A stretch of DNA of 64,000 nucleotides from Myxococcota bacterium (GTDB lineage Bacteria > Myxococcota_A > SURF-8 > G963663525), in the NCBI GenBank assembly GCA_963676915.2, contig CAXXVK010000067.1:32001-96000 (forward strand). The letters run 5' to 3'. Both the position numbers and the translations under genes were made by a program. Shown piece by piece: positions 1 through 64,000 of the stretch (its first letter is position 1; the number at the start of each line of letters is the position of its first letter). Below the pieces are notes generated by a model. The model searched no databases, was not told where the DNA came from, and worked only from the letters and a program-made list of their open reading frames with translations.

Positions 1-61
1 TGGCATATAAACCAAGAAAAGGTACAGGAAAACCAACAGAATAAGCGACGACGAGCGAACC

Positions 62-1024
62 TTACAGCCTGCCGGTTCGGCTAAGCAGATTGGCCGCCGC
101 GCCCACCATGCCACCTTCTTCCCACAAGATGCATGGCCGGATTTCGACATCTTTGGCCACTGCCGTGAAGGCGTAATCTCTGATGTTTTTCTCCATCTGA
201 GGTCGGAAATGTTCCAAGGCTCTTGCAATACCACCGGCTACCAGAATGACTTTGACATTCAAGGTGTTGAGCAACCCGGCGGAGACGATTCCAAGCGCCT
301 GTCCGAGGTCGTCCCAATATTGTTGTGCTTTGGAATGACCTTCTTTGGCCATTTCGGCCAGTGTAGCCGCCAGTCGGCTTTCATGACCTGCGCGTTCGAG
401 GGCTTCGCTAAAGCTTTCGGCCTTGGCGCGGCGAAGCAAACCCGTTGAAGAGGCTATAGTTTCCAAACAACCACGAGAACCGCAACCGCAGGGTTCGCCT
501 TCGGGAAAAACGTTGATGTGACCGATTTCTCCGGCCATGCCGTCCACGCCGTTCCACAGATCGCCGTTCAAAAAGACTGCCCCACCCAGTCCCGTACCGA
601 GAGCCATGGCGAAAAAATGCCGTTCGTTGCGGCATGCGCCCTGCCAGGCTTCGCCACGGGCAATCGCGTTGACATCGTTTTCGATGGCAACAGGCCGCTG
701 TAAACGCTCCGATAGACGTTTGGAAAACTCGAAATCGTGCCATTTCGGAAAGTTGGGAGACTCGGTGATAATTCCCTGGGCCGTATCGATCACGCCAGCG
801 ATACCCAATCCCACGCCAATCAGACCGTCCAGTGAAACATCGTTAGATTTCAAGATGTTGCTCACAATCGCTTCGGTCGCATCGAGGATTCCGGCTTCGG
901 TTTTATCCGATTCTTCCAGTAAATATTTCTCGGTGGCAAGCAATTGACCGTTTTCGGTCAGCAAACCAGCCTTGAGATTCGTTCCGCCGATATCGATGCC
1001 GATGACGTGTGAGGGAGAAGACAT
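62..1024 (-). CDS. ROK family sugar kinase (glucokinase/N-acetylglucosamine kinase-like)
   Basis: GIDIGGT ATP motif, ENDVN, GTGLGG and EIGH...CGCGSRGCLE Zn motif of ROK kinases. Confidence 0.92.
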   Translation of the reverse strand: MSSPSHVIGIDIGGTNLKAGLLTENGQLLATEKYLLEESDKTEAGILDATEAIVSNILKSNDVSLDGLIGVGLGIAGVIDTAQGIITESPNFPKWHDFEFSKRLSERLQRPVAIENDVNAIARGEAWQGACRNERHFFAMALGTGLGGAVFLNGDLWNGVDGMAGEIGHINVFPEGEPCGCGSRGCLETIASSTGLLRRAKAESFSEALERAGHESRLAATLAEMAKEGHSKAQQYWDDLGQALGIVSAGLLNTLNVKVILVAGGIARALEHFRPQMEKNIRDYAFTAVAKDVEIRPCILWEEGGMVGAAANLLSRTGRL

Positions 1025-1038
1025 GTTTCTTCCTTATT

Positions 1039-2421
1039 TCAACGTTTGAGACGTTTACGGGGAAAGCGCTCGTCCAAGATGACTTCCGAGACGTGTACGC
1101 CCAGTTTTCCTTTGGCCAGACGCACTTCAAGCGGCGATCCTTCGAGGATTCGCGAGGCGTCGGTCACGATATTCCCGTCAGGGGTGGTGGTCAGGCTGTA
1201 TCCCCGATCCAGCACCCGAAGTGGGGAAAGGGCATCGAGCGAACGAGCCAGCCGAGCGAGGTTCTGCCGTTGCGTGGGAACGTTACCCAGCGCATGAAAA
1301 CGTAGAGCCTGCGCCGCATAGTGAAGCCGTTTACGCAAATTATCGAGGTCGGCTTGCGGGCTTTGGCGTTCAAGTCGTCTCGAAGTACGAGCCAGGTTGT
1401 CGCGTCGATCGTGCAAAAGCGTTTGTATTCGACGAAGCAGGCGATGTTCCAGGTTGTCCAACGTCAACCGTTGATCCGCGAGGCGACGCTCCGGGGATTT
1501 CAGTTTTCCTTGAAGACGTTGCAGATCGAGCCGGAAACGAGCAACCCGATAACTTTGCGCCTTTTCCAGTCGGGCGAGCAGAGCGAAGAGGTCTTCCCGT
1601 TGATCTCGCAACGGTGGAACCGCCAACTCTCCCGCCATGGATGGCGTGGCGGCGCGAACGTCCGCAACGAAATCGCAAATGGTGAAATCGGTTTCGTGGC
1701 CTACCGCCGAAATCACCGGCAATGGGCAATTGGCCACGGCGCGGGCTACGATTTCCTCGTTGAAGGCCCAGAGATCCTCGATGGAACCACCGCCTCGACC
1801 GACGATAACCAGTTCGTGAGATGGATCTTTTCCGGCTTTTTCAAGGGCTTCGGCGATTTCTTCGGCAGCGCCTTCGCCCTGAACCCGAACGGGAATCAAC
1901 CGTAGCAATGTGTGCGGATGGCGACGATGAATCACCCGGATGAGATCCCGTACGGCGGCTCCTCGTGGAGAAGTGATCAGTACGATGGTTCTCGGAAACG
2001 GTGGCAAAGGCTTTTTGCGCGTCGGGTCGAACAGACCTTCTTCTTCGAGTTTTCGCTTGAGTTGCTCGAACAATTCCCGAAGACGGCCCGTCCCTTTGTC
2101 CTCCATCGAACTTACGATGATCTGGTAGGAACCGCGAGGTTCGTACAAACCGATGCGCCCATGGATGACGACGGATTGACCTTCTCTGGGAACGAATCCC
2201 AGTCGGGATGCCTGACCTTTGAACATGACGCAGGAAATCTGCGAGCGTTCGTCTTTTAATGTAAAATAGACATGTCCCGAATGAGCCTGTGTAACATTGG
2301 ACAACTCACCCTCGACCCATAGCGAGGGCCAGTTTGTTTCCAGAACGTTTTTGATTTGGGCCGTAAGTTGACGGACCGTGTAAATCTGGCGTTCGGTTTT
2401 GGCTCGATTTCGTTCATTCAT
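1039..2421 (-). CDS. xseA: Exodeoxyribonuclease VII large subunit
   Basis: WVEGELSN, SGHVYFTLKD, RGGGSIEDLWAFN, SAVGHETDFT and C-terminal LSPLRVLDRGY motifs. Confidence 0.97.
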   Translation of the reverse strand: MNERNRAKTERQIYTVRQLTAQIKNVLETNWPSLWVEGELSNVTQAHSGHVYFTLKDERSQISCVMFKGQASRLGFVPREGQSVVIHGRIGLYEPRGSYQIIVSSMEDKGTGRLRELFEQLKRKLEEEGLFDPTRKKPLPPFPRTIVLITSPRGAAVRDLIRVIHRRHPHTLLRLIPVRVQGEGAAEEIAEALEKAGKDPSHELVIVGRGGGSIEDLWAFNEEIVARAVANCPLPVISAVGHETDFTICDFVADVRAATPSMAGELAVPPLRDQREDLFALLARLEKAQSYRVARFRLDLQRLQGKLKSPERRLADQRLTLDNLEHRLLRRIQTLLHDRRDNLARTSRRLERQSPQADLDNLRKRLHYAAQALRFHALGNVPTQRQNLARLARSLDALSPLRVLDRGYSLTTTPDGNIVTDASRILEGSPLEVRLAKGKLGVHVSEVILDERFPRKRLKR

Positions 2422-2454
2422 GGGCGAATGCTATCACAAATGGACACAGGGTCG

Positions 2455-2484
2455 AAAAAAAAGCGAAGCCAAAAAGGCTTCGCT
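2455..2484 (-). terminator. Rho-independent terminator downstream of the HxS peptide gene
   Basis: Perfect 9-bp stem AGCGAAGCC/GGCTTCGCT with a 5-nt loop, followed by a T run on the minus strand. Confidence 0.85.
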
Positions 2485-2610
2485 CGAAGGGGATGGATTA
2501 GGGGGCCCGGTTTTCGGTCTCTGGAAAGGGCAGGGAAACGTCGTTTTCATCGAACCATGGGCACGATGAACCCAAAAGGCTCCCGGACCGATTCCGGGTA
2601 GAAAAAGGAT

Positions 2611-2973
2611 TTACCAGCTACCGTGAGATCCGTGAGATCCGTGAGAACCATGAGATCCATGGGAAGCATGGGAGCCATGCGAGCCGTGGGAGCCATGAGA
2701 ACCATGGGAGCCGTGGGAGCCGTGCGAACCATGAGAGCCGTGGGAACCGTGCGAGCAGTGTCCGGCATGAAGCTGGCCGTCCTGGACATCCATATCGCTA
2801 TGGTCGGGATTGAATTCCCCGGCTTCCGCCTCTGTGGCGTCCACGGTCTGTCCAAGGAGAAGGAGGGTCGTAGAAACGGTCAAAGCCTGTTTCTTCGTGA
2901 TTTTTCCTTCTTCGCTCTGCAAAAACTGGGCTACCCGTTTTTTCAGTGTCGGTAGCTTTTTGGCGGAACTCAT
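2611..2973 (-). CDS. His-Xaa-Ser repeat peptide (HxsA-like putative RiPP precursor or metal-binding peptide)
   Basis: Strong RBS (GAAGGAGG); leader FLQSEEGKITKKQAL plus hydrophobic stretch and AEA; C-terminal HCS-(HGS)9-HAS-(HGS)5-W. Confidence 0.85.
   Translation of the reverse strand: MSSAKKLPTLKKRVAQFLQSEEGKITKKQALTVSTTLLLLGQTVDATEAEAGEFNPDHSDMDVQDGQLHAGHCSHGSHGSHGSHGSHGSHGSHGSHGSHGSHASHGSHGSHGSHGSHGSW
2617..2760 (-). repeat. Sixteen 9-bp coding tandem repeats (His-Xaa-Ser)
   Basis: Period-9 repeat with free variation at synonymous positions (CAC/CAT, GGN, TCN/AGC). Confidence 0.95.
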
Positions 2974-2991
2974 TGCTCACCCTCCTTCAAA

Positions 2992-3014
2992 TGTGGAAAG
3001 GTTGGATTTCCACA
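2992..3014. promoter_or_regulatory. Inverted repeat TGTGGAAA-N7-TTTCCACA just upstream of the HxS peptide RBS (operator or leader hairpin)
   Basis: Perfect 8-bp arms; function inferred only. Confidence 0.35.
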
Positions 3015-3484
3015 AATCCTTTTCCTAATCATATGCACGTTTTATCAAGATTACCCATGAAAGTCAATAAAGCTTTCTTGTACGAACCGGCATAAAGTTC
3101 AGCAGTACTCAAATGATGCAAAAAACACGCCTTTTTCCAAGTTTGCGGCAGAAATACGAGAACGAAAACTGCTCCAAAATGATAAAACCGAACTCAACCC
3201 TTTGAAATTCAATGTATTTTTCTTGCCACGACCCTCGATTCTTAAGAATAAGACGAGCAAAACGCCAAAGTTTCCGATATTTCAAAAAAATTCTTTGTTT
3301 AATCGATCCTTTGGTTTTTTGTTAATCGTTCTCAGGATGAAATCCTGTATCTATTCAAGAATACAGAGAAATTCAGAAGTTGCAATGATAAATCACAGGT
3401 CGGTTCATCTTGCCGGATCTTTTGGCTCAATGTATCGAAAAAGGAAAATTTTTCGTACCTCGGCATTTTTTTCGTTGCGATGTT

Positions 3485-5929
3485 TCAGGATATCTCTGTC
3501 GTTTGTTGCAACGATACGTAGGCACAGGCTACGGCAACGAGGTAGCATAGTGCACCGACAACCGCTGTAAACGTGATGCCGAAGGCCAGAGACGCCACCA
3601 CCGCCAGTACGGAGCCTACTACCGACATCGCTCCGTTGACGGCCCAGAGCCACGGTGTTTGTTCCGGTACGCGCCCGGCAGCAAGACCGATACCGATGGG
3701 AAATCCCATACCGAGTGTCAAGCCCATAAGGCCGACGACTCCAAGCGCCAGAGCCAGGCGAATCGGAACGGAGGTTCCGTGCAGGATTCCAAGCAAAGAC
3801 GGTGTGGTCAGAGAAAGGACGATCTGCACGACGAACAGCACTCCGAGCGCTGCCAACGCGCTTTTGCGCACCTTTTCATTGTCGATGAAAACCCGTTGGG
3901 TCAGATAACTTCCGGCACCGGTAGCCAGCAAAATTCCGAACAGCACCACCGCGAGAGAATACACCGGATGCCCCAGGAAAATCGTCAATCGCTGAATGGC
4001 CGCCAACTCTACCAGAATGAATCCCAGGCCGATGGAGGCAAAATACAGACTATGTGGCAACAGGCGGAAGCGAGGCAGCGGAGCATGATGTCGTGAGGCC
4101 AGTTTCAGTGGCAACAATAGACCGCCGACGGCCAGGAGAATCACCATTCCCAAGCACATCAGAAGCACTACGACGGCGCGCATGTTGAAGCTGGTGACCC
4201 ATTGGGCCTGACGGTCGGTGCGGAAGATGTCGGAAAATCGTAACGTCTGGAAAAAGAAGGGTTTATCGTCGGTTGAAGGGGTTACATCCAGTTGATAATT
4301 GGCGACGATACTTTCATGGGTTTCGGGTGACAGCACAAGTGCGAAGTCTTCGGGGTCGGACATTTCCCACGTATGCAACGGCGTGAACTTGTAGATTTTC
4401 ATCACGTCGGCGAACGTGGCGAGATCTTTTGCCGTAAACGGTTTTTTGGAAATCAGAATGGTTCCCACACCGGTTTTGCTGCCTTCATGCTCGTCGAACT
4501 CCGTTGCGGCGATCAACACATGCTTGCGTGGTTCTTTGATGCCCATTTTTCGCAAAGCAGCATAAGCCAGGGAGGCGCAACGCAGCATTTCTCCTGGACG
4601 TTCCCGAACCCACCAGCGGGAAAACGTAATCACACCCCGATCGGTGGAATGGTTCAGAAATTCCACCCAGGCTTCTTGCGTGTACAGAGAATTCTCCGTC
4701 AGGGTGAAGGCTCCGGCTGCCGTAGCGGCCCAGGAATCGATCAGGCTGGCTTGTATGATGTCGAATCGCTCCCCCGAGCGCTCGATGTAGCTGCGTGCTT
4801 CGTCGTGAATGAAGCGGACTTTGGAATTCCGGGCCAAACGTCCGGTGAAATCGGCGAAATCGTACTCCAGCAAGTTCAGGATATCCTTGTTGATTTCCAC
4901 GCCCGTGACCCTCGGTGCATTGAACAGCAGAGCGGTCACAATGTCCCGTCCACCGCCGACGCCGATCACCAGAGTGTCCGACTCGGGACGAAGATGATGC
5001 GCCAGAGACGTGATATCGTAGCGCAAATGTTCTACCTGCTCGGCTCGTTTGCCGTCCCATTGGGTGAACACCGTACCGGCGGCGGCATCGATGAACAGGA
5101 AAAGTTGTTTGGGATGGTTGTCCCCTTTGTAAACCGGTGACATTCCCCAACTGAACGCGCCTTGCGAAACATCTTTATGCACGGCGATGGCGGCGTGACT
5201 GTTCCAGCGTTCCACGAGCGGTTCGGAGGTCACCGGCTCGGCTGTGGGGAGTCCGAATACATTTTTAACGAATTGAAAGCGAAACGGTTTGGCGAACGGC
5301 TGGATGATCGTCAGAAAGAGCAATACCGCGCAAATCGCCCCGGCCACTTTTCGCCAGCGTTTCGATCCTGCCAATACCAGACCGGCGGCGGCGGCGAGGA
5401 AGGTTGAGGCCAGTACTACGCCCGGACCGGTCAACGGCGACATCAGGGCCAGTACCAGCAGGCAACCGAGCGCAGCTCCGACCAGATCGAAGGTATACAG
5501 CAGTCCCGAACGGGCGGGCCAGCGAGTCAGCAACAGGCACACCGCCACCCCGGAGAACAGAAACGGTACGAGCGCCAGCAGAAAGCTGGACAACACCGTT
5601 GCCAGACCGAAGACGGTCAACGTCGGGGAGAAGGGAATCCAGAGCAAAAGAGCCAGTCCCACACCACCGGTCACGGCCTGACCCACAGCCAGCAACGCAA
5701 GGCGGTCGTCGAGTTTTTCACGAGGGAACCAGCTTCCTTTGAGATACACTACCACCGCGCCGAAGCTCAGCCCGAAAAGAGCCAGACTGATCGCCATAAA
5801 GGCGTAATGATACCACATCGTGATGCTGAAAATGCGAGTCAATGCGATTTCAAGCATCAGGGTTGCACCGGTAAACAGGGAAATCCCGACAAAATGTTTA
5901 ACGTGCGGTTTGCTGGCGGGGTCCGTCAT
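3485..5929 (-). CDS. Integral membrane protein with a central spermidine-synthase/SAM-methyltransferase-like domain
   Basis: N- and C-terminal TM bundles (LMLEIALTRIFS; GLGFILVE...GHPVYS) flanking LVIGVGGGRD, VTGVEIN, EARSY and TDDKPFF motifs. Confidence 0.85.
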   Translation of the reverse strand: MTDPASKPHVKHFVGISLFTGATLMLEIALTRIFSITMWYHYAFMAISLALFGLSFGAVVVYLKGSWFPREKLDDRLALLAVGQAVTGGVGLALLLWIPFSPTLTVFGLATVLSSFLLALVPFLFSGVAVCLLLTRWPARSGLLYTFDLVGAALGCLLVLALMSPLTGPGVVLASTFLAAAAGLVLAGSKRWRKVAGAICAVLLFLTIIQPFAKPFRFQFVKNVFGLPTAEPVTSEPLVERWNSHAAIAVHKDVSQGAFSWGMSPVYKGDNHPKQLFLFIDAAAGTVFTQWDGKRAEQVEHLRYDITSLAHHLRPESDTLVIGVGGGRDIVTALLFNAPRVTGVEINKDILNLLEYDFADFTGRLARNSKVRFIHDEARSYIERSGERFDIIQASLIDSWAATAAGAFTLTENSLYTQEAWVEFLNHSTDRGVITFSRWWVRERPGEMLRCASLAYAALRKMGIKEPRKHVLIAATEFDEHEGSKTGVGTILISKKPFTAKDLATFADVMKIYKFTPLHTWEMSDPEDFALVLSPETHESIVANYQLDVTPSTDDKPFFFQTLRFSDIFRTDRQAQWVTSFNMRAVVVLLMCLGMVILLAVGGLLLPLKLASRHHAPLPRFRLLPHSLYFASIGLGFILVELAAIQRLTIFLGHPVYSLAVVLFGILLATGAGSYLTQRVFIDNEKVRKSALAALGVLFVVQIVLSLTTPSLLGILHGTSVPIRLALALGVVGLMGLTLGMGFPIGIGLAAGRVPEQTPWLWAVNGAMSVVGSVLAVVASLAFGITFTAVVGALCYLVAVACAYVSLQQTTEIS

Positions 5930-6112
5930 GTTCTCGTTTCTTTCTCGTAACTTATGTCGTTATTTACGTCGTGAAATTCTTAAAAGAGTGACTTTTAGAC
6001 GGCCTGAAAGCCTAGGTCTGTGTACACTATTTTGCAATAATTTGCGAAAAAGCACCCGGAATAGGATGAAAAAAGATTGAAAAATCCGAACTCGTACGCG
6101 AAGGATTCCGAC

Positions 6113-7129
6113 CTAAAAAATCCCTGCAATTTCATACCCGCAAGAATCGCAACGGTTGCCGTCGAGGTTCAACGTATCTACCTGAAATCCCGTTCGCTCG
6201 ATAAGCAACCGCCCGCAGGACGGGCAATGCGTCGAGCTGTGCCGGCTGTCACGCAGGTTTCCGGCGTATACGTAATGCAATCCGGCTTCTTTTCCGATTT
6301 CGCAGGCGTCGAGCACTCTTTTTGCACTCGTCGGTCCCCGATCCGTCATGCGATAATCCGGGTGAAAGGCCGAGACATGCCAGGGAAGATCCGGGCTTAC
6401 GGATACGAGAAACTCGGCGATTTCACGAAGCTCCTCGTTCGTATCGTTGAAATCGGGCACGACGAGCGTTGTAGCTTCGACAAAGGTTCCGGCCTTCCAC
6501 ATTCTCTCGATCGTGTCGAGCACAGGTTGGAGCTTTCCTCCGCAAACCTTCCGGTAGTTTTCGTCCTGAAAGCTTTTCAGGTCGATATTCGCTGCGACCA
6601 ACAGGCCATCGAACGCCTCGAACGCTTCCTCTGTGAGAAACCCGTTCGATACAAAAACCGACGCGATTCCCAGCCGTTGAGCTTCTTCGGCACAGTCGCG
6701 TGCCAACTCGAAGAACATTGTCGGTTCGTTGTAGGTGAATGCCACGGTGTCACAGTTCGCCCGCCGCGCTTGATGCGCCAGTTGGTCGGCTCTTAGATCG
6801 GATTGTGGCAGACGTTCGGGATTCCGAAGTCTCGGCATTTGCGACAAGTCGGCATTCTGGCAGAATTCACAGGTGAAATTGCATCCGAACGTCCCGAACG
6901 AATAGGCCAGCGTTCCAGGTTTTACATGGTATAAAGGCTTTTTCTCGATAGGATCGATGTTCCGGGCGATGACTCCTCCGTATGTTGCGGTATACAGGGT
7001 TCCGTTTCGATTGTATCGAACCTTGCATTTTCCCCGCTTTCCATCGTGGATCGTACAACGATGACTGCAAAGGGCGCACTGCACGGCTTGGTTGTCGAGT
7101 GTCCGGTACAGCTTCGCTTCTTTCTCCAT
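6113..7129 (-). CDS. amrS: AmmeMemoRadiSam system radical SAM enzyme (start moved to MEKEAKLY)
   Basis: CxxCxxxC N-terminal motif, IDPIEKKPLYH, GCNFTCEFCQN radical SAM motif, TYNEP, YVYAGN...CPSCG. Confidence 0.92.
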   Translation of the reverse strand: MEKEAKLYRTLDNQAVQCALCSHRCTIHDGKRGKCKVRYNRNGTLYTATYGGVIARNIDPIEKKPLYHVKPGTLAYSFGTFGCNFTCEFCQNADLSQMPRLRNPERLPQSDLRADQLAHQARRANCDTVAFTYNEPTMFFELARDCAEEAQRLGIASVFVSNGFLTEEAFEAFDGLLVAANIDLKSFQDENYRKVCGGKLQPVLDTIERMWKAGTFVEATTLVVPDFNDTNEELREIAEFLVSVSPDLPWHVSAFHPDYRMTDRGPTSAKRVLDACEIGKEAGLHYVYAGNLRDSRHSSTHCPSCGRLLIERTGFQVDTLNLDGNRCDSCGYEIAGIF

Positions 7130-7182
7130 CGTTCCGTCTTTCCCTTGCCTGCTTTTTTCGGAGCTTTTCCCGAACGATTCGT

Positions 7183-7485
7183 TCAATCTTCCGAAACGAT
7201 GCGCTCCGGCCCGGCGTTTCCGGCGATGCGTTCGTATTTTCCCTTGCCTGCCTTGCGAAACGTGGTGAAACCTTTTTTCGCGGCGTTGTCGTAATCGATT
7301 TTGCCCGTAATGTTCAGATTGCTCCGAGTCTCGGCCGGTTTGGAGATAACCTTCGTCAATTCTCCATCTCCGGGCTTGCCTTCCATTTTGCAATCTCCCG
7401 CACAAAACTTTCGGACGGAGGCGGAATGGTGAATGATTTCAATGATTTTACCGCACTTTTGACACTTGTACTCATAGATCGGCAT
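7183..7485 (-). CDS. FmdB-family zinc ribbon protein
   Basis: MPIYEYKCQKCG N-terminus and a second Cys pair. Confidence 0.8.
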   Translation of the reverse strand: MPIYEYKCQKCGKIIEIIHHSASVRKFCAGDCKMEGKPGDGELTKVISKPAETRSNLNITGKIDYDNAAKKGFTTFRKAGKGKYERIAGNAGPERIVSED

Positions 7486-7536
7486 GACTTGTCCGCTTCC
7501 TGTGGAATTCGGTTTCTTAAACGTCTCGAACCGTAC

Positions 7537-7963
7537 TTATTTTTCGTTTTCTTTATCGTTGTCGAATAGCAAACGATTGAACTTCGCTTCGTAGCGTTGC
7601 GCGTCCGAACCGATACCCAATTTCGATTTATAGTTGCGGATCGCTTCATCCACAACGAGATCGATCAGCGGGTCCAACTCGTCGCCGATTTTTTCCAGTA
7701 TTTTCGCTTTGGCGCGTTCTTTGATGACTTCGTTCACGGCTTCGTCCGTGAGACGCTCCATCTGTTGACGCATTCGTGCCGGTTCGCTCTCTCCCGGAAT
7801 GGTTCATTCTCGGCGGACCTTCTCTGTGGTTCCTGCCACCTCGGTCACCGTGATTTTCATCATGTCGCATCTCTGAGGGACGATCGAAACCGTCATGCGG
7901 AGAATGGCACCGGGGATCGTTCCATTGCGGTCCTCGATTCGGGCCTCGTCGGTCGTGTTCCAT
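7537..7963 (-). CDS. Hypothetical protein, possibly one gene split by a frameshift (ORFs 7646-7963 and 7537-7773)
   Basis: Strong RBS AAGGAAGGAGG before ATG 7963; the protein-like helical ORF 7537-7773 is in the +1 frame and lacks a well-spaced RBS. Confidence 0.5.
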
Positions 7964-7978
7964 GCTGGGCCTCCTTCC

Positions 7979-10615
7979 TTAAAGCAAGGTTACCTTGCCA
8001 GAGGAATTTAAAAATCGTTGAAAACGCCCGGTTCGGGCGGCATTTCCCTGGTGCTGTCGCCACTCCATCGAGGTGTTGGGGCCAGTGGAGTCTACCGTCA
8101 GGCTGTAGACTCTCATATCGGAACTTACAGCGATCAGATCTCCCCATGGAGTCAGCAATACTGGGGCCAGTACACGTCCCGGCGTCGTATGATCGCCTTC
8201 CGTCTTGTAGCGCCAGCGGTCCCGAGCTGTGGAAATATCTTCGGGGTGAGCATCGATGGCTTGGATCACTCCGCGAGGGGTCAATCCTGTTCCGACGTAC
8301 AAGCGATTTTCTGCGGATAGGGCAGGGGTTCCGATGACTTCGCCCTGAGTACGAATACGGAACAGTTCCTGGGGGATCTGGTCCGGGAACTGTGTGTTTG
8401 GGGCTTGCATGGCCATCAGATACGGAGCGGTTCCCGCAGTGGAAACCTCGGTGCCGGAAAAGTAAATTTTTCGGGGGGCGTCACCTTCTTCGGCAACCGG
8501 AATCGGTTGGGCCGTGTTCATGATATGGCTATTCATCGGAAATGGCGTGAAGCGTTCGAAATTTGTCTGATAGAGGTGAAGTTTGCTGATCGTGGAGAAG
8601 TAGACGATTCCTTCCTCGGAATCGATACCGAAGCCGCCACGGAAACGACTGTCCGAGGTCGAAGAGAAAGAATTTTGCCCCGCAACACCCCCCGTTTCAG
8701 GAATCAAACGGTAAAGTGTCGTATTGCTCGAAACCCACAAGCGGTTACGGGAAGCATCATAGGCCATCGAAATGCTGGTTACAATGCTGGTCGAACTGAA
8801 TTTCTTTTCCATCGTCCAACCGTTGAGTTCCGGTTGGTTGGCATCATAAGAATAGGTTCCAAGATAAATATCGAAACCGTTGGAACGGATGGTGGCATAG
8901 ACCATCTTGAGAGTGAATCCGTTCCCCAAATTTTCGCGAGAAACCAAAACGGGCGAACCGACAAGCTGCGCTCCCGCTTCGACGATCTCCGAGGCAATGC
9001 ACGTTCCCCCTGTTTGATCCAGGCGAATCCAGGCTTTGCCGTCCTCGTCTCCCCAAACGATCGCCGTCGGCTGGCTTTCGTTGCCTTCGCTAACCATCGG
9101 TCCCGCCGTGATGCCGCCTTCTCCTTCGCAGGACCACAACGGCGTTCCTTCGGTGTCCAAAGCGGTTAGAGTGTCGTACAGCGGTGCGTACAGGTGACCG
9201 TTACTCGAAGCGGCGGGAGCCTGGTAGTTTTCGAACGATGGGAGCGGAGAAATCCCGGAATCGTAGCGCCACTTCAATCGATCCACGGCGACCACGCGGC
9301 AGAACGGATCTCCGGCGTTGCCGAGAAGATCTTTCGGGCCATGTTCGTCGTCTTCGCCGATGACCTGAATTTCAAGGTACAGAGGATAGTATTTTTCTCC
9401 GACCAGAATGTCGTCGAAGTGCTCGATTTCCAAAGGCAATTCATCGGTTGTATTGGTTCCGGCAAGAATCGTCGTGCTTCCTGCGCGATACGTCGAAAGG
9501 TCGAAAACGTCTACACCGGAGGGGTCTACGATGTCGATGGAAAACGCCTGATCGACACTCAAACTGGGCAGGCAATACCCACCGGAAATCCCGTTTCCGC
9601 AGTAATCATCCAAGGTTGCACATCGTTGTCCTTCGGGACAGTTTGAGTCTTCCACGCAGGCCGATCCTCCTTGAGACGAGGAGTCGAAACCCGAAATCCG
9701 CACTTCGGGAGCCGACGAATCGACCGTGAACTGAAGTTGATCCGGTTCGCTGTCTTTTCTTCCAAGCGCATCCACGCCCGTTAGCGTCAACGAGTGAGCG
9801 CCGGGAGAGAGTTCATCGACTCCGAACAGATCCAGCACCGGTTGTAAGTCGTCCGAATCCACATCCACCGGGTCAAGGTTCTGAAAATCCAATACCACTT
9901 CGATATGGTCCAGCCGGGAACCTTCTTCCACGGCAAGTTTTACCTCTATTCGTTCACCGAAATGATATTCCTTCGCGGGATCTTGTGGATTGGGTTCGGC
10001 AATCGTCAACGACGGAGCGCTGTGGTCGATCACAAACTCTCGTTCAGCCTCAATAATTTCGAGAGAAGAATTCCTGGCCAGGGCTTTCACGACAACATTG
10101 CCCTCGGCTTCGCCGCTCGTGTCCCATAGAAATTCCCAAGGTTCTTGTTGTAATACGGTCAGTTCGCGATCCCCGATGCGAAAGGAAACGTCGGCTACAT
10201 CCATGTTCTGGATTTCGACCTTTAACAAAACGCTCTGATCGACCATTTCGTCTTCATCAGGTTGGAGAAATTCGACGGTAGCCACCGGAAGGTCTTCTTC
10301 TTCCTCTTCGATGACATCGATTTCGTCCTCGTCCGGTTCGAACTCCTCTTCATCCATTTCCTGGATTTCTTCTTCATCCGCTTCAGGCGGTTCCGGGTCG
10401 TTTTCGACAGGTTCGTCCACGTCCGGGTCTCCTGCCGAAACCTGGCAGATGTTTTTCTCCAGATCGCAGGTCATGCCATCGGGACAATTCTCGTCCGAAA
10501 AACAGGCAATGACGTTTTCCTCGTCGTTGTCTCCAACGGTATTTCCCGAGTTCGATGTCCCGCTACACGCGACCAGAAACAGCAACAATCCCAACAAACC
10601 GATCCGAATGCTCAT
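7979..10615 (-). CDS. Lipoprotein with Cys-rich modules, acidic linker, Ig-like domains and a PQQ-like beta-propeller
   Basis: RBS GGAGAGG; lipobox LVAC; CFSDENCPDGMTC module; WDTS Ig-type motif; LKWRY/RWRYKT blades; WRQHQGNAARTG end motif. Confidence 0.8.
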   Translation of the reverse strand: MSIRIGLLGLLLFLVACSGTSNSGNTVGDNDEENVIACFSDENCPDGMTCDLEKNICQVSAGDPDVDEPVENDPEPPEADEEEIQEMDEEEFEPDEDEIDVIEEEEEDLPVATVEFLQPDEDEMVDQSVLLKVEIQNMDVADVSFRIGDRELTVLQQEPWEFLWDTSGEAEGNVVVKALARNSSLEIIEAEREFVIDHSAPSLTIAEPNPQDPAKEYHFGERIEVKLAVEEGSRLDHIEVVLDFQNLDPVDVDSDDLQPVLDLFGVDELSPGAHSLTLTGVDALGRKDSEPDQLQFTVDSSAPEVRISGFDSSSQGGSACVEDSNCPEGQRCATLDDYCGNGISGGYCLPSLSVDQAFSIDIVDPSGVDVFDLSTYRAGSTTILAGTNTTDELPLEIEHFDDILVGEKYYPLYLEIQVIGEDDEHGPKDLLGNAGDPFCRVVAVDRLKWRYDSGISPLPSFENYQAPAASSNGHLYAPLYDTLTALDTEGTPLWSCEGEGGITAGPMVSEGNESQPTAIVWGDEDGKAWIRLDQTGGTCIASEIVEAGAQLVGSPVLVSRENLGNGFTLKMVYATIRSNGFDIYLGTYSYDANQPELNGWTMEKKFSSTSIVTSISMAYDASRNRLWVSSNTTLYRLIPETGGVAGQNSFSSTSDSRFRGGFGIDSEEGIVYFSTISKLHLYQTNFERFTPFPMNSHIMNTAQPIPVAEEGDAPRKIYFSGTEVSTAGTAPYLMAMQAPNTQFPDQIPQELFRIRTQGEVIGTPALSAENRLYVGTGLTPRGVIQAIDAHPEDISTARDRWRYKTEGDHTTPGRVLAPVLLTPWGDLIAVSSDMRVYSLTVDSTGPNTSMEWRQHQGNAARTGRFQRFLNSSGKVTLL

Positions 10616-10723
10616 GTCAACCTCTCCGCTTCCTTTGGAAACCGGATACGAGTTCGTACACTTTCCAGAATCCATAGAATATCAAAGAGAGTCCCGGACA
10701 GCAAGATGGAAACCATTAGCGGA

Positions 10724-10923
10724 GGCGCATCACAAAATAGTGCGACTTTCGTAAAATCCTCTTTTTTCGTAGCGGCGAGGCGTAAGCCCGCCGTTTTTGC
10801 CTTTTGAAAGTTGTTTTTATGCCCCCAATCTCCCTTTTCGGCGGGCTTACGCCTCGCCGCTACAACCAAATGAATGAATGCTTCAATATTATTGGGCCAA
10901 TTCGCACCATTTTGTGATGCACC
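10724..10923. mobile_element. 200-bp MITE (non-autonomous TIR element) with an 11-bp target-site duplication
   Basis: TIRs GGCGCATCACAAAATAGTGCGA (10724-10745) and TCGCACCATTTTGTGATGCACC (10902-10923) match 20/22; flanked by CCATTAGCGGA at 10713-10723 and 10924-10934. Confidence 0.85.
10769..10863. repeat. GTAG-family REP doublet (inverted pair) inside the MITE
   Basis: GTAGCGGCGAGGCGTAAGCCCGCCG (10769-10793) and its perfect reverse complement (10839-10863); each is GTAG plus an imperfect hairpin. Confidence 0.85.
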
Positions 10924-11143
10924 CCATTAGCGGATAAACGTTGTCAGTAGGATTTCGGGGAACTCGTTTCATGCTATACTTATCCGACACAGGAAAATCT
11001 GAAAAATGATGATTCGGTACGAATTTTTTTTCGTGGTGTGACACTTTGCCGAACTTTTGGTGTTGTTTCGACAGCAGGTGCGAAACCTTCGAACGAAGAA
11101 CGCACCAGATATTTTACCGAATGTCGAGATGCAAAGGAATTTG

Positions 11144-12691
11144 ATGATGAAAACGATCACGAAAACAGCATTTTGGATGGTTGTCCTGCCAATCCTGTTT
11201 CTCTCCCATCCAGTTAAGGCCGAATCCCTCCCTACGACGTCCGCTACTCATCCGCAGCCGCCTTCGATGACCGAAAGCGATTCCGAGGCGGTTGCGGATA
11301 CCTCTTCCCGCGAAGAAGCCGCTCAGGTCATTCAAGCGGCGGAGATCGTAAACGAAGCGGCTGTGGAAACCGTCGAAAACGAGGTTGAGCTTGAGGAAAT
11401 CAGCTCCGATCAACCAAAGGAAGGAGAAATCGTCGCCGACGAAACATCCTCGGAAGAGGCAGAGAAAACCGAAAAGAAATACACCGATGTTGCTTTCGAT
11501 ATCGGCCTGTTCCCGAGCGCCAATATCAATGAAGCTTTCGACGGTCCTATCCGAAACAACGTGTCTTTGGGGATTTTCGGAACCAAGCAGGATAAACTCA
11601 AAGGTTTCGGTGCCAGTTTGTTTTTGAACCGTCAGGATGACGAAATGGTTGGTATGACGGTAAGTTACGGCCTTAACCTCAGTTTGCGCCGAACCAAAGG
11701 TTTTCAAGCTGCCATGCTGATGAACTACAGCGGCGACGATATGGACGGTTTCCAGGCGGCAGCGATATACAACCATGTCGGTGGACGAAGCCGAGGCGTG
11801 CAGGCATCTGCGATCGCCAACGTGACCGTCGGGGATTTCTCGGGTGCTCAACTGGCCACGATCAGTTCTGTAACTGCTGGAAATTTCAAAGGATTGCAAC
11901 TCAGTATCGCCTCGGTTACCGTGGGTGAAACCAAAGGTGTACAAGCCGGATTGGGAACCTACTCTAAAAACGTGGAAGGCGGCCAGTTGGGTTTGTTGAA
12001 CATCCAGAACGGCGAATCCCTGAAAGGTTTTCAGTGGGGTCTGGTGGATTTGAGCATTTCCGAAACCTCCTACGGTCCTCAATTCGGACTGTTCAACCTC
12101 ACGACAGGTTCCCACAAAGGCGTCCAGGCCGGATTACTCAACGTAGCGACCCGCAAGGTCAAGGGCGCTCAGATCGGTCTGTTCAACTATGCCGAGGAAG
12201 CCGACGCCCCCATCGGCCTGATCAGCATCGTGAAAAACGGAATGCTCCACGGTAATTTCTGGACCAGCGATACGGCTTTGATCAACGCCGGACTGAAATT
12301 CGGTGGCAAGTATGTGTACAACATCGTCAGTGCCGGAATTCAGCCGACCGCCGATTCTTTCACGATGTCGTTAGGTTGGGGCATTGGCGGCCACGCGCCG
12401 ATCCACGAAAAATGGTTCATCGACTCGGACCTTATGTTCCACCGACAAAGCCGCATGAGCGATTTCAACGACTTCGCGATGGTCAACAAGCTGCGGGTAA
12501 TGGCTGGATGGCAGCTTAGCGACGATGTAGCCCTGCTTTTCGGACCGACTCTCAACGTGATCGTTACCGAAGCGAAGAACATCGATGCCGGAGACGTAAG
12601 CTATATTTCCGATCTGAAAACGGAACGTTTCGACAACAACCGCCGGGCTATCAGCATCATGCCGGGATTCATGGCCGGTATTCAAATCTAA
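11144..12691 (+). CDS. Exported protein with GxQxGxxN beta-helix repeats and a C-terminal beta-barrel-like domain (LA_2272-like)
   Basis: Signal peptide ending VKA; acidic linker; many GxQ repeats; amphipathic beta strands ending GIQI. Confidence 0.75.
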   Translation: MMKTITKTAFWMVVLPILFLSHPVKAESLPTTSATHPQPPSMTESDSEAVADTSSREEAAQVIQAAEIVNEAAVETVENEVELEEISSDQPKEGEIVADETSSEEAEKTEKKYTDVAFDIGLFPSANINEAFDGPIRNNVSLGIFGTKQDKLKGFGASLFLNRQDDEMVGMTVSYGLNLSLRRTKGFQAAMLMNYSGDDMDGFQAAAIYNHVGGRSRGVQASAIANVTVGDFSGAQLATISSVTAGNFKGLQLSIASVTVGETKGVQAGLGTYSKNVEGGQLGLLNIQNGESLKGFQWGLVDLSISETSYGPQFGLFNLTTGSHKGVQAGLLNVATRKVKGAQIGLFNYAEEADAPIGLISIVKNGMLHGNFWTSDTALINAGLKFGGKYVYNIVSAGIQPTADSFTMSLGWGIGGHAPIHEKWFIDSDLMFHRQSRMSDFNDFAMVNKLRVMAGWQLSDDVALLFGPTLNVIVTEAKNIDAGDVSYISDLKTERFDNNRRAISIMPGFMAGIQI

Positions 12692-12714
12692 ACCAACTCG
12701 GAACAGAAAACGAA

Positions 12715-12753
12715 AACACGGGTCAAGCTTCGCGCTTGGCCCGTGTTGTTTTT
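12715..12753. terminator. Probable bidirectional terminator between convergent genes
   Basis: Stem AACACGGGTCAAGC/GCTTGGCCCGTGTT with A-rich 5' and T-rich 3' flanks. Confidence 0.75.
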
Positions 12754-12783
12754 GCTTGGTGGTTTGTTACGAAATAGAGCGAT

Positions 12784-13290
12784 TTAGAACGGGATGTCGT
12801 CCTCGGGGTTTTCGTCGTATTCCGGTCCGGGGAGGTCGTTGGGTTGGTTTTGGTTGGACTGCTGGGGCCGACGTTCGTATCCACCGCCTCCGCCGCCTTG
12901 ATTGTAGCCGCCACCGCCACCACCATCCTGGTTGTAACGTTGTCCCGAGGATTGTCGATCTCCGCCGCTGAGGAAAACGATTTCACGGGCGACGATTTCG
13001 GTTACGTAGCGGTCCATTCCGTCGCGATCCTGATACTTGCGGGTCTGGATTCGTCCCTCGACATACACCTGTCGTCCCTTGGAGAGATACTGGCCGCACA
13101 ATTCGGCAAGTTTTCCCCAGACGACGATTTTATGCCACTCGGTTTTTTCCTGGCGTTCCGGTCCTTGGCCCCAGGCTTCGGTGGTGGCAATGGTGAAATT
13201 GGCCACGGCACGTCCTCCCTGTGTGAAACGCACTTCAGGATCACGACCTAGATTTCCCAATAAAGTCACTTTGTTTACGCTATAAGCCAT
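12784..13290 (-). CDS. ssb: Single-stranded DNA-binding protein
   Basis: [21 protein letters not shown], Gly-rich linker, C-terminal DDIPF. Confidence 0.98.
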
Positions 13291-13406
13291 CGAAAAATAC
13301 TCCCTTTTCGTGTGAAATCATGAAATGAGTCTACGAACTGTCGAACGAGGTGTCAAGACTTGAGCAAAAACGATTTTTCACGAAAACCAGTGTGGATCAG
13401 CAAAGG

Positions 13407-15032
13407 TCATCCACGGATTTTTTTAAGGCTTTCCTTGGCGTGCTCGACGACCCGATCCTGTCCCAGCATGGAATACACATGGATTCTCAGCATCTGTACG
13501 CGGGGATCGAAGGGGTTGATCGCCTCGGCCTCTTCCAGCGCCAACGCGGCCTGGTCCCATTGCTCCAACTCCGAGTAAGCGCGCGCCAGCCGAATGACGG
13601 TGCCTACGTAACTCGGATACAGTTCATGCACGTCCCGAAGGTTGTCGAGTGCGGCTTGCGGGTTTTCGAGCGTCAACGCGATTTCGGCAATCATGTTCTG
13701 CAAGGTGAGGTTGGATTTGGAGCCGATGAGTCGTTGGGCCTTCTCGAATTCGGTCAATGCGGCACGGGGGCGGTTGCGGTCTTTCAGCAATTTTCCCAAC
13801 GTTACGAAATTACGTGCTTTTTCCTGCTCGATGGATTCCGGGTCATCGCCGATATCCTTGGCCGCCGGGTCGCTTACATCAATGAAGGCGTAATCTCTCG
13901 CTTTTCCGGCATGGGCGGGTAGTGTTTTTAAGCCCCATTTCGAAACTTCCAGTTTCCAGCGATCGAAAAGCTGTGAGAAACCGAAGCCGTAGACTTTGCG
14001 AAACGTGGTTTCCAGGTCGCCATCGGTGTCGCGCAGGGTGGTTAACAGACTATGGATGCTCTGTTTGCCGTTGCGGATTTTCAGCCAGTGGATGACGGTC
14101 TGTACCTCGGCGAAGGCGAGGGCGGTATGGTCCTGACTGGGAAGATAGGCCATGGATGGATGCATTTCATCGAAGGTAACGAAACTGTTTTCACGCAATG
14201 CGACGGCTAACAAATCTTCGGAACTCGGTTCCAGCGGTTTGCCCTCTTCGCTTCGCCAACGGATTTCGTGATACTTGGCCAATCCTTCGTGCAGCCAGAT
14301 CGGAACGGTAGCGCGGCTGGCCCGGTTGATCACGAGATGCACGTATTCGTGGGAAGCGGTGTCCCGCCAGCGATAGCCCATCAGGGAGGCTCGCGGCGTG
14401 GTGATCATCAGCCGGTTGAACTTGCAAATTGCGATAACACCGCTGGTTTTCAGGTCTTTCACCGTCAACCCGGTGGCCTGGGCCAGGTGTTTCAGAGAAG
14501 GGTAGACTTCGAGGGCGATCCGGTCGGGCGGAGCATAGCCCATGTCTTCTCTGAGGGCTTCGTATTCTCGCTCCAGCGTTTCCAGGGCTTCATCGGCTAG
14601 TATTTCGTCTTCGGGATCGAGGGAACGAAATTCGAAATGTTCGCTCTTTTTCGAGAAATAATCGGTCATAAACGACGCAACCGCTTCAAGCTGGATCTCG
14701 AAACCGTGCTCGGGAACCTCGTATTTTCCCCGAATCGCTTCCAGATGCGTCATCGCCTCGGGATAATCGGCACGATTGAAGTAATATTCGGCCAGAAAGC
14801 GGCGTGTTGGGATGGTGTCGTACCCTTCATCAAGGATCGTGCTGGCGATTTCCGCCGCGTCTTCCATCTGCCAATCGCGAATGGCTTCGAATCCCTGTCT
14901 AGCGAGTTCTTCGGGGGAATCTTCGGCCAAAGCCTGACCCAACGGGAAGATCGAAAGGAGAAGAACAAAAACCACCAGTGATTTCAATCTATTGTGTTTC
15001 CCCAAGGGGATCTTTGCTTGCTTTGTCATCAT
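13407..15032 (-). CDS. Exported TPR-containing gluzincin metallopeptidase (peptidase MA-like)
   Basis: Signal peptide ending ALA; HEYVH plus downstream WLHEGLA; flanking TPR-like helices; start moved to the RBS-supported ATG. Confidence 0.82.
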   Translation of the reverse strand: MMTKQAKIPLGKHNRLKSLVVFVLLLSIFPLGQALAEDSPEELARQGFEAIRDWQMEDAAEIASTILDEGYDTIPTRRFLAEYYFNRADYPEAMTHLEAIRGKYEVPEHGFEIQLEAVASFMTDYFSKKSEHFEFRSLDPEDEILADEALETLEREYEALREDMGYAPPDRIALEVYPSLKHLAQATGLTVKDLKTSGVIAICKFNRLMITTPRASLMGYRWRDTASHEYVHLVINRASRATVPIWLHEGLAKYHEIRWRSEEGKPLEPSSEDLLAVALRENSFVTFDEMHPSMAYLPSQDHTALAFAEVQTVIHWLKIRNGKQSIHSLLTTLRDTDGDLETTFRKVYGFGFSQLFDRWKLEVSKWGLKTLPAHAGKARDYAFIDVSDPAAKDIGDDPESIEQEKARNFVTLGKLLKDRNRPRAALTEFEKAQRLIGSKSNLTLQNMIAEIALTLENPQAALDNLRDVHELYPSYVGTVIRLARAYSELEQWDQAALALEEAEAINPFDPRVQMLRIHVYSMLGQDRVVEHAKESLKKIRG

Positions 15033-15159
15033 GACCTGATCCTGAATGTCGATTTTCCAGAAAACAATCTTTACCATATAATAACACTTTAAAATAAAAC
15101 CACAAGATACCGAAATTTTAGACAGCATGGACAGTGCGGCATCGCTTTGCAGTCCTGTA

Positions 15160-15224
15160 GTAGGTCGGGCAAATTTTTAGCCCGACACCTTGGCATTGTC
15201 GGGCAAGAAATTTGCCCGACCTAC
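15160..15224. repeat. Second GTAG-family REP doublet
   Basis: GTAGGTCGGGCAAATTTTTAGCCCGACA and inverted TGTCGGGCAAGAAATTTGCCCGACCTAC; each has a GTAG foot plus a GTCGGGC/GCCCGAC stem. Confidence 0.82.
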
Positions 15225-15349
15225 GCGAGATGTTTTTGATACCGGAAGCAACCTTGACAGGTTGTTGAGTAGTAAAAATCGCGAAACAAATGAAAGATCG
15301 AGAGTTTTCATGTCGTAGGTGATTCTTCATGAATTATCCGGGTTTAGGC

Positions 15350-18300
15350 TTATTGTTGCATCATCTCACGGTACCATGAGCGAATCTGTCCCTCGTACTG
15401 TTCCGGGGCTTTTTCACCCTGAGCTTTTTGGATTTCCAGCAAATCTTCGTTCGTATGTTTACCTTCGGGAATCGCCACTTTTTCGGGACTGAGCCGTCGC
15501 CCGGAATGGGTTCGGCCTTTTCCCGGTTTGTTTCCCGAGCGCATTTGTTGCATGGTCTGTTGGAGGCTTTCCTTCAGTTTTCCCAGTTGGTGTAGGGCTT
15601 CCTGTTGCCGTCCTCCGGCTGGAGAGGGCTGGAAGCGCTTCAGTTCTTCTCCGGCCTGATGCATGGCTTGATGGGCCTGACGCATCTGGTTTTCCGATTC
15701 GGGGTCCATCATCGGCAGTTTTTCCATCAACTCTTCCAGACTCCGGCGGGTTCCCATGGCTTCCTGGGAAAGTCGTTGCTGTTCGCCCCCGATCTGCTCC
15801 ATAGCCTCGCGGCCCTTCTGTCCCATCAACTTTTCGGGCGTGGGCATCATCTCTTCGAGCTTTTGAACGATGTCTTCAACGTTCCCGGACGCTTGTTTCA
15901 CCTTCGCGGCCCGTTGTTCCTGTTTCGCGTTTTTCGGCTGTCCCGGATCGGTGAACACGTCCAGCTCGGCGATGCGCCGTCCGGCCTCCCGTGCGGAATC
16001 GAGCGAAGTTCCGAAGTCATGGTTTTCTAAAAGCTGGGCCAGTTCGTCCAGTTTGTTCAAGGCGCTGGCCTTGCGTTCCTGCAACAGGCGGAAACGTCCC
16101 ACGTCGAGGTCTTCGAGCAGCTTTTGCGATGCCCGCGCCTTTTTGGCGAGATCGTCGGAGAGCTTTTCGTACTCTTTTTGCATCAACTGTTCCAGCTTTT
16201 GGCGATACGCTTCTTCCTGGCGGTCGGTGTCGCCTTTGATTTCCTGCTGTTTGTTCTCCAACTGGGCGACTTGACGAGTGAATTCCTCCAACTCCTTCAC
16301 CTGCTCACCGAAAAGATCCTCCTGCAATTCATCCGAGGTTTCCTGCATGTCGCTGAGCATCTCTTCCAGTTTCTGTTGCATCTGCTCCAGTTCCGCCAAG
16401 GCGTCGTCCAGGTTTCCTTGACGAATCATGTCTTCCACCTGCCCGAGATCGTTGAGTTGTTCCTCCTGCCGGGCTTTCATGTTGGTGAATTCCTCTGGCT
16501 TCATCTTGTTCATCTGGGCCAGTTGGTTCATCAAATCGGAAATTTTCTGCTTCATCTGAGCGATGCGTTCGAGCAGTTGTTTTTCGAGCGCTTTGTCTCC
16601 CGTGGCGGCGTACTCTTTCAGGAGTCGGTGCAACTCTTCCCGCATCTCGGACAGTCGTTCCGTTTCGGCCACCAGAGCGTCGTAGCGTTGTTTGTCGATC
16701 AGATCCTTAAGCGCGATGATGTGCGTTTCCAGGGTTTCTACCAGGTCTTTTTGATTGTAGACGGCCATATGCTGCTCGCCGTCGAAAGTCGTCATCCGCC
16801 TTTTGTACAACTCCAGATTTTGCAGGCGGCGGCGGAACTTTTTCAACAGTTCGTCAAAGCGCTCGGCGGCATTTTCCAGCAATGCCACCACACCCTTGGT
16901 GCTCAGCGGATCTTCGGTCATCTGTGCGGAAATTTCTCGTAGCGGCTCGACCAGACGCCGGTTGACCTCGGTTCCCGTCTCCGTATAGAACGTCGAGAGA
17001 CTTTCGTAGGTCGGTTTCACCCATTCATCCGCCGGTTTTTCCAGGTTGTCTCCCAGGATATCGATCATCGATTCCCAGATTTCCTCCTGGCGGGCGATCA
17101 GTTTTTCGTGATGTTCGTAGATGGAAAAGATTTTGAGGTAATGGGTCGCCGAAACGCCACGTTTGGGACCGGAAACCGAGTCATTGTCCATCGCTTCGAT
17201 GTAATAACTCACCTGATCCCCCGGTTGCCAGACCGTCCCGGCGAGATCCCACAAGGTGCTCCCCTGATAACTGCGGCGATTGTTTTTAAAACTTTCGACC
17301 GGCACCTGTACGTCTTTGCGACCTTTTCCCGTATCGTAACTATAAACAAGCTGGACACCGGTCAGGCCGAAATCGTCCTCGACGCGAAACGTTACGTCGA
17401 TTTTGTCCGTATCCCGGACTTCCAACTCGGTTTCGGGAAAATCGATTGCGACTTGAGGTACCCGGTCGGCTATCAGCTTGATCGATTGACGGCGGGCGTC
17501 GGGTTCTCCGTCGAATACGAAACGGTAGCGGTCGGCCTCGTTGAGAATGAAGCTTCCTTCGAATTGCCGGTTGCCTTTGGGATTCAACGGAACCGCCTCG
17601 CCGTTTTCGCGTTCCAGCAAGGCTTCGTCGGCATCGATGGACGACGTAACCGCCAGCGTCACCCGCGTTCCCTTGTACGCCTCGATCGTGCCGGAAGAGT
17701 TTGAAAGTACCCGAGGTTCCAGGTTTGTATAAGCAGGGTAGGTGTAGGTCAGCCGAATATCTCCGGCCAGGAAACTGGCCATCGAATCCAAAAGATTAGA
17801 GTCACCGGAAGTCGAAGCAAGGCTCGCCCAGGCTCGTTGCCATCCTGCCGGCCAGGCAAGCCATACCGTTGCGGCGACAGCGACGGAAAGTGCCGTCATT
17901 GCAAAGGGTTTCAGAATGTTGCGCCACCCGGCGAATCCTTTGGTGCCAACGTGCTCCAACTCGGTGCCGAGATCATCCACGGTTCGGCGTGCCAGGGCGG
18001 CGGAATAGTCTTTTTCCCGCTCGTCTTGCAATTCGAGGGCGAGTTCCGTGGCGCTTAACAGTCGGTCGTGAAACGATGGCTTGTGTTGCTCGATCCAACC
18101 CGCGACGCGAATGGGGCGGCGGTACTCTCGGATCGGGTAGAACAGGTACCGAAGGAACAGATAACTTCCCCAAAGGAAGGGAGGCAAAAGGACGAGAGGT
18201 TTCAGCCAGGGATTTCCCACGCCGAAATGCACCAGCAGCACCGCCCAAAGTCCCGTGACCGATGCAGCGAGGATCGTCCCGAGAACGAAATGCAGGGCCA

Positions 18301-18370
18301 GCAGGTTCAGCAAACGCAGACGCACGCCTTCCAGCAGTTCGAAGATTCGTTCGTCATGGGAGTTTTTCAT
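15350..18370 (-). CDS. DUF4175-like membrane-anchored Ig/coiled-coil protein
   Basis: N-terminal TMs, DRLLSATEL, YPAYT, EDDFGL, EAMDND, long Gln/Met-rich coiled coil, P..Y...IRSWY end. Confidence 0.8.
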   Translation of the reverse strand: MKNSHDERIFELLEGVRLRLLNLLALHFVLGTILAASVTGLWAVLLVHFGVGNPWLKPLVLLPPFLWGSYLFLRYLFYPIREYRRPIRVAGWIEQHKPSFHDRLLSATELALELQDEREKDYSAALARRTVDDLGTELEHVGTKGFAGWRNILKPFAMTALSVAVAATVWLAWPAGWQRAWASLASTSGDSNLLDSMASFLAGDIRLTYTYPAYTNLEPRVLSNSSGTIEAYKGTRVTLAVTSSIDADEALLERENGEAVPLNPKGNRQFEGSFILNEADRYRFVFDGEPDARRQSIKLIADRVPQVAIDFPETELEVRDTDKIDVTFRVEDDFGLTGVQLVYSYDTGKGRKDVQVPVESFKNNRRSYQGSTLWDLAGTVWQPGDQVSYYIEAMDNDSVSGPKRGVSATHYLKIFSIYEHHEKLIARQEEIWESMIDILGDNLEKPADEWVKPTYESLSTFYTETGTEVNRRLVEPLREISAQMTEDPLSTKGVVALLENAAERFDELLKKFRRRLQNLELYKRRMTTFDGEQHMAVYNQKDLVETLETHIIALKDLIDKQRYDALVAETERLSEMREELHRLLKEYAATGDKALEKQLLERIAQMKQKISDLMNQLAQMNKMKPEEFTNMKARQEEQLNDLGQVEDMIRQGNLDDALAELEQMQQKLEEMLSDMQETSDELQEDLFGEQVKELEEFTRQVAQLENKQQEIKGDTDRQEEAYRQKLEQLMQKEYEKLSDDLAKKARASQKLLEDLDVGRFRLLQERKASALNKLDELAQLLENHDFGTSLDSAREAGRRIAELDVFTDPGQPKNAKQEQRAAKVKQASGNVEDIVQKLEEMMPTPEKLMGQKGREAMEQIGGEQQRLSQEAMGTRRSLEELMEKLPMMDPESENQMRQAHQAMHQAGEELKRFQPSPAGGRQQEALHQLGKLKESLQQTMQQMRSGNKPGKGRTHSGRRLSPEKVAIPEGKHTNEDLLEIQKAQGEKAPEQYEGQIRSWYREMMQQ

Positions 18371-19362
18371 CAGGAGACTGCCTTACCGATGCCGTACTTT
18401 CGTTTCAGTGAGACGATGCGAGCGGCGCTTTTTTCGACGCGTTGGGCGGTGGTTTCATCCCTTTTGGCTTTTTCGACCAATGCCTTGCCGAGCTTTCGCG
18501 CCAAACTGTAGGTATGGCAGACCAGCCAGAGATCCACTTCGGCATCCAGCAGTTTTTCCGTCAGTTTCGCCGGAGAATAGCGCCCGGCGATGGCTTTCAT
18601 TTCCAGATCGTCCGAAACAACCACGCCGTCGAAACCTAGTTCTTCACGTAAAATTCCGTGAAGAATGGTGCGCGACAACGTCGCCGGTTCGTTGGGGTCG
18701 ATATTCGAGTACAGAACGTGGGCGCTCATAAGCATGTCAATGCCGCTATGGATCGCTTTTTGGAACGGCTTCAGCTCGATACCATCGAGTCGTTTTCTGT
18801 TGTGATTCCAGACGGGTAGCTCATGATGGCTGTCGGCCAGCGTGTCGCCATGGCCGGGAAAATGTTTTCCGCAGGGAATCACGCCCGCCTGTTGCAATCC
18901 TTTAAAAAACGCCACGCCGAATTTTTCCACCGGTCGGACGTGAGCACCGAAAGCCCTGTCGCCGATCACGGTGTTTTTCGGGTTGGTTGCTACGTCGAGT
19001 ACCGGGGCAAAATCGCAGTTGATGCCCAATTCCAGCAATTTTTTCCCAAGACCGAAGGCCACTTTTTCGACTTCATTGGGCTTGAACATCCGGGCCATGG
19101 TTTTCGCAGGAGGTAGTTTGTATGGTGGCGAGGGCAGACGCATCACCCGCCCGCCTTCCTGGTCGATCCCTACAATGAGATCCCCACTAGCGAGTTCCTG
19201 GAGTTTTCCTACGAGATCCGCTGCCGCGTCGGGACTGGGGCAATTGCGAGCGAAGAGGATCACGCTACCGATCCGGCGTTCTTCGATCAGTCGGCGGAGT
19301 TCATCGTCAATTTCGGTTCCCGCGATCCCGCAACAAATCATCTGGCCTGCGTGTTCGAACAT
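18370..19362 (-). CDS. nagZ: Beta-N-acetylhexosaminidase (GH3)
   Basis: IDQEGGRV, FAPVLD, KHFPGHG...DSH, SDDLEM motifs. Confidence 0.95.
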   Translation of the reverse strand: MFEHAGQMICCGIAGTEIDDELRRLIEERRIGSVILFARNCPSPDAAADLVGKLQELASGDLIVGIDQEGGRVMRLPSPPYKLPPAKTMARMFKPNEVEKVAFGLGKKLLELGINCDFAPVLDVATNPKNTVIGDRAFGAHVRPVEKFGVAFFKGLQQAGVIPCGKHFPGHGDTLADSHHELPVWNHNRKRLDGIELKPFQKAIHSGIDMLMSAHVLYSNIDPNEPATLSRTILHGILREELGFDGVVVSDDLEMKAIAGRYSPAKLTEKLLDAEVDLWLVCHTYSLARKLGKALVEKAKRDETTAQRVEKSAARIVSLKRKYGIGKAVS

Positions 19363-21678
19363 CTAGCCGTTTCCTCTCACTATTTCTTCCAACAACGAGC
19401 GGGCCTGTTGCATTCCCCTCGGCCAATTTATTTCTCGGCTGATGCGATAACTTTGCCGTACGAAAGCCGTAGCTTCTTTTTTGTGTTTCTGCCGCCAGGA
19501 GAAGCGCGCCAGGAAATGACTGAACACCGCCTTGGAATGTCGATCTCCGGTCAGGTCGGAGTTGGCAAGTCCCAACTGTGCGTATTTCATGGCGTTTTTC
19601 AGATCACCACGTCCGAAATACAACGAGGCCATACGGCTTAACGCGGGAAGCAGGTGGGTGGCGTCTTGATCTTTGGAGCTTTGTTTCGAAAGGCGCTTCA
19701 ACAGGCTGTGCGCCGCTTCTTCCTGTCCTTGCGACAACAGCAGGTCGGCTTCGTCGAGGTAGATCGGCGAGGACCACCGCACGAGGCGGTCCAGGCGGTC
19801 TTCGGCGTTGCGGGCGATGGTCAAAGCCTCGGTAAGCTTCTGGTGAGCGTTGTTTTTTTCTCCCACCGCGCTGTAATAGCGTCCCCATTGGTGATTGACA
19901 AAGCTGACGAGCTTGGGATCTTTCGATTTGGCGGCTTCTTTTTGCGCCTTTTCCAAAACCTCCTGGACTTCTTTCCAGTTGTGGCTTTCCATCTCCAACT
20001 CGGCAATCGCGAGGAAACAATTCACAGCGGAATGCCGGGCTTGAAGATGTTCGACGGCGAACGTGATGCATTTTTGCAAAAGTTCTATCGCACGTTCGTG
20101 TTGTCCCATGGTTCTGCGACAACGTGCGGATTTTTGCATTAAATACAGCACTTTAAAATCGTAAATAGTTTTATCCGGGAACTTCTTCCGTAACGGTGTC
20201 AGGCAATTGGCCGCCTGTTCGTAAAATTCCGCCGCAATGGAGAATTGCAACTGATCGGCGAGCCGATCACCCTGGGATTCAAGCTTGCGAATACGCGCAG
20301 GAGTATCGACGGCGACCCAGGCTTCGTGATGCAACAGGGAAACTCCGGCAATGTAAGCGGGTTTGCTGCTTTGCAGCGATAAAAAACCCACCACCCGATT
20401 GTGTAAATGAAGCAGGGGAGTGGTGCCCGCCAGTTTCCAGATGGATTCCCGTTGGATTTCATAATGCAAGCGCACGAATTTACGGTCTTTTTCGGTAATA
20501 AGTCGAATCCAGCGCATGTCTTTCAGGAATTCAATATCCTCGTCGAATTTATCCGAGCGGGAATACAGCACCCCAAGTGCTTCGGGAGTAGCTTCGTCAC
20601 CTAAAAGTGCAATCCAGCTTACCAACTCTTGCAACGGTTCGGAAAGACTGGAGAAACGTGTGGAGTTGACCTCTTCGGACGATTTTGGCCATGGAATGTT
20701 CGAAGCCACTTCCAACAGCCCCCACGAACCGTTTCGCTCGAACAGCATTCCTTGTTCTTCGAGATAGTCGATCAATAGTAACGCCAACTGGGGATTTCCG
20801 TCGCTCTCCTTGATAATCTGTCGTTTGATCGTGTCCGAAAAGCGAGTCGATCCCAGCCGGTTGGCCACGACGGCCAATAAAGCACGGGGATCCATTGGTT
20901 TTATCGTGATTTCGTTTGCGGAGGAGTCTTCCGGGACTGTCAAATCACCGGGACGAAATCCAACGACCATCATCGCTTTCAAATCCGAAAGGTTGATGGG
21001 TAAACGAGAAATCACGCGTTTCGACATGGTGTCCATGTACATCGGATGATCCACGAGAAAGGCTGCCGGAGTCTTTTTCGCCAATCCGACCATCAATTTA
21101 ATGATGGCGCTTTCCAGTGTGGAAATGGCCGTTTCGTCGCGAATTTTCATTTTCGAGGCGTAGCCCTGGGACCAGGGAAGAAGCTGCCACAGGCTGCGGA
21201 TATCCATTTTTTGAAGTCCGAAACCTCGAAGCACGTTCATTTTTGCGGCCAATGCGCGGTGATCGTCCTGTTGGGAAAACTGGCAGACTTCTTCGAGAAT
21301 GGAAAGGAACGGTCCGAAATTCCACTTGTGGAGTTCGGGTACTCCCTCGATACGGTAAACCTTCAAACCCTGTGCGTGATAAAACGCCTGCAACTGATCG
21401 AGCAGATCGGTCTTGCCGAGGCCTGGCTCTCCCTGAATCCAGAGGGACTGCCCTTTGCCTTCCATTGCCTGATTCAAAAGGGGAGGGATGCGTTCGAGGA
21501 TTTCCTTGCGACCGACGAAACCCGGACGGACATCGAAAGGGATCGTAATCGATCCGGAAGCCGAAACCGAGGGTTCTTCTTGCGCTTCGATTTTGTGTCC
21601 GCAGTTGGGACAGAATTTGGCATCGACGGGTATCGGGGTTCGGCAGCCCGGACAGGGTTTTTCCATTGTACTCATCAT
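19363..21678 (-). CDS. Zinc-ribbon + AAA/STAND-like ATPase + TPR protein
   Basis: CPGC...FCPNCG; FVGR; Walker A GEPGLGKT; SDGNP; C-terminal TPR helices; start uncertain (21666-21768). Confidence 0.78.
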   Translation of the reverse strand: MMSTMEKPCPGCRTPIPVDAKFCPNCGHKIEAQEEPSVSASGSITIPFDVRPGFVGRKEILERIPPLLNQAMEGKGQSLWIQGEPGLGKTDLLDQLQAFYHAQGLKVYRIEGVPELHKWNFGPFLSILEEVCQFSQQDDHRALAAKMNVLRGFGLQKMDIRSLWQLLPWSQGYASKMKIRDETAISTLESAIIKLMVGLAKKTPAAFLVDHPMYMDTMSKRVISRLPINLSDLKAMMVVGFRPGDLTVPEDSSANEITIKPMDPRALLAVVANRLGSTRFSDTIKRQIIKESDGNPQLALLLIDYLEEQGMLFERNGSWGLLEVASNIPWPKSSEEVNSTRFSSLSEPLQELVSWIALLGDEATPEALGVLYSRSDKFDEDIEFLKDMRWIRLITEKDRKFVRLHYEIQRESIWKLAGTTPLLHLHNRVVGFLSLQSSKPAYIAGVSLLHHEAWVAVDTPARIRKLESQGDRLADQLQFSIAAEFYEQAANCLTPLRKKFPDKTIYDFKVLYLMQKSARCRRTMGQHERAIELLQKCITFAVEHLQARHSAVNCFLAIAELEMESHNWKEVQEVLEKAQKEAAKSKDPKLVSFVNHQWGRYYSAVGEKNNAHQKLTEALTIARNAEDRLDRLVRWSSPIYLDEADLLLSQGQEEAAHSLLKRLSKQSSKDQDATHLLPALSRMASLYFGRGDLKNAMKYAQLGLANSDLTGDRHSKAVFSHFLARFSWRQKHKKEATAFVRQSYRISREINWPRGMQQARSLLEEIVRGNG

Positions 21679-22050
21679 TCCAACCGGTTTGAAATGGGGT
21701 TGATATTTCCAAGGCGTATCGTACCTCAAGACGTGCCCGGACTTCAAGATGAATTCCCCGTTTTGCAAACGTGCGATTTTTTTATGAAAATCGTTGGTCA
21801 GCCAAGCTTTGCCTCACCATGGGGTCACGTGGGCTAATACATTTTTTCTAGCTTATTCATTTCTTCAATGCTTTTTAGAGAATCAGCGAATTCTCGATAT
21901 TTTATTTCATGTTTCCGTTGGAATCCTTTTCGGTAACTCCGGTTTTTCTTGCGAAAACCACCCTCTGCGGGTAGGTTCATACCGCGATTTCGGAAGGCTT
22001 TGTTTCACCATTTTACGTTTTTTTCGACGTTTTCACATTCGGGGATCACC

Positions 22051-23622
22051 ATGTCAACTGCAGATTTCATCGCTTATTCCATTGTTATCGGCGGAGTTCT
22101 CGCGTTTGCCGCGATTTTCTGGAGTTATTTCAAAGGACTGCGAAAATCTCCTCGCGACATGTGGTTCCTGTTCGGCTACAAATTCATCGAATATTCCGCC
22201 TACGGCGCGATGAATATGGCCATCATCCTCTGGTTGTCCAAAGACTGCGGCTTGGGGGATATCGTAGCGGGTAGCTACATTTCAGCCTGGTCGATGATGC
22301 TTTCGGTCATGGCGATGGTCGCCGGTGCGCTGGTCGATACCATCGGCATCAAACGAACATTGGTGATCAGCATCGTATTTTTGCTGATTTCCCGGTTCTT
22401 TATGGCCTTTGTCACCGATCCGGTCCTGGTTTTCTTCTTGGGATTTGTTCCGCTGGCGATCGGTTTTGCCATCGTCGGACCGCTTGTTTCGGTCGCGATC
22501 AAACGTTTCACGACAAAAGAAGGCGCCGCCCTGGGTTTCGGCTTGTTTTACGTGGTGATGAACATTGCTTACGCCGTCGGTGGCTGGTTGTTCGACTGGC
22601 TACGAGAAACTTTTGCAGAGCGCGATACTTTAGGCAAGATCATCAACGAAAACTTCGGTACCGAACTGATGGGAATGCATTTTACCACCTATCAGCTTTT
22701 CTTTGTCATGGGTTTCATTTTCACCCTGGGTAGCCTGTTCATCGCCATTTTCATTCGCGATGGCGTGGAAATGATGGATGACGGCGAGATCGTGGTTCAT
22801 CCTAAAACCGAATATGGCAGTGGACTTGAGTCTATTCGCAATGCCGCCATTGAAACCGCCAAAATGATCAAATCGGTCATTACGGAAAGATATTTCTGGA
22901 TTTTCTTGGGTATGTTGGCATTGACCCTGTTCGTTCGTTTTATTTTCTTCCATTTTCATTATACCTTCCCCAAATACGGCATTCGCGTCCTTGGCGAAGG
23001 AGCGAAAATCGGTTCGATTTACGGTGTCCTCAATCCGGTGCTAATCGTGTTTCTCGTGCCGCTGGTTGCCGCTTTTACGAAAAAAATCAGTTCGTACAAA
23101 ATGATGATCGTGGGGTCGGTTATTTCGGCTGGTTCGTGTTTCATCGCGACCATCCCCGCAGAAAGCCTTGCTCATTTGACCGATTCCGTTCTAGGCGAGT
23201 TGATTTTCATTAAATGGCTGGGAATGGCCGATACCATGGAAGCCTTGCTGCAGAATCCTCCCGTTCCCGAATACTGGCCGTTGATTTTCTTCATTACAGT
23301 GTTCACTGTGGGTGAAGCCATCTGGTCACCACGCCTGATGCAATTTACGGCGGAAATCGCACCGAAAGGAAAAGAAGGAACCTATATCGCTTTATCGGTG
23401 CTTCCTTTCTTCTTCGCAAAATTTGTGGTCGGGCCGATGTCGGGTTTGTTGTTGGATAAGTACGTTCCGGTAGACGAAGCCGGAAAGGCTATGGCTCCCT
23501 ATGCGGACCACCACATGGTGTGGATCTGGATCGGTGGCATGGCGATCTTCACTCCGATCGGGCTGCTGGTCTTCCGCAAGCTGTTCACACATAGCAACCC
23601 GGACGGCACCACAACGCTGTAA
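22051..23622 (+). CDS. MFS transporter (POT/PTR-like)
   Basis: FIEYSAY, FGLFYVVMNI, GEAIWSPR...IAPKGKEGTY; multiple TM helices. Confidence 0.85.
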   Translation: MSTADFIAYSIVIGGVLAFAAIFWSYFKGLRKSPRDMWFLFGYKFIEYSAYGAMNMAIILWLSKDCGLGDIVAGSYISAWSMMLSVMAMVAGALVDTIGIKRTLVISIVFLLISRFFMAFVTDPVLVFFLGFVPLAIGFAIVGPLVSVAIKRFTTKEGAALGFGLFYVVMNIAYAVGGWLFDWLRETFAERDTLGKIINENFGTELMGMHFTTYQLFFVMGFIFTLGSLFIAIFIRDGVEMMDDGEIVVHPKTEYGSGLESIRNAAIETAKMIKSVITERYFWIFLGMLALTLFVRFIFFHFHYTFPKYGIRVLGEGAKIGSIYGVLNPVLIVFLVPLVAAFTKKISSYKMMIVGSVISAGSCFIATIPAESLAHLTDSVLGELIFIKWLGMADTMEALLQNPPVPEYWPLIFFITVFTVGEAIWSPRLMQFTAEIAPKGKEGTYIALSVLPFFFAKFVVGPMSGLLLDKYVPVDEAGKAMAPYADHHMVWIWIGGMAIFTPIGLLVFRKLFTHSNPDGTTTL

Positions 23623-23693
23623 CCTGTCGAGTTCCTTCGGCTTCGTTTACGCGAGGCCGAAGAAAATTCAGATGCATTGACGAAATCTTGGAA

Positions 23694-26195
23694 TCAGTGA
23701 ATCGGATACGTGATTTTCTCGGCTGATTCCGGCAGGTTGTCCAAAAACGTTCTGTTTCGCTCAACCCACTGAAAAAGCCTATCGAGTTCTTCTCCATTGA
23801 GGCGATACAAGGCGATGTCTACCTCTGGAATCCAGGGACCGAGGTTTTCGATGTATCCACCGTCCGAGTACCGCCGATTCACGAAATGCGATTGCACGAC
23901 GGGCGGGGTTTTCGCCACACGGCGGACGGCTTCGCAGAGGGGATCGAGGTCCATGACTCGTGGGACGTGATAGCAACCCATTCCGAAATAAAAATAGACA
24001 TCCTTGTAATTTCTAGGTTTTTCGAAGAATTTCCCGAAATCCGCGAGCAACAGTTTCTTTCCTTCGAGATACGCCGCCCCCTGCAAAAGGTCGGCTGTGC
24101 GGAACAGTCGCTCGGTCGTGACGATTCCGCCGGGTTGTCCCGAGTATCGGCTGTCTGAGATCAGCAGGTGGCTGTCATTGGGTAGGACTTCGACCATGCG
24201 TTGCACGAATTCCGTTTCATTCTGGATATTGTGCCGTGTATCGGCGGTGAAACGCCTGTGCGTGACCAACGGGGATAACAAACAAGCCGCCAGAGCTACG
24301 GCCAGCGCCGCACGCAAATGCCCTTTCAGAGGGAGATTTTCGAGGAAAAATGCTGCTCCGACTCCGACTGATACGCACAGCAGCACCAGATAGCTCAGTT
24401 GGTACCGCAATCCTTCGGCCAGAATCAAGCCCGACTGGATGAGAATCAGTTGCGTTCCAAAGCCTGGAAGCAGCAAAAGCAGTGGTAATGCCACGGGAAT
24501 ATTTCGTTGAGTTCCCAAGGCTTTCGGGAGCAAAGAAAGGAGCCATAACGGGAAAAACACGAGGGGATAAAGCCCCACATCCATCCAGTAATTCCAATAC
24601 TCGCTTAACCATCCGTATTTTAGTCCGGTCGGCATATTGAAAGTTGTAACGAAAGGATACGGAACAAGTGGGTTGGGAGTTGCAACCAGCAACGGTCCTA
24701 GCCCCCGCGAGATCACAGCAAACAGCATCGTGGTCGTCAACGTGATGACGAATGCGATCCACAGCCAGCGACTGCGGGGCCATCGAGAAAATGCGGTGCG
24801 ACTGGACAGCGCCAACAGACCGAATGCCGTACACGTCACGGCGAAACTCAGCAGAATGGAAAAGAAATGACGCCTCGTTTCGGGATCGACGGTGTTCAGG
24901 TCGTTCGTCATCAAATAAAGATGCGGGAAAAGAAACAGAATCGAAACGAGTAACAAAGGCCAGCGTTTCAACAGGCGTCCCAAGGCATTTCGTTCGAGAA
25001 TCATGAAAAACTGAATCATCCCCGCCATCGCCGCCACGGTGGACGACTCTCCCCGACACTGCACGAACAGAAGCAGCGTGCAAAGAAACAAGGCAAGGTC
25101 CAGATTCTTGTCGCGCTCCAGCCAGGCGAGAAGATGCGCGAAACTCGCGGCCAACAACAGGCCCGCCATCGGACCGATCACAAGACCGTTGGAGAAGAAA
25201 ATCAGCGGTGGAAAAGCCAGAACGGCCAGGGCGGAAAAACTGCCTCCCCAAACGGTTCCGCTCAAGCGCCGACCGGCGGCATACGCGGGAATCACAGCCA
25301 GCGCACCCACCACGGCGTTTGCGGTGAATACCAACCGGCTGGAAGGTCCGAAAAGCTGCATCAGCAGATACAACGGCAGACGATAGGTGGGTTTGTAGCC
25401 CTGCCCGAGGTATACGTCCCAACCCTCAAAAGTCCAGATCGCCATGTCTTTGAGGTGGGTGAAATCTCCATGCCCGGAACCAATCGGCAACCGTTCTGAT
25501 GACAGTAGCCGAACCGCAAGTGCTGCCACGAAAAAGAAAGCCATTACGAGGAGTTCCCTCGTTTTTCCGTGCTTGATTCCACCTGCGAGAAGCCATGCAA
25601 GTCCCAATAGATAAAATGCCCAGACCGCCAGGATGACGATCTTGTTGACCAGAAACATCGGTTGATGATCGATGCCGTGATGGGGAAATGGCGTGAAAAT
25701 GTTCTGTTCGTTCGGTTGCAGTCGTTTGCGAAGATCGGGGCGAAGATCGGCGATGTTGCGGGCTTGTGTCGTGACGAATTCCGGGCATTTGTACAAATGA
25801 GGATCTTCCCCGAGACGGTTCAACGTGTCCTGAATGGCCTGATCCCACCTTGTTTTGTCGGTCGCATTGGAAGTGATTTCCGAAGAGGTCGCCAAATCTT
25901 TGCTATCGAGAATTCCGAACCAGACCAATGCTTTGGGTGGTCCTTCGGTTTCTCCGAGCAAAAGAATGGCGCCTTCTTGCGCCTTTTCCACATGTTGAAC
26001 CGGGAGGTTTCGTTCCTTCAGATGATCGGCCAGCGTCGAGAAATCGCAAGGAGATGTTGAATTCTGCGCCCAGGATTCTTGTGGCTGTGAAGCGATCGTT
26101 AGTAACAACGTTACCGCCAGCAACCAAAGGAATCCGAAGCGAAAAACGGGGAATTTGCTGCGATATTTCGCGTTTTTTCGCAACATCTCGGTCAT
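23694..26195 (-). CDS. Multi-TM glycosyltransferase-like protein (GT-C/ArnT-PMT-like)
   Basis: Many TMs with LAVRL, NAVVGALAV, QCRGE, LRY motifs; ATG overlaps the TGA of the upstream gene (ATGA). Confidence 0.6.
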   Translation of the reverse strand: MTEMLRKNAKYRSKFPVFRFGFLWLLAVTLLLTIASQPQESWAQNSTSPCDFSTLADHLKERNLPVQHVEKAQEGAILLLGETEGPPKALVWFGILDSKDLATSSEITSNATDKTRWDQAIQDTLNRLGEDPHLYKCPEFVTTQARNIADLRPDLRKRLQPNEQNIFTPFPHHGIDHQPMFLVNKIVILAVWAFYLLGLAWLLAGGIKHGKTRELLVMAFFFVAALAVRLLSSERLPIGSGHGDFTHLKDMAIWTFEGWDVYLGQGYKPTYRLPLYLLMQLFGPSSRLVFTANAVVGALAVIPAYAAGRRLSGTVWGGSFSALAVLAFPPLIFFSNGLVIGPMAGLLLAASFAHLLAWLERDKNLDLALFLCTLLLFVQCRGESSTVAAMAGMIQFFMILERNALGRLLKRWPLLLVSILFLFPHLYLMTNDLNTVDPETRRHFFSILLSFAVTCTAFGLLALSSRTAFSRWPRSRWLWIAFVITLTTTMLFAVISRGLGPLLVATPNPLVPYPFVTTFNMPTGLKYGWLSEYWNYWMDVGLYPLVFFPLWLLSLLPKALGTQRNIPVALPLLLLLPGFGTQLILIQSGLILAEGLRYQLSYLVLLCVSVGVGAAFFLENLPLKGHLRAALAVALAACLLSPLVTHRRFTADTRHNIQNETEFVQRMVEVLPNDSHLLISDSRYSGQPGGIVTTERLFRTADLLQGAAYLEGKKLLLADFGKFFEKPRNYKDVYFYFGMGCYHVPRVMDLDPLCEAVRRVAKTPPVVQSHFVNRRYSDGGYIENLGPWIPEVDIALYRLNGEELDRLFQWVERNRTFLDNLPESAEKITYPIH

Positions 26196-29100
26196 GTCCG
26201 CCCTTTTTTCTTTGCCAGTTTTCCTTTGACGGCCCCGAATCGTCGTTTCAAACCGAAACGTTTCCGTTTTTCGCCTGTTGCTCGTGGATGTTCTCGCAGC
26301 CCGAGCCATTCCTGGTCCAGATTTCGGCATTTGCGCGGAAGTGGTCGCTCCAGACGTTCACCCTGGGCGACCATCTCCCGGACGGTCGCCAACAAGGCGT
26401 CCATCGCCTGTTTTACCTGTGCTTCGCTGATATTCGGCCCGAGATAAAGGCGAAGCGTTTCTCCCTTGAACGGTCCGTATCCACTCCCTATCGTAACGCG
26501 ATTTTCCAGTCGTTCGCGCAGGCGGGATACTTCGATGTCTACCCCCAGCAGATGCGCCAGCACCCCGGAGCGATCCTCGACACGCTGTACCGCTTGCACG
26601 AGATGCGGCGTATTTTCGATGGCTTCTTGCACCACTTTCATTTTGCGTTCCGTCTCTTTTTGGATGGAACGCAAACCGCCTCGTTCGAGGTAGTCTTCCA
26701 ACGCTTCACCCAGTTGGAGAATACCTCGTAAGTTATGGTAGTGACCGGCAAACTGCTCTTTCTCCATTTGAGGAAACGTTCGATAGACCATGGCGACATC
26801 TTCGGGGCTGCGTTCGCTTTCTCGTCGTCTGGCCACTTCCATCGCTTTCGGGGAAACGATCAGCACGCCCAACCCGGCGGGACAACCCATGAATTTCTGT
26901 ACCGAGCCGAAATACACGTCGATGTCTTTCCATTCCCGTCGCAGATATCCGAATTCGCTGGTGCCGTCCACGATGAAGAGAAACGGATCTGTTGTGGCAC
27001 GTTTTCGTTTGATTTTTCCTGGTTTATTCACCCGGTTGCGAATCGCCTGGATGAGTGCCCCAACATCGGTTTGTACCGCCGTGCTCGTTTCGTGTCCCGT
27101 GATGAAAAAACCGACGCTCCGGTCCGACCGCTTCAGATTGGACGCGGGAAGTTTGCTCAACATTTCCGAGGCGATGGACTGTAGCTGGCCGTTCTCACCT
27201 TCTCCCCAACGTAATCGTACCGATTTGACACGCCCCGTACCGAAACGGCGGGCGACATCCAGCATTCGTTCTCCGAACGCTCCTTTGACTCCCACGATTC
27301 CGAAATCCACATCGAGACTTTCGACCGTCTGTTCCATGGCCTGCGTGGCGGAACCGGTGAAGAAGATGCTGTAATTTTTCGGAAGATTCAGGTACTTGCG
27401 CAAGAGGCTTTCGACTTCCAAAGCGGCTTGTTTACGAGCTTCGGGTTGCCCGGTGAGATCTGCAAGGCGGCGCTCGGTTTCCATGCTGCGTTTAAGTATC
27501 CGCCGGTTGATTTGTGCCGGACCGGGGTTGAGCGTGAAAAAATCTTGCTGGTTCCGAAGCCGTTCTTTCGCCTTTTCAGGAGAGAGAGAAGATGTCTGTC
27601 CCAACGCCAGCGCCACGCGACATCCCAACTCGGCAATCGCCTGTATTTTGGGTGTTTCAAGCGTTTCGTGTGGGCGCTCGTCCATTTCGAGCAGAGAATG
27701 CATGTAACCGATTTGATTGCGGCTGGCGGTTTTTCGAGCCACTTCCAAAGTTTCGGCATGACAGACGAGCAGCCCCAGTTCTTCCTGCAGGCCGAAAAGC
27801 TCGCCCGAAAACACAAAGGCAGCCGCTTTACGACGCATCGCCGCCGAAGGACGTTCTAGAGTTTGCATGACCAGGATTTTGTGAATCTCGGTCCAGGCGG
27901 GATCGTCCAGAAGTTTTGGGTTGTTGGTTGCGACGGCTTGAACTTCGGCGGGGGGCTGGTGTTGTTCTTTGTCGCGCAAGTCCAACGCAACGCCGCCTTT
28001 TCGGCGATTGACCAACGCTTTGAAACAGGCGACCACCGCTTTTTCTGTCGAATCGGTGAAAAACACCCGTTCGTCGGGTTCCAGACCCAGCCATTCGCGC
28101 AGCAATCCCAGAGTTTCGGACAAGATTCGCATGCCTTCCGGGCTACGGTGAGAATGCTGGCACCATAGCAAAATCGAAGTATGCAACCGAGCGATAGCCG
28201 GTGCGGAGGTCGGTAGCGACGGGTCCGAGGCGAAAGCGTTGAGAATGCCATGCTCCAGGCGTGGCGGGTGTGCGTGCAGTTTCAAGCGACTCGTTGCGCC
28301 GAACGTCCTTCCTCCATAGGTTTGTGTGTACCGGTACAGTTCTTCGGTTCGTTCCGGGTCGCGTCGCTCCAGCCAGCGTGCATACGCTGTGGAAAGGTGT
28401 TTTTCACCCGGTTCGAACTCGATACCGAACTGTCCGTGCAGGCTTTCGAGGTGTTTTATGAGCGTTTTTTTGCGATCTTGCAGAAAAACGTAGGCTTCTG
28501 AGGCGCGCTTGCGGGTGTCCTCGTCCTCGCCTTCGAGAAAATATGTGGCACGAATGTGGGGATCGATTCCCCCGCTGACGGCTTCCTGCACCATGCCGGG
28601 ATGAGCATGCCCGTAAATGTAGACACGGAACTGACGGTCCCGCAGATCCTGAACGTAGGCCCAGTACACTTCCATCACGGCCTTGTAGGCTCGTTCACGC
28701 AGGGCGGGATCGTCGCCGGTAATTCTGCAATTGAAGTCGGTTGAGGTGGTGAACCCCTTCCATTTCGAGGCTCGGGTCATCTCGGGAATGGCTTCGCGCA
28801 TTCGTTTTAACGCACGCATTTCGCTGGGCAGGAAATACACGATATCTTCGTCCGCGTCGTCGTCGTGATCGTCCGAGCGGTAGATGTCCCGCCACTTCTG
28901 CAAACCGCGAATCGCGGCGAAAAGGTTGTCAGGTTCTTCACGACCTTCCGGCGGTTCTTCGAACAGCGCTTCGAGAAGGTCGATCATTTCGTCCTCGGAC
29001 ACGTCGGTGGTGCAGTTGACCAACAGCCCGATATGGCATTTCGCATCGCGCATGGTTTCCAATAGACTGCCGATGCGACCGCGTTCTTCGCTGTCTTCCC

Positions 29101-30151
29101 GCAAACTGCCATAGGTGGCGCGTAACTCGTCGCGGGTGATGATCTCGAATCCTTTGAGCAATACCTGTCCTCGTGCCGCGACCAGTTTTCGACCGTCGGG
29201 GGAGTCTTGAAACACGGCACGGGCGTAGGGATCGAGCACCGACATCACGCGGGGCAGATGGTTGACCATCCCCGCGTACTGTTTGCCGATACCACCGGGA
29301 AGCGGAATGAAAAAGCCGAATTCGTTGACACCCTCTCGAATGACTTCGAGCGTCACCTCCGTAACCAGTCCGGCGCTACCGCTTAGGCCGACTTGCATTT
29401 TCGCCTCGTCGCCTTTCAGACGGCGCACCATGCCGGAGCCGTCTACCAGCGTGACGGCATGCAGGTTGAAGCGGGCGTTGGCGCGTACCGGTCCCTGGCT
29501 GCCGTTGCAGACCACCGCGCCGATCTGGGCCTGGTTGAAGGTGGTCAGATCGAGAAAGACCGAATGACCCGCCCCCAGAATGTCCACTAGCGCTTCGTTG
29601 ATTTCGGCGGGCGTCAATCCTGCCCAGGCACGTACGCGATGGTTGATCGACGGGTTGTGACTTCGGTATACGACCACTTTGTTTTTTAGAGTCGGTGAAT
29701 CGGGAACGACGGCTTCGAACACTTCACTATCGACGGCATCTTGAAGGGAAACATTTTCCAAACGACCGTTGGGATGCACCAAAAGACCTACAAACCCTTT
29801 CAATCCGTGCAATTTCGCTTTTTTCTGCACCTGAAAAGCCCCGACCGCGCTTGTCAGACTGCCGATGGCTATGGCACCGAAATTTTCTTCATGGGCTATC
29901 GATACGGTTTTTTTTGCGTCTTCGGTGCTTTTGATACGAACCAGACAATGGCTTTCCACTGGCTTGCCGGAATCGTCGTACAGGTTTTCTTCATAGGGCG
30001 TGAAACCGGCCTGTCGATACAGGCTTTGTATCCGTTCCCAATCTCTATCATCTTCGAAAAGAAAGGGTTTCCCTGGCGTTCGTCGTTTGTGCGGCCGTAG
30101 TTTGGCCAGCCGGGTTTCCCATTTCGCCCATTGTTTTCGGCGCTTGTTCAT
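26192..30151 (-). CDS. Fusion: FAD-linked hydroxy-acid dehydrogenase (VAO/PCMH fold) + degenerate SerC-like domain + class V PLP aminotransferase
   Basis: FAD part: IGSLTSAVG, QIGAVVCNGSQGP, GLSGSAGLVTEVTL, YGHAH...DPH, GEKH; middle part: SHRS, ETP; C-terminal part: NPGP, GSATQAME, HETST, VDGTS, SVQK, GYG...LR; RBS GGGAGA before ATG 30151. Confidence 0.8.
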   Translation of the reverse strand: MNKRRKQWAKWETRLAKLRPHKRRTPGKPFLFEDDRDWERIQSLYRQAGFTPYEENLYDDSGKPVESHCLVRIKSTEDAKKTVSIAHEENFGAIAIGSLTSAVGAFQVQKKAKLHGLKGFVGLLVHPNGRLENVSLQDAVDSEVFEAVVPDSPTLKNKVVVYRSHNPSINHRVRAWAGLTPAEINEALVDILGAGHSVFLDLTTFNQAQIGAVVCNGSQGPVRANARFNLHAVTLVDGSGMVRRLKGDEAKMQVGLSGSAGLVTEVTLEVIREGVNEFGFFIPLPGGIGKQYAGMVNHLPRVMSVLDPYARAVFQDSPDGRKLVAARGQVLLKGFEIITRDELRATYGSLREDSEERGRIGSLLETMRDAKCHIGLLVNCTTDVSEDEMIDLLEALFEEPPEGREEPDNLFAAIRGLQKWRDIYRSDDHDDDADEDIVYFLPSEMRALKRMREAIPEMTRASKWKGFTTSTDFNCRITGDDPALRERAYKAVMEVYWAYVQDLRDRQFRVYIYGHAHPGMVQEAVSGGIDPHIRATYFLEGEDEDTRKRASEAYVFLQDRKKTLIKHLESLHGQFGIEFEPGEKHLSTAYARWLERRDPERTEELYRYTQTYGGRTFGATSRLKLHAHPPRLEHGILNAFASDPSLPTSAPAIARLHTSILLWCQHSHRSPEGMRILSETLGLLREWLGLEPDERVFFTDSTEKAVVACFKALVNRRKGGVALDLRDKEQHQPPAEVQAVATNNPKLLDDPAWTEIHKILVMQTLERPSAAMRRKAAAFVFSGELFGLQEELGLLVCHAETLEVARKTASRNQIGYMHSLLEMDERPHETLETPKIQAIAELGCRVALALGQTSSLSPEKAKERLRNQQDFFTLNPGPAQINRRILKRSMETERRLADLTGQPEARKQAALEVESLLRKYLNLPKNYSIFFTGSATQAMEQTVESLDVDFGIVGVKGAFGERMLDVARRFGTGRVKSVRLRWGEGENGQLQSIASEMLSKLPASNLKRSDRSVGFFITGHETSTAVQTDVGALIQAIRNRVNKPGKIKRKRATTDPFLFIVDGTSEFGYLRREWKDIDVYFGSVQKFMGCPAGLGVLIVSPKAMEVARRRESERSPEDVAMVYRTFPQMEKEQFAGHYHNLRGILQLGEALEDYLERGGLRSIQKETERKMKVVQEAIENTPHLVQAVQRVEDRSGVLAHLLGVDIEVSRLRERLENRVTIGSGYGPFKGETLRLYLGPNISEAQVKQAMDALLATVREMVAQGERLERPLPRKCRNLDQEWLGLREHPRATGEKRKRFGLKRRFGAVKGKLAKKKGRT

Positions 30152-30459
30152 ACGTCTCCCCACTCGAACGAGATGATTTATCCCGCATGTTTCATGCTTC
30201 GTTCGAAAGTGTACTGTAAGCCACGGCTGGTGGTCCAATATCTTTTCGCCAAACTCGCCAAAAGAATGCACCGAAAAACACCAAAATGTTAAAAATTCGT
30301 TTGAAATTTTACCTTCTTTACCTTTATACTTAAACTTTAATGGTGTATATTAATTATAAATATAAATAGGTACACCACGTAGCCGGAGAAAATGCGGGTA
30401 CGCATTGCTTTTTATTGACATTTAGGCTTGCCGTCATTATGCGTGCAGGAAAGTTGACC

Positions 30460-30729
30460 ATGCCGGAATCCATCACAGAATTCAAGCATGAATCCATTCA
30501 GGATCGAAAATCCATCGTAAAATACTTGAAAACCCTCTGGGAAGGCATCGACAACGGCCGTATCGCTTTTCACAGCGAGGAAGACGAGATCGAACTCATT
30601 CCCCCGGACCTGATGAACCTCAAGCTTCGGGTCGTTCATGCCGAGGACCGCTCGAAAATCATTTTGCAAATCGGCTGGAAACCCAATGAAGGCAAAGAAA
30701 AGCCCGGCAACCTGATCGTCAGGACGTAA
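30460..30729 (+). CDS. Amphi-Trp domain protein
   Basis: FKHES...YLKTL..GI..G...; terminal strand ILQIGW. Confidence 0.8.
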   Translation: MPESITEFKHESIQDRKSIVKYLKTLWEGIDNGRIAFHSEEDEIELIPPDLMNLKLRVVHAEDRSKIILQIGWKPNEGKEKPGNLIVRT

Positions 30730-30735
30730 CCCGCC

Positions 30736-32409
30736 ATGCCTCCTTTACGTGCACTTAGAGAAAATTTCAGTCTGATGGTGGTCGAGGTCGGCAAGCAGGT
30801 CGAAGAAACCCGTTTCGCCTTGACCGACTGGGACGGCAGCCTCGGAGAAAGCATTCTCAATCGGGACGATTACATCGACCGCATGAAGGATTTCATCACC
30901 CGCAACGTGTTTCGCAAGCTGGCGGAATCGCGTGATTTCGACAAATCTGTGGTCAAAATTCTCCAGGCGGGAATCGTCATCGTCAACAACCTCGAAAACA
31001 TCGCAGACTTTTGCACGAACATCGTCGGCCAGATTTGCCATCTTGGCGACCCGGATTTCCTGGATCGCTACGATTTCAAACTGCATTTTCATTATGTCAA
31101 TAAAGCGTTGTCCATCGTCGAAAAGACACTGTTTACTCAGGATCTGGATGCGGCTCTGGAAATCTGCAAATGCGAATTTGCCTTGGATGATCTGTATAAA
31201 AAGGACTTTCAAAGCATTTTGCAACAGCTTCAAAACTGTTCGTCGGAAGATCCCAAAGAAAACCCTGCGCAAAAGCTGGTTACGGCTCTGTTGATTTTCC
31301 GTTATCTCGAACGAATGGGCGATTGTCTGCTGAATATCGGCGAGGCGATCATCGAATCCGTGATCGGAGAAAAGCTCAAAATTCACCAGTATTTAGCGCT
31401 GCGCAACAGTTTCGACGTCAGCAGCGACGCCTCCTCGCCGGGAATTCCTGTTCACCACACCCATTTCGAAACCATCGGCGAAACCCGATCGGGTTGTCGT
31501 ATCGGGCGCGTTCGTCAACCCACCACGGATCAACACAGCCACTGGGCGATTTTCAAGGACGGAAATCTTGGAAAACTGACGCGGGAAAAGGAGAACATCG
31601 AAACTTGGGAACGCCTTTGTCCTGGCTTACCTCCGAAACTGTTCGGTTTTCAGCCGAAAGGCAACTATGCCTCGCTGTTGTTGGAATATTTGGGCGGCAT
31701 CAATTTTCAGGAAATCATTCTGGAACCCGATTCCAACCTGCTGGCCGATGGCATGAACCAGTTGAAAAAACTGCTGGAAGTGCTTTGGGAGATGACCTGG
31801 CGGGACGAACCCGCTCAAGCCGGTTTCATGGAGCAGCTTCTCGACCGCCTGTCAAGCGTCTATCGGTTGCATCCTGCCTTCAATACCGCCACTGCCGGAA
31901 TCAACGATTTGGAGTTGCCGTCGACGCATCGGTTGATACAGGAATTGAACGATATCGAGCGAACGCTTTTTGCGCCGTTTTCCGTTTTCATTCATGGGGA
32001 TTTCAACATCGACAATATCCTGTACGACAGCAAGCAAAAGAAAATCAACTTCATCGATCTGAATCGCTCTACACAAACGGATTACGTGCAGGATATCTCC
32101 ATTTTCCTCGTGTCGGCCTTTCGCTTGCCGCTTTTCGAAAACCGGCACCGCCTGCGCCTGAATTTCGTTTCCGACAGTTTGTATGATTTTTCCAAAGGAT
32201 TTGCCGAACGTCACGGCGACGCGGAGTTCGATACCCGACTTGCGTTAGGGTTGATCCGTTCTTTCGTAACCTCCACCCGCTTCGTGGTGCACCCGCGTTT
32301 TGCCAAAGACATGTTTTTACGAGCGCAATTTCTGATGGAAAAACTGCTCGACCATCGGGGGCGTCCCTGGTCGGAATTTGTCCTGCCACGTTCCATTTTA
32401 GTGTACTGA
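30736..32409 (+). CDS. PhoU-domain + aminoglycoside-phosphotransferase-like kinase fusion
   Basis: Two PhoU repeats (LENIAD; YLERMGD...NIGE); ETRSGC; IHGDFNIDN and FID kinase motifs. Confidence 0.85.
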   Translation: MPPLRALRENFSLMVVEVGKQVEETRFALTDWDGSLGESILNRDDYIDRMKDFITRNVFRKLAESRDFDKSVVKILQAGIVIVNNLENIADFCTNIVGQICHLGDPDFLDRYDFKLHFHYVNKALSIVEKTLFTQDLDAALEICKCEFALDDLYKKDFQSILQQLQNCSSEDPKENPAQKLVTALLIFRYLERMGDCLLNIGEAIIESVIGEKLKIHQYLALRNSFDVSSDASSPGIPVHHTHFETIGETRSGCRIGRVRQPTTDQHSHWAIFKDGNLGKLTREKENIETWERLCPGLPPKLFGFQPKGNYASLLLEYLGGINFQEIILEPDSNLLADGMNQLKKLLEVLWEMTWRDEPAQAGFMEQLLDRLSSVYRLHPAFNTATAGINDLELPSTHRLIQELNDIERTLFAPFSVFIHGDFNIDNILYDSKQKKINFIDLNRSTQTDYVQDISIFLVSAFRLPLFENRHRLRLNFVSDSLYDFSKGFAERHGDAEFDTRLALGLIRSFVTSTRFVVHPRFAKDMFLRAQFLMEKLLDHRGRPWSEFVLPRSILVY

Positions 32410-32557
32410 GAGTTTCGAGAAAATTACCCGTAAATTTGAAAAAACTGGGATCTATCCTTTACCGACCGAAATAAATGCCGCATAATACGCCATTGATTTT
32501 TCGTCGTTTTTTCCATTTTCAAGCATGATCGTATTTATCGTCGAACGAGAGGACAGT

Positions 32558-35371
32558 ATGCGAAATTATTTCATTTTGATGGTATGGGTCGTCGCTTTGG
32601 TATTTTCCGGCTGCGGTGGAGGAGACTCTAGCGGAACCACGGACAATCCCGGCGATCAGGATGTCCAGGAAAACGTCGATAACAACGATGATGTGGTCGC
32701 CGATCAGGACGAACCTCTCCCGGCCGATGAAGAGGAAATGGCTCCCGCCGACGAGGATAATATTGACGAAATCGAGGCTGAGGAAGAAATCGCGGACGAA
32801 GCGGAAATTGAGGAAGAAGTGGAAACCGGTCCCCGGCGCGGCAGCGTGGACGACTTGCCTGCCGACTCGATCAGCTGTTTCGATGCCTGCACGAAAATGG
32901 ACGAATGCGGCCACCTGACGGCAGAGCCGCTCGAAAGTCTCGATGCTTGTTTGTATCTCTGCGAAGATGCCGACAACCTGCCGTTCTTCGGGGATTCCCA
33001 ATCCAACGAGTATTTCCAGCGTTGTGCGAGTGTTGAAAACGACTGCGACGCTATCGAGTATTGCGGAGATTGGCTATTCGATCCTCGCACATACACGGCT
33101 TGCTGGGCCGTGGGAGAATGCTTAAGTGCCTATCTTGGAAAAACCGAGCAATCCCGGCACGTTGTAGCCTTGACTCCCGAGGGTATGACCCCCGCGCTTT
33201 CCCATGTTGTCGCCAGAAAACGGGCGTCGATAGATCTTCAGGGATTGCTTGACGCGTACGACGTTTCGGCTCAAATCGAAGCGAACGGCCGGTACGTCCG
33301 GTTGCGTTTCCTGTCCTCGGTCAGCGAGGAAGCGGCCAAAGCGCTGGAACAACAGTTGGAAATTCTGCCGACCTACCAGAACGCCTGGGGTGTCGTCGTG
33401 GCCGCGACGGGACGGTTGATCGTCAAAAGCGATTCGTTGTCCGTGGTCGAGCGGGACAAAGCTCTGACCGGTGCCGGTCTGGACGAGATCGAAACCCTGC
33501 ATTGGACCGACCGCCTGTACGCCTACGCGAAATCACCGGTCAAAGCACTGGAAGCGTTGAAAACCCTCCGTCATGATGCTCGTTTCGAAGCGGATATGGA
33601 CTGGGTACGGTTCTACGAAACCTACGATACCCCGGACGACCCGCTGTACCCGATGCAATGGCATCTGCGTAACACAGGCGAAAATGAGTCTGTGCGATAC
33701 GCCGATAGCCGCGTATGGGAAGCCTGGGTCGTTACGGAAGGTTCGTCGGACGTGGTCGTGGGTGTCAACGACGATGGTTGCGACCTCAACCACGAGGAAT
33801 TTGAAGGCAAAATGGCCGATACCTACGACTTCCCAGACGACTGGGAAAGTCGTCTTGATGGTACGAGCGGATTCGGTGGTCATGGTACTTGTGTGGCCGG
33901 TGTCGCCGCCGCCCAGGGATACAATGGTAAGGGCGTTGTGGGTGTTTGTCCCTATTGCGGTGTTCGTTGCTCGTGGACCATCGACACTTCCGATTCCGTT
34001 TCCAGCGGTCTGAGCGATGCCGAAATCGCCGAGAAATTCACCTGGCACACCGATCAGGGAACCGCAGTGGTCAACAATAGCTGGGGACCGTGGGGCGGAG
34101 ATCCGGGTGTGGCGGGCGATACGCCGGGTATCCAGCCGATTCCGACGGTCATTGAAGATGCCTTCGAATATGCCGAATCCAATGGCCGCAACGGCAAGGG
34201 TATGGTTATCGTCTTCGCGTCGGGCAACTCCAACGAAGATGTCGCCGCCAGCCCGCTGGCCAACTACGAAAACAGCGTGGCGGTTGCCGCCGTGGATGAC
34301 CAGGGACTGAAATCCTTCTATTCCAACTGGGGCGCTGGGATCGACATTGCCGCGCCGTCCAACGGCGGAATGAACGGCATCGTGACCGTTTCGCCGTCGG
34401 GAACGGTTGTCGATATCGAAGGACAACCGGGGTACACGAAGAGCTTCGGTGGCACGAGTTCCGCTTCGCCGTTCGTTTCCGGTGTTGTGGGTCTGATCAT
34501 CTCGGCCAACCCGGACCTGACCGCCGCCGACGTGCGGGATATTCTCAAGCGCTCGGCTCGTAAAATCGACCCGCTCAACGGAGAATGGGACGAAAACAAC
34601 CACAGCATCTATTACGGCTGGGGTATGGTGGATGCTTACGTGGCGGTGAAAATGGCCAGCGATCCGGCAACCTGCGTCAACCGTGAGGACTGCCTGAGTT
34701 ATACGGATCAATGCACCCCGCGACGGGAGGGAGATTGCCAGAGTGGTGTTTGCGACGAATGCGCGAACGATTCCCAATGCGCTTCCGGCCATTGTCAGGC
34801 GTTGATCGAGTTGGGGATGCAAATCTGCGTCGAAACCTGTGAAAACGGTGAAACCTGCTCGGACGGAACGTTCTGTATGGGTGGTGTGTGTCTGCCTCCC
34901 AATGGCTTCCGTACCTATTGCGGAATGTGCGATAGCGAAGAAAGCGAAATCTGCAACGGACGCGACAACGATTGCGACGGAACGGTGGATAACGACGGTT
35001 GCACGGTGTGTCACGACGATTCTGCCTGCGATGAAAACACCCACTGTGCGTACTCGATGTTCGATGGCGCACGTATCTGCCGTACCGAGTGCGAAACCGC
35101 GTCCGATTGTCCGCAAGGATCGTCCATGCTTCCGCCAAGTTGCGTGGTTCCCACGTATCGGTATGGAGAGCAGGAAGGCGAGGAAATGATCTGCCTGATC
35201 GGAATTCCTCCTACGCGGCTGGAATGGGATGAAGTCTGCGGTGCGGGGCTGTCCGGCAGGGATGACCAGAGCATCGATTCCATCGTTCAATGTACCGAAG
35301 GGTATATCAACGGAATGCAGGTGGATTGCATGGGTATCGTGATGAACTGCCTGATGCGAATGACGAGATAA
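32558..35371 (+). CDS. Lipoprotein S8 (subtilisin/kexin-like) serine protease with Cys-rich domains
   Basis: Lipobox FSGC; triad NDDG, HGTCVAG, GTSSASP; NNSWG; MopE-like EICNGRDNDCDG; Cys-rich tail. Confidence 0.9.
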   Translation: MRNYFILMVWVVALVFSGCGGGDSSGTTDNPGDQDVQENVDNNDDVVADQDEPLPADEEEMAPADEDNIDEIEAEEEIADEAEIEEEVETGPRRGSVDDLPADSISCFDACTKMDECGHLTAEPLESLDACLYLCEDADNLPFFGDSQSNEYFQRCASVENDCDAIEYCGDWLFDPRTYTACWAVGECLSAYLGKTEQSRHVVALTPEGMTPALSHVVARKRASIDLQGLLDAYDVSAQIEANGRYVRLRFLSSVSEEAAKALEQQLEILPTYQNAWGVVVAATGRLIVKSDSLSVVERDKALTGAGLDEIETLHWTDRLYAYAKSPVKALEALKTLRHDARFEADMDWVRFYETYDTPDDPLYPMQWHLRNTGENESVRYADSRVWEAWVVTEGSSDVVVGVNDDGCDLNHEEFEGKMADTYDFPDDWESRLDGTSGFGGHGTCVAGVAAAQGYNGKGVVGVCPYCGVRCSWTIDTSDSVSSGLSDAEIAEKFTWHTDQGTAVVNNSWGPWGGDPGVAGDTPGIQPIPTVIEDAFEYAESNGRNGKGMVIVFASGNSNEDVAASPLANYENSVAVAAVDDQGLKSFYSNWGAGIDIAAPSNGGMNGIVTVSPSGTVVDIEGQPGYTKSFGGTSSASPFVSGVVGLIISANPDLTAADVRDILKRSARKIDPLNGEWDENNHSIYYGWGMVDAYVAVKMASDPATCVNREDCLSYTDQCTPRREGDCQSGVCDECANDSQCASGHCQALIELGMQICVETCENGETCSDGTFCMGGVCLPPNGFRTYCGMCDSEESEICNGRDNDCDGTVDNDGCTVCHDDSACDENTHCAYSMFDGARICRTECETASDCPQGSSMLPPSCVVPTYRYGEQEGEEMICLIGIPPTRLEWDEVCGAGLSGRDDQSIDSIVQCTEGYINGMQVDCMGIVMNCLMRMTR

Positions 35372-35390
35372 CCGAAACGGATAGAATCCA

Positions 35391-35418
35391 AAGCGCCCCC
35401 GTTCAGGGGGCGTTTTTG
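35391..35418 (+). terminator. Rho-independent terminator
   Basis: Stem CGCCCCC/GGGGGCG followed by TTTTT. Confidence 0.8.
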
Positions 35419-35527
35419 TTCGGAGATGCTTGTTTTCGGTGGAAAAAGGTCTCATACTATAAGTCTTGATCGTGGCTTGCATTGGAGGGGCAGCAGGCTG
35501 GTTCCAAGATGTTTTCGAGGATGTATC

Positions 35528-36454
35528 ATGCTGAAATTTCACCCATGGACGGTAACACGAAGAAAACTTCCGGTCGTTGTCTTGATCTGCCTGGCGGTTT
35601 TGACTGCGTGTTCGGAGAAAGCGCCTTCCGCTGTATCGGAACCGCCTGCCGAGCCTGCCCAACCGGTTGTTAACAAAGAGAAAACACCGAGTTCCCCGCT
35701 GGATATCGAGATGGTTCGTATCGAGGCTGGACGCTTCGAGATCGGAACCAACGAAAACGACCCGTATTTCATTCCGATGGAGCGCGGACATGCCGTTGTC
35801 ATCGAAAAGCCGTTTTGGCTTGGGAAAACGGAAGTTACCCAGGCGCAATGGAATGCTGTGATGGGAAAAAATCCCAGTCATTTCAAGGAATGCGGGCCGA
35901 ATTGCCCGGTGGAGAACGTGACCTGGTTCGAGATCGTGGATTTCGCCAACCGGTTGTCCGAGAAAAGCGGTTTGTCGAAGTGCTACGAAGGCAAGGGCGA
36001 ATTGACACGAGTGGTTCCCGATTGCGAAGGCTACCGTCTTCCTACCGAGCAAGAATGGGAGTATGCCGCCCGTGCGGGGACGAAGGGGAGATTTTACACG
36101 GGAGATTGCCTAAGCGCCGAGCAGGCGAATTTCAACGCTACGTTTAGCGTTCCGGGCTGCGAAAAGGGAGTGTATCGAGAAAAAACGGTCGAAGTCGGTC
36201 GATTTCCTCCCAATCCGTGGAAGCTTTTCGACATTATCGGCAACGTTCAGGAATGGACCTGGAGCCGTTATCTGCCCTACCCGAAACCTGGCGAGAAAGT
36301 GGACGATACCCCGATTTTCAACGTCCATCGCACGGTGCGTGGTGGCGGTTGGAAAAACGGTATGTCTGCCTGTCGGGTGGCGAAAAGGGAAGGTTTTTCG
36401 CCGGTTTATCGAGATCCGAACATCGGTCTGAGGTTGGCACGATTTGCAAAATAA
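35528..36454 (+). CDS. Formylglycine-generating-enzyme-like (SUMF1/PvdO) lipoprotein
   Basis: Lipobox LTAC; TEVTQAQW, PVENVTW, YRLPTEQEWEYAAR, GNVQEW, RGGGW, IGLRL. Confidence 0.9.
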   Translation: MLKFHPWTVTRRKLPVVVLICLAVLTACSEKAPSAVSEPPAEPAQPVVNKEKTPSSPLDIEMVRIEAGRFEIGTNENDPYFIPMERGHAVVIEKPFWLGKTEVTQAQWNAVMGKNPSHFKECGPNCPVENVTWFEIVDFANRLSEKSGLSKCYEGKGELTRVVPDCEGYRLPTEQEWEYAARAGTKGRFYTGDCLSAEQANFNATFSVPGCEKGVYREKTVEVGRFPPNPWKLFDIIGNVQEWTWSRYLPYPKPGEKVDDTPIFNVHRTVRGGGWKNGMSACRVAKREGFSPVYRDPNIGLRLARFAK

Positions 36455-36477
36455 CGATGTTTACGTTTTTTCACGAG

Positions 36478-36508
36478 AAGGGCGTTTTGCGAGAAAGCGC
36501 CCTTTTTT
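36478..36508. terminator. Terminator between convergent FGE and rodA genes
   Basis: Stem AAGGGCGTTTT/AAAGCGCCCTT followed by a T run. Confidence 0.75.
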
Positions 36509-36550
36509 ACTACTGGGTGTGGTTCTTTTTTACGTCGCTGACGTGAAAAA

Positions 36551-37642
36551 TTAAAACATGTAGCGGCGCATGGAGACGTTCAGAAGCAATCCAACGCTGA
36601 TGGCGCAAACGACCAGCGAGGTGCCGCCGTAGCTCATGAAGGGTAGGGTCATACCTACGACGGGAAGGATACCCAATACCATTCCGATATTGATCAGCAT
36701 CTGCCAGAAGAGAATCGCCGTACAGCCGAGTGCAAGCAAAGCACCGAAACGCTCTCGTGCGCTCGATGAAATCTGCAAGCCGAAGAGAAATAGCGCGAAA
36801 TAGAGCAACAAAAGCGCAAACGACCCGACAAAGCCGTGTTCTTCGGCCCAGACCGAGAAAATGAAATCGGTATGTTTTTCGGGCAGAAATTTCAATTGGG
36901 TTTGTGTGCCTTCCTGATAGCCTTTGCCGAATGTCTCGCCCGAACCGATGGCGATGATCGATTGGCGCCGGTGATAGCCGCTGCCCTTGATGTCCGCCTC
37001 GGGTTCCAGCAGATTGAGAATTCTCTGTTTCTGGTAGTCTTTGAGCACGAATTTCCAGGCCGGAAAGCTCACTAAAATCATGACGACCAAAACCAGCGCC
37101 AAGGATTTCCAGCGCACACGCACGAACAGAATAAGGGTTCCGCCGATGGCCAGAATCAGCAGCGAGGTGCCGAGGTCCGGTTCCATCAGTACGAGCAATG
37201 CGCAACTACCCAGAAGTGCAAGGGGAATTCGTAATTGTTTCAACGTATACGGACGGCTGCGGGCGTCGTCGTGGAACCAGCGAGCCAGAACGGCGACGAT
37301 AGCCAGTTTGGCCAGTTCCGAAGGTTGTAATTTGAAAAACACCAGTGGAATCCAGCGTTTCGCTCCTCCGGCGGATGGAAAGAAAAAGACCGCCAGCAGC
37401 AGGAATACCACCAGGAAAAAATAGAAGTAGGCGAGGCGTTCGTGGATGCGGTAATCGATGAGTACAGCGAAGATCCCTGCGGCCAGTGCCAAGCCCATCC
37501 ATGCCAATTGACTCATGAAATAGGGGGCTGAACCTGCGGAGGACGCGGAGTACAGGTTAAACAATCCGAGGATGCAGATCGTCAAGGATACGCCCAGCAA
37601 CGGCAGATGAAAGTTGTCGATGGCTTTACGCGGGGTTGTCAT
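36551..37642 (-). CDS. rodA: Rod shape-determining SEDS glycosyltransferase RodA
   Basis: QPSELAK, EPDLGT, IAIGSG, LPEKHTDFIF, LPFMSYGGTS. Confidence 0.95.
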   Translation of the reverse strand: MTTPRKAIDNFHLPLLGVSLTICILGLFNLYSASSAGSAPYFMSQLAWMGLALAAGIFAVLIDYRIHERLAYFYFFLVVFLLLAVFFFPSAGGAKRWIPLVFFKLQPSELAKLAIVAVLARWFHDDARSRPYTLKQLRIPLALLGSCALLVLMEPDLGTSLLILAIGGTLILFVRVRWKSLALVLVVMILVSFPAWKFVLKDYQKQRILNLLEPEADIKGSGYHRRQSIIAIGSGETFGKGYQEGTQTQLKFLPEKHTDFIFSVWAEEHGFVGSFALLLLYFALFLFGLQISSSARERFGALLALGCTAILFWQMLINIGMVLGILPVVGMTLPFMSYGGTSLVVCAISVGLLLNVSMRRYMF

Positions 37643-37654
37643 CCGCCGGTACCT

Positions 37655-38191
37655 CTATGGTTGTGCGTCTACGTTTAGAATCCCGATGTACGGCAGGTTT
37701 CGATAGAGTTGCGCTGCGTCCAGGCCATAACCGATAACGAATTCGTCCGGCACTTGGAAGCCCAGGTAGTCGATGGGGATTTCGACTTTCTTGCATGCCG
37801 GTTTTTCCAGAAGCGAACAAAGCCGCAGACTTGCCGGATTACGGCTGCGGAGGTTGTCGAACAGATATTGCAGTGTCAAGCCGGTGTCCACGATGTCTTC
37901 GACCACGATCACATGCTTGTCCCGAATGGGGATACCGAGATCGCTGACCAGCCGAACCTGACCGGTGGACTTGGTTTCGTCGCCGTAACTCGATAGTGCG
38001 AGAAATCCCACCTTGAGCGGCAGATCAATGGCCCGGCAGAGATCGGCCATGAAAACGAACGATCCCTTCAACACCCCCACGATGAGGATTTCTTTCTTTT
38101 TATCCCGGTAATCGCTGGTAATCTGACGGCCCAGTTCCGCGACACGTTTGGCTATCTTTTTTTCGTCGAACAGTACTTTGATATCGCCCAT
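37655..38191 (-). CDS. hpt: Hypoxanthine phosphoribosyltransferase
   Basis: VLKGS, SSYG, VEDIVDTGLT, FVIGYGLD...RNLPYI. Confidence 0.97.
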   Translation of the reverse strand: MGDIKVLFDEKKIAKRVAELGRQITSDYRDKKKEILIVGVLKGSFVFMADLCRAIDLPLKVGFLALSSYGDETKSTGQVRLVSDLGIPIRDKHVIVVEDIVDTGLTLQYLFDNLRSRNPASLRLCSLLEKPACKKVEIPIDYLGFQVPDEFVIGYGLDAAQLYRNLPYIGILNVDAQP

Positions 38192-38463
38192 GGTTCCCTC
38201 GGAAAATCTTAGTGAATGCCTAAGCTTGGATCATACCTTTTTTGCTCTGGGTTGCAATGGTCGTGTACCAAAATATCATGGAAAACGACACGTTCCTTGA
38301 TAAGAGGCTGCATGACTTATTTGAAAGTGTTCCAAGAAAGGTTTTCGTAAGATTTCGTCGATCAGACGATGAAGGTTTTTCGTTTGTTCGATAGAAAGAA
38401 AGTGACTGGATCGTTGCCAAAAAGGTAAGGACCGGGACGAAAAACATCCCGGATTCTGAGGAA

Positions 38464-38664
38464 TTATTCCTCGTCGTCTTCGAAAACGATTTCGCGTTCG
38501 TTGACGGCAATCCCTAATGCTTTCAGTATCTTACGTTTAGTAGAAACCCGACACTTGTATCCCCGCTCGATGCGATCGATGGTTACGGCAGAGACACCGG
38601 CCTGTCGGGCGAGTTCGAGTTTGGACAACAAACGATCTTTTCTAATTTTCTTTAACTTGCTCAT
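38464..38664 (-). CDS. Small XRE/Cro helix-turn-helix protein
   Basis: LKKIR...ELARQAGVSAVTIDRIERG...KILKAL. Confidence 0.85.
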   Translation of the reverse strand: MSKLKKIRKDRLLSKLELARQAGVSAVTIDRIERGYKCRVSTKRKILKALGIAVNEREIVFEDDEE

Positions 38665-38719
38665 TAACCCCAGCCTTTCCTTAATATTATAGGGGGTTAA
38701 ATTATGTTTAATTACTTAA

Positions 38720-38748
38720 AATTTACTTAACTTGCGTCGGGCTGTCAA
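38720..38748 (-). promoter_or_regulatory. Sigma70-type promoter of the XRE gene
   Basis: Minus strand TTGACA-17 bp-TAAATT, overlapped by tandem TTAAGTAA boxes. Confidence 0.6.
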
Positions 38749-39045
38749 GGTTTCTCATGGGCTGCAACAGTCCTCATGACGGGATGAAAAATCCATAGGC
38801 TGTTATATAACCGAAAACGTTAACCATTTTCGAATCTTGATGATTTCTGTCACACCATTTTTTTTCGAAATTTTCTTTCCCGTCCGGCAGCCAAAACCAC
38901 GACACCCTTGGACTAGATGATTCTCAATCGCATCCATATCGCATCCATAGTGCTGGAGGGGTGAAACGTTACCCTGTCGATCAATTACAATAAATACACA
39001 ATGTTTTCAGGGGACGTCTTTTCTTTGCGGGTGTGGAAAGAAAAC

Positions 39046-39148
39046 TTGACATACGTTGCGTTGTCAATTTTGAGGTCTATCTAACTGCTTGATTGTACGT
39101 GGTTTTTTTGCGTCGTTGATTTTTTGTGATTTTGGCCCGTTTCCTGCA
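39046..39148 (+). promoter_or_regulatory. Sigma54 promoter with candidate IHF site and upstream palindrome
   Basis: TTGGCCCGTTTCCTGCA (GG-N10-GC, 39132-39148); TAACTGCTTGATT (IHF consensus, 39082-39094); TTGACA-N10-TGTCAA (39046-39067). Confidence 0.6.
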
Positions 39149-39235
39149 GTTTTACAAAAGCAACCGAGCTCGAAGGTTTAGAGGAAAGAAAACATGTCAC
39201 ATTTTAAGACCATACAGGAAAAAGGAGTACCGATC

Positions 39236-41587
39236 ATGATTCGAAAAAGCTGGATCATCCTGTCTTGTCTGTCTTTGCTGTTCTCTCTTGGTTGTCTGGA
39301 GGAAGACAGCTCGCAAGACGGCATTTTCCTGGGAGAACCCTCCCAAAGCGAATGCAAATCCCAAGACGACCAGTTGGTGCTTAAAGCGCTGGCCGATGAT
39401 GCCGATCCTTCCGAGGCTGGAAGCTCCGACTTTTACATCGGAGCGCTCGACTATCGCACCGAAGGCACCGAGGTAACGGTCTATCATTTCGATAGCCTGC
39501 AAAACTGCTCGGCTGAAATGGCTTTCAACATGGAGCGCCGGGGTCAGGAAATCACACTGACCGAGATCAACACCTCCAGCGAAGACAGCCGCTGCACCTG
39601 CCGCATGGATCTGGAAGTCACTCTTCACAATCTCACCGATGGCGAAACCTATTTCATCGAGGTTTATAATGAGGATCATTCCACCTTTTACGGCCGTTTG
39701 ACTGTGGAAGTGGGCGAGCCTTGCACGCTGGAATGCGTCGAGCCGGAGGATTGCTGGAATCTCGATATCGCCATCCCGGATTGCATCGGTGACTGGGCTT
39801 GCATCGAAAATACTTGCCAGTGGCATTGTGAGCAGGATTGGGAATGCGCCTCGGATAGCGACTGCCCCGAAGGCATGTTCTGCGACTACGTCTACCCGAC
39901 CGACGTGGAACCGTTCTGCGACGAAGAAGGTGATTGCTGGGATCCGACCACCGGCACCCCCAATCCCGGCGTAGGTTTCTGCGCCTCCGGTGGCGATGAA
40001 TGCCGCACCGATGCCGATTGCTACACGAACCCCAATGTTCCCCAACCCGACTGCGAAGGCTACTTCGTCTGCAACACGGGCTACTGCGATTTCATCAGCG
40101 AGCAATGGTACGAGTGCTTCGACGATGCCGACTGCCCTGAAGGTTACTTCTGCGCCGTCTACCCGATGGCGGATGACGAGGGAATGTATGACCTCGACGA
40201 AAACGGTGGAATGCCGTATCCCATGGGTGGCGAATGCATGCCCTACCAGGAAGAATGCACGTCCAACGCCGATTGCTGGGAATATTTGGAAAACGGCGAA
40301 CTGATTTTGGACGATTGTGAAGGCAACCTTGCCTGCATCAATGGGATGTGTGTCTGGGAATGCACCCAGCCCGATGAATGCCGCACCGATGATGATTGCT
40401 GGGAACTTTTCGAGACGGGCGAGCTTGGAATCCCGGAATGTGAAGGCTACTTCCTTTGCATGGAAAACATGTGCCAGTGGGAGTGCTATGGTGGGGATGA
40501 TTGCCGTTCCAACGCCGATTGCCCGGAAGGCATGATCTGTGAATTCGGACCGGAAGGTTACGGCCAGTGTGTTCCGAACGAAGAACCGATGATCTGCTTC
40601 GACGATCTCGACTGCCCGACGGGCTACTTCTGCGAGATCAATTGGGACGAGACCGGACATTGGAATGATCTGGACAGCAACGGTGCACGCTGCGGTGGAG
40701 CCGAGCGCTGCATCCCCGAGGGAATCTGCCAGCCCATCGAAACACCGGAAGAGTGCTGGTCTGATGCCGATTGCCCTGACGGCATGATCTGCGAACTTCC
40801 CGTGTTCGAAGGCGAAGAAGTCTGTGTAGAGTTGGATGACGGTTCTGTGGAATGCTACGGAAATTCCGATACTTGCTGGATGGACGAAAACGGCGAAGTG
40901 TTCTGCGAAGAACCGCCTTTCCCCGGTGTTTGCGTGGCTTTCAATGAGCCCGAGCCGGAATGCTATGTGGATGAGGACTGCCCCGAAGGAATGATCTGTG
41001 ACTTCGTGAATGTTTACCCCGAAGAAGACTGCATCGTGCTGGATGACGGTACGGAAGAATGCTTCCCGGTTCCTGGTTACGTGGGTGGTGTGTGCATCCC
41101 GGCCCCGAATACGGAATGCAGCGACGATGCCGATTGCCCCGAAGGTATGGTTTGTTTCCTCGTGCGTACCCCTGCCGACCCTGACTACCCCTGCGATGCC
41201 GATGATCCCGCCAACTGCGAAGAATTCGTGACGGGTATCTGCGAATACCCATCGGTTCCTCCTGAGTTTTGTATGACCGATGCCGACTGCGGTGCGGACT
41301 ATGTCTGCGAAGTGATGGGTGAAGAAGAAATTTGCATCGAACTGGATGACGGTACGATCGAATGCACGACCGATCCTTCCACCGGCATGTGTTGGGTTGA
41401 CGAAGCTGGGAATGAATTCTGTGAATCCTATGGCATTTGCAGGCCCGCCGCTCCTACGCCCGAACCCTACCTTCCCTGCGAGGCGGACGACGACTGCCCC
41501 CAAGGCACGTTCTGCGCAGCCGTAGATTGCGTGGATGATCCTGATGCTGATTGCTTTGGCGGAAATATCTGTCTCCCCCTCGATTAA
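39236..41587 (+). CDS. Highly acidic Cys-rich repeat lipoprotein
   Basis: RBS AAGGAG; lipobox SLGC; N-terminal beta domain; 13 C-x-x-x-x-D-C modules (e.g. ECxxDxDCPEGxxC). Confidence 0.85.
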   Translation: MIRKSWIILSCLSLLFSLGCLEEDSSQDGIFLGEPSQSECKSQDDQLVLKALADDADPSEAGSSDFYIGALDYRTEGTEVTVYHFDSLQNCSAEMAFNMERRGQEITLTEINTSSEDSRCTCRMDLEVTLHNLTDGETYFIEVYNEDHSTFYGRLTVEVGEPCTLECVEPEDCWNLDIAIPDCIGDWACIENTCQWHCEQDWECASDSDCPEGMFCDYVYPTDVEPFCDEEGDCWDPTTGTPNPGVGFCASGGDECRTDADCYTNPNVPQPDCEGYFVCNTGYCDFISEQWYECFDDADCPEGYFCAVYPMADDEGMYDLDENGGMPYPMGGECMPYQEECTSNADCWEYLENGELILDDCEGNLACINGMCVWECTQPDECRTDDDCWELFETGELGIPECEGYFLCMENMCQWECYGGDDCRSNADCPEGMICEFGPEGYGQCVPNEEPMICFDDLDCPTGYFCEINWDETGHWNDLDSNGARCGGAERCIPEGICQPIETPEECWSDADCPDGMICELPVFEGEEVCVELDDGSVECYGNSDTCWMDENGEVFCEEPPFPGVCVAFNEPEPECYVDEDCPEGMICDFVNVYPEEDCIVLDDGTEECFPVPGYVGGVCIPAPNTECSDDADCPEGMVCFLVRTPADPDYPCDADDPANCEEFVTGICEYPSVPPEFCMTDADCGADYVCEVMGEEEICIELDDGTIECTTDPSTGMCWVDEAGNEFCESYGICRPAAPTPEPYLPCEADDDCPQGTFCAAVDCVDDPDADCFGGNICLPLD

Positions 41588-41610
41588 TCCCTTCCCGCCC
41601 CTTGCGTCCT

Positions 41611-41641
41611 GCCCCGGTTTTTCGACCGGGGCATTTTATTT
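41611..41641 (+). terminator. Rho-independent terminator
   Basis: Stem GCCCCGGT/ACCGGGGC followed by ATTTTATTT. Confidence 0.8.
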
Positions 41642-41811
41642 TGAAAGAAATGCATTTTGGAAAAAGATGGCAAAAGATCGAAAATACGGTTGAAAATCCT
41701 GCTTTTTCCGTTTATTCTAGATGTTATATAGTCTCCTGCCAAACAAGCGAATGGGAAAGGAGGGCTTTTCGCTTCGCGTTTTACTCACCCGAAATCGAAA
41801 GGAGCCTCATC

Positions 41812-42291
41812 ATGCGTTGTTCAAGTCGACGTGGGGTGCCGGTCGGGTTGCTATTCGTGTTGTTGATACTGACCACTGTTTTTTCTCTCGCCTACGCCGC
41901 CACACGGTACAAGATCACCGAGCCGGTTGAAAACGAACCCGTCGTCATCGACCAGGACACGGGCCTTCAATGGGCGCTTACCTTCGCCGCGAAAAAAAGT
42001 TGGCAAGAAGCTAACGCCTATTGCGAAAAGCTTGAGTACGGGGGCGCCGATGACTGGCGTTTGCCGACCAAGTACGATCTGATGGGTTTGATCGGCGAGC
42101 CGGGGAATTTTCCGGTAACCGAGTTTCCCAAAATGCCTGAAAAAGTTTTTTGGTCCGATACACCCAAAGAAGACAGTGAAAAGCACGCTTTTTACGTGGA
42201 TTTCTACAACGGGTTCATCGACTTCGACTACAAAGGCAATCGCTACTACGCTCGGTGTCTGCGTGGAGAAGAAGACCTCGATTTTGATTGA
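41812..42291 (+). CDS. DUF1566 (Lcl C-terminal) domain exported protein
   Basis: Signal peptide ending AYA; DxxTGLQW, WQEANAYC, DDWRLPT, FWS, ARCLR; RBS AAGGAG. Confidence 0.88.
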   Translation: MRCSSRRGVPVGLLFVLLILTTVFSLAYAATRYKITEPVENEPVVIDQDTGLQWALTFAAKKSWQEANAYCEKLEYGGADDWRLPTKYDLMGLIGEPGNFPVTEFPKMPEKVFWSDTPKEDSEKHAFYVDFYNGFIDFDYKGNRYYARCLRGEEDLDFD

Positions 42292-42419
42292 GGCATGAAA
42301 AGAACGGTCACCGGGGACGTTAAGCACGTTCCCGCCCCGGTAAGCCGGGAAACAAGTGGACGGGAATTCGCTTGTTACCGGGTTGATTTATTCGGAAACC
42401 ATAGGGGGATTCTTACGGG

Positions 42420-43058
42420 TCAACTGTTTTCGTTTTCCTCGAACACGTCCCGTATATTGGTGCGTGTGAGATACCACACGATTCCTGCGTGTAACACTGC
42501 AAATAGCAGGACGATAGCCGTCCATCCAAGGTATAGATTTCGTTCAAGATTTCCCGTTTCGGCCATTCTCGAAGCGCCCATAGCTTTAGCAAATTCAACC
42601 GTTAACCGTCCGAATCCAGGGATCATCAGGTAGCCGTACAGCGCCGCAAAAAGCGTTGCTGCGATGATAAATCCGATTTCCAGCTTTCTTCCCCAGTCTT
42701 TTCGCTTGAACATCCCCACTGCCGCCGCCAACGCCACGATGGCGAACAGAAAATTCGCGGTTCGGTAGACTCCCGGCATGGGTACCAGGCTTTTCACTGA
42801 TTCCATCAATTCTTCGATCCGTTCCAATAGCTCCGGGGATTGTCGAAACGTCGCAACGGCGTCTTTCTGCTCCGGGGTCAGTTCTCCTTCCACTCGCTCC
42901 AGCATTTCGGACAGGCTTTCGTCTGCGTGGTCGGACGAAAACCACGTTCCCATCTCCGAAGCGATGCCCACCACGCCGATAACCGCCCCGAACAGTGCAA
43001 GAAGGAACAAACCCATCGGCATGGGACGAGGACGTGAGGATTTTGGTGAAGATGGCAT
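42420..43058 (-). CDS. Hypothetical 4-TM membrane protein
   Basis: Four hydrophobic helices, GMFKRKDWGR and YLTR..IR..F patterns; start uncertain. Confidence 0.7.
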   Translation of the reverse strand: MPSSPKSSRPRPMPMGLFLLALFGAVIGVVGIASEMGTWFSSDHADESLSEMLERVEGELTPEQKDAVATFRQSPELLERIEELMESVKSLVPMPGVYRTANFLFAIVALAAAVGMFKRKDWGRKLEIGFIIAATLFAALYGYLMIPGFGRLTVEFAKAMGASRMAETGNLERNLYLGWTAIVLLFAVLHAGIVWYLTRTNIRDVFEENENS

Positions 43059-43254
43059 GATCTGACCCGATTGTAGAAAAAACGCAACCGAGTATAGCAC
43101 TTCGATTCGGGAAAACGAAGTCTCTATTGTTCAGAGAAAGTCTTTCTTTTTCAAAAAGATTCAGAACTTGACACATTTCGTTGCTGGGTGGAAGATGACC
43201 GGAATTTGTAGGAAAAAACCAGATCGGTAGATTGTGCATCTCGGAGGCAGTTCG

Positions 43255-44961
43255 ATGAATTCCGCGTGGTTTTTGACGTTTGCAAGTGCCTGGTTTTTGT
43301 TGGCGTATTTCGTATATGGTCGTTGGTTGTCCCGAAAAGTGTTTCGGCTGGATGATAAACGAACCACACCAGCGTGTGAAATCGACGATGGGAAGGATTA
43401 CGTCCCAACCGATGCCAAGGTTGTTATGGGGCATCATTTCACGTCCATTGCGGGAGCGGGGCCGATTGTCGGACCGGCGATTGCCGTAATCTGGGGATGG
43501 ATGCCCGCAGCGGTCTGGATCATTGTAGGTTCGGTGGTTGCCGGAGCGGTTCACGATTTCGGGGCGATGGTTCTAAGTTTGCGGTATGAGGGGAGAAATA
43601 TCGGTTCGATTGCCGGAAACGTAGTATCTCCCGGTGCTCGAAGCGTTTTTTTGCTGATTATCGTGTTTTTGCTCTGGTTGGTAATCGCTGTATTCGCCTT
43701 GGTGATCGGCATCCTGTTCAAAATGTTTCCCGCTTCGGTTCTTCCCACCTGGTCCGTGATGTTTGTGGCCGTCGCTTTCGGGCTTGCCTATCGGAAAACC
43801 GGGCGTCTGGCCTTGACCGGCAGCGTAGCGACTCTCGTATTTATCGGATTGATTCTGCTCGGTACGCGGGTTCCCCTGTCCATGCCAAATCTTTTCGGTG
43901 TGGATAGCCTCATTTGGTGGGCGATCCTGCTGTTTTCATACTGTTATGTGGCTTCCATTCTGCCGGTGCAGTGGCTTTTACAGCCACGCGATTACATCAA
44001 TTCCCACGTGCTGTATCTGGTTATGGTGTTGTTGGCGGTAGCGATTTTCAACGCCGCTCCGGATATCAACGTACCTGTATATGTAAAAAAACCGGCTGGC
44101 GCGCCTCCGCTTTTCCCGGTTTTGTTCATTACGGTGGCCTGTGGAGCGATTTCGGGGTTTCATTCGCTGGTCTCTTCCGGGACGAGTTCCAAACAACTCC
44201 AAAAGGAATCCTCTTCGCAACTTGTCGGCTACGGATCGATGTTGCTCGAAGGCTTATTGGCTCTGCTCGTTATCGTGGCTTGTACGGCGGGAATCGAAAT
44301 GGGGATCGTCGGGAAAGACGGCGAAATTCTCCAAGGGATGGCGGCATTTTCCCATCATTATGCCGACTGGAATTCCGCTTCGGGACTTGGCGCGAAGGTT
44401 GGGGCGTTTATCGACGGTTCCGGGAACCTGCTGGCGGGAATCGGGCTGCCGTTGGCTTTCGCGAAAACGATTGTTGCCGTTACGGTCGTGGCGTTTGCGG
44501 CAACGACTCTGGACACAGCCACGCGACTTCAGCGGTACGCACTGAATGAATTGGGGCAGGATTTTCGCATCAAACCGTTGACCGGTATCCATTTGCCGAC
44601 GTTTCTGGCCGTCGCCAGCGCTGCGGCGCTTTGTTTTTCGCAAGGTGGCGCAAAAGGCGGGATGGTGCTCTGGCCGGTCTTTGGAACGACCAATCAGCTT
44701 CTGGCCTTGCTGGGGTTGGCGGTTTTGAGCGTCTATCTTTATCGTATCAAGAAAGCGGTCTGGTATACCCTCGTTCCTGCCATTGCCATGACGGGAATCG
44801 TTACAAGTGCGATCGTCATGAATCTTATCCAGTTCGTCCAGAGCGGACGCTGGTTTCTCTTTTCCGTACAAATTGTGCTTTTGTTGCTCGAAGCGGCATT
44901 GTTGTTCGAAGTCGTTCGTTTTTGGCTCAAAGAACGAAAAGCACTTGTATCCAGTCGCTAA
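43255..44961 (+). CDS. cstA: Carbon starvation protein A (peptide/pyruvate transporter)
   Basis: DGKDYVP, GHHFTSIAGAGPIVGP, LLQPRDYIN, ACGAISGFH, TTLDTATR, FGTTNQLL. Confidence 0.96.
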   Translation: MNSAWFLTFASAWFLLAYFVYGRWLSRKVFRLDDKRTTPACEIDDGKDYVPTDAKVVMGHHFTSIAGAGPIVGPAIAVIWGWMPAAVWIIVGSVVAGAVHDFGAMVLSLRYEGRNIGSIAGNVVSPGARSVFLLIIVFLLWLVIAVFALVIGILFKMFPASVLPTWSVMFVAVAFGLAYRKTGRLALTGSVATLVFIGLILLGTRVPLSMPNLFGVDSLIWWAILLFSYCYVASILPVQWLLQPRDYINSHVLYLVMVLLAVAIFNAAPDINVPVYVKKPAGAPPLFPVLFITVACGAISGFHSLVSSGTSSKQLQKESSSQLVGYGSMLLEGLLALLVIVACTAGIEMGIVGKDGEILQGMAAFSHHYADWNSASGLGAKVGAFIDGSGNLLAGIGLPLAFAKTIVAVTVVAFAATTLDTATRLQRYALNELGQDFRIKPLTGIHLPTFLAVASAAALCFSQGGAKGGMVLWPVFGTTNQLLALLGLAVLSVYLYRIKKAVWYTLVPAIAMTGIVTSAIVMNLIQFVQSGRWFLFSVQIVLLLLEAALLFEVVRFWLKERKALVSSR

Positions 44962-46634
44962 GGCTTCACCTTCTTTGAAGAAGAAAGCTGTTTTTTCAGT
45001 ACTTGAACTAGCTCCTGTACAGCCTGCTTGGCGTTTTCCGATAACTGTTGTTCCGGTTCGAGGTTGATGGAAATCCGAACGGTTCCTTGGAGAACATACA
45101 GGTATTTCTTTCGAGGGTGTGTGAAAAGGGAAAGCGAAAGTTTCTCTTTTCCATCGAGAGAAACCAAATCGACGGTTCCATTGGTAGAAGACTGCTCGAT
45201 GTTTTCCACGCGATAGGCCTCGTTGAAACGTTGACCTTTCAAAATCGATAAATTCAGCGCCTCGGGGAAGGGTTCGAGAAACGCCGTAATGGGTGCAAGC
45301 TTCAAATCCGGATCGATGACCTTTTGGAACGAACGAGGAATTTTGGCGTCTACGGCAAATTGGGCAATACTTTGGCGTAGTTCCTCGAAAGGGTGTTGTG
45401 AGTAGCTTCGTTTCGCTTCATCCAACGCCAGAATAAGGACCATTCGCAATACATAGGCGTTGAAATGGACGAAATCGAGATGGCGGCTCAAATCCTCATT
45501 GATCGTTGCATCCCCCTTGAAATGGTTTGCAAAAGCGGAAACCAATAAGTCTTCCCTAGGGAAGCTTTGTAGCAACGATGTCAGATTCAGGAACTTTGCC
45601 TCATGGTCGATCAGCACCTTTTCGACAGTGTTTATCAGAGGTGTCAGAGGATTCGGTTGCACACGATAATTGTATGGGAAAATCACGAAGACGGCTGGAA
45701 CGTCGTGCCGTTTCAATAATTCGATGCTTTGTCCCAAGGCATCGAGATTTTCGCGGAATTCCTTGGTTTCGGATAGGGCCGTATAAAAAGGCTCCACCTC
45801 TTTGAAATCGAAATTAGCCTGTTCCCCGAGATGCCGGATCAAAGTGTCACGGTGTTTTTTTACCCAGGGATGATTGCTTTCAAGAAAAAGGGGAAGCCTG
45901 CCTTCTTGTAGCATTTCTTCTGAAACAGAAGTCGCCCAAGAATAGCGATGACGACCTTGGCCGAGATCGAGTTCCAACTCCCAAGGACCGAAATCGTTAA
46001 GGCAGATTCCGACGAGTACGAAATCGGGTTTGGGGGATTGTTCTAGTAATTCTTTGAGAATGCACTGTTCATCGACCTGGTTGTATCCTCCAAGGGAGGT
46101 ATCGGTTACGAGACCCGAGGTGTTGCTTCTTTGCATTCCCATGAACAATGCGGAACCCAGGGCCATCGTTGAAACCGAATCCCCGATGATGGCGCCATGA
46201 AATCCTTCTCCCGTTCCATGGCGGTACCGAATCCAGCCGTTTTCATCTCTTCCTTCGATGGGTTTGTAGCGAAATCGTGGACAATCGCCGAATGTCATCT
46301 TTTGTTCCAGTTCGCTCGGTCCACCACGAAGAGGAATCCATCTCTGGATGCGGTCGCTCAAGGATTCGAGATCGAAAATCGCCAAGGTTGCACTGCCGAT
46401 TGCAACCGGAAGCAGTCCTGCCGTACATCCAAGAAGCCAGCGTAAGGATTTCTTAGGCTTTTTCTCGATAAACCACCATAGAACGGCAGGAAATACAAGC
46501 AATAAGCCGAGTTGAAACCAGGCCGAGCCTTCGGACCAACTGAGAATTTCCACAAAAAGGACCAAAACCGTCAGGAGAACCCAGACGAGGTCGGTTTTCC
46601 GTGTCAACGGAATGGATGCATCGGTTGATTTCAA
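44958..46634 (-). CDS. Membrane-anchored SGNH/GDSL hydrolase-like protein
   Basis: Three N-terminal TMs; IIGDS, GGYN, CLND, DFVHFN; probable TTG start with GGGAG RBS (ORF open to 46715). Confidence 0.6.
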   Translation of the reverse strand: MKSTDASIPLTRKTDLVWVLLTVLVLFVEILSWSEGSAWFQLGLLLVFPAVLWWFIEKKPKKSLRWLLGCTAGLLPVAIGSATLAIFDLESLSDRIQRWIPLRGGPSELEQKMTFGDCPRFRYKPIEGRDENGWIRYRHGTGEGFHGAIIGDSVSTMALGSALFMGMQRSNTSGLVTDTSLGGYNQVDEQCILKELLEQSPKPDFVLVGICLNDFGPWELELDLGQGRHRYSWATSVSEEMLQEGRLPLFLESNHPWVKKHRDTLIRHLGEQANFDFKEVEPFYTALSETKEFRENLDALGQSIELLKRHDVPAVFVIFPYNYRVQPNPLTPLINTVEKVLIDHEAKFLNLTSLLQSFPREDLLVSAFANHFKGDATINEDLSRHLDFVHFNAYVLRMVLILALDEAKRSYSQHPFEELRQSIAQFAVDAKIPRSFQKVIDPDLKLAPITAFLEPFPEALNLSILKGQRFNEAYRVENIEQSSTNGTVDLVSLDGKEKLSLSLFTHPRKKYLYVLQGTVRISINLEPEQQLSENAKQAVQELVQVLKKQLSSSKKVKP

Positions 46635-47030
46635 GTGAGACTCCCAAAATCGATGACGTATGCAGCGAAGAAAAAAGGCGAGGACTTGAATCCCCGCCTT
46701 TTTGTCATTCTGCAAAGATTTTACAAAAACGCGATGGATACCGCAACAAAGGAACCATAAAAAGATAGAGCAGAAGGGAGTTTACGGCTTTTCGCGCTGT
46801 TGACGTGACAAAAAAGAGGGGTGGGCGAAAAAAAAAACGATTTCAGATTCGATTTCGATAAAAGGCAGAGAGGCTTTTTTTCGTTTTTTCTTTGTGATGA
46901 AACGTTGGTAAAAGGAGTTGAAATATCAATAAAATTCACGCATTGGATTCGAAAAATGAATTACTGCTGCCGACGGAGGAGGTAGTCTTTGATCGCGGTT
47001 ACTCTCTGGAGCTTGCCAAAGTTGGCTGTT

Positions 47031-47053
47031 TTGACATATAGTATCTTATATGC
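47031..47053 (+). promoter_or_regulatory. -35 TTGACA overlapped by the palindrome CATATA-N6-TATATG (candidate repressor operator)
   Basis: Sequence TTGACATATAGTATCTTATATGC; no good -10 element seen. Confidence 0.35.
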
Positions 47054-47058
47054 AGGAT

Positions 47059-47318
47059 GACGAATCCTGTTTCCGCGTTCCCAATTGAACGCATGGGGGA
47101 ATTCCAGTAGAGGTCGGTTCGATCCGCTGAAACCGGAACATTCATGAGGGCGTAAGCAGACTCTTCATGGAGTTTCCGGTTTGGTGCCGCTGGACAGAGA
47201 TTCCGTCGCCTTCGGGTGTTCGTCGAAGTATCCAGGCTGGAGCGTACGAGCCGGTTTTTCCACAACGATATCGATTTGTCAGGCGAATACGGATGTTCGG
47301 ATCGGCGTTGTGGTTTTT
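47059..47318 (+). ncRNA. Candidate structured leader RNA, family unassigned
   Basis: Several long stems, a GTAA and a C(TTCG)G tetraloop, a GGTTCGATCC T-loop-like motif, and a final stem followed by T5. Confidence 0.35.
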
Positions 47319-47369
47319 CATAACCAAGCCCATTGTCCTAATGGCTTGCGGAAAGAAAGGAGGAATGCA

Positions 47370-47912
47370 ATGGAGAGGATTCAGCACTCATTGGGGATGG
47401 AACGAGATCGGAAAGATGTTCTCGATATCATTATGAAACGGCGTTCCATTCGGAAATTCACAGGTGAACCTGTGCATGAGGAGGATCTTGTCACGTTGCT
47501 CAAAGCTGGGATGTCGGCTCCTTCTTCGAACAATCGACGTCCGTGGCGTTACCTTGTGGTTACCGATCCGCAAAAAATACGCAAAATCAGTCAGGCCCAT
47601 CCGTATGCACGATTTGCTGCGAAGGCGGGGGCAATTATCATCCCGTTCGGTGTTCCCGATCGTCGGCACTATTTTTTCCAGGATTTCGGTGCGAGCGTAG
47701 AAAACATTTTGATTGCTGCTGCCGGAATTGGCTTGGGAGCGACATGGTGCGGTATGAATCGTGAACGTCAGATGTTGTTGCGTTCCATCACCGGATTGCC
47801 CGAAAGGTACTGGCTTTTTGCCGTGATTCCGGTGGGATATCCCCGAGAAGGCAAACCACCAAGGACGCAATACGACGAGGCGAAAGTCTATTGGAATCGT
47901 TATGGGAAATAG
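47370..47912 (+). CDS. Nitroreductase family protein
   Basis: RBS AAGGAGG; RRSIRKF, APSSNNRRPW, ENILIAA..GLGATW, PVGYP. Confidence 0.92.
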   Translation: MERIQHSLGMERDRKDVLDIIMKRRSIRKFTGEPVHEEDLVTLLKAGMSAPSSNNRRPWRYLVVTDPQKIRKISQAHPYARFAAKAGAIIIPFGVPDRRHYFFQDFGASVENILIAAAGIGLGATWCGMNRERQMLLRSITGLPERYWLFAVIPVGYPREGKPPRTQYDEAKVYWNRYGK

Positions 47913-47939
47913 ATAACAGGATTTTTCCAGTAGTATTCA

Positions 47940-47969
47940 GCCGGACCTTTGATGGGCCCGGTTTTTTTT
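47940..47969 (+). terminator. Probable Rho-independent terminator
   Basis: GCCGGACC/GGCCCGGT stem followed by a T run. Confidence 0.6.
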
Positions 47970-48105
47970 CGTCTTCAAAGAGGATATTCTTATTGGATTC
48001 ATGAATAGTTTCGCTTCCTTCTTTGAAATACTTGTGTTTAATATTGTAAGTTGTTATAATAAAGATATGCTTAATTTTATTAAATTAGCTAAAAGAATGT
48101 AAAAA

Positions 48106-49188
48106 ATGAAAACACTCTATAGCGCCTTTGGTTTCTCGGTATGGTTAGTGTTGTTGGTTTGTCTGATGTTACCAGTACCTGGAACTGCAAAAACGGTTAA
48201 GCGGGAAAGCGTCAAAGTACTGAAGTTAGGAACCGTCGCTCCCGAGCACACCCCTTGGGCGCAGTCCATGCAAAAACTGAAAGAAATGGTGGAAGGGCAG
48301 GGTAAGAGTGCAGTTCGTGTCAAACCGTTTATGGGTGGTCGCCTGGGAAATGAAACGTTCCTCCTCAAATCCTGCATGAAAGGTGAAATAGACATCGTGG
48401 CGGTTTCCGGGACGGTGGTTGCTGAAATCATCCCGGAGTTTGATGTTCTTGAATTCCCTTATCTTTTCGAGTCGGCGGAAGAAGCGGACTGGGTTATCGA
48501 TACGATATTGACAAACAAGATTCTCAGCAAACTTGAAAAAAACGGTCTCGTACTGCTGGGTTGGGCGGAAAACGGTTTCATGGGTCTCGCTTCGACCGAT
48601 AAAGCGATTCATCATCCCGATGATATGGCAGGGATGTCAATTCGAAGCCAGGAAAGCCGCGTTGCCATGGAAACATTGGCATCGTTTGGTACCAAACCCA
48701 TGAAGCTCGGTGTTCGGGACGTAGCATTGTCGTTGAAGTCTGGCATTATTCATGGCTTTCAAGGCTCCGTAGTGTGGATCGGCGCTTCCGGGTGGTCCAA
48801 AGCCTCGAAATATTTTCTGAAAACCCGCCATGCTTATCAGCCGGCTTTGGTGATAGCTTCCAAAAAATCATTCGACAACTGGCCCAAAGCCGTTAAATCT
48901 TTATTTCGTCTTCCCAACGAAGAATTCACGCGCTTTTCTCGCGAAGTGATTCGACGTAGCGAAGATCAGTGGGAAGAAAAACTGAAAAAAGACGGAATGA
49001 TCGTCTCTGAAGTCACTGAAGAACAGCACCAAGCATTTGCCAAGAGAACCGAAGTCGTGTACGCTCGCAAAAGTCAGATTCTGGGACTTTCCGGAGCCGA
49101 GTTACTCGACGAAGTGCTCCGGGCTTTAAAGCAACGACGTGCGGGAGGTGCTGATGCAGTGCGAGGAAAAGACGATCCGGGCCGCTGA
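48106..49188 (+). CDS. dctP: TRAP transporter substrate-binding protein (DctP family)
   Basis: Signal peptide; KLGTVAPEHTPW, GGRLGNE, EFPYLF, ENGF, PDDMAGMSIR. Confidence 0.88.
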   Translation: MKTLYSAFGFSVWLVLLVCLMLPVPGTAKTVKRESVKVLKLGTVAPEHTPWAQSMQKLKEMVEGQGKSAVRVKPFMGGRLGNETFLLKSCMKGEIDIVAVSGTVVAEIIPEFDVLEFPYLFESAEEADWVIDTILTNKILSKLEKNGLVLLGWAENGFMGLASTDKAIHHPDDMAGMSIRSQESRVAMETLASFGTKPMKLGVRDVALSLKSGIIHGFQGSVVWIGASGWSKASKYFLKTRHAYQPALVIASKKSFDNWPKAVKSLFRLPNEEFTRFSREVIRRSEDQWEEKLKKDGMIVSEVTEEQHQAFAKRTEVVYARKSQILGLSGAELLDEVLRALKQRRAGGADAVRGKDDPGR

Positions 49189-49990
49189 CGGCTATCAATT
49201 ATACACTCAAAGTTTCGAACCCGAAAACCCCGTGGCCGCGCTGGTCATTTTTCATGGATACGGCGAGCATATCGACCGTTATCGTCATGTGGTCGCGCAT
49301 TATTACGAAAAAGGTTATGCCTGTTATCTGCTCGATCATCGTGGGCACGGACGCTCTCAGGGGCGTCGTGGTCATGTGATGCAGTGGCGGGAATATCTGG
49401 ATGACGCCGAATGCTTCTGGAATGAAATCGTGGCTCCGAAATGGGAAAACGGTCCGGTCTGGTTGCTGGGCCACTCCATGGGCGGATTGATTGCCGCATC
49501 CTACGTGCTGGACAAGAAGCCGGTTTTGAAAGGGCTGATTCTTTCCTCTCCGTTTTTCGGACTCAAAGCCAAAGTGAATATCGCGAAGTTGATCGCGGGA
49601 CAGATCATGAGCAGGATCGTACCGACGCTTTCCCTCAAGACCGATATCGAGCCTGCTTTGCTGACCCACCAACAGGAATTCGTCCGGGAATACGAGGAAG
49701 ATCCGCACGTGCACAAAGTGGCCAACGCTCGTTGGTTCACAGAGACGTTGAAGACCCAGGAGCATTGTCTCAAGGACGCCTCGTTGCTCGAAACACCCAA
49801 CCTGCTCGTGGTTCAGGGTGGAGATGATCAGATCGTCGATCCGTCGGTCAGCCGGGCGTTTTACGACCGCGTGGCCGTTGAAGACAAGAAGTTCATCTTA
49901 TACGAAGGTTTTTATCACGAAGTGCTCAACGAAACGGATCGGGAGCGGGTTTTTGTCGATCTCGACGCCTGGTTGGATGAAAGGGTGTAG
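49154..49990 (+). CDS. Alpha/beta hydrolase, lysophospholipase/monoglyceride lipase family
   Basis: HGYGEH..RY, DHRGHGRS, GHSMGG, D..V, YHEVLNE. Confidence 0.92.
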   Translation: MQCEEKTIRAADGYQLYTQSFEPENPVAALVIFHGYGEHIDRYRHVVAHYYEKGYACYLLDHRGHGRSQGRRGHVMQWREYLDDAECFWNEIVAPKWENGPVWLLGHSMGGLIAASYVLDKKPVLKGLILSSPFFGLKAKVNIAKLIAGQIMSRIVPTLSLKTDIEPALLTHQQEFVREYEEDPHVHKVANARWFTETLKTQEHCLKDASLLETPNLLVVQGGDDQIVDPSVSRAFYDRVAVEDKKFILYEGFYHEVLNETDRERVFVDLDAWLDERV

Positions 49991-49992
49991 GA

Positions 49993-50931
49993 ATGGACCC
50001 CCAAAAATTGGAAAAACTCAATAAACTGAAGGATTCACGATCGGTCAAGGCGATTCGTCGTTCGAAAGGTCGCTATCTGGTTCCCAACGCGATTACGGCG
50101 CTCAGTTTGATTTTGGGTATCGTGTCGATCGTTATGGCTCTTAAAGGGAACCTCGTTCCCGCTGGTTGGACCATTCTGCTTTGTGCCATTCTCGATCGTC
50201 TGGACGGTCCGACGGCCCGTGCTCTGGATGCTTCCTCTGCGTTCGGTGGAGAGATGGACAGTTTTGCCGATTACACATCGTTCGGTGTGGCTCCGGCGAT
50301 TCTCGTGTTTTCGTCGCTCGGTCCTTCGGCTCCGGCAGGATTTTCCCTCCAGGGCGGCGAGGAATATTTCCTTTACGCTACGGTGATTATCTGGGCGTTG
50401 TTTGCTGCCATGCGCCTTGCGCGTTTCAATATCACTTCATTACCCAACAATCCGTACATGATCGGTATGCCTGCCCCGGCGGCTGGGACGATTGTCATTA
50501 CCATTCTGTTGATCGGATTGATGCGGCACGAGTATTCCTACGGACTGGCTCTTTTGGGTGTCATTCCTTATTTCATGCTGTTTTTCGCCTTGATGATGAT
50601 TTCCCGCATCCCCAGTTTGAAAAATTCCAAAGGTCGTGGTTGGCACTCGGAAAAATTCGAGCGAGGAGCCAGTGTGGTGATTTTCTTCCTGGTGATTACC
50701 CGAATGCTTCCGGAGATTCTCTTTTTCCTTGCCATCGCCTACATTATATTGGCCTTCGGATGGCCCCTGTTCCATCGTGAACGAGTGCAGGAAGAGTTGA
50801 AAAACCTTGGAATGCAGCTTGAAACGGGGACACTTCAGGTAGAGGAAGTCGAGGAAGACCTCTACGAAGAGGATGACTCCGATGATGCGGAAGGCGATTC
50901 CGAAAAAAGCACGGACGGAAACGAAAAATGA
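49993..50931 (+). CDS. pssA: CDP-alcohol phosphatidyltransferase (phosphatidylserine synthase-like)
   Basis: PNAIT, DRLDG..AR......FG..MDSFAD..SFGVAP, RLARFN, GMPAP. Confidence 0.85.
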   Translation: MDPQKLEKLNKLKDSRSVKAIRRSKGRYLVPNAITALSLILGIVSIVMALKGNLVPAGWTILLCAILDRLDGPTARALDASSAFGGEMDSFADYTSFGVAPAILVFSSLGPSAPAGFSLQGGEEYFLYATVIIWALFAAMRLARFNITSLPNNPYMIGMPAPAAGTIVITILLIGLMRHEYSYGLALLGVIPYFMLFFALMMISRIPSLKNSKGRGWHSEKFERGASVVIFFLVITRMLPEILFFLAIAYIILAFGWPLFHRERVQEELKNLGMQLETGTLQVEEVEEDLYEEDDSDDAEGDSEKSTDGNEK

Positions 50932-52103
50932 CGGTTGCGACGGGTCTGGATCGCTGGCTGAACGGTTCGGTTGACCTCCCGGGACACCGGGCCGCAGTAT
51001 TGTGTCACGCCGCGAGTGTAGACCGTCGTCTGAGGCATATCGTCAATCTCATTGGTGAAGATTCCCGCCTGGAAATCGTTCGCATCCTGGGACCGGAACA
51101 CGGGTTTCTGGGGGCGGCACAGGATATGGAGCCGGTTGAAGGCGGTTTCGTCTGGCGGGGCATTCCTGTCACCAGTCTTTATGGATTTACGGAAAAAGAA
51201 CTAAAGCCGACGCCCGAGGATTTCGATGGGGCGGATTTCCTGCTTGTGGATTTGCAGGATGTCGGTTCTCGCTATTACACCTATGCCGCCACCATGGCTT
51301 TTTGCATGGAAACGGCGGCGGATATCGGCTTGCCGGTTGTCGTGTTGGACCGTCCCAATCCCATCGGGGGGCGCATCGAAGGTTTTTCCCTGGAGGAAGC
51401 ATTTCGCTCTTTTGTGGGAATTTTGCCGGTCCCGACACGTCATGGCCTGACGATCGGTGAGTTGGCAAAGGTGGTCCATGGTGAAATGCGACCCGATGTG
51501 CAGCTTCAGGTCGTTGATATGGAGGGTTGGCAGCGCTCGATGTATTTCGAGCAAACCGGCTTGCCCTGGGTCATGCCTTCGCCCAATATGCCGACGGTGG
51601 ACACGGCTGTGGTCTATCCGGGAGGTTGCCTGCTGGAAGGCACCAATCTGTCCGAGGGACGTGGCACTACCCGTCCGTTCGAACTGTTTGGCGCACCTTG
51701 GCTCGATGTAGATCGAATCTTGGCGAAATTGTCTGACGAGGATCTGCGAGGATGCGCGCTTCGGACGGTGGAGTTTCTTCCGACGTTCCAGAAATGGGCC
51801 GGGAAATCCTGCCGGGGATTTCAGCTTCATGTTACCGACCGAGAACGTTTCGACTCGATTCGCACCTATTTGGCGCTGCTTGTCGCGATTTTTCAGGTTC
51901 ATTCTTCCTCTTTCGCTTGGCGCAACGACGAATACGAGTTCGTCGGCGACCGGCTCGCCTTCGATCTGCTGATCGGTCACGACCGGGTTCGTTCCCGCCT
52001 TGAGGCGGGAGAAGGAATCGAAGCGTTGCTTGAGTTGTCGAAAGCCACGGTCGAAGCGTTCGCCGAATCCCGCAACCGTTATCTGATCTATCCCGAATCA
52101 TGA
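50928..52103 (+). CDS. namZ: Exo-beta-N-acetylmuramidase NamZ (DUF1343) family
   Basis: PEHG, SLYG, DLQDVGSRYYTY, DRPNP, RHGLTIGE, PSPNMPT, SEGRGT. Confidence 0.92.
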   Translation: MTVATGLDRWLNGSVDLPGHRAAVLCHAASVDRRLRHIVNLIGEDSRLEIVRILGPEHGFLGAAQDMEPVEGGFVWRGIPVTSLYGFTEKELKPTPEDFDGADFLLVDLQDVGSRYYTYAATMAFCMETAADIGLPVVVLDRPNPIGGRIEGFSLEEAFRSFVGILPVPTRHGLTIGELAKVVHGEMRPDVQLQVVDMEGWQRSMYFEQTGLPWVMPSPNMPTVDTAVVYPGGCLLEGTNLSEGRGTTRPFELFGAPWLDVDRILAKLSDEDLRGCALRTVEFLPTFQKWAGKSCRGFQLHVTDRERFDSIRTYLALLVAIFQVHSSSFAWRNDEYEFVGDRLAFDLLIGHDRVRSRLEAGEGIEALLELSKATVEAFAESRNRYLIYPES

Positions 52104-53422
52104 ATTCCACCCGCAACGCGCCTGGCACCGGGAAGACTTTTGGCCCCTATCGACTCGTTCAGTTGCTGGGACAGGGAGGGATGGCCAAGGTCTGGATGGC
52201 GCAAAAAAACGAGGCTTCGGGAATGTTGCCTCGTTTCGCGGTGAAAGTCATTCACGACCATTTAAGCGGTCAGGAACGCTTCCAGGATCTCTTTCAGCGT
52301 GAGGCACGGATTCACGTCGGATTGAACCACCCGAACCTCGTCAAAGCGTTCGAAGTGGTGCGAGAAGGTGATCGGCTGGCGCTTGTCATGGAGCTGCTGG
52401 ACGGCAGCCTCGATAACGTTACGGCGAAATGGACGCCGGAACAGGTTGCCGAAATGATTCGTCAGGCGGCCTTTGCACTGGATTACCTGCACCATCCGCC
52501 GGAGAAAGAGACACGTTCTCCCCTCATTCATCGGGATCTTTCACCTTCCAACCTGCTTCTCGATTGTTTCGGTACGTTGAAAATCGGGGATTTCGGGATT
52601 GCTCGGTTATCGTATAGCAGCGGACTGACTGCCTTTACTCCGGGAAAACCGTTTTACATGGCGCCGGAACAGTTCGAAGGTCAAGTAACCTCGGCGAGCG
52701 ATATTTATTCCTTGGGCGTGGTCGCACTGGAGAAATGGAAGGGTAGGGAACTTTTTCGTGGAGAGCAAAAGCGAGAGACGCGACACGAACGTACCCTGGA
52801 GGCCCTGGAAAGTCTCACCGCGATACATGAAGAGTTGGTGGGTCTGCTTCGTGAGATGCTGCAAAACGATCCGAAGAGCCGTCCCACAGCAGCCCGGATC
52901 GTCGAGCGGTTGTCTGCACCTCATTGGAAAGGCGATGCATTGGCGCTAAAAGGGATGGTAGCGAAGCGTAATCGCTCGCTCACCACGCCTTCCGCCTCTC
53001 CGGTTTCTTCGACACCGGTTATGGGGATCGGCAAACCTCCCAAAATGGAAGCCCCCAAAAACGAGGTAACGCCGACAGGAAAACGGCTGCGTTTTCCGGT
53101 GCTCGGGCTTATCCTGGTGGTTGTAGCGTTCTTCCTGTTTCTTTCCGTGCGATGGGGACAGAATGAAAGCGAAGCACCTCTTACCGGCTTCGGATCGGTT
53201 GTGGAAACCGTGACGCCGGAAATGTACGACGCCCTTGTGGTCGTCTCGGCAAAGACCCGGCACGATGTTTTTCTGGACGGCAAACCCGTTGGGGTTACTC
53301 CTGTCAACCTGCGATTGCCCGTTGGGCGGCATGTGGTGGCTGTCCGCAAGGGAGATCAACCCATGCGGAGCAAAACGTTTGTTGCCGTTCGTGGGGCCAA
53401 CGCAGAACTTTACTTCAAATAA
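52100..53422 (+). CDS. Membrane Ser/Thr protein kinase with PEGA domain
   Basis: GQGGMA, AVK, HRDLSPSN, DFG, YMAPE; single TM; LDGKPVGVTP. Confidence 0.92.
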   Translation: MNSTRNAPGTGKTFGPYRLVQLLGQGGMAKVWMAQKNEASGMLPRFAVKVIHDHLSGQERFQDLFQREARIHVGLNHPNLVKAFEVVREGDRLALVMELLDGSLDNVTAKWTPEQVAEMIRQAAFALDYLHHPPEKETRSPLIHRDLSPSNLLLDCFGTLKIGDFGIARLSYSSGLTAFTPGKPFYMAPEQFEGQVTSASDIYSLGVVALEKWKGRELFRGEQKRETRHERTLEALESLTAIHEELVGLLREMLQNDPKSRPTAARIVERLSAPHWKGDALALKGMVAKRNRSLTTPSASPVSSTPVMGIGKPPKMEAPKNEVTPTGKRLRFPVLGLILVVVAFFLFLSVRWGQNESEAPLTGFGSVVETVTPEMYDALVVVSAKTRHDVFLDGKPVGVTPVNLRLPVGRHVVAVRKGDQPMRSKTFVAVRGANAELYFK

Positions 53423-53540
53423 TTTTAGACGATTTTCGAGAAGAAGGCCGGAATGGAGTCTATTGAAGGTATAAAACAATGCTTAATACTGTAAAATAAC
53501 ACTTAATTAAATTTAATTTATATCAACTCTGCAAAATTGA

Positions 53541-53569
53541 TTGACAAGCGATATTTTATGGTCTACAAT
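53541..53569 (+). promoter_or_regulatory. Sigma70-type promoter
   Basis: TTGACA-17 bp-TACAAT upstream of RBS GAGAGG. Confidence 0.8.
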
Positions 53570-53605
53570 CAGTGTAAACAAGTCAAGATAACCGAGAGGT
53601 GAGTG

Positions 53606-54103
53606 ATGCCTGATCCTTTTACCAAAACCGAACTGAAAAAATTGTCGAGCGATTATCCCAATGGAATCTCCTCGCAGGAAATCGTTCAGCTTTTCCGTGA
53701 ACGCGGATTCAAGTTCTCCGAAGCGACATTCCGCAAATACGTCCAGATGGGATTGGTCGAGCGCTGCCGCCGGGTCGGTCGTAAGGGCAAGCATCGGGGA
53801 AGCCGTGGTCTGTACCCGATTTCCACGATCGAACGGATCAATACGATCAAACGGATGATTTCGGGCGACATGACGTTGGAGCAGTTGCGAGGATCGTACT
53901 TCCAGCTTCGCCAGCGCGTGGAAGAGGTGGACCGCATCTTGATGGAAGTCCAACACGAAATCACCCGCCAGGAAGAGCAGAAGGAGCGTAAGGACCGCCA
54001 GGACGCCGCGATTCGTCGTGACGTGGAGCAAATCAGCAAAACGGTCCGACGCCTGATCCGCAAGCTTGAAACGCTGGAAAACGCTTACCTTCCCAGGCGC
54101 TAA
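53606..54103 (+). CDS. MerR-like winged-helix DNA-binding protein with C-terminal coiled coil
   Basis: FSEATFRKYVQMGL...RVGRKGKHRGSRGLYP; TLEQL; coiled-coil tail. Confidence 0.7.
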   Translation: MPDPFTKTELKKLSSDYPNGISSQEIVQLFRERGFKFSEATFRKYVQMGLVERCRRVGRKGKHRGSRGLYPISTIERINTIKRMISGDMTLEQLRGSYFQLRQRVEEVDRILMEVQHEITRQEEQKERKDRQDAAIRRDVEQISKTVRRLIRKLETLENAYLPRR

Positions 54104-54367
54104 GAACGGCTTGTCTTTCTCCGGAGAATGATATTCCTTACGTTTTCCGGAGAAGATACCCCAACTTATTGGAACATTTCGCTCCAAAAGGCTTGGTTTT
54201 CACACTTTTTTCACAAAACCGGGCAAATGGGGATTGACAATGTTGCGCCCATCCATTACTAAACCATCTTTGTGAATGGCTGAATGCCGATTGAAATCGA
54301 TGGTTTATTGGGCGTGCCGTCCTCAGCTACTATGGAATACTATGTGTGCTTCTAGGGAGGGGAGATC

Positions 54368-54781
54368 GTGTCGAGAAAAAAAGCCAACATGAAGAAGCAG
54401 GAGTTGGAAGAATTACGTAGGCAAAATGCCGAGCCGGAAATGGCCCACTGGATCGATGTTGCCGATCACGTGCGGCCAACCGAGCGCAAGCAATGTATGA
54501 ACGAAAAACGACCTTGCCTTTTTGTATCCTGCAAACATCATTTGTACCTGGATGTAAATCCTGAAACGGGATCGATCAAATTCAATTTCCCTGAAAAAGA
54601 AGTATGGGAAATGAAAGAAACCTGTTCTCTGGATGTGGCCGACCGTGGGGGAATCACCCTGGAGGAAGTCGGCGAAATTCTCAACCTGACGCGTGAACGT
54701 ATCCGCCAGGTCGAGGTCAAGGGCTTGACCAAGCTCAAGCACCAATCCCGCAAAAACAATCTCAAGGATTTCATAAGCTAA
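54368..54781 (+). CDS. Small protein with Cys/His-rich N-terminal part and sigma70 region-4 HTH
   Basis: C...[11 protein letters not shown]...ETCSLD then [20 protein letters not shown]; RBS GGGAGG. Confidence 0.85.
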
Positions 54782-54849
54782 CGAAACTCCAGATTGTTTT
54801 TCAGGCCAAAACGCTAGCAAAGAAAATTGGTGGCGATTCTCGGGGGGAA

Positions 54850-55323
54850 TCAGCGTCGTAGTGTGGCGATGAGCCGGAGTGGATCGAGAAGAAGATCCAG
54901 GCCGGTTTCAATGCTCGGTACTACTGCATCCGACGCCAGCAGAGCCGAGGAGGCTGCACCTTCGTTGGGACTTAGAATCGCTATTCCGATGGCGGCGTCT
55001 TGCAAGGCTCCGGCATCGTTGGCACCGTTGCCGAAAACGACGGTCCGGTCGGCTCCGAGGGTATGGAGAATTCTACGTTTGGCTTCAATGGCGTTTTCGC
55101 TGGCGTCGAGAATTTCCACCTGCGCACCCAATCGTTCCGCAATGGCGCGTCCCTTGCCCCGAGTATCGCTTGTGACAAGGTGAATCGTGAGTTTTTCCGA
55201 AAGTTTACGGACTTTCTCCACCGTCTCTTCCGAAATTTCGCCTAACTCCGCGAGCGTGCCGTTTACATCGAAAAAGGCGTGTTCCAGGGTCAGCGTTTTC
55301 CAACCGGGAATGTCGATTTTCAT
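54850..55323 (-). CDS. HAD hydrolase (soluble P-type ATPase-like)
   Basis: DVNGTLA, TSDT, K, GNGAND; RBS GGAGA. Confidence 0.88.
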   Translation of the reverse strand: MKIDIPGWKTLTLEHAFFDVNGTLAELGEISEETVEKVRKLSEKLTIHLVTSDTRGKGRAIAERLGAQVEILDASENAIEAKRRILHTLGADRTVVFGNGANDAGALQDAAIGIAILSPNEGAASSALLASDAVVPSIETGLDLLLDPLRLIATLRR

Positions 55324-55380
55324 GGCGATGTCTCCATAAGTTCGTGAGATTTCAACCAAGAAAAAGTGCTGTCGAAAGGG

Positions 55381-57465
55381 TTAGCCCATCCAGCGCAACA
55401 AAAGCACTTCGGCGAAAAAGATCAGCAATATCAAACCCATCAACGATCCTGCCCACTCGCTTCGCAGGTTGGCGTCATGACCTTGACCCATGGGGCTAAG
55501 ACTGCCGGACAATACGGCGAGATCGCCTGGTTCAACAGGCATCAAATCGGATTCTTCAGGCTCCAGACCGGCGGAGAATGTCGAGGTGTGGTTTTTATCT
55601 TGGATGCGCCAGATTCCCGGTTGATCGATAAACGGAATCAGCAGTTCGTCACCTGTCGGTTTGATTTCGGTTTTTGCGCCGTTGGGGGCGAAAACTTCGA
55701 TGTTTCCTTCCAGATTGGAACCAACGATAACGTGCTTCGAACCTACCGTAGCCACTCGGGGGATTCGGCTGTCCGTGCGACCGGACAGGTAATGGGCAAT
55801 TTCCTGCATAAGTGCCAAAAAGCCGGGTTGAATCGGTAGGTTGGTCCATTGGCGGTCCACAGTGGAGGTGTAAAGGATCGAACGACCGCTGCCATAAGGA
55901 ACTTCCACCAAAGCCGGTTGGTGGTTCGTGTATCGGGCGAGGATGGTTTTTGATTTCGCCGGTTCCGGGTCGTAAAGATAGTAGTGATCGAAGGTCGCGT
56001 GATACAGGCTGGCGGCGGTTTCCTCGTTGAATACACGAAAGACGGGATGACCGAAGGCCAGTTGGGAGAGGTTCAGTGCGGCGGCGTTTTCCTCCGATGC
56101 CGTGGCGATTCTCGCCGCCTTGGCTCCCCGAAGTCGTCCGGGAAGCATGGGGCTAAGACCTTCGTTCAGGTCGTCCACCGCCAGTTTTTCGCCGGTACTG
56201 ACGAACAACCCGCCGCCACCGTATACGAATTCCCTGATTCGCATGGCGGCGTCCAGCGGTAATAAGCTTAAATGGCAAAGGAAAATTACGTCGAAATCCT
56301 CGAACGTCATGCCGGGGAGCTGGTCTACCGTTATTTGTCGGACATGCACTTGGGAGCGACCATCTCCCCCCGGATCGAGGGCGCTGGCGAGGTAAAACGC
56401 TTCGTCTTTCAGGCGTATTGTGGATGGTTCCCCCGAGACGATCAGAGCGCGGACTTCTTTTCCTGTGTCGATAATCAGCGACCGTCGATTGTCTGGGGCA
56501 AGGGCGTCGTCGGGAAGACGAATCTCCAAGTTGACCAGTCCAGACGATGCGAAACCATGCACGAACTCTTTGACTTCTTTCGAACGCGGGGCAAGGTCCA
56601 AAAAGCCACCCGCTACCGTTTTGCCTTCGCTGAGCAGGCTGATGGGGTAGTTGTTGAGCGCAGTGGCTCCCCAGTTGGCGACGGTCGCTTGGATTGACCA
56701 CACCGGTAGACCGCCGACGTACGTTTTTTCGGCGGTTATATCTTCCACCGAAACGTTAGGCAGCGGTTGTCTGTCGCGTACGTCCACCGGAACCAACAAT
56801 GGATCGTCCGGGTTGCCGGGCAGGGGCGAGCTTTCGAGACGATAGCCCTTGGAAAAATCCCCTACAAGGTAGATCAATTTCATTTCCTGAGGAGAATCTC
56901 TCAGCAATGCCAGCGCTTTTTCGATACCCATGGAGAGATCCGTGGATAAAAAGCCGGGCGTGATGGTGTCGAGCGTGTTCAGCAAAAGACCACGGTCGAA
57001 GGTAAGCTCGGTGGCATCACGCGGTTCCGAGCGTGAAAACGGCACGATAGCCGCACGATCCGTGGTGGGAAAGCTCTGTACCAACTCGTAGCTTTTTTTC
57101 CTTGCCAGATCGAACAGACTGCGACCCTCGTGCATGGCCTGCATGCTCAAGGAGGTATCCAGCAGGATCACCCGGCTGGCGGGTTTATCTTGCAAGGCGG
57201 CGGTCTCTATGGCGTTTTCAGGTGCCGTGAATGGCCGAGAGACGATCAAAACGGCCAGAATAATCAGCAGAATTCGCAACAACAACAACAGGATTTGCTT
57301 GATTTTGATCGAACGTGCCAGCTTTTTGTTGGAAAGTTGCACGAAGCGGAACGCCGCAAAAGGAACGATGCGCGCCCGTCGGCGGTTGATCAAATGGATG
57401 ATGATCGGCAGGGAAGCCAACAGCAATCCAGCCAGCAATCCCGGATGAAAGAACCCGAAATTCAT
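55381..57465 (-). CDS. BatA-domain/VWA membrane protein
   Basis: LPIIIHL..R, LLLLLR, DTSLSM MIDAS motif, DN, GATase-like FVYGGGGL domain, C-terminal TM. Confidence 0.88.
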   Translation of the reverse strand: MNFGFFHPGLLAGLLLASLPIIIHLINRRRARIVPFAAFRFVQLSNKKLARSIKIKQILLLLLRILLIILAVLIVSRPFTAPENAIETAALQDKPASRVILLDTSLSMQAMHEGRSLFDLARKKSYELVQSFPTTDRAAIVPFSRSEPRDATELTFDRGLLLNTLDTITPGFLSTDLSMGIEKALALLRDSPQEMKLIYLVGDFSKGYRLESSPLPGNPDDPLLVPVDVRDRQPLPNVSVEDITAEKTYVGGLPVWSIQATVANWGATALNNYPISLLSEGKTVAGGFLDLAPRSKEVKEFVHGFASSGLVNLEIRLPDDALAPDNRRSLIIDTGKEVRALIVSGEPSTIRLKDEAFYLASALDPGGDGRSQVHVRQITVDQLPGMTFEDFDVIFLCHLSLLPLDAAMRIREFVYGGGGLFVSTGEKLAVDDLNEGLSPMLPGRLRGAKAARIATASEENAAALNLSQLAFGHPVFRVFNEETAASLYHATFDHYYLYDPEPAKSKTILARYTNHQPALVEVPYGSGRSILYTSTVDRQWTNLPIQPGFLALMQEIAHYLSGRTDSRIPRVATVGSKHVIVGSNLEGNIEVFAPNGAKTEIKPTGDELLIPFIDQPGIWRIQDKNHTSTFSAGLEPEESDLMPVEPGDLAVLSGSLSPMGQGHDANLRSEWAGSLMGLILLIFFAEVLLLRWMG

Positions 57466-58361
57466 CAGCCCCCCCTCGACAACAGAAAAGACAGCAACGT
57501 GCCTTCCACGGCGTCGTCCGTGCGTACGCGGCGATATTCGATGCCTCGGGAGCGGCAGTCCTTTGCCAACTGGTCGGCCCATCCAAGAAAGACTTTGAGG
57601 TATTCTTTGCGAATGGCTTCCGGGTCGGCCAGCAGGCGTTCGTCGCCCTCCATGTCCTCGAAAAGACTGAGATGTTCGAAACGGAAGTCCAACTCGTCCG
57701 GGTGCAGAACGTGAAACAGCACCACTTCGTTATGACGCGCTTTGAGTCGTGCAAGCATCTGTACGATGTCGGTTTCCGGGTCGAACAGGTCGCTGACCAC
57801 GATGATCAGGTTGCGTCCGTGCACGGTTTCCGCCAGAAAACGCAGTGGGGTTTTAAGGTCGGTTTCGCCTTCGGGAGAAAGTTCCACGAGGGTGTGTAGC
57901 AATTCCTGAAAATGACTGCTGGCCGAACGTGGAGGCATGTAGCGCAACACGCGGTCATTGAAGCCGAGCAGTGCCGGAGAATCCTGTTGGCGGATCAGCA
58001 GAAACGCCAGGGCGGCGGTCATTACTCTCGCATATTCGAGTTTGTTCGTGTCGTCGCTTCCATATCCCATGGAACCGGAGGCGTCGATCAGCAGATAACC
58101 GCGCAGATTGGTTTCATCTTCGAATTTTTTGACATAAAACCGGTCGAAACGTCCGTATGCCTTCCAGTCGATGTGCCGGGTGTCGTCGCCCTGGGAATAT
58201 TCCTTGTGTTCGGCGAATTCGATGGACGAGCCATGTTGGGGCGATTTGTGCAGTCCCGTCAACACGCCATCGACGACGCGGTTGGCCTTGAGTTGCAGAT
58301 TCTGCAAGCGGGCCAGCAACTCGGGTGTGAGCAGCAATTGATCCTGCACCGGGGCGGTCAT
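57465..58361 (-). CDS. DUF58 domain protein
   Basis: GLHKS..GSSIEFAEHKEY..GDD.RHIDWK, DASGSM, SDL. Confidence 0.95.
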   Translation of the reverse strand: MTAPVQDQLLLTPELLARLQNLQLKANRVVDGVLTGLHKSPQHGSSIEFAEHKEYSQGDDTRHIDWKAYGRFDRFYVKKFEDETNLRGYLLIDASGSMGYGSDDTNKLEYARVMTAALAFLLIRQQDSPALLGFNDRVLRYMPPRSASSHFQELLHTLVELSPEGETDLKTPLRFLAETVHGRNLIIVVSDLFDPETDIVQMLARLKARHNEVVLFHVLHPDELDFRFEHLSLFEDMEGDERLLADPEAIRKEYLKVFLGWADQLAKDCRSRGIEYRRVRTDDAVEGTLLSFLLSRGG

Positions 58362-58368
58362 GGAGAGA

Positions 58369-59391
<1,023 letters not shown>

Positions 59392-59540
59392 GGCTTTGTC
59401 CGTTCGTTTCGCGGTGGTTTCCTATAAGAAACGCACGACTTGTCGAAAATATTCCGGCATTGTAGTGCGGAATGTTTCTAGACGATAGAGCTTTTCACGT
59501 TTTTTTCGTTTTTTACACGAAACGCAAAAATTGGGGCGAT

Positions 59541-59599
59541 TTTTCACGAAAAAACCGGAGCTAAAAAACTCCGGTTCGGAATGGTAACAAACGGGTTTG
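59541..59599 (-). repeat. 59-bp direct repeat copy 1 (terminator-containing)
   Basis: 57/59 identical to 61464-61522; contains an AACCGGAG/CTCCGGTT hairpin. Confidence 0.92.
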
Positions 59600-59601
59600 T
59601 A

Positions 59602-61287
59602 TTACTCGCAGGGAAGGACTTCCTCCCGGATGCAGAGGTTGGGGGTGCCGTCGCAGTCTTCGTCTTCTTCGATGGTCTGGAGGTTACCCTCGTTGTCGTA
59701 CGTATAGGTTTTGCATTCGATCCAGTTTGCCTGGCCGGTGGGGTCGCTACGGGAGGATAGCGGTCGTCCGGTATCGTCACGGATTTCCTCGTAAGTATCG
59801 GGAGTTCCGTTGCAATCTTCGTCACAGGAAATCAGTTCTGCCGTTCCGTCTTCATTGACGTAAAATGTACCGCATTTTTCATCTTGAATGAAATTAACTT
59901 CACATTCTTCCTCGCTTAAGCCTTCGCAGTCTGTGTCGAGTCCCAATGTAAGGATCGTTCCATCTTCAGAGTACTGGTAAACGAAAAATACACCATAATT
60001 ACTGAATATTAATGGGCAATATGGCCCGTAAGCTTGTTCATTATAGAAGCTTGCATACAGACACGAGGAAATACCTAAACTGCAATCATTATTACCATGG
60101 CGTTTTGTAATAGTTAAGTCGTAATAAATTCGCAAAGATTTTGAAACTCCAGCAAAACAATAATCGGAATTGCCAAAGATGTATGGAAAATCAGTGTATC
60201 CATAGCTCTCACATTCGATTACCGTGCCGTCACAAAGCCTATCATTTTCCATTTGAATTATTCTGCCATTGCTGTCGTATTCATATGTGTAGCAGTATTC
60301 CCAATCGAAACCGTCACAATCTTGATCTAGCCGCTGACGAATTTTATTGCCAGATGTATTATATTCATATGCATAGCAATCTGTAGCCTCTTTGCATCCA
60401 CTGCTCTTTGTTAACACGTTGCCTTGGCCGTCATAAGTATATACTGTGGCATAATCGCATTTTCCATTGCAATCGGTGTCCTGAATAAATGCTCGTTTGT
60501 TGTTTAATGCGTCGTATTCCTGCCAATGACAATTGCTATCGGGGCTTCCATTGCAATCTTCGTCTTTGTAGCCATACAATGTATTTCTATCGTCATCGAA
60601 AACTCTATAGAGGCAATCCGTATCGTGGACTTCGCCGGTGTTCCATGGTTCGGAGGCGCAGTTCCTTTGTTCCTTGGGGTAACCATTTTCGTCGTAAAGC
60701 GTAATCTGGCATTCGTTGGTTTTCCCATCGCAATTGGTGTCAGAAGCGGTTAAAATTTGCCTGCCTTGTTCGTCGAAAGCCGCATGAGTGCATTTAATGG
60801 TACTTCCATTGCAGTCGGGATCTTCGTGGGTGTAAATCACGTTACCGGCGGCATCGTATTCCTTGACTTCACACTGGCTGCGAGTCGTATTGTTGCACTG
60901 AGCATCCTGGTAGCGTAGAACCCGTCGGGCACACACGCCTTCCGGTTGGGGCGATGGTGTGAAAATGGGGATTCCAATCTCCGACCAATCCCATTCCTGT
61001 TCTTGGTCGTTATCTCCATCTACTTGTTGAGATTCATCACTATCGGTAGGGTCTTCATCTCCTACAGTTTGCTGGGAGCCATCGCTGTCGGTATCCCCAT
61101 CCTGTGCGGTAGAGTCACTGTCCGCTGTGTAAAAAACACAGGTTCCGTTTTCGCAGATTCTTCCTTCACGACAATCGGTGTCTTTGGAGCATCCCGATCC
61201 ATCGGCGTCTTCGTCAGAGCACCCGATGAAAACGACAAAGAGCAGAAAGAGAACAAACAGAGTTGGTTTCCAGGACACATACTGCAT
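59602..61287 (-). CDS. Lipoprotein with Cys module, acidic linker and YD-like/DxDCxG repeats
   Basis: RBS GAAGGA; lipobox FIGC; CSKDTDCREGRIC; repeated Y-x-Y-D-x-x-G-N ... D-x-D-C-[ND]-G. Confidence 0.8.
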   Translation of the reverse strand: MQYVSWKPTLFVLFLLFVVFIGCSDEDADGSGCSKDTDCREGRICENGTCVFYTADSDSTAQDGDTDSDGSQQTVGDEDPTDSDESQQVDGDNDQEQEWDWSEIGIPIFTPSPQPEGVCARRVLRYQDAQCNNTTRSQCEVKEYDAAGNVIYTHEDPDCNGSTIKCTHAAFDEQGRQILTASDTNCDGKTNECQITLYDENGYPKEQRNCASEPWNTGEVHDTDCLYRVFDDDRNTLYGYKDEDCNGSPDSNCHWQEYDALNNKRAFIQDTDCNGKCDYATVYTYDGQGNVLTKSSGCKEATDCYAYEYNTSGNKIRQRLDQDCDGFDWEYCYTYEYDSNGRIIQMENDRLCDGTVIECESYGYTDFPYIFGNSDYCFAGVSKSLRIYYDLTITKRHGNNDCSLGISSCLYASFYNEQAYGPYCPLIFSNYGVFFVYQYSEDGTILTLGLDTDCEGLSEEECEVNFIQDEKCGTFYVNEDGTAELISCDEDCNGTPDTYEEIRDDTGRPLSSRSDPTGQANWIECKTYTYDNEGNLQTIEEDEDCDGTPNLCIREEVLPCE

Positions 61288-61463
61288 GGGGTTTCCTTCT
61301 CTATGTTGATGAAAACGGACAAAAACGGAGCAACGACAACAAGATGCGGATAGAGAAAGTGCGTTCGATTTGTTGTGTAACTCTCTTTTGAGGATTAAAT
61401 CCTAATACATAGAGAAGATGTATACAACGTAAAGTTGAAGGAAATATTCTCTTTTGGCAGGAG

Positions 61464-61522
61464 TTTTCACGAAAAAACCGGAGCTAAAAAGCTCCGGTTC
61501 GGAATGGAAACAAACGGGTTTG
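61464..61522 (-). terminator. dnaK terminator; 59-bp direct repeat copy 2
   Basis: Perfect stem AACCGGAGCT/AGCTCCGGTT followed by a T run on the minus strand; the repeat begins 8 bp after the dnaK stop. Confidence 0.88.
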
Positions 61523-61530
61523 GAGAACGT

Positions 61531-63363
61531 TTACTCCATGCCTTCTTCGGCCGCCTTGGAGGCTTCTTCGTACATGATGTCGGCGATCTTGTGGGAAGCG
61601 TTGGTCAACTCGATGAAACATTGTTTTGTTTCCTCGATGTCGCTTCCTTGAAGGGCTTTTTTCAGTGCGGCGATACCGATGTTGATGTCCTGCTTGTCGG
61701 ATTCGGGAATCAGGTCCGAATATTCCTGCAAAGCGCGCCCGGTGGTGTACAGCAGGGTGTCCGCTTCGTTGCGTAACTCGGCGACCGACCGCTTGTAGGC
61801 GTCGTCCTCGCGGGAGGCTTCAGCGCTCATGATGATGTCTTCGATGGCATCTTCGCTCAGACCGCTCGACGGTGTGACGCGCACTTCCTGGGCACGACCG
61901 GTGCCGAGGTCGCGGGCGGAAACGCTCAGGATGCCGTTGGCGTCGATCGCGAAGGTTACTTCGATTTGCGGTACGCCACGTGGTGCGGGCGGAATACCGA
62001 GCAACTCGAAGCGGGCCAGAGATTTGTTGTCCGAGGCCATTTCGCGTTCACCCTGAAGGACGTGCACCGAGACCGCCGGTTGGTTGTCCATCGCGGTCGA
62101 GAACACCTGGCTTCGTGTGACAGGAACCGTGGTGTTGCGTTCGATCAACTTGGTGAACACGCCACCCAACGTTTCGATACCGAGAGACAACGGGCAGACG
62201 TCGAGCAGCAACACGTCCTGCATGTCTCCGGAAAGCACGCTTCCCTGAATCGCGGCGCCGATGGCGACCACTTCGTCCGGGTTGACGCCCTTGAACGGTG
62301 CTTTACCGAAGAATTCCTCGACCGTGGCCTGGATCTTCGGGATGCGGGTCATACCGCCGACGAGGATTACGTTGCTGATATCGGTTTTCTGTACTCCGGC
62401 ATCTTGCAGCGCCATGCGGCAGGGTTCGATCGTCGCTTCGATCAGATCCCCCACCAACTCCTCGAATTTTCCCCGGGAAAGTTTGGCGTTGAAGTGCTTC
62501 GGACCGGTGGCGTCGGCGGAAATGAACGGCAGGTTGATGTCGGTTTCCAAGGTGCTGGACAACTCGATCTTGGCTTTTTCGGAGGCTTCTTTGAGTCTCT
62601 GAAGGGCCATGCGATCTTCCCGCAGGTCGATGTCGTGCTCTTCCTGGAACTGGTCGGCCATCCAATCGATGATGCGCTTGTCGAAGTCTTCGCCACCGAG
62701 GAAGGTATCGCCGTTGGTGCTGTTGACGTGGAACACGCCGTCACCGATTTCCAGGATGGAGATATCAAAGGTGCCGCCGCCCAAGTCGTAGACCGCGATC
62801 CGTTCGTTTTTCTCTTTATCCAGACCGTAGGCCAGGGCTGCCGCCGTAGGTTCGTTGATAATCCGCAGGACGTTCAACCCGGCGATTTTCCCGGCGTCTT
62901 TCGTCGCCTGGCGCTGGGAGTCGTCGAAGTATGCAGGCGTCGTGATCACGGCGTCTGTGACTTCCTCGCCAAGGTAATCTTCCGCCGTCTGCTTCATTTT
63001 TTGCAGAATCATGGCGGAAACCTCGGGCGGCGAAAGCTTTTTGCCTTGAACCTCGACCCAGGCGTCCTGATTGTCGGCGGGAACGATGCGGTACGATGAG
63101 GTTTCCAAAGCTTTTTGGATTTCATCGGAGCCGAATTTCCGGCCAATCAACCGTTTCACGGAATAAATGGTGCTTTCGGGATTCGTCACGGCTTGCCGTT
63201 TGGCAACCTGCCCCACCATGCGTTCCCCACTATCTTGGAAAGCCACGATGGATGGTGTCGTCCGCGCTCCTTCGGAGTTGGGAACGACAACCGCATCCGT
63301 GCCCTCGAAGATCGCCACACAGGAGTTGGTCGTACCGAGATCGATTCCAATTATCTTGGACAT
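61531..63363 (-). CDS. dnaK: Chaperone DnaK (Hsp70)
   Basis: [42 protein letters not shown]. Confidence 0.98.
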
Positions 63364-63525
63364 GTTATGCCCCCCTTTATCGATTTACCGATTGAGTTCG
63401 ATCGCTCAATGGTTTCTGCTGTTCTTTTTGAAACAAACTAGTAACATATAGAATCATTTTACCATAATCCTAGTTGAAAATCGTACCCAAGTAAAAAAAA
63501 TAATCGTTTTTTTTACTTAAAACCG

Positions 63526-64000
63526 TCATTCATTCTTGTCTGCTTCTGACATGTTTTCCGTTGAGTTCTCCTGGCTTCCATGAATATCGCTATCGTCCGT
63601 TTCCCGATCTTCTTCAGTTTCGGGCGTTTTTTCCGGGGCGGTCCTTTTCGAAACGATGACCAACGAGGGCCGCAACAGCTTGCTGTCGATCATATATCCT
63701 TTTTGAAAGACTTCAAGCACGGTGTTGGATGGGACATCGTTGTTAACGTAGACATCCATCGCTTCGTGCACGTTCGGATCGAAGGGAAGGTTCAGGGCTT
63801 CGACCGGAACGACGTTTCGGTTTTTAAGAATTTCGTTGAACTGGTTGAGAATCAACCGAAGCCCTTGCACGATACTGTCTTTTTCACCTTCTTCTTTTTC
63901 AGCGTTGAATAAGGCTCGCTCGAGATTATCGAGTACCGGCAAAAACTGTTTGAGTAAATTGTTGTGGAATTCGTCGAGCGCACGTTTTTTGTCGGTTTCG
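63526..64000 (-). CDS. grpE: Nucleotide exchange factor GrpE (5' end outside the window)
   Basis: LPVLDNLERA, FDPNVHEA, FQKGY...LLRPSLV.V; directly upstream of dnaK. Confidence 0.95.
   Translation of the reverse strand, partial: ETDKKRALDEFHNNLLKQFLPVLDNLERALFNAEKEEGEKDSIVQGLRLILNQFNEILKNRNVVPVEALNLPFDPNVHEAMDVYVNNDVPSNTVLEVFQKGYMIDSKLLRPSLVIVSKRTAPEKTPETEEDRETDDSDIHGSQENSTENMSEADKNE

What the first reader, a model, noticed from the sequence alone, without database searches (positions are those of the whole stretch)
26350..28260. Tandem SerC domains with complementary active-site loss (single-chain pseudo-dimer)
Seen: the first SerC-like domain (~27600-28260) keeps SHRS and ETLETP but has no PLP lysine (FSGELFG where SxQKxxG is expected) and no small domain. 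The second (~26350-27545) keeps NPGP, GSAT, HETST, VDGTS, SVQK and the C-terminal Arg but lacks SHRS and the TP motif. Known: in homodimeric phosphoserine aminotransferase the His-Arg substrate-phosphate pair and the NTP-loop Thr are supplied by the partner subunit. Inference: a gene duplication yielded one intramolecular active site, with each copy keeping only the half it contributes. Retention of SHRS points to a phosphorylated substrate.
Basis: partly seen in the sequence, partly recalled or inferred. Interest (0 to 1): 0.8.

Follow-up and report, generated by a model that had tools for sequence, protein, structure and literature searches.

The report
Single-chain SerC-like pseudo-dimer enzyme
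One large bacterial protein carries two copies of a vitamin-B6 aminotransferase domain, each keeping only the half of the shared active site that the other has lost, fused to a flavin-oxidase-like domain; it is a new example of a known evolutionary trick in an unstudied enzyme family.

Summary
The region lies in one minus-strand gene, 26192-30151, of 1,319 aa.

- **Domain 1** (res 625-868) is a shortened SerC-like large domain without the PLP lysine. Its profile finds stand-alone ~360-aa SerC-like proteins down to E 1.8e-10 in 1.84 billion proteins.
- **Domain 2** (869-1275) is a complete class-V aminotransferase. Foldseek to 3ffr gives E 2e-22.
- **The complementary pattern** holds in 33 relatives:
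  - Domain 1 keeps His-Arg in 31/33 and Thr-Pro in 30/33, and has the lysine in 1/33.
  - Domain 2 keeps the lysine in 30/33, His-Arg in 0/33 and Thr-Pro in 0/33.
  - Stand-alone relatives keep all three.
- **The literature** confirms that these two loops act in trans in the SerC dimer.
- **A complex prediction** puts both domain-1 loops against the PLP loops of domain 2. The score is 0.85 against 0.00 for the best control, and the pass may be from memory of solved SerC dimers.

The substrate is unknown. Precedents exist (GcvP, SPT, SerTA), so this is a new variant of a known kind.

The parts
26192..30151 (-). Whole gene: 1,319 aa from the ATG at 30151, stop codon included. The mechanical ORF runs on to a GTG at 30271.
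   Evidence: the database twin P0002 and the 78%-identical P0003 both start at this Met.
28280..30034 (-). N-terminal module, res 40-624: FAD-linked (VAO/PCMH-type) D-2-hydroxyacid-dehydrogenase-like fold.
   Evidence: AF2 pLDDT 80.2, pTM 0.81. Foldseek: 7qh2_C lactate dehydrogenase E 6.2e-17, D2HGDH 6lpn_A 1e-15, mouse LDHD, AGPS. Pfam FAD_binding_4 is below its cut-off here, 20.5 against 26.4 bits, and above it in 4 relatives. Atlas score 0.96 to FAD_binding_4 clusters.
27548..28279 (-). Domain 1, res 625-868: shortened SerC-like large domain without the lysine. It has no small domain and is missing about 50 internal residues.
28142..28153 (-). Domain-1 SHRS (Ser667-His668-Arg669-Ser670). 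This is the trans-acting His-Arg loop.
   Evidence: Invariant in 11/11. H-R is kept in 31/33. It aligns to E. coli SerC S40-H41. His668 lies in the predicted interface.
27791..27811 (-). Domain-1 FSGELFG at the S-x-Q-K-x-x-G position. The Schiff-base lysine is replaced, by Leu here.
   Evidence: Lys stands at this column in 1/33 (P0008 only).
27650..27667 (-). Domain-1 ETLETP (Glu832-Thr833-Pro834). It is the equivalent of the SerC Asn-Thr-Pro loop, which binds the partner's PLP phosphate.
   Evidence: Invariant in 11/11. T-P is kept in 30/33. It aligns to E. coli N239-T240-P241. Residues 207-214 of domain 1 lie in the predicted interface.
26327..27547 (-). Domain 2, res 869-1275: complete class-V (SerC-like) aminotransferase domain with large and small subdomains.
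   Evidence: Pfam Aminotran_5 45.4 bits against a cut-off of 21.5. 3ffr_A E 1.5e-17 by sequence. Foldseek 3ffr E 2e-22, TM 0.89 normalised to the target.
27431..27466 (-). Domain-2 loop at the SHRS position (LADLTGQPEARK). The His-Arg is lost.
   Evidence: The loop is variable and is deleted in P0007 and P0008. H-R is present in 0/33.
27344..27355 (-). Domain-2 GSAT, the PLP-phosphate loop at the start of a helix.
   Evidence: Invariant. It aligns to E. coli G75-G78 and lies in the predicted interface with domain 1.
27266..27283 (-). Domain-2 GAFGER. Phe959 is at the PLP-stacking Trp position and Arg962 at the AtPSAT1 Lys174 position.
   Evidence: Invariant F959 and R962. The equivalence comes from hhalign to E. 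coli SerC and from PMC6043687 section 11. It is an inference.
27080..27094 (-). Domain-2 HETST.
   Evidence: H1020, E1021, T1022 and T1024 are invariant.
26957..26971 (-). Domain-2 VDGTS. Asp1062 is the partner of the pyridine N1.
   Evidence: Invariant. Asp is kept in 31/33.
26894..26905 (-). Domain-2 SVQK. Lys1086 is the Schiff-base lysine.
   Evidence: Invariant. Lys is kept in 30/33; the misses are two truncated records and P0021.
26723..26737 (-). Domain-2 HNLRG at the Asn-Thr-Pro position. The Thr-Pro is lost.
   Evidence: T-P is present in 0/33. His1139, Arg1142 and Gly1143 are invariant in the close family. The loop lies in the predicted interface.
26444..26482 (-). Domain-2 GYGPFKGETLRLY. 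GYG stands where SerC has its second His-Arg, and Arg1234 is the carboxylate-binding Arg.
   Evidence: Arg is kept in 31/33.
23694..26195 (-). Downstream 833-aa membrane ORF. Its ATG overlaps the gene's TGA (ATGA). It is probably co-transcribed but is not a conserved partner.

Best explanation
The gene encodes a three-module enzyme.

**Modules.**
- Residues ~40-624 fold like an FAD-linked D-2-hydroxyacid dehydrogenase.
- Residues 625-868 (domain 1) and 869-1275 (domain 2) are two SerC-like fold-type-I PLP domains. They pack against each other as the two subunits of a SerC homodimer do.

**Division of labour.**
- Domain 2 holds the only cofactor site: Lys1086, Asp1062, Gln1085, the Ser-Ala-Thr 934-936 loop, Thr1022, Phe959 and the carboxylate-binding Arg1234.
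- Domain 2 has lost the two loops that a subunit normally lends to its partner.
- Domain 1 has lost the lysine, part of the PLP-binding core and the whole small domain. It keeps exactly those two loops: His668-Arg669, which bind the anionic end of the substrate, and Thr833-Pro834, which bind the PLP phosphate.
- The result is one composite active site per chain.

**How firm each step is.**
- Shown by sequence: the homology of both domains to SerC-like proteins and the complementary conservation.
- Predicted only: the packing.
- Inferred: the flavin module oxidises a D-2-hydroxy acid with an anionic distal group (phosphate or carboxylate) to the 2-oxo acid, and the PLP module transaminates that to the amino acid. 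The parallel is PdxR or SerA followed by SerC.
For: **1. Homology.**
- Domain 2: Pfam Aminotran_5 at 45.4 bits, 3ffr E 1.5e-17, Foldseek 3ffr E 2e-22 with TM 0.89.
- Domain 1 against domain 2: hhalign E 6.8e-5.
- Domain-1 profile: the top 5 of 8 PDB hits are PSAT or class-V aminotransferases. It also finds 33 stand-alone SerC-like proteins at E 1.8e-10 to 9e-4 against 1.84 billion sequences, each in two colinear stretches.

**2. Complementarity in 33 family members.**
- Domain 1: H-R 31/33, T-P 30/33, Lys 1/33.
- Domain 2: Lys 30/33, Asp 31/33, Arg 31/33, H-R 0/33, T-P 0/33.
- 33 stand-alone relatives: Lys 33/33, T-P 31/33, and H-R 31/33 in the alignment window. The other 2 show SHRS in the raw sequence.

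**3. Trans action in real SerC.** PMC6043687, sections 11 and 13.

**4. Domain 1 is not decaying.** Mean column identity is 65% against 57% for domain 2.

**5. The domains co-diverged.** Each is one clade (SH-aLRT 99 and 100) with the same 11+19 split.

**6. Packing.**
- AF2 two-domain model: pLDDT 86.1, pTM 0.89.
- Complex prediction: ipSAE 0.85 in three runs against 0.00 for the best of 3 controls. That mark was reached by 58 of 80 solved complexes and by 2 of 110 mismatched pairs. The runs share at least 87% of contacts and the partner pLDDT is at least 83.
- The interface includes domain-1 res 40-44 (CQHSH) and 207-214 (LETPKIQA), and domain-2 res 65-69 (GSATQ), S215, Q217 and 223-226.
- 16 of the 37 domain-1 interface residues align to domain-2 interface residues, so the contact is pseudo-two-fold.

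**7. N-terminal fold.**

**8. Precedent for a GlcD-family dehydrogenase feeding SerC.** PdxR (PMC9997740, passages).
Against: - No coordinates were available, so the model was not superposed on a SerC dimer and no distances to Lys1086 were measured.
- SerC homodimers are solved, so the complex score may come from memory. It shows likeness, not that these domains bind.
- My own 7-row alignments were used, so the calibration counts hold only roughly.
- Arg669 itself is not among the residues listed as touching.
- The predictions cannot separate an intramolecular pairing from a pairing between two chains.
- For the function: domain 2 scores far below every SerC equivalog cut-off, 42.3 against 443.6 bits.
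- The second His-Arg pair of SerC is replaced by GYG.
- The N-terminal module has no significant sequence hit in PDB. Its alignment to E. coli GlcD is insignificant, probability 0.5%, so its catalytic residues are unverified.
- The GEHG-type motif aligns to a non-conserved GxxGI.
- No conserved gene neighbours point to a pathway.
Confidence: 0.72

Rival explanations
1. The same complementary logic applies, but in trans. Domain 1 of one chain pairs with domain 2 of a second chain, giving a domain-swapped dimer with two composite sites rather than a single-chain pseudo-dimer.
For: FAD-linked D-2-hydroxyacid dehydrogenases are commonly dimers (recalled). The complex prediction was run on two separate chains, so it cannot tell cis from trans.
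Against: The single-chain AF2 model of residues 625-1275 is confident as one body, pTM 0.89. The linker between the last helix of domain 1 and the NPGP of domain 2 is short, yet it was modelled without low-confidence stretches there.
Confidence: 0.1
2. Domain 1 is only a structural spacer or docking piece between the flavin module and the aminotransferase. Domain 2 forms ordinary homodimers between chains, and its site works without the trans loops.
For: Domain 1 is heavily cut down and Pfam does not recognise it.
Against: The two motifs kept in domain 1 are exactly the trans-acting ones (31/33 and 30/33). Exactly those are gone from domain 2 (0/33 and 0/33), while stand-alone relatives keep them. 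Domain 1 is at least as conserved as domain 2. The predicted interface uses these loops.
Confidence: 0.07
3. The tandem PLP module is not a transaminase coupled to the flavin module. It may be a PLP-dependent sensor or regulator of the oxidase, or it may carry out other class-V chemistry such as a lyase or desulfurase-type reaction.
For: Scores to all SerC and other equivalog models are far below their cut-offs. Class V also holds desulfurases and lyases, which appear among the weaker hits of the stand-alone relatives. The substrate is unknown.
Against: All residues for PLP binding and the carboxylate-binding Arg are conserved. The best sequence and fold matches are aminotransferases throughout.
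Confidence: 0.1
4. Artefact: a frameshift or assembly error has fused neighbouring genes, or this is a decaying pseudogene.
For: None was found. P0017 and P0021 are degenerate members.
Against: One uninterrupted 1,319-codon frame. 32 proteins of at least 1,000 aa share the same three-part order. They include 6 loci in named genomes of two phyla.
Confidence: 0.01

Closest known systems
Phosphoserine aminotransferase SerC/PSAT homodimer (Arabidopsis PSAT1, 6czx-6czz; E. coli SerC)
   Same: Same fold and the same active-site layout: Lys on S-x-Q-K, Asp, a phosphate loop at a helix start and a C-terminal Arg for the carboxylate. A His-Arg loop and a Thr-Pro loop come from the partner (PMC6043687, sections 11 and 13).
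   Different: Here the two 'subunits' are unequal domains of one chain, and only one site remains. The second His-Arg pair is absent (GYG). Scores are far below the SerC cut-offs. The module is fused to a flavin-type module.
Stand-alone 3ffr-like 'SerC' proteins of ~360 aa (PDB 3ffr, Cytophaga hutchinsonii CHU_0995; P0027 and others)
   Same: These are the closest relatives of both domains. They share the E-T-P-N and G-Y-G...R variants of the motifs.
   Different: They keep all the motifs in one domain and so presumably form ordinary homodimers. Their own function is unassigned: they score 78-155 bits against cut-offs of 253-443.
Glycine decarboxylase P-protein (GcvP/GLDC)
   Same: A fold-type-I PLP enzyme whose single chain holds two homologous halves. 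The N-terminal half lacks the lysine, and in some prokaryotes the halves are separate alpha and beta subunits (PMC7259800, passages of section 9).
   Different: A different family: a decarboxylase, with no sequence relation found here. Its halves are of nearly equal size. It carries no flavin module.
SerTA (Ser4/Ser5) hetero-oligomeric aminotransferase of Serratia sp. ATCC 39006
   Same: [quoted passage not shown]
   Different: Two separate genes, of the sugar-aminotransferase class, forming a heterotetramer. It is not a fusion.
Serine palmitoyltransferase LCB1/LCB2 heterodimer
   Same: Paralogous fold-type-I subunits of which only one has the PLP lysine. The working model is a single active site per heterodimer (PMC3794620, passages).
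   Different: Separate membrane-bound subunits of the alpha-oxoamine synthase family.
C. elegans CBS-1 tandem repeat
   Same: A single chain with two homologous PLP modules, only the C-terminal one binding PLP. The protein is monomeric (PMC3316156, abstract only).
   Different: Fold type II. No complementary donation of trans loops is described in the abstract.
PdxR (GlcD-family, FAD-linked 4-phosphoerythronate dehydrogenase) followed by SerC in vitamin B6 synthesis
   Same: A FAD-linked-oxidase-family dehydrogenase makes a phosphorylated 2-oxo acid that a SerC-type enzyme transaminates (PMC9997740, passages). It is the best functional analogy for this fusion.
   Different: These are separate proteins. 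No sequence-level link between the N-terminal module and PdxR was tested here.

Membership tests
Phosphoserine aminotransferase SerC (NCBIfam equivalogs TIGR01364, TIGR01365, TIGR01366, NF003764) | Whole-protein score at or above the curated cut-off | tested here: not met
   Best is serC_1 at 42.3 bits against a cut-off of 443.6. NF003764 scores 34.5 against 253.
Phosphoserine aminotransferase SerC | Schiff-base Lys in S-x-Q-K, with Asp, in the same domain | tested here: met
   Domain 2 has SVQK (Lys1086) and VDGTS (Asp1062), both invariant. Domain 1 does not: Lys in 1/33.
Phosphoserine aminotransferase SerC | N-terminal S-H-R-S loop and N/E-T-P loop in every subunit | tested here: not met
   Present only in domain 1 (31/33 and 30/33) and absent from the catalytic domain 2 (0/33 and 0/33).
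Phosphoserine aminotransferase SerC | Second His-Arg pair just before the carboxylate-binding Arg (AtPSAT1 H396/R397) | tested here: not met
   Domain 2 reads G-Y-G-P at that place. The feature is taken from PMC6043687 section 13.
Phosphoserine aminotransferase SerC | Activity on 3-phosphohydroxypyruvate and glutamate | not testable with these tools
   This needs an enzyme assay.
Class-V aminotransferase fold (Pfam PF00266, fold type I) | Pfam score above the gathering cut-off, and a fold match | tested here: met
   Domain 2: 45.4 against 21.5 bits; Foldseek 3ffr E 2e-22, TM 0.89. Pfam does not detect domain 1. Its profile does reach class-V and SerC-like proteins.
VAO/PCMH FAD-linked oxidases, D-2-hydroxyacid dehydrogenase branch | FAD_binding_4 domain above the Pfam cut-off | tested here: inconclusive
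   The window protein scores 20.5 bits against 26.4. Four relatives pass: P0034 at 31.2, P0052 at 34.7, P0054 at 33.1 and P0062 at 26.8. 7 of the 13 homologues carry a precomputed PF01565.
VAO/PCMH FAD-linked oxidases, D-2-hydroxyacid dehydrogenase branch | Overall fold (FAD-binding plus cap/substrate domain) | tested here: met
   Foldseek: 7qh2_C E 6.2e-17, 6lpn_A 1e-15, mouse LDHD and AGPS, with TM 0.54-0.69 normalised to the target, on a model of pLDDT 80.2.
VAO/PCMH FAD-linked oxidases, D-2-hydroxyacid dehydrogenase branch | Conserved catalytic and metal-binding His/His/Glu residues, and bound FAD | tested here: inconclusive
   His515, His532 and Glu583 are invariant. The only alignment to a family member, E. 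coli GlcD, is insignificant at probability 0.5%. Cofactor binding needs the bench.
Single-chain or heteromeric fold-type-I pseudo-dimers with one active site (GcvP, SPT and SerTA kind) | Two homologous fold-type-I units, only one with the PLP lysine | tested here: met
Single-chain or heteromeric fold-type-I pseudo-dimers with one active site (GcvP, SPT and SerTA kind) | The inactive unit packs as the dimer mate and contributes residues to the active unit's site | tested here: inconclusive
   Predicted only: pTM 0.89; ipSAE 0.85 against 0.00 with the SH(R) and ETP loops in the interface. There is no experimental structure and no superposition.

The most novel reading that the evidence does not exclude
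This family is a one-polypeptide replacement for the dehydrogenase-plus-SerC pair of the phosphorylated serine pathway or the vitamin B6 pathway.

- A flavin-dependent module oxidises a phosphorylated D-2-hydroxy acid, D-3-phosphoglycerate or 4-phosphoerythronate. This avoids the unfavourable NAD-linked step.
- It hands the 2-oxo acid directly to a single-site SerC-like pseudo-dimer in the same chain.
- That would give reduced-genome Peregrinibacteria, and some Myxococcota, a so far unrecognised route to phosphoserine or 4-phosphohydroxythreonine.
Probability: 0.15. Interest if true: 0.8.

Novelty: new variant of a known kind. Interest (0 to 1): 0.6.

Why it matters
- **A clean natural case of subfunctionalised dimer halves.** A symmetric homodimeric enzyme has become an asymmetric single chain, with each copy shedding exactly what the other supplies. 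Stand-alone relatives preserve the ancestral state for comparison.
- **A direct reading of which residues matter in trans.** The pattern shows which residues of a SerC-type subunit count for its partner.
- **A natural template for single-chain, single-site PLP enzymes.**
- **An uncharacterised enzyme family.** The whole ~1,300-aa flavin-plus-PLP protein has no assigned function. It occurs in candidate-phyla-radiation bacteria, whose amino-acid and cofactor metabolism has many gaps, so finding its substrate could fill a pathway hole.

Tried and rejected
- **Gene neighbourhood.** I compared ORFs of 6 related loci with the window by BLASTP. No neighbour is shared apart from housekeeping dnaK-like and grpE-like genes. 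These flank the gene in 3 Peribacteria loci but lie 35 kb away here.
- **N-terminal profile against PDB by sequence.** No relevant hit; the one hit, at E 0.82, is unrelated.
- **hhalign of the N-terminal alignment to E. coli GlcD.** Probability 0.5%, so I did not use it to map catalytic residues.
- **Tree of domain 1, domain 2 and stand-alone relatives** (94 rows; P0014, P0017 and P0021 dropped as truncated or degenerate).
  - It does not resolve whether the two domains are sisters.
  - Domain 1 sits on a long branch of 2.04.
  - Domain 2 groups with 6 stand-alones at only 82.
  - An internal duplication is therefore neither shown nor excluded.
- **Rfam over the whole window.** 0 matches.
- **Promoter and terminator scan of 23400-30800.** Nothing above the shuffled expectation.
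- **Cluster-member look-up for names and taxa of 10 relatives.** The taxonomic range of the distant subclade is therefore unknown.
- **Foldseek limits.** Domain 1 was never searched alone as a fold, and the model was not superposed on a dimer.
- **P0053.** This 1,518-aa protein with 11 short stretches, was set aside as an unrelated repetitive protein.
- **Literature.** Searches found no paper on a flavin-oxidase/SerC-like fusion or on a SerC-type single-chain pseudo-dimer. They cover only the held open-access library.
Full report
**What is at the coordinates.**
- The region 26350-28260 lies inside a single minus-strand ORF. The mechanical limits are 26192..30271, starting at a GTG.
- A database twin (P0002, 100% identical) and a 78%-identical relative (P0003) both begin at the ATG at 30151. 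I therefore take the gene as 26192-30151, 1,319 aa, and use that numbering.
The coordinates are and in the parts list.
The 'second' is residues 869-1275 (26327-27547).

**Domain 2 is a complete class-V aminotransferase of the SerC-like kind.**
- Pfam Aminotran_5 scores 45.4 bits against a cut-off of 21.5.
- The best solved relative by sequence is 3ffr, annotated as SerC of Cytophaga hutchinsonii, at E 1.5e-17.
- An AlphaFold model of residues 625-1275, built from a 7-row alignment, has pLDDT 86.1 and pTM 0.89.
- Its best Foldseek match is again 3ffr: E 2e-22, TM 0.89 normalised to the target.
- It is not a SerC by NCBI's models. The best, serC_1, scores 42.3 bits against a cut-off of 443.6.

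**Domain 1 is a cut-down homologue of the same fold.**
- hhalign of the domain-1 columns against the domain-2 columns of an 11-sequence family alignment gives E 6.8e-5, probability 63.6%, over 155 colinear columns. FFTDSTEKA falls on FFTGSATQAM, and FVFSGELFG...LLV on VYFGSVQKFMG...LIV.
- A domain-1 profile (7 sequences taken from DNA references) was searched against PDB sequences and returns 8 hits at E<=10.
  - The top five are phosphoserine or class-V aminotransferases: 3ffr at 2.1e-4, then 3qbo, 5yd2, 5yb0 and 2dr1 at 0.11 to 0.34.
  - The SHRS region aligns at position 42 to 42.
- The same profile was searched against 1.84 billion representatives and finds 64 proteins at E<=0.001. They break down as follows.
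  - 24 are of 1,000 aa or more. One of them, P0053, is an unrelated repetitive protein that I set aside.
  - 7 are fragments or short records.
  - 33 are stand-alone proteins of 330-380 aa.
- The stand-alone proteins match in two colinear stretches. Profile positions ~43-92 match residues ~31-85, and positions ~112-241 match residues ~135-275. The best E-value is 1.8e-10.
- Domain 1 thus corresponds to the large domain, minus about 50 internal residues and minus the whole C-terminal small domain.
- In the model it is still an alpha/beta domain with six strands.

**The complementary pattern, and how general it is.**
- With local HMMs of the three modules I found the same order, N-terminal module then domain 1 then domain 2, in 32 fetched proteins of at least 1,000 aa.
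- P0023 (648 aa) has domains 1 and 2 only. It may be a fragment.
- The counts in these 33 sequences are in the table below.
  - The domain-1 His-Arg misses are P0017 and P0021.
  - The domain-1 Thr-Pro misses are P0017, P0021 and P0054.
  - Only P0008 has a Lys at the Schiff-base column of domain 1.
  - The domain-2 lysine misses are P0014 and P0017, both truncated, and P0021.

| Feature | Domain 1 | Domain 2 |
|---|---|---|
| His-Arg | 31/33 | 0/33 |
| Thr-Pro | 30/33 | 0/33 |
| Schiff-base Lys | 1/33 | 30/33 |
| Asp | not counted | 31/33 |
| Carboxylate Arg | not counted | 31/33 |

- The 33 stand-alone relatives keep everything in one domain.
  - Lys, Asp and Arg are each 33/33.
  - Thr-Pro is 31/33.
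  - His-Arg is 31/33 in the alignment window, and the other two show SHRS in the raw sequence.
- Domain 1 is not drifting. Mean column identity in matched 7-sequence alignments is 65% for domain 1, 57% for domain 2 and 57% for the N-terminal module.

**Why this pattern means something.**
- In Arabidopsis PSAT1 the positive pocket and the phosphate of phosphoserine are bound by H396/R397 of the subunit that holds the PLP, and by H110/R111 of the other subunit.
- The PLP phosphate is bound by N306/T307 of the other subunit (PMC6043687, sections 11 and 13 read in full).
- A joint MAFFT alignment puts domain-1 S43-H44 (Ser667-His668) on E. coli SerC S40-H41. It puts domain-1 E208-T209-P210 on N239-T240-P241.
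- That these E. coli residue numbers are the functional ones I recall from the E. coli structure paper. They were not read here.
- So domain 1 keeps what a subunit lends, and domain 2 keeps what a subunit owns.

**Packing.**
- Two indirect results bear on it.
  1. The single-chain model has pTM 0.89.
  2. A complex prediction of domain 2 (alignment A3) with domain 1 (A2, the scored partner) gave ipSAE 0.85 in each of three runs, against 0.00 for the best of 3 controls.
- The tool's mark was reached by 58 of 80 solved complexes and by 2 of 110 mismatched pairs. The runs agree in at least 87% of contacts, and the partner's pLDDT is at least 83.
- The tool warns that the counts hold only roughly with my own alignments. 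It also warns that a pass may come from memory where a like complex is solved. SerC dimers are solved, so the result shows likeness to such a dimer, not binding.
- The listed interface is informative.
  - Domain-1 residues 40-44 (C-Q-H-S-H) and 207-214 (L-E-T-P-K-I-Q-A) touch domain 2.
  - On the domain-2 side, the contacts include 65-69 (G-S-A-T-Q, the PLP-phosphate loop), S215 and Q217 (next to Lys218, which is Lys1086) and 223-226.
  - 16 of the 37 domain-1 interface residues align to domain-2 residues that are themselves in the interface, and 16 of 39 the other way round. That is what a pseudo-two-fold contact should give.
- Arg669 itself is not in the list. The tool says unnamed residues are uncertain.

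**Evolution.**
- In an IQ-TREE 'quick' tree of 94 rows, domain 1 is one clade (SH-aLRT 99) and domain 2 is one clade (100). The rows are 30 domain 1, 30 domain 2, 33 stand-alone relatives and E. coli SerC as outgroup. P0014, P0017 and P0021 were left out.
- Each clade splits into the same 19 + 11 proteins. The tandem therefore arose once, before the family split into two subclades.
- The tree does not resolve whether the two domains are each other's closest relatives. Domain 1 has a branch of 2.04, and domain 2 joins 6 stand-alones at only 82.
- The stand-alone relatives are SerC-like but unassigned: 78-155 bits against cut-offs of 253-443 in the 8 tested.

**The rest of the protein.**
- Pfam gives only a sub-threshold FAD_binding_4 hit here (20.5 against 26.4 bits). 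The hit is above threshold in 4 of the 18 relatives scanned.
- A profile finds nothing in PDB by sequence.
- An AlphaFold model (pLDDT 80.2, pTM 0.81) matches several FAD-dependent enzymes:
  - lactate dehydrogenase of the Ldh-EtfAB complex (7qh2_C, E 6.2e-17);
  - D-lactate dehydrogenases;
  - human D-2-hydroxyglutarate dehydrogenase (6lpn_A, E 1e-15);
  - alkyl-DHAP synthase.
- A language-model look-up agrees: score 0.96 to FAD_binding_4 clusters.
- His515, His532 and Glu583 are invariant. I could not map them reliably onto the family's metal site, because hhalign to E. coli GlcD has a probability of only 0.5%.

**Mechanism I commit to.**
- The chain holds one flavin site and one PLP site.
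- The PLP site is built from domain 2 plus the His-Arg and Thr-Pro loops of domain 1. My confidence in this is about 0.72.
- The inferred reaction has two steps:
  1. The flavin module oxidises a D-2-hydroxy acid to the 2-oxo acid.
  2. The PLP module transaminates that product.
- The His668/Arg669 pair, the invariant Arg962 (at the AtPSAT1 Lys174 position) and Arg1234 suggest a substrate with a carboxylate and a second anionic group.
- A GlcD-family dehydrogenase, PdxR, that feeds a SerC-type transaminase is known in vitamin B6 synthesis (PMC9997740, passages). The original 2006 paper was seen only as a reference entry.
- Phosphate as the distal group is a lead, not a result, because SerC's second His-Arg pair is replaced by GYG.

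**Distribution and context.**
- In one-genome-per-species contigs the gene was found in 6 loci. One is a Myxococcota MAG (55% identity) and five are Peregrinibacteria or Peribacteria MAGs (38-40%).
- No neighbour is conserved.
- In the window the stop codon overlaps the start of an 833-aa membrane ORF (ATGA). That ORF has PMT_2-like features (a lead only).
- Taxa of the distant subclade could not be looked up.

**Novelty.**
- The principle is known: a lysine-less paralogous half serves as the dimer mate of an active fold-type-I unit. Examples:
  - the glycine decarboxylase P-protein (PMC7259800, passages);
  - serine palmitoyltransferase (PMC3794620, passages);
  - SerTA (PMC11726168, abstract).
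- A tandem PLP repeat with one dead module is also known in fold type II, in C. elegans CBS-1 (PMC3316156, abstract).
- Two searches of the held library found no description of a SerC-type case or of this flavin-PLP fusion.
- I rate it a new variant of a known kind, in an uncharacterised family.

Noticed in passing
window 23694-26195 (-): An 833-aa polytopic membrane ORF starts with an ATG that overlaps the TGA of the enzyme gene (ATGA), and no terminator-like site lies between them. Pfam finds nothing. The language-model look-up points to PMT_2 / GT-C glycosyltransferase-like clusters (score 0.97, 166 shared features), which is a lead only. It is not next to the homologue in any of the 6 related loci.
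   Followed up: partly
window 30415-32409 (+): Divergently transcribed from the enzyme gene are a 104-aa Amphi-Trp domain protein and a 557-aa protein. The latter joins two PhoU domains to an APH/choline-kinase-like phosphotransferase domain, which is an unusual fusion.
   Followed up: no
L002 231-7433, L003 5747-12252, L006 5278-12248: In three Peribacteria/Peregrinibacteria loci the enzyme gene sits on the opposite strand between a DnaK-like gene (55-56% identical to window 61531-63363) and a GrpE-like gene. It splits the usual grpE-dnaK pair.
   Followed up: partly
P0029, P0034, P0038, P0039, P0045, P0048, P0049, P0052, P0054, P0062, P0068 (database proteins): This is a second, distant subclade of 11 proteins of 1,388-1,567 aa. 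It has the same three modules plus an extra 170-190 aa after domain 2. In 9 of the 11, domain 2 has H-K-T instead of H-E-T; P0048 keeps H-E-T and P0049 reads Q-K-T. The extension was not examined and the taxa are unknown.
   Followed up: partly
window 26723-26737 (-), res 1139-1143: The domain-2 loop at the lost Asn-Thr-Pro position reads H-N-L-R-G. His1139, Arg1142 and Gly1143 are invariant in the close family but not across the wider family: His 13/33, Arg 18/33. The loop lies in the predicted interface and would face the vestigial pocket of domain 1. Its role is unexplained.
   Followed up: partly
P0008 / L004 9822-10565: One member has a Lys at the Schiff-base column of domain 1 (YSAEKFG), the only one of 33. 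This is probably chance, but it could be checked for a second PLP site.
   Followed up: no
P0017 (1,110 aa), P0021 (1,448 aa): Two members have lost the domain-1 His-Arg and Thr-Pro. P0021 has also lost the domain-2 Lys, and the P0017 record ends early in domain 2. They may be inactive pseudo-enzymes or poor gene calls.
   Followed up: no
P0023 (648 aa): This record starts 11 residues before domain 1 and carries domains 1 and 2 without the flavin-type module. If it is complete, the tandem PLP module can exist on its own. It may also be a truncated gene call.
   Followed up: partly
window 55381-59391 (-): A MoxR-type AAA ATPase, a DUF58 protein and a BatA/VWA protein lie in a row, a BatA-type aerotolerance-like operon. 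Elsewhere in the window there are a eukaryote-like Ser/Thr kinase at 52100-53422 and an RHS-repeat protein at 59602-61287. This is ordinary content for a large-genome bacterium.
   Followed up: no
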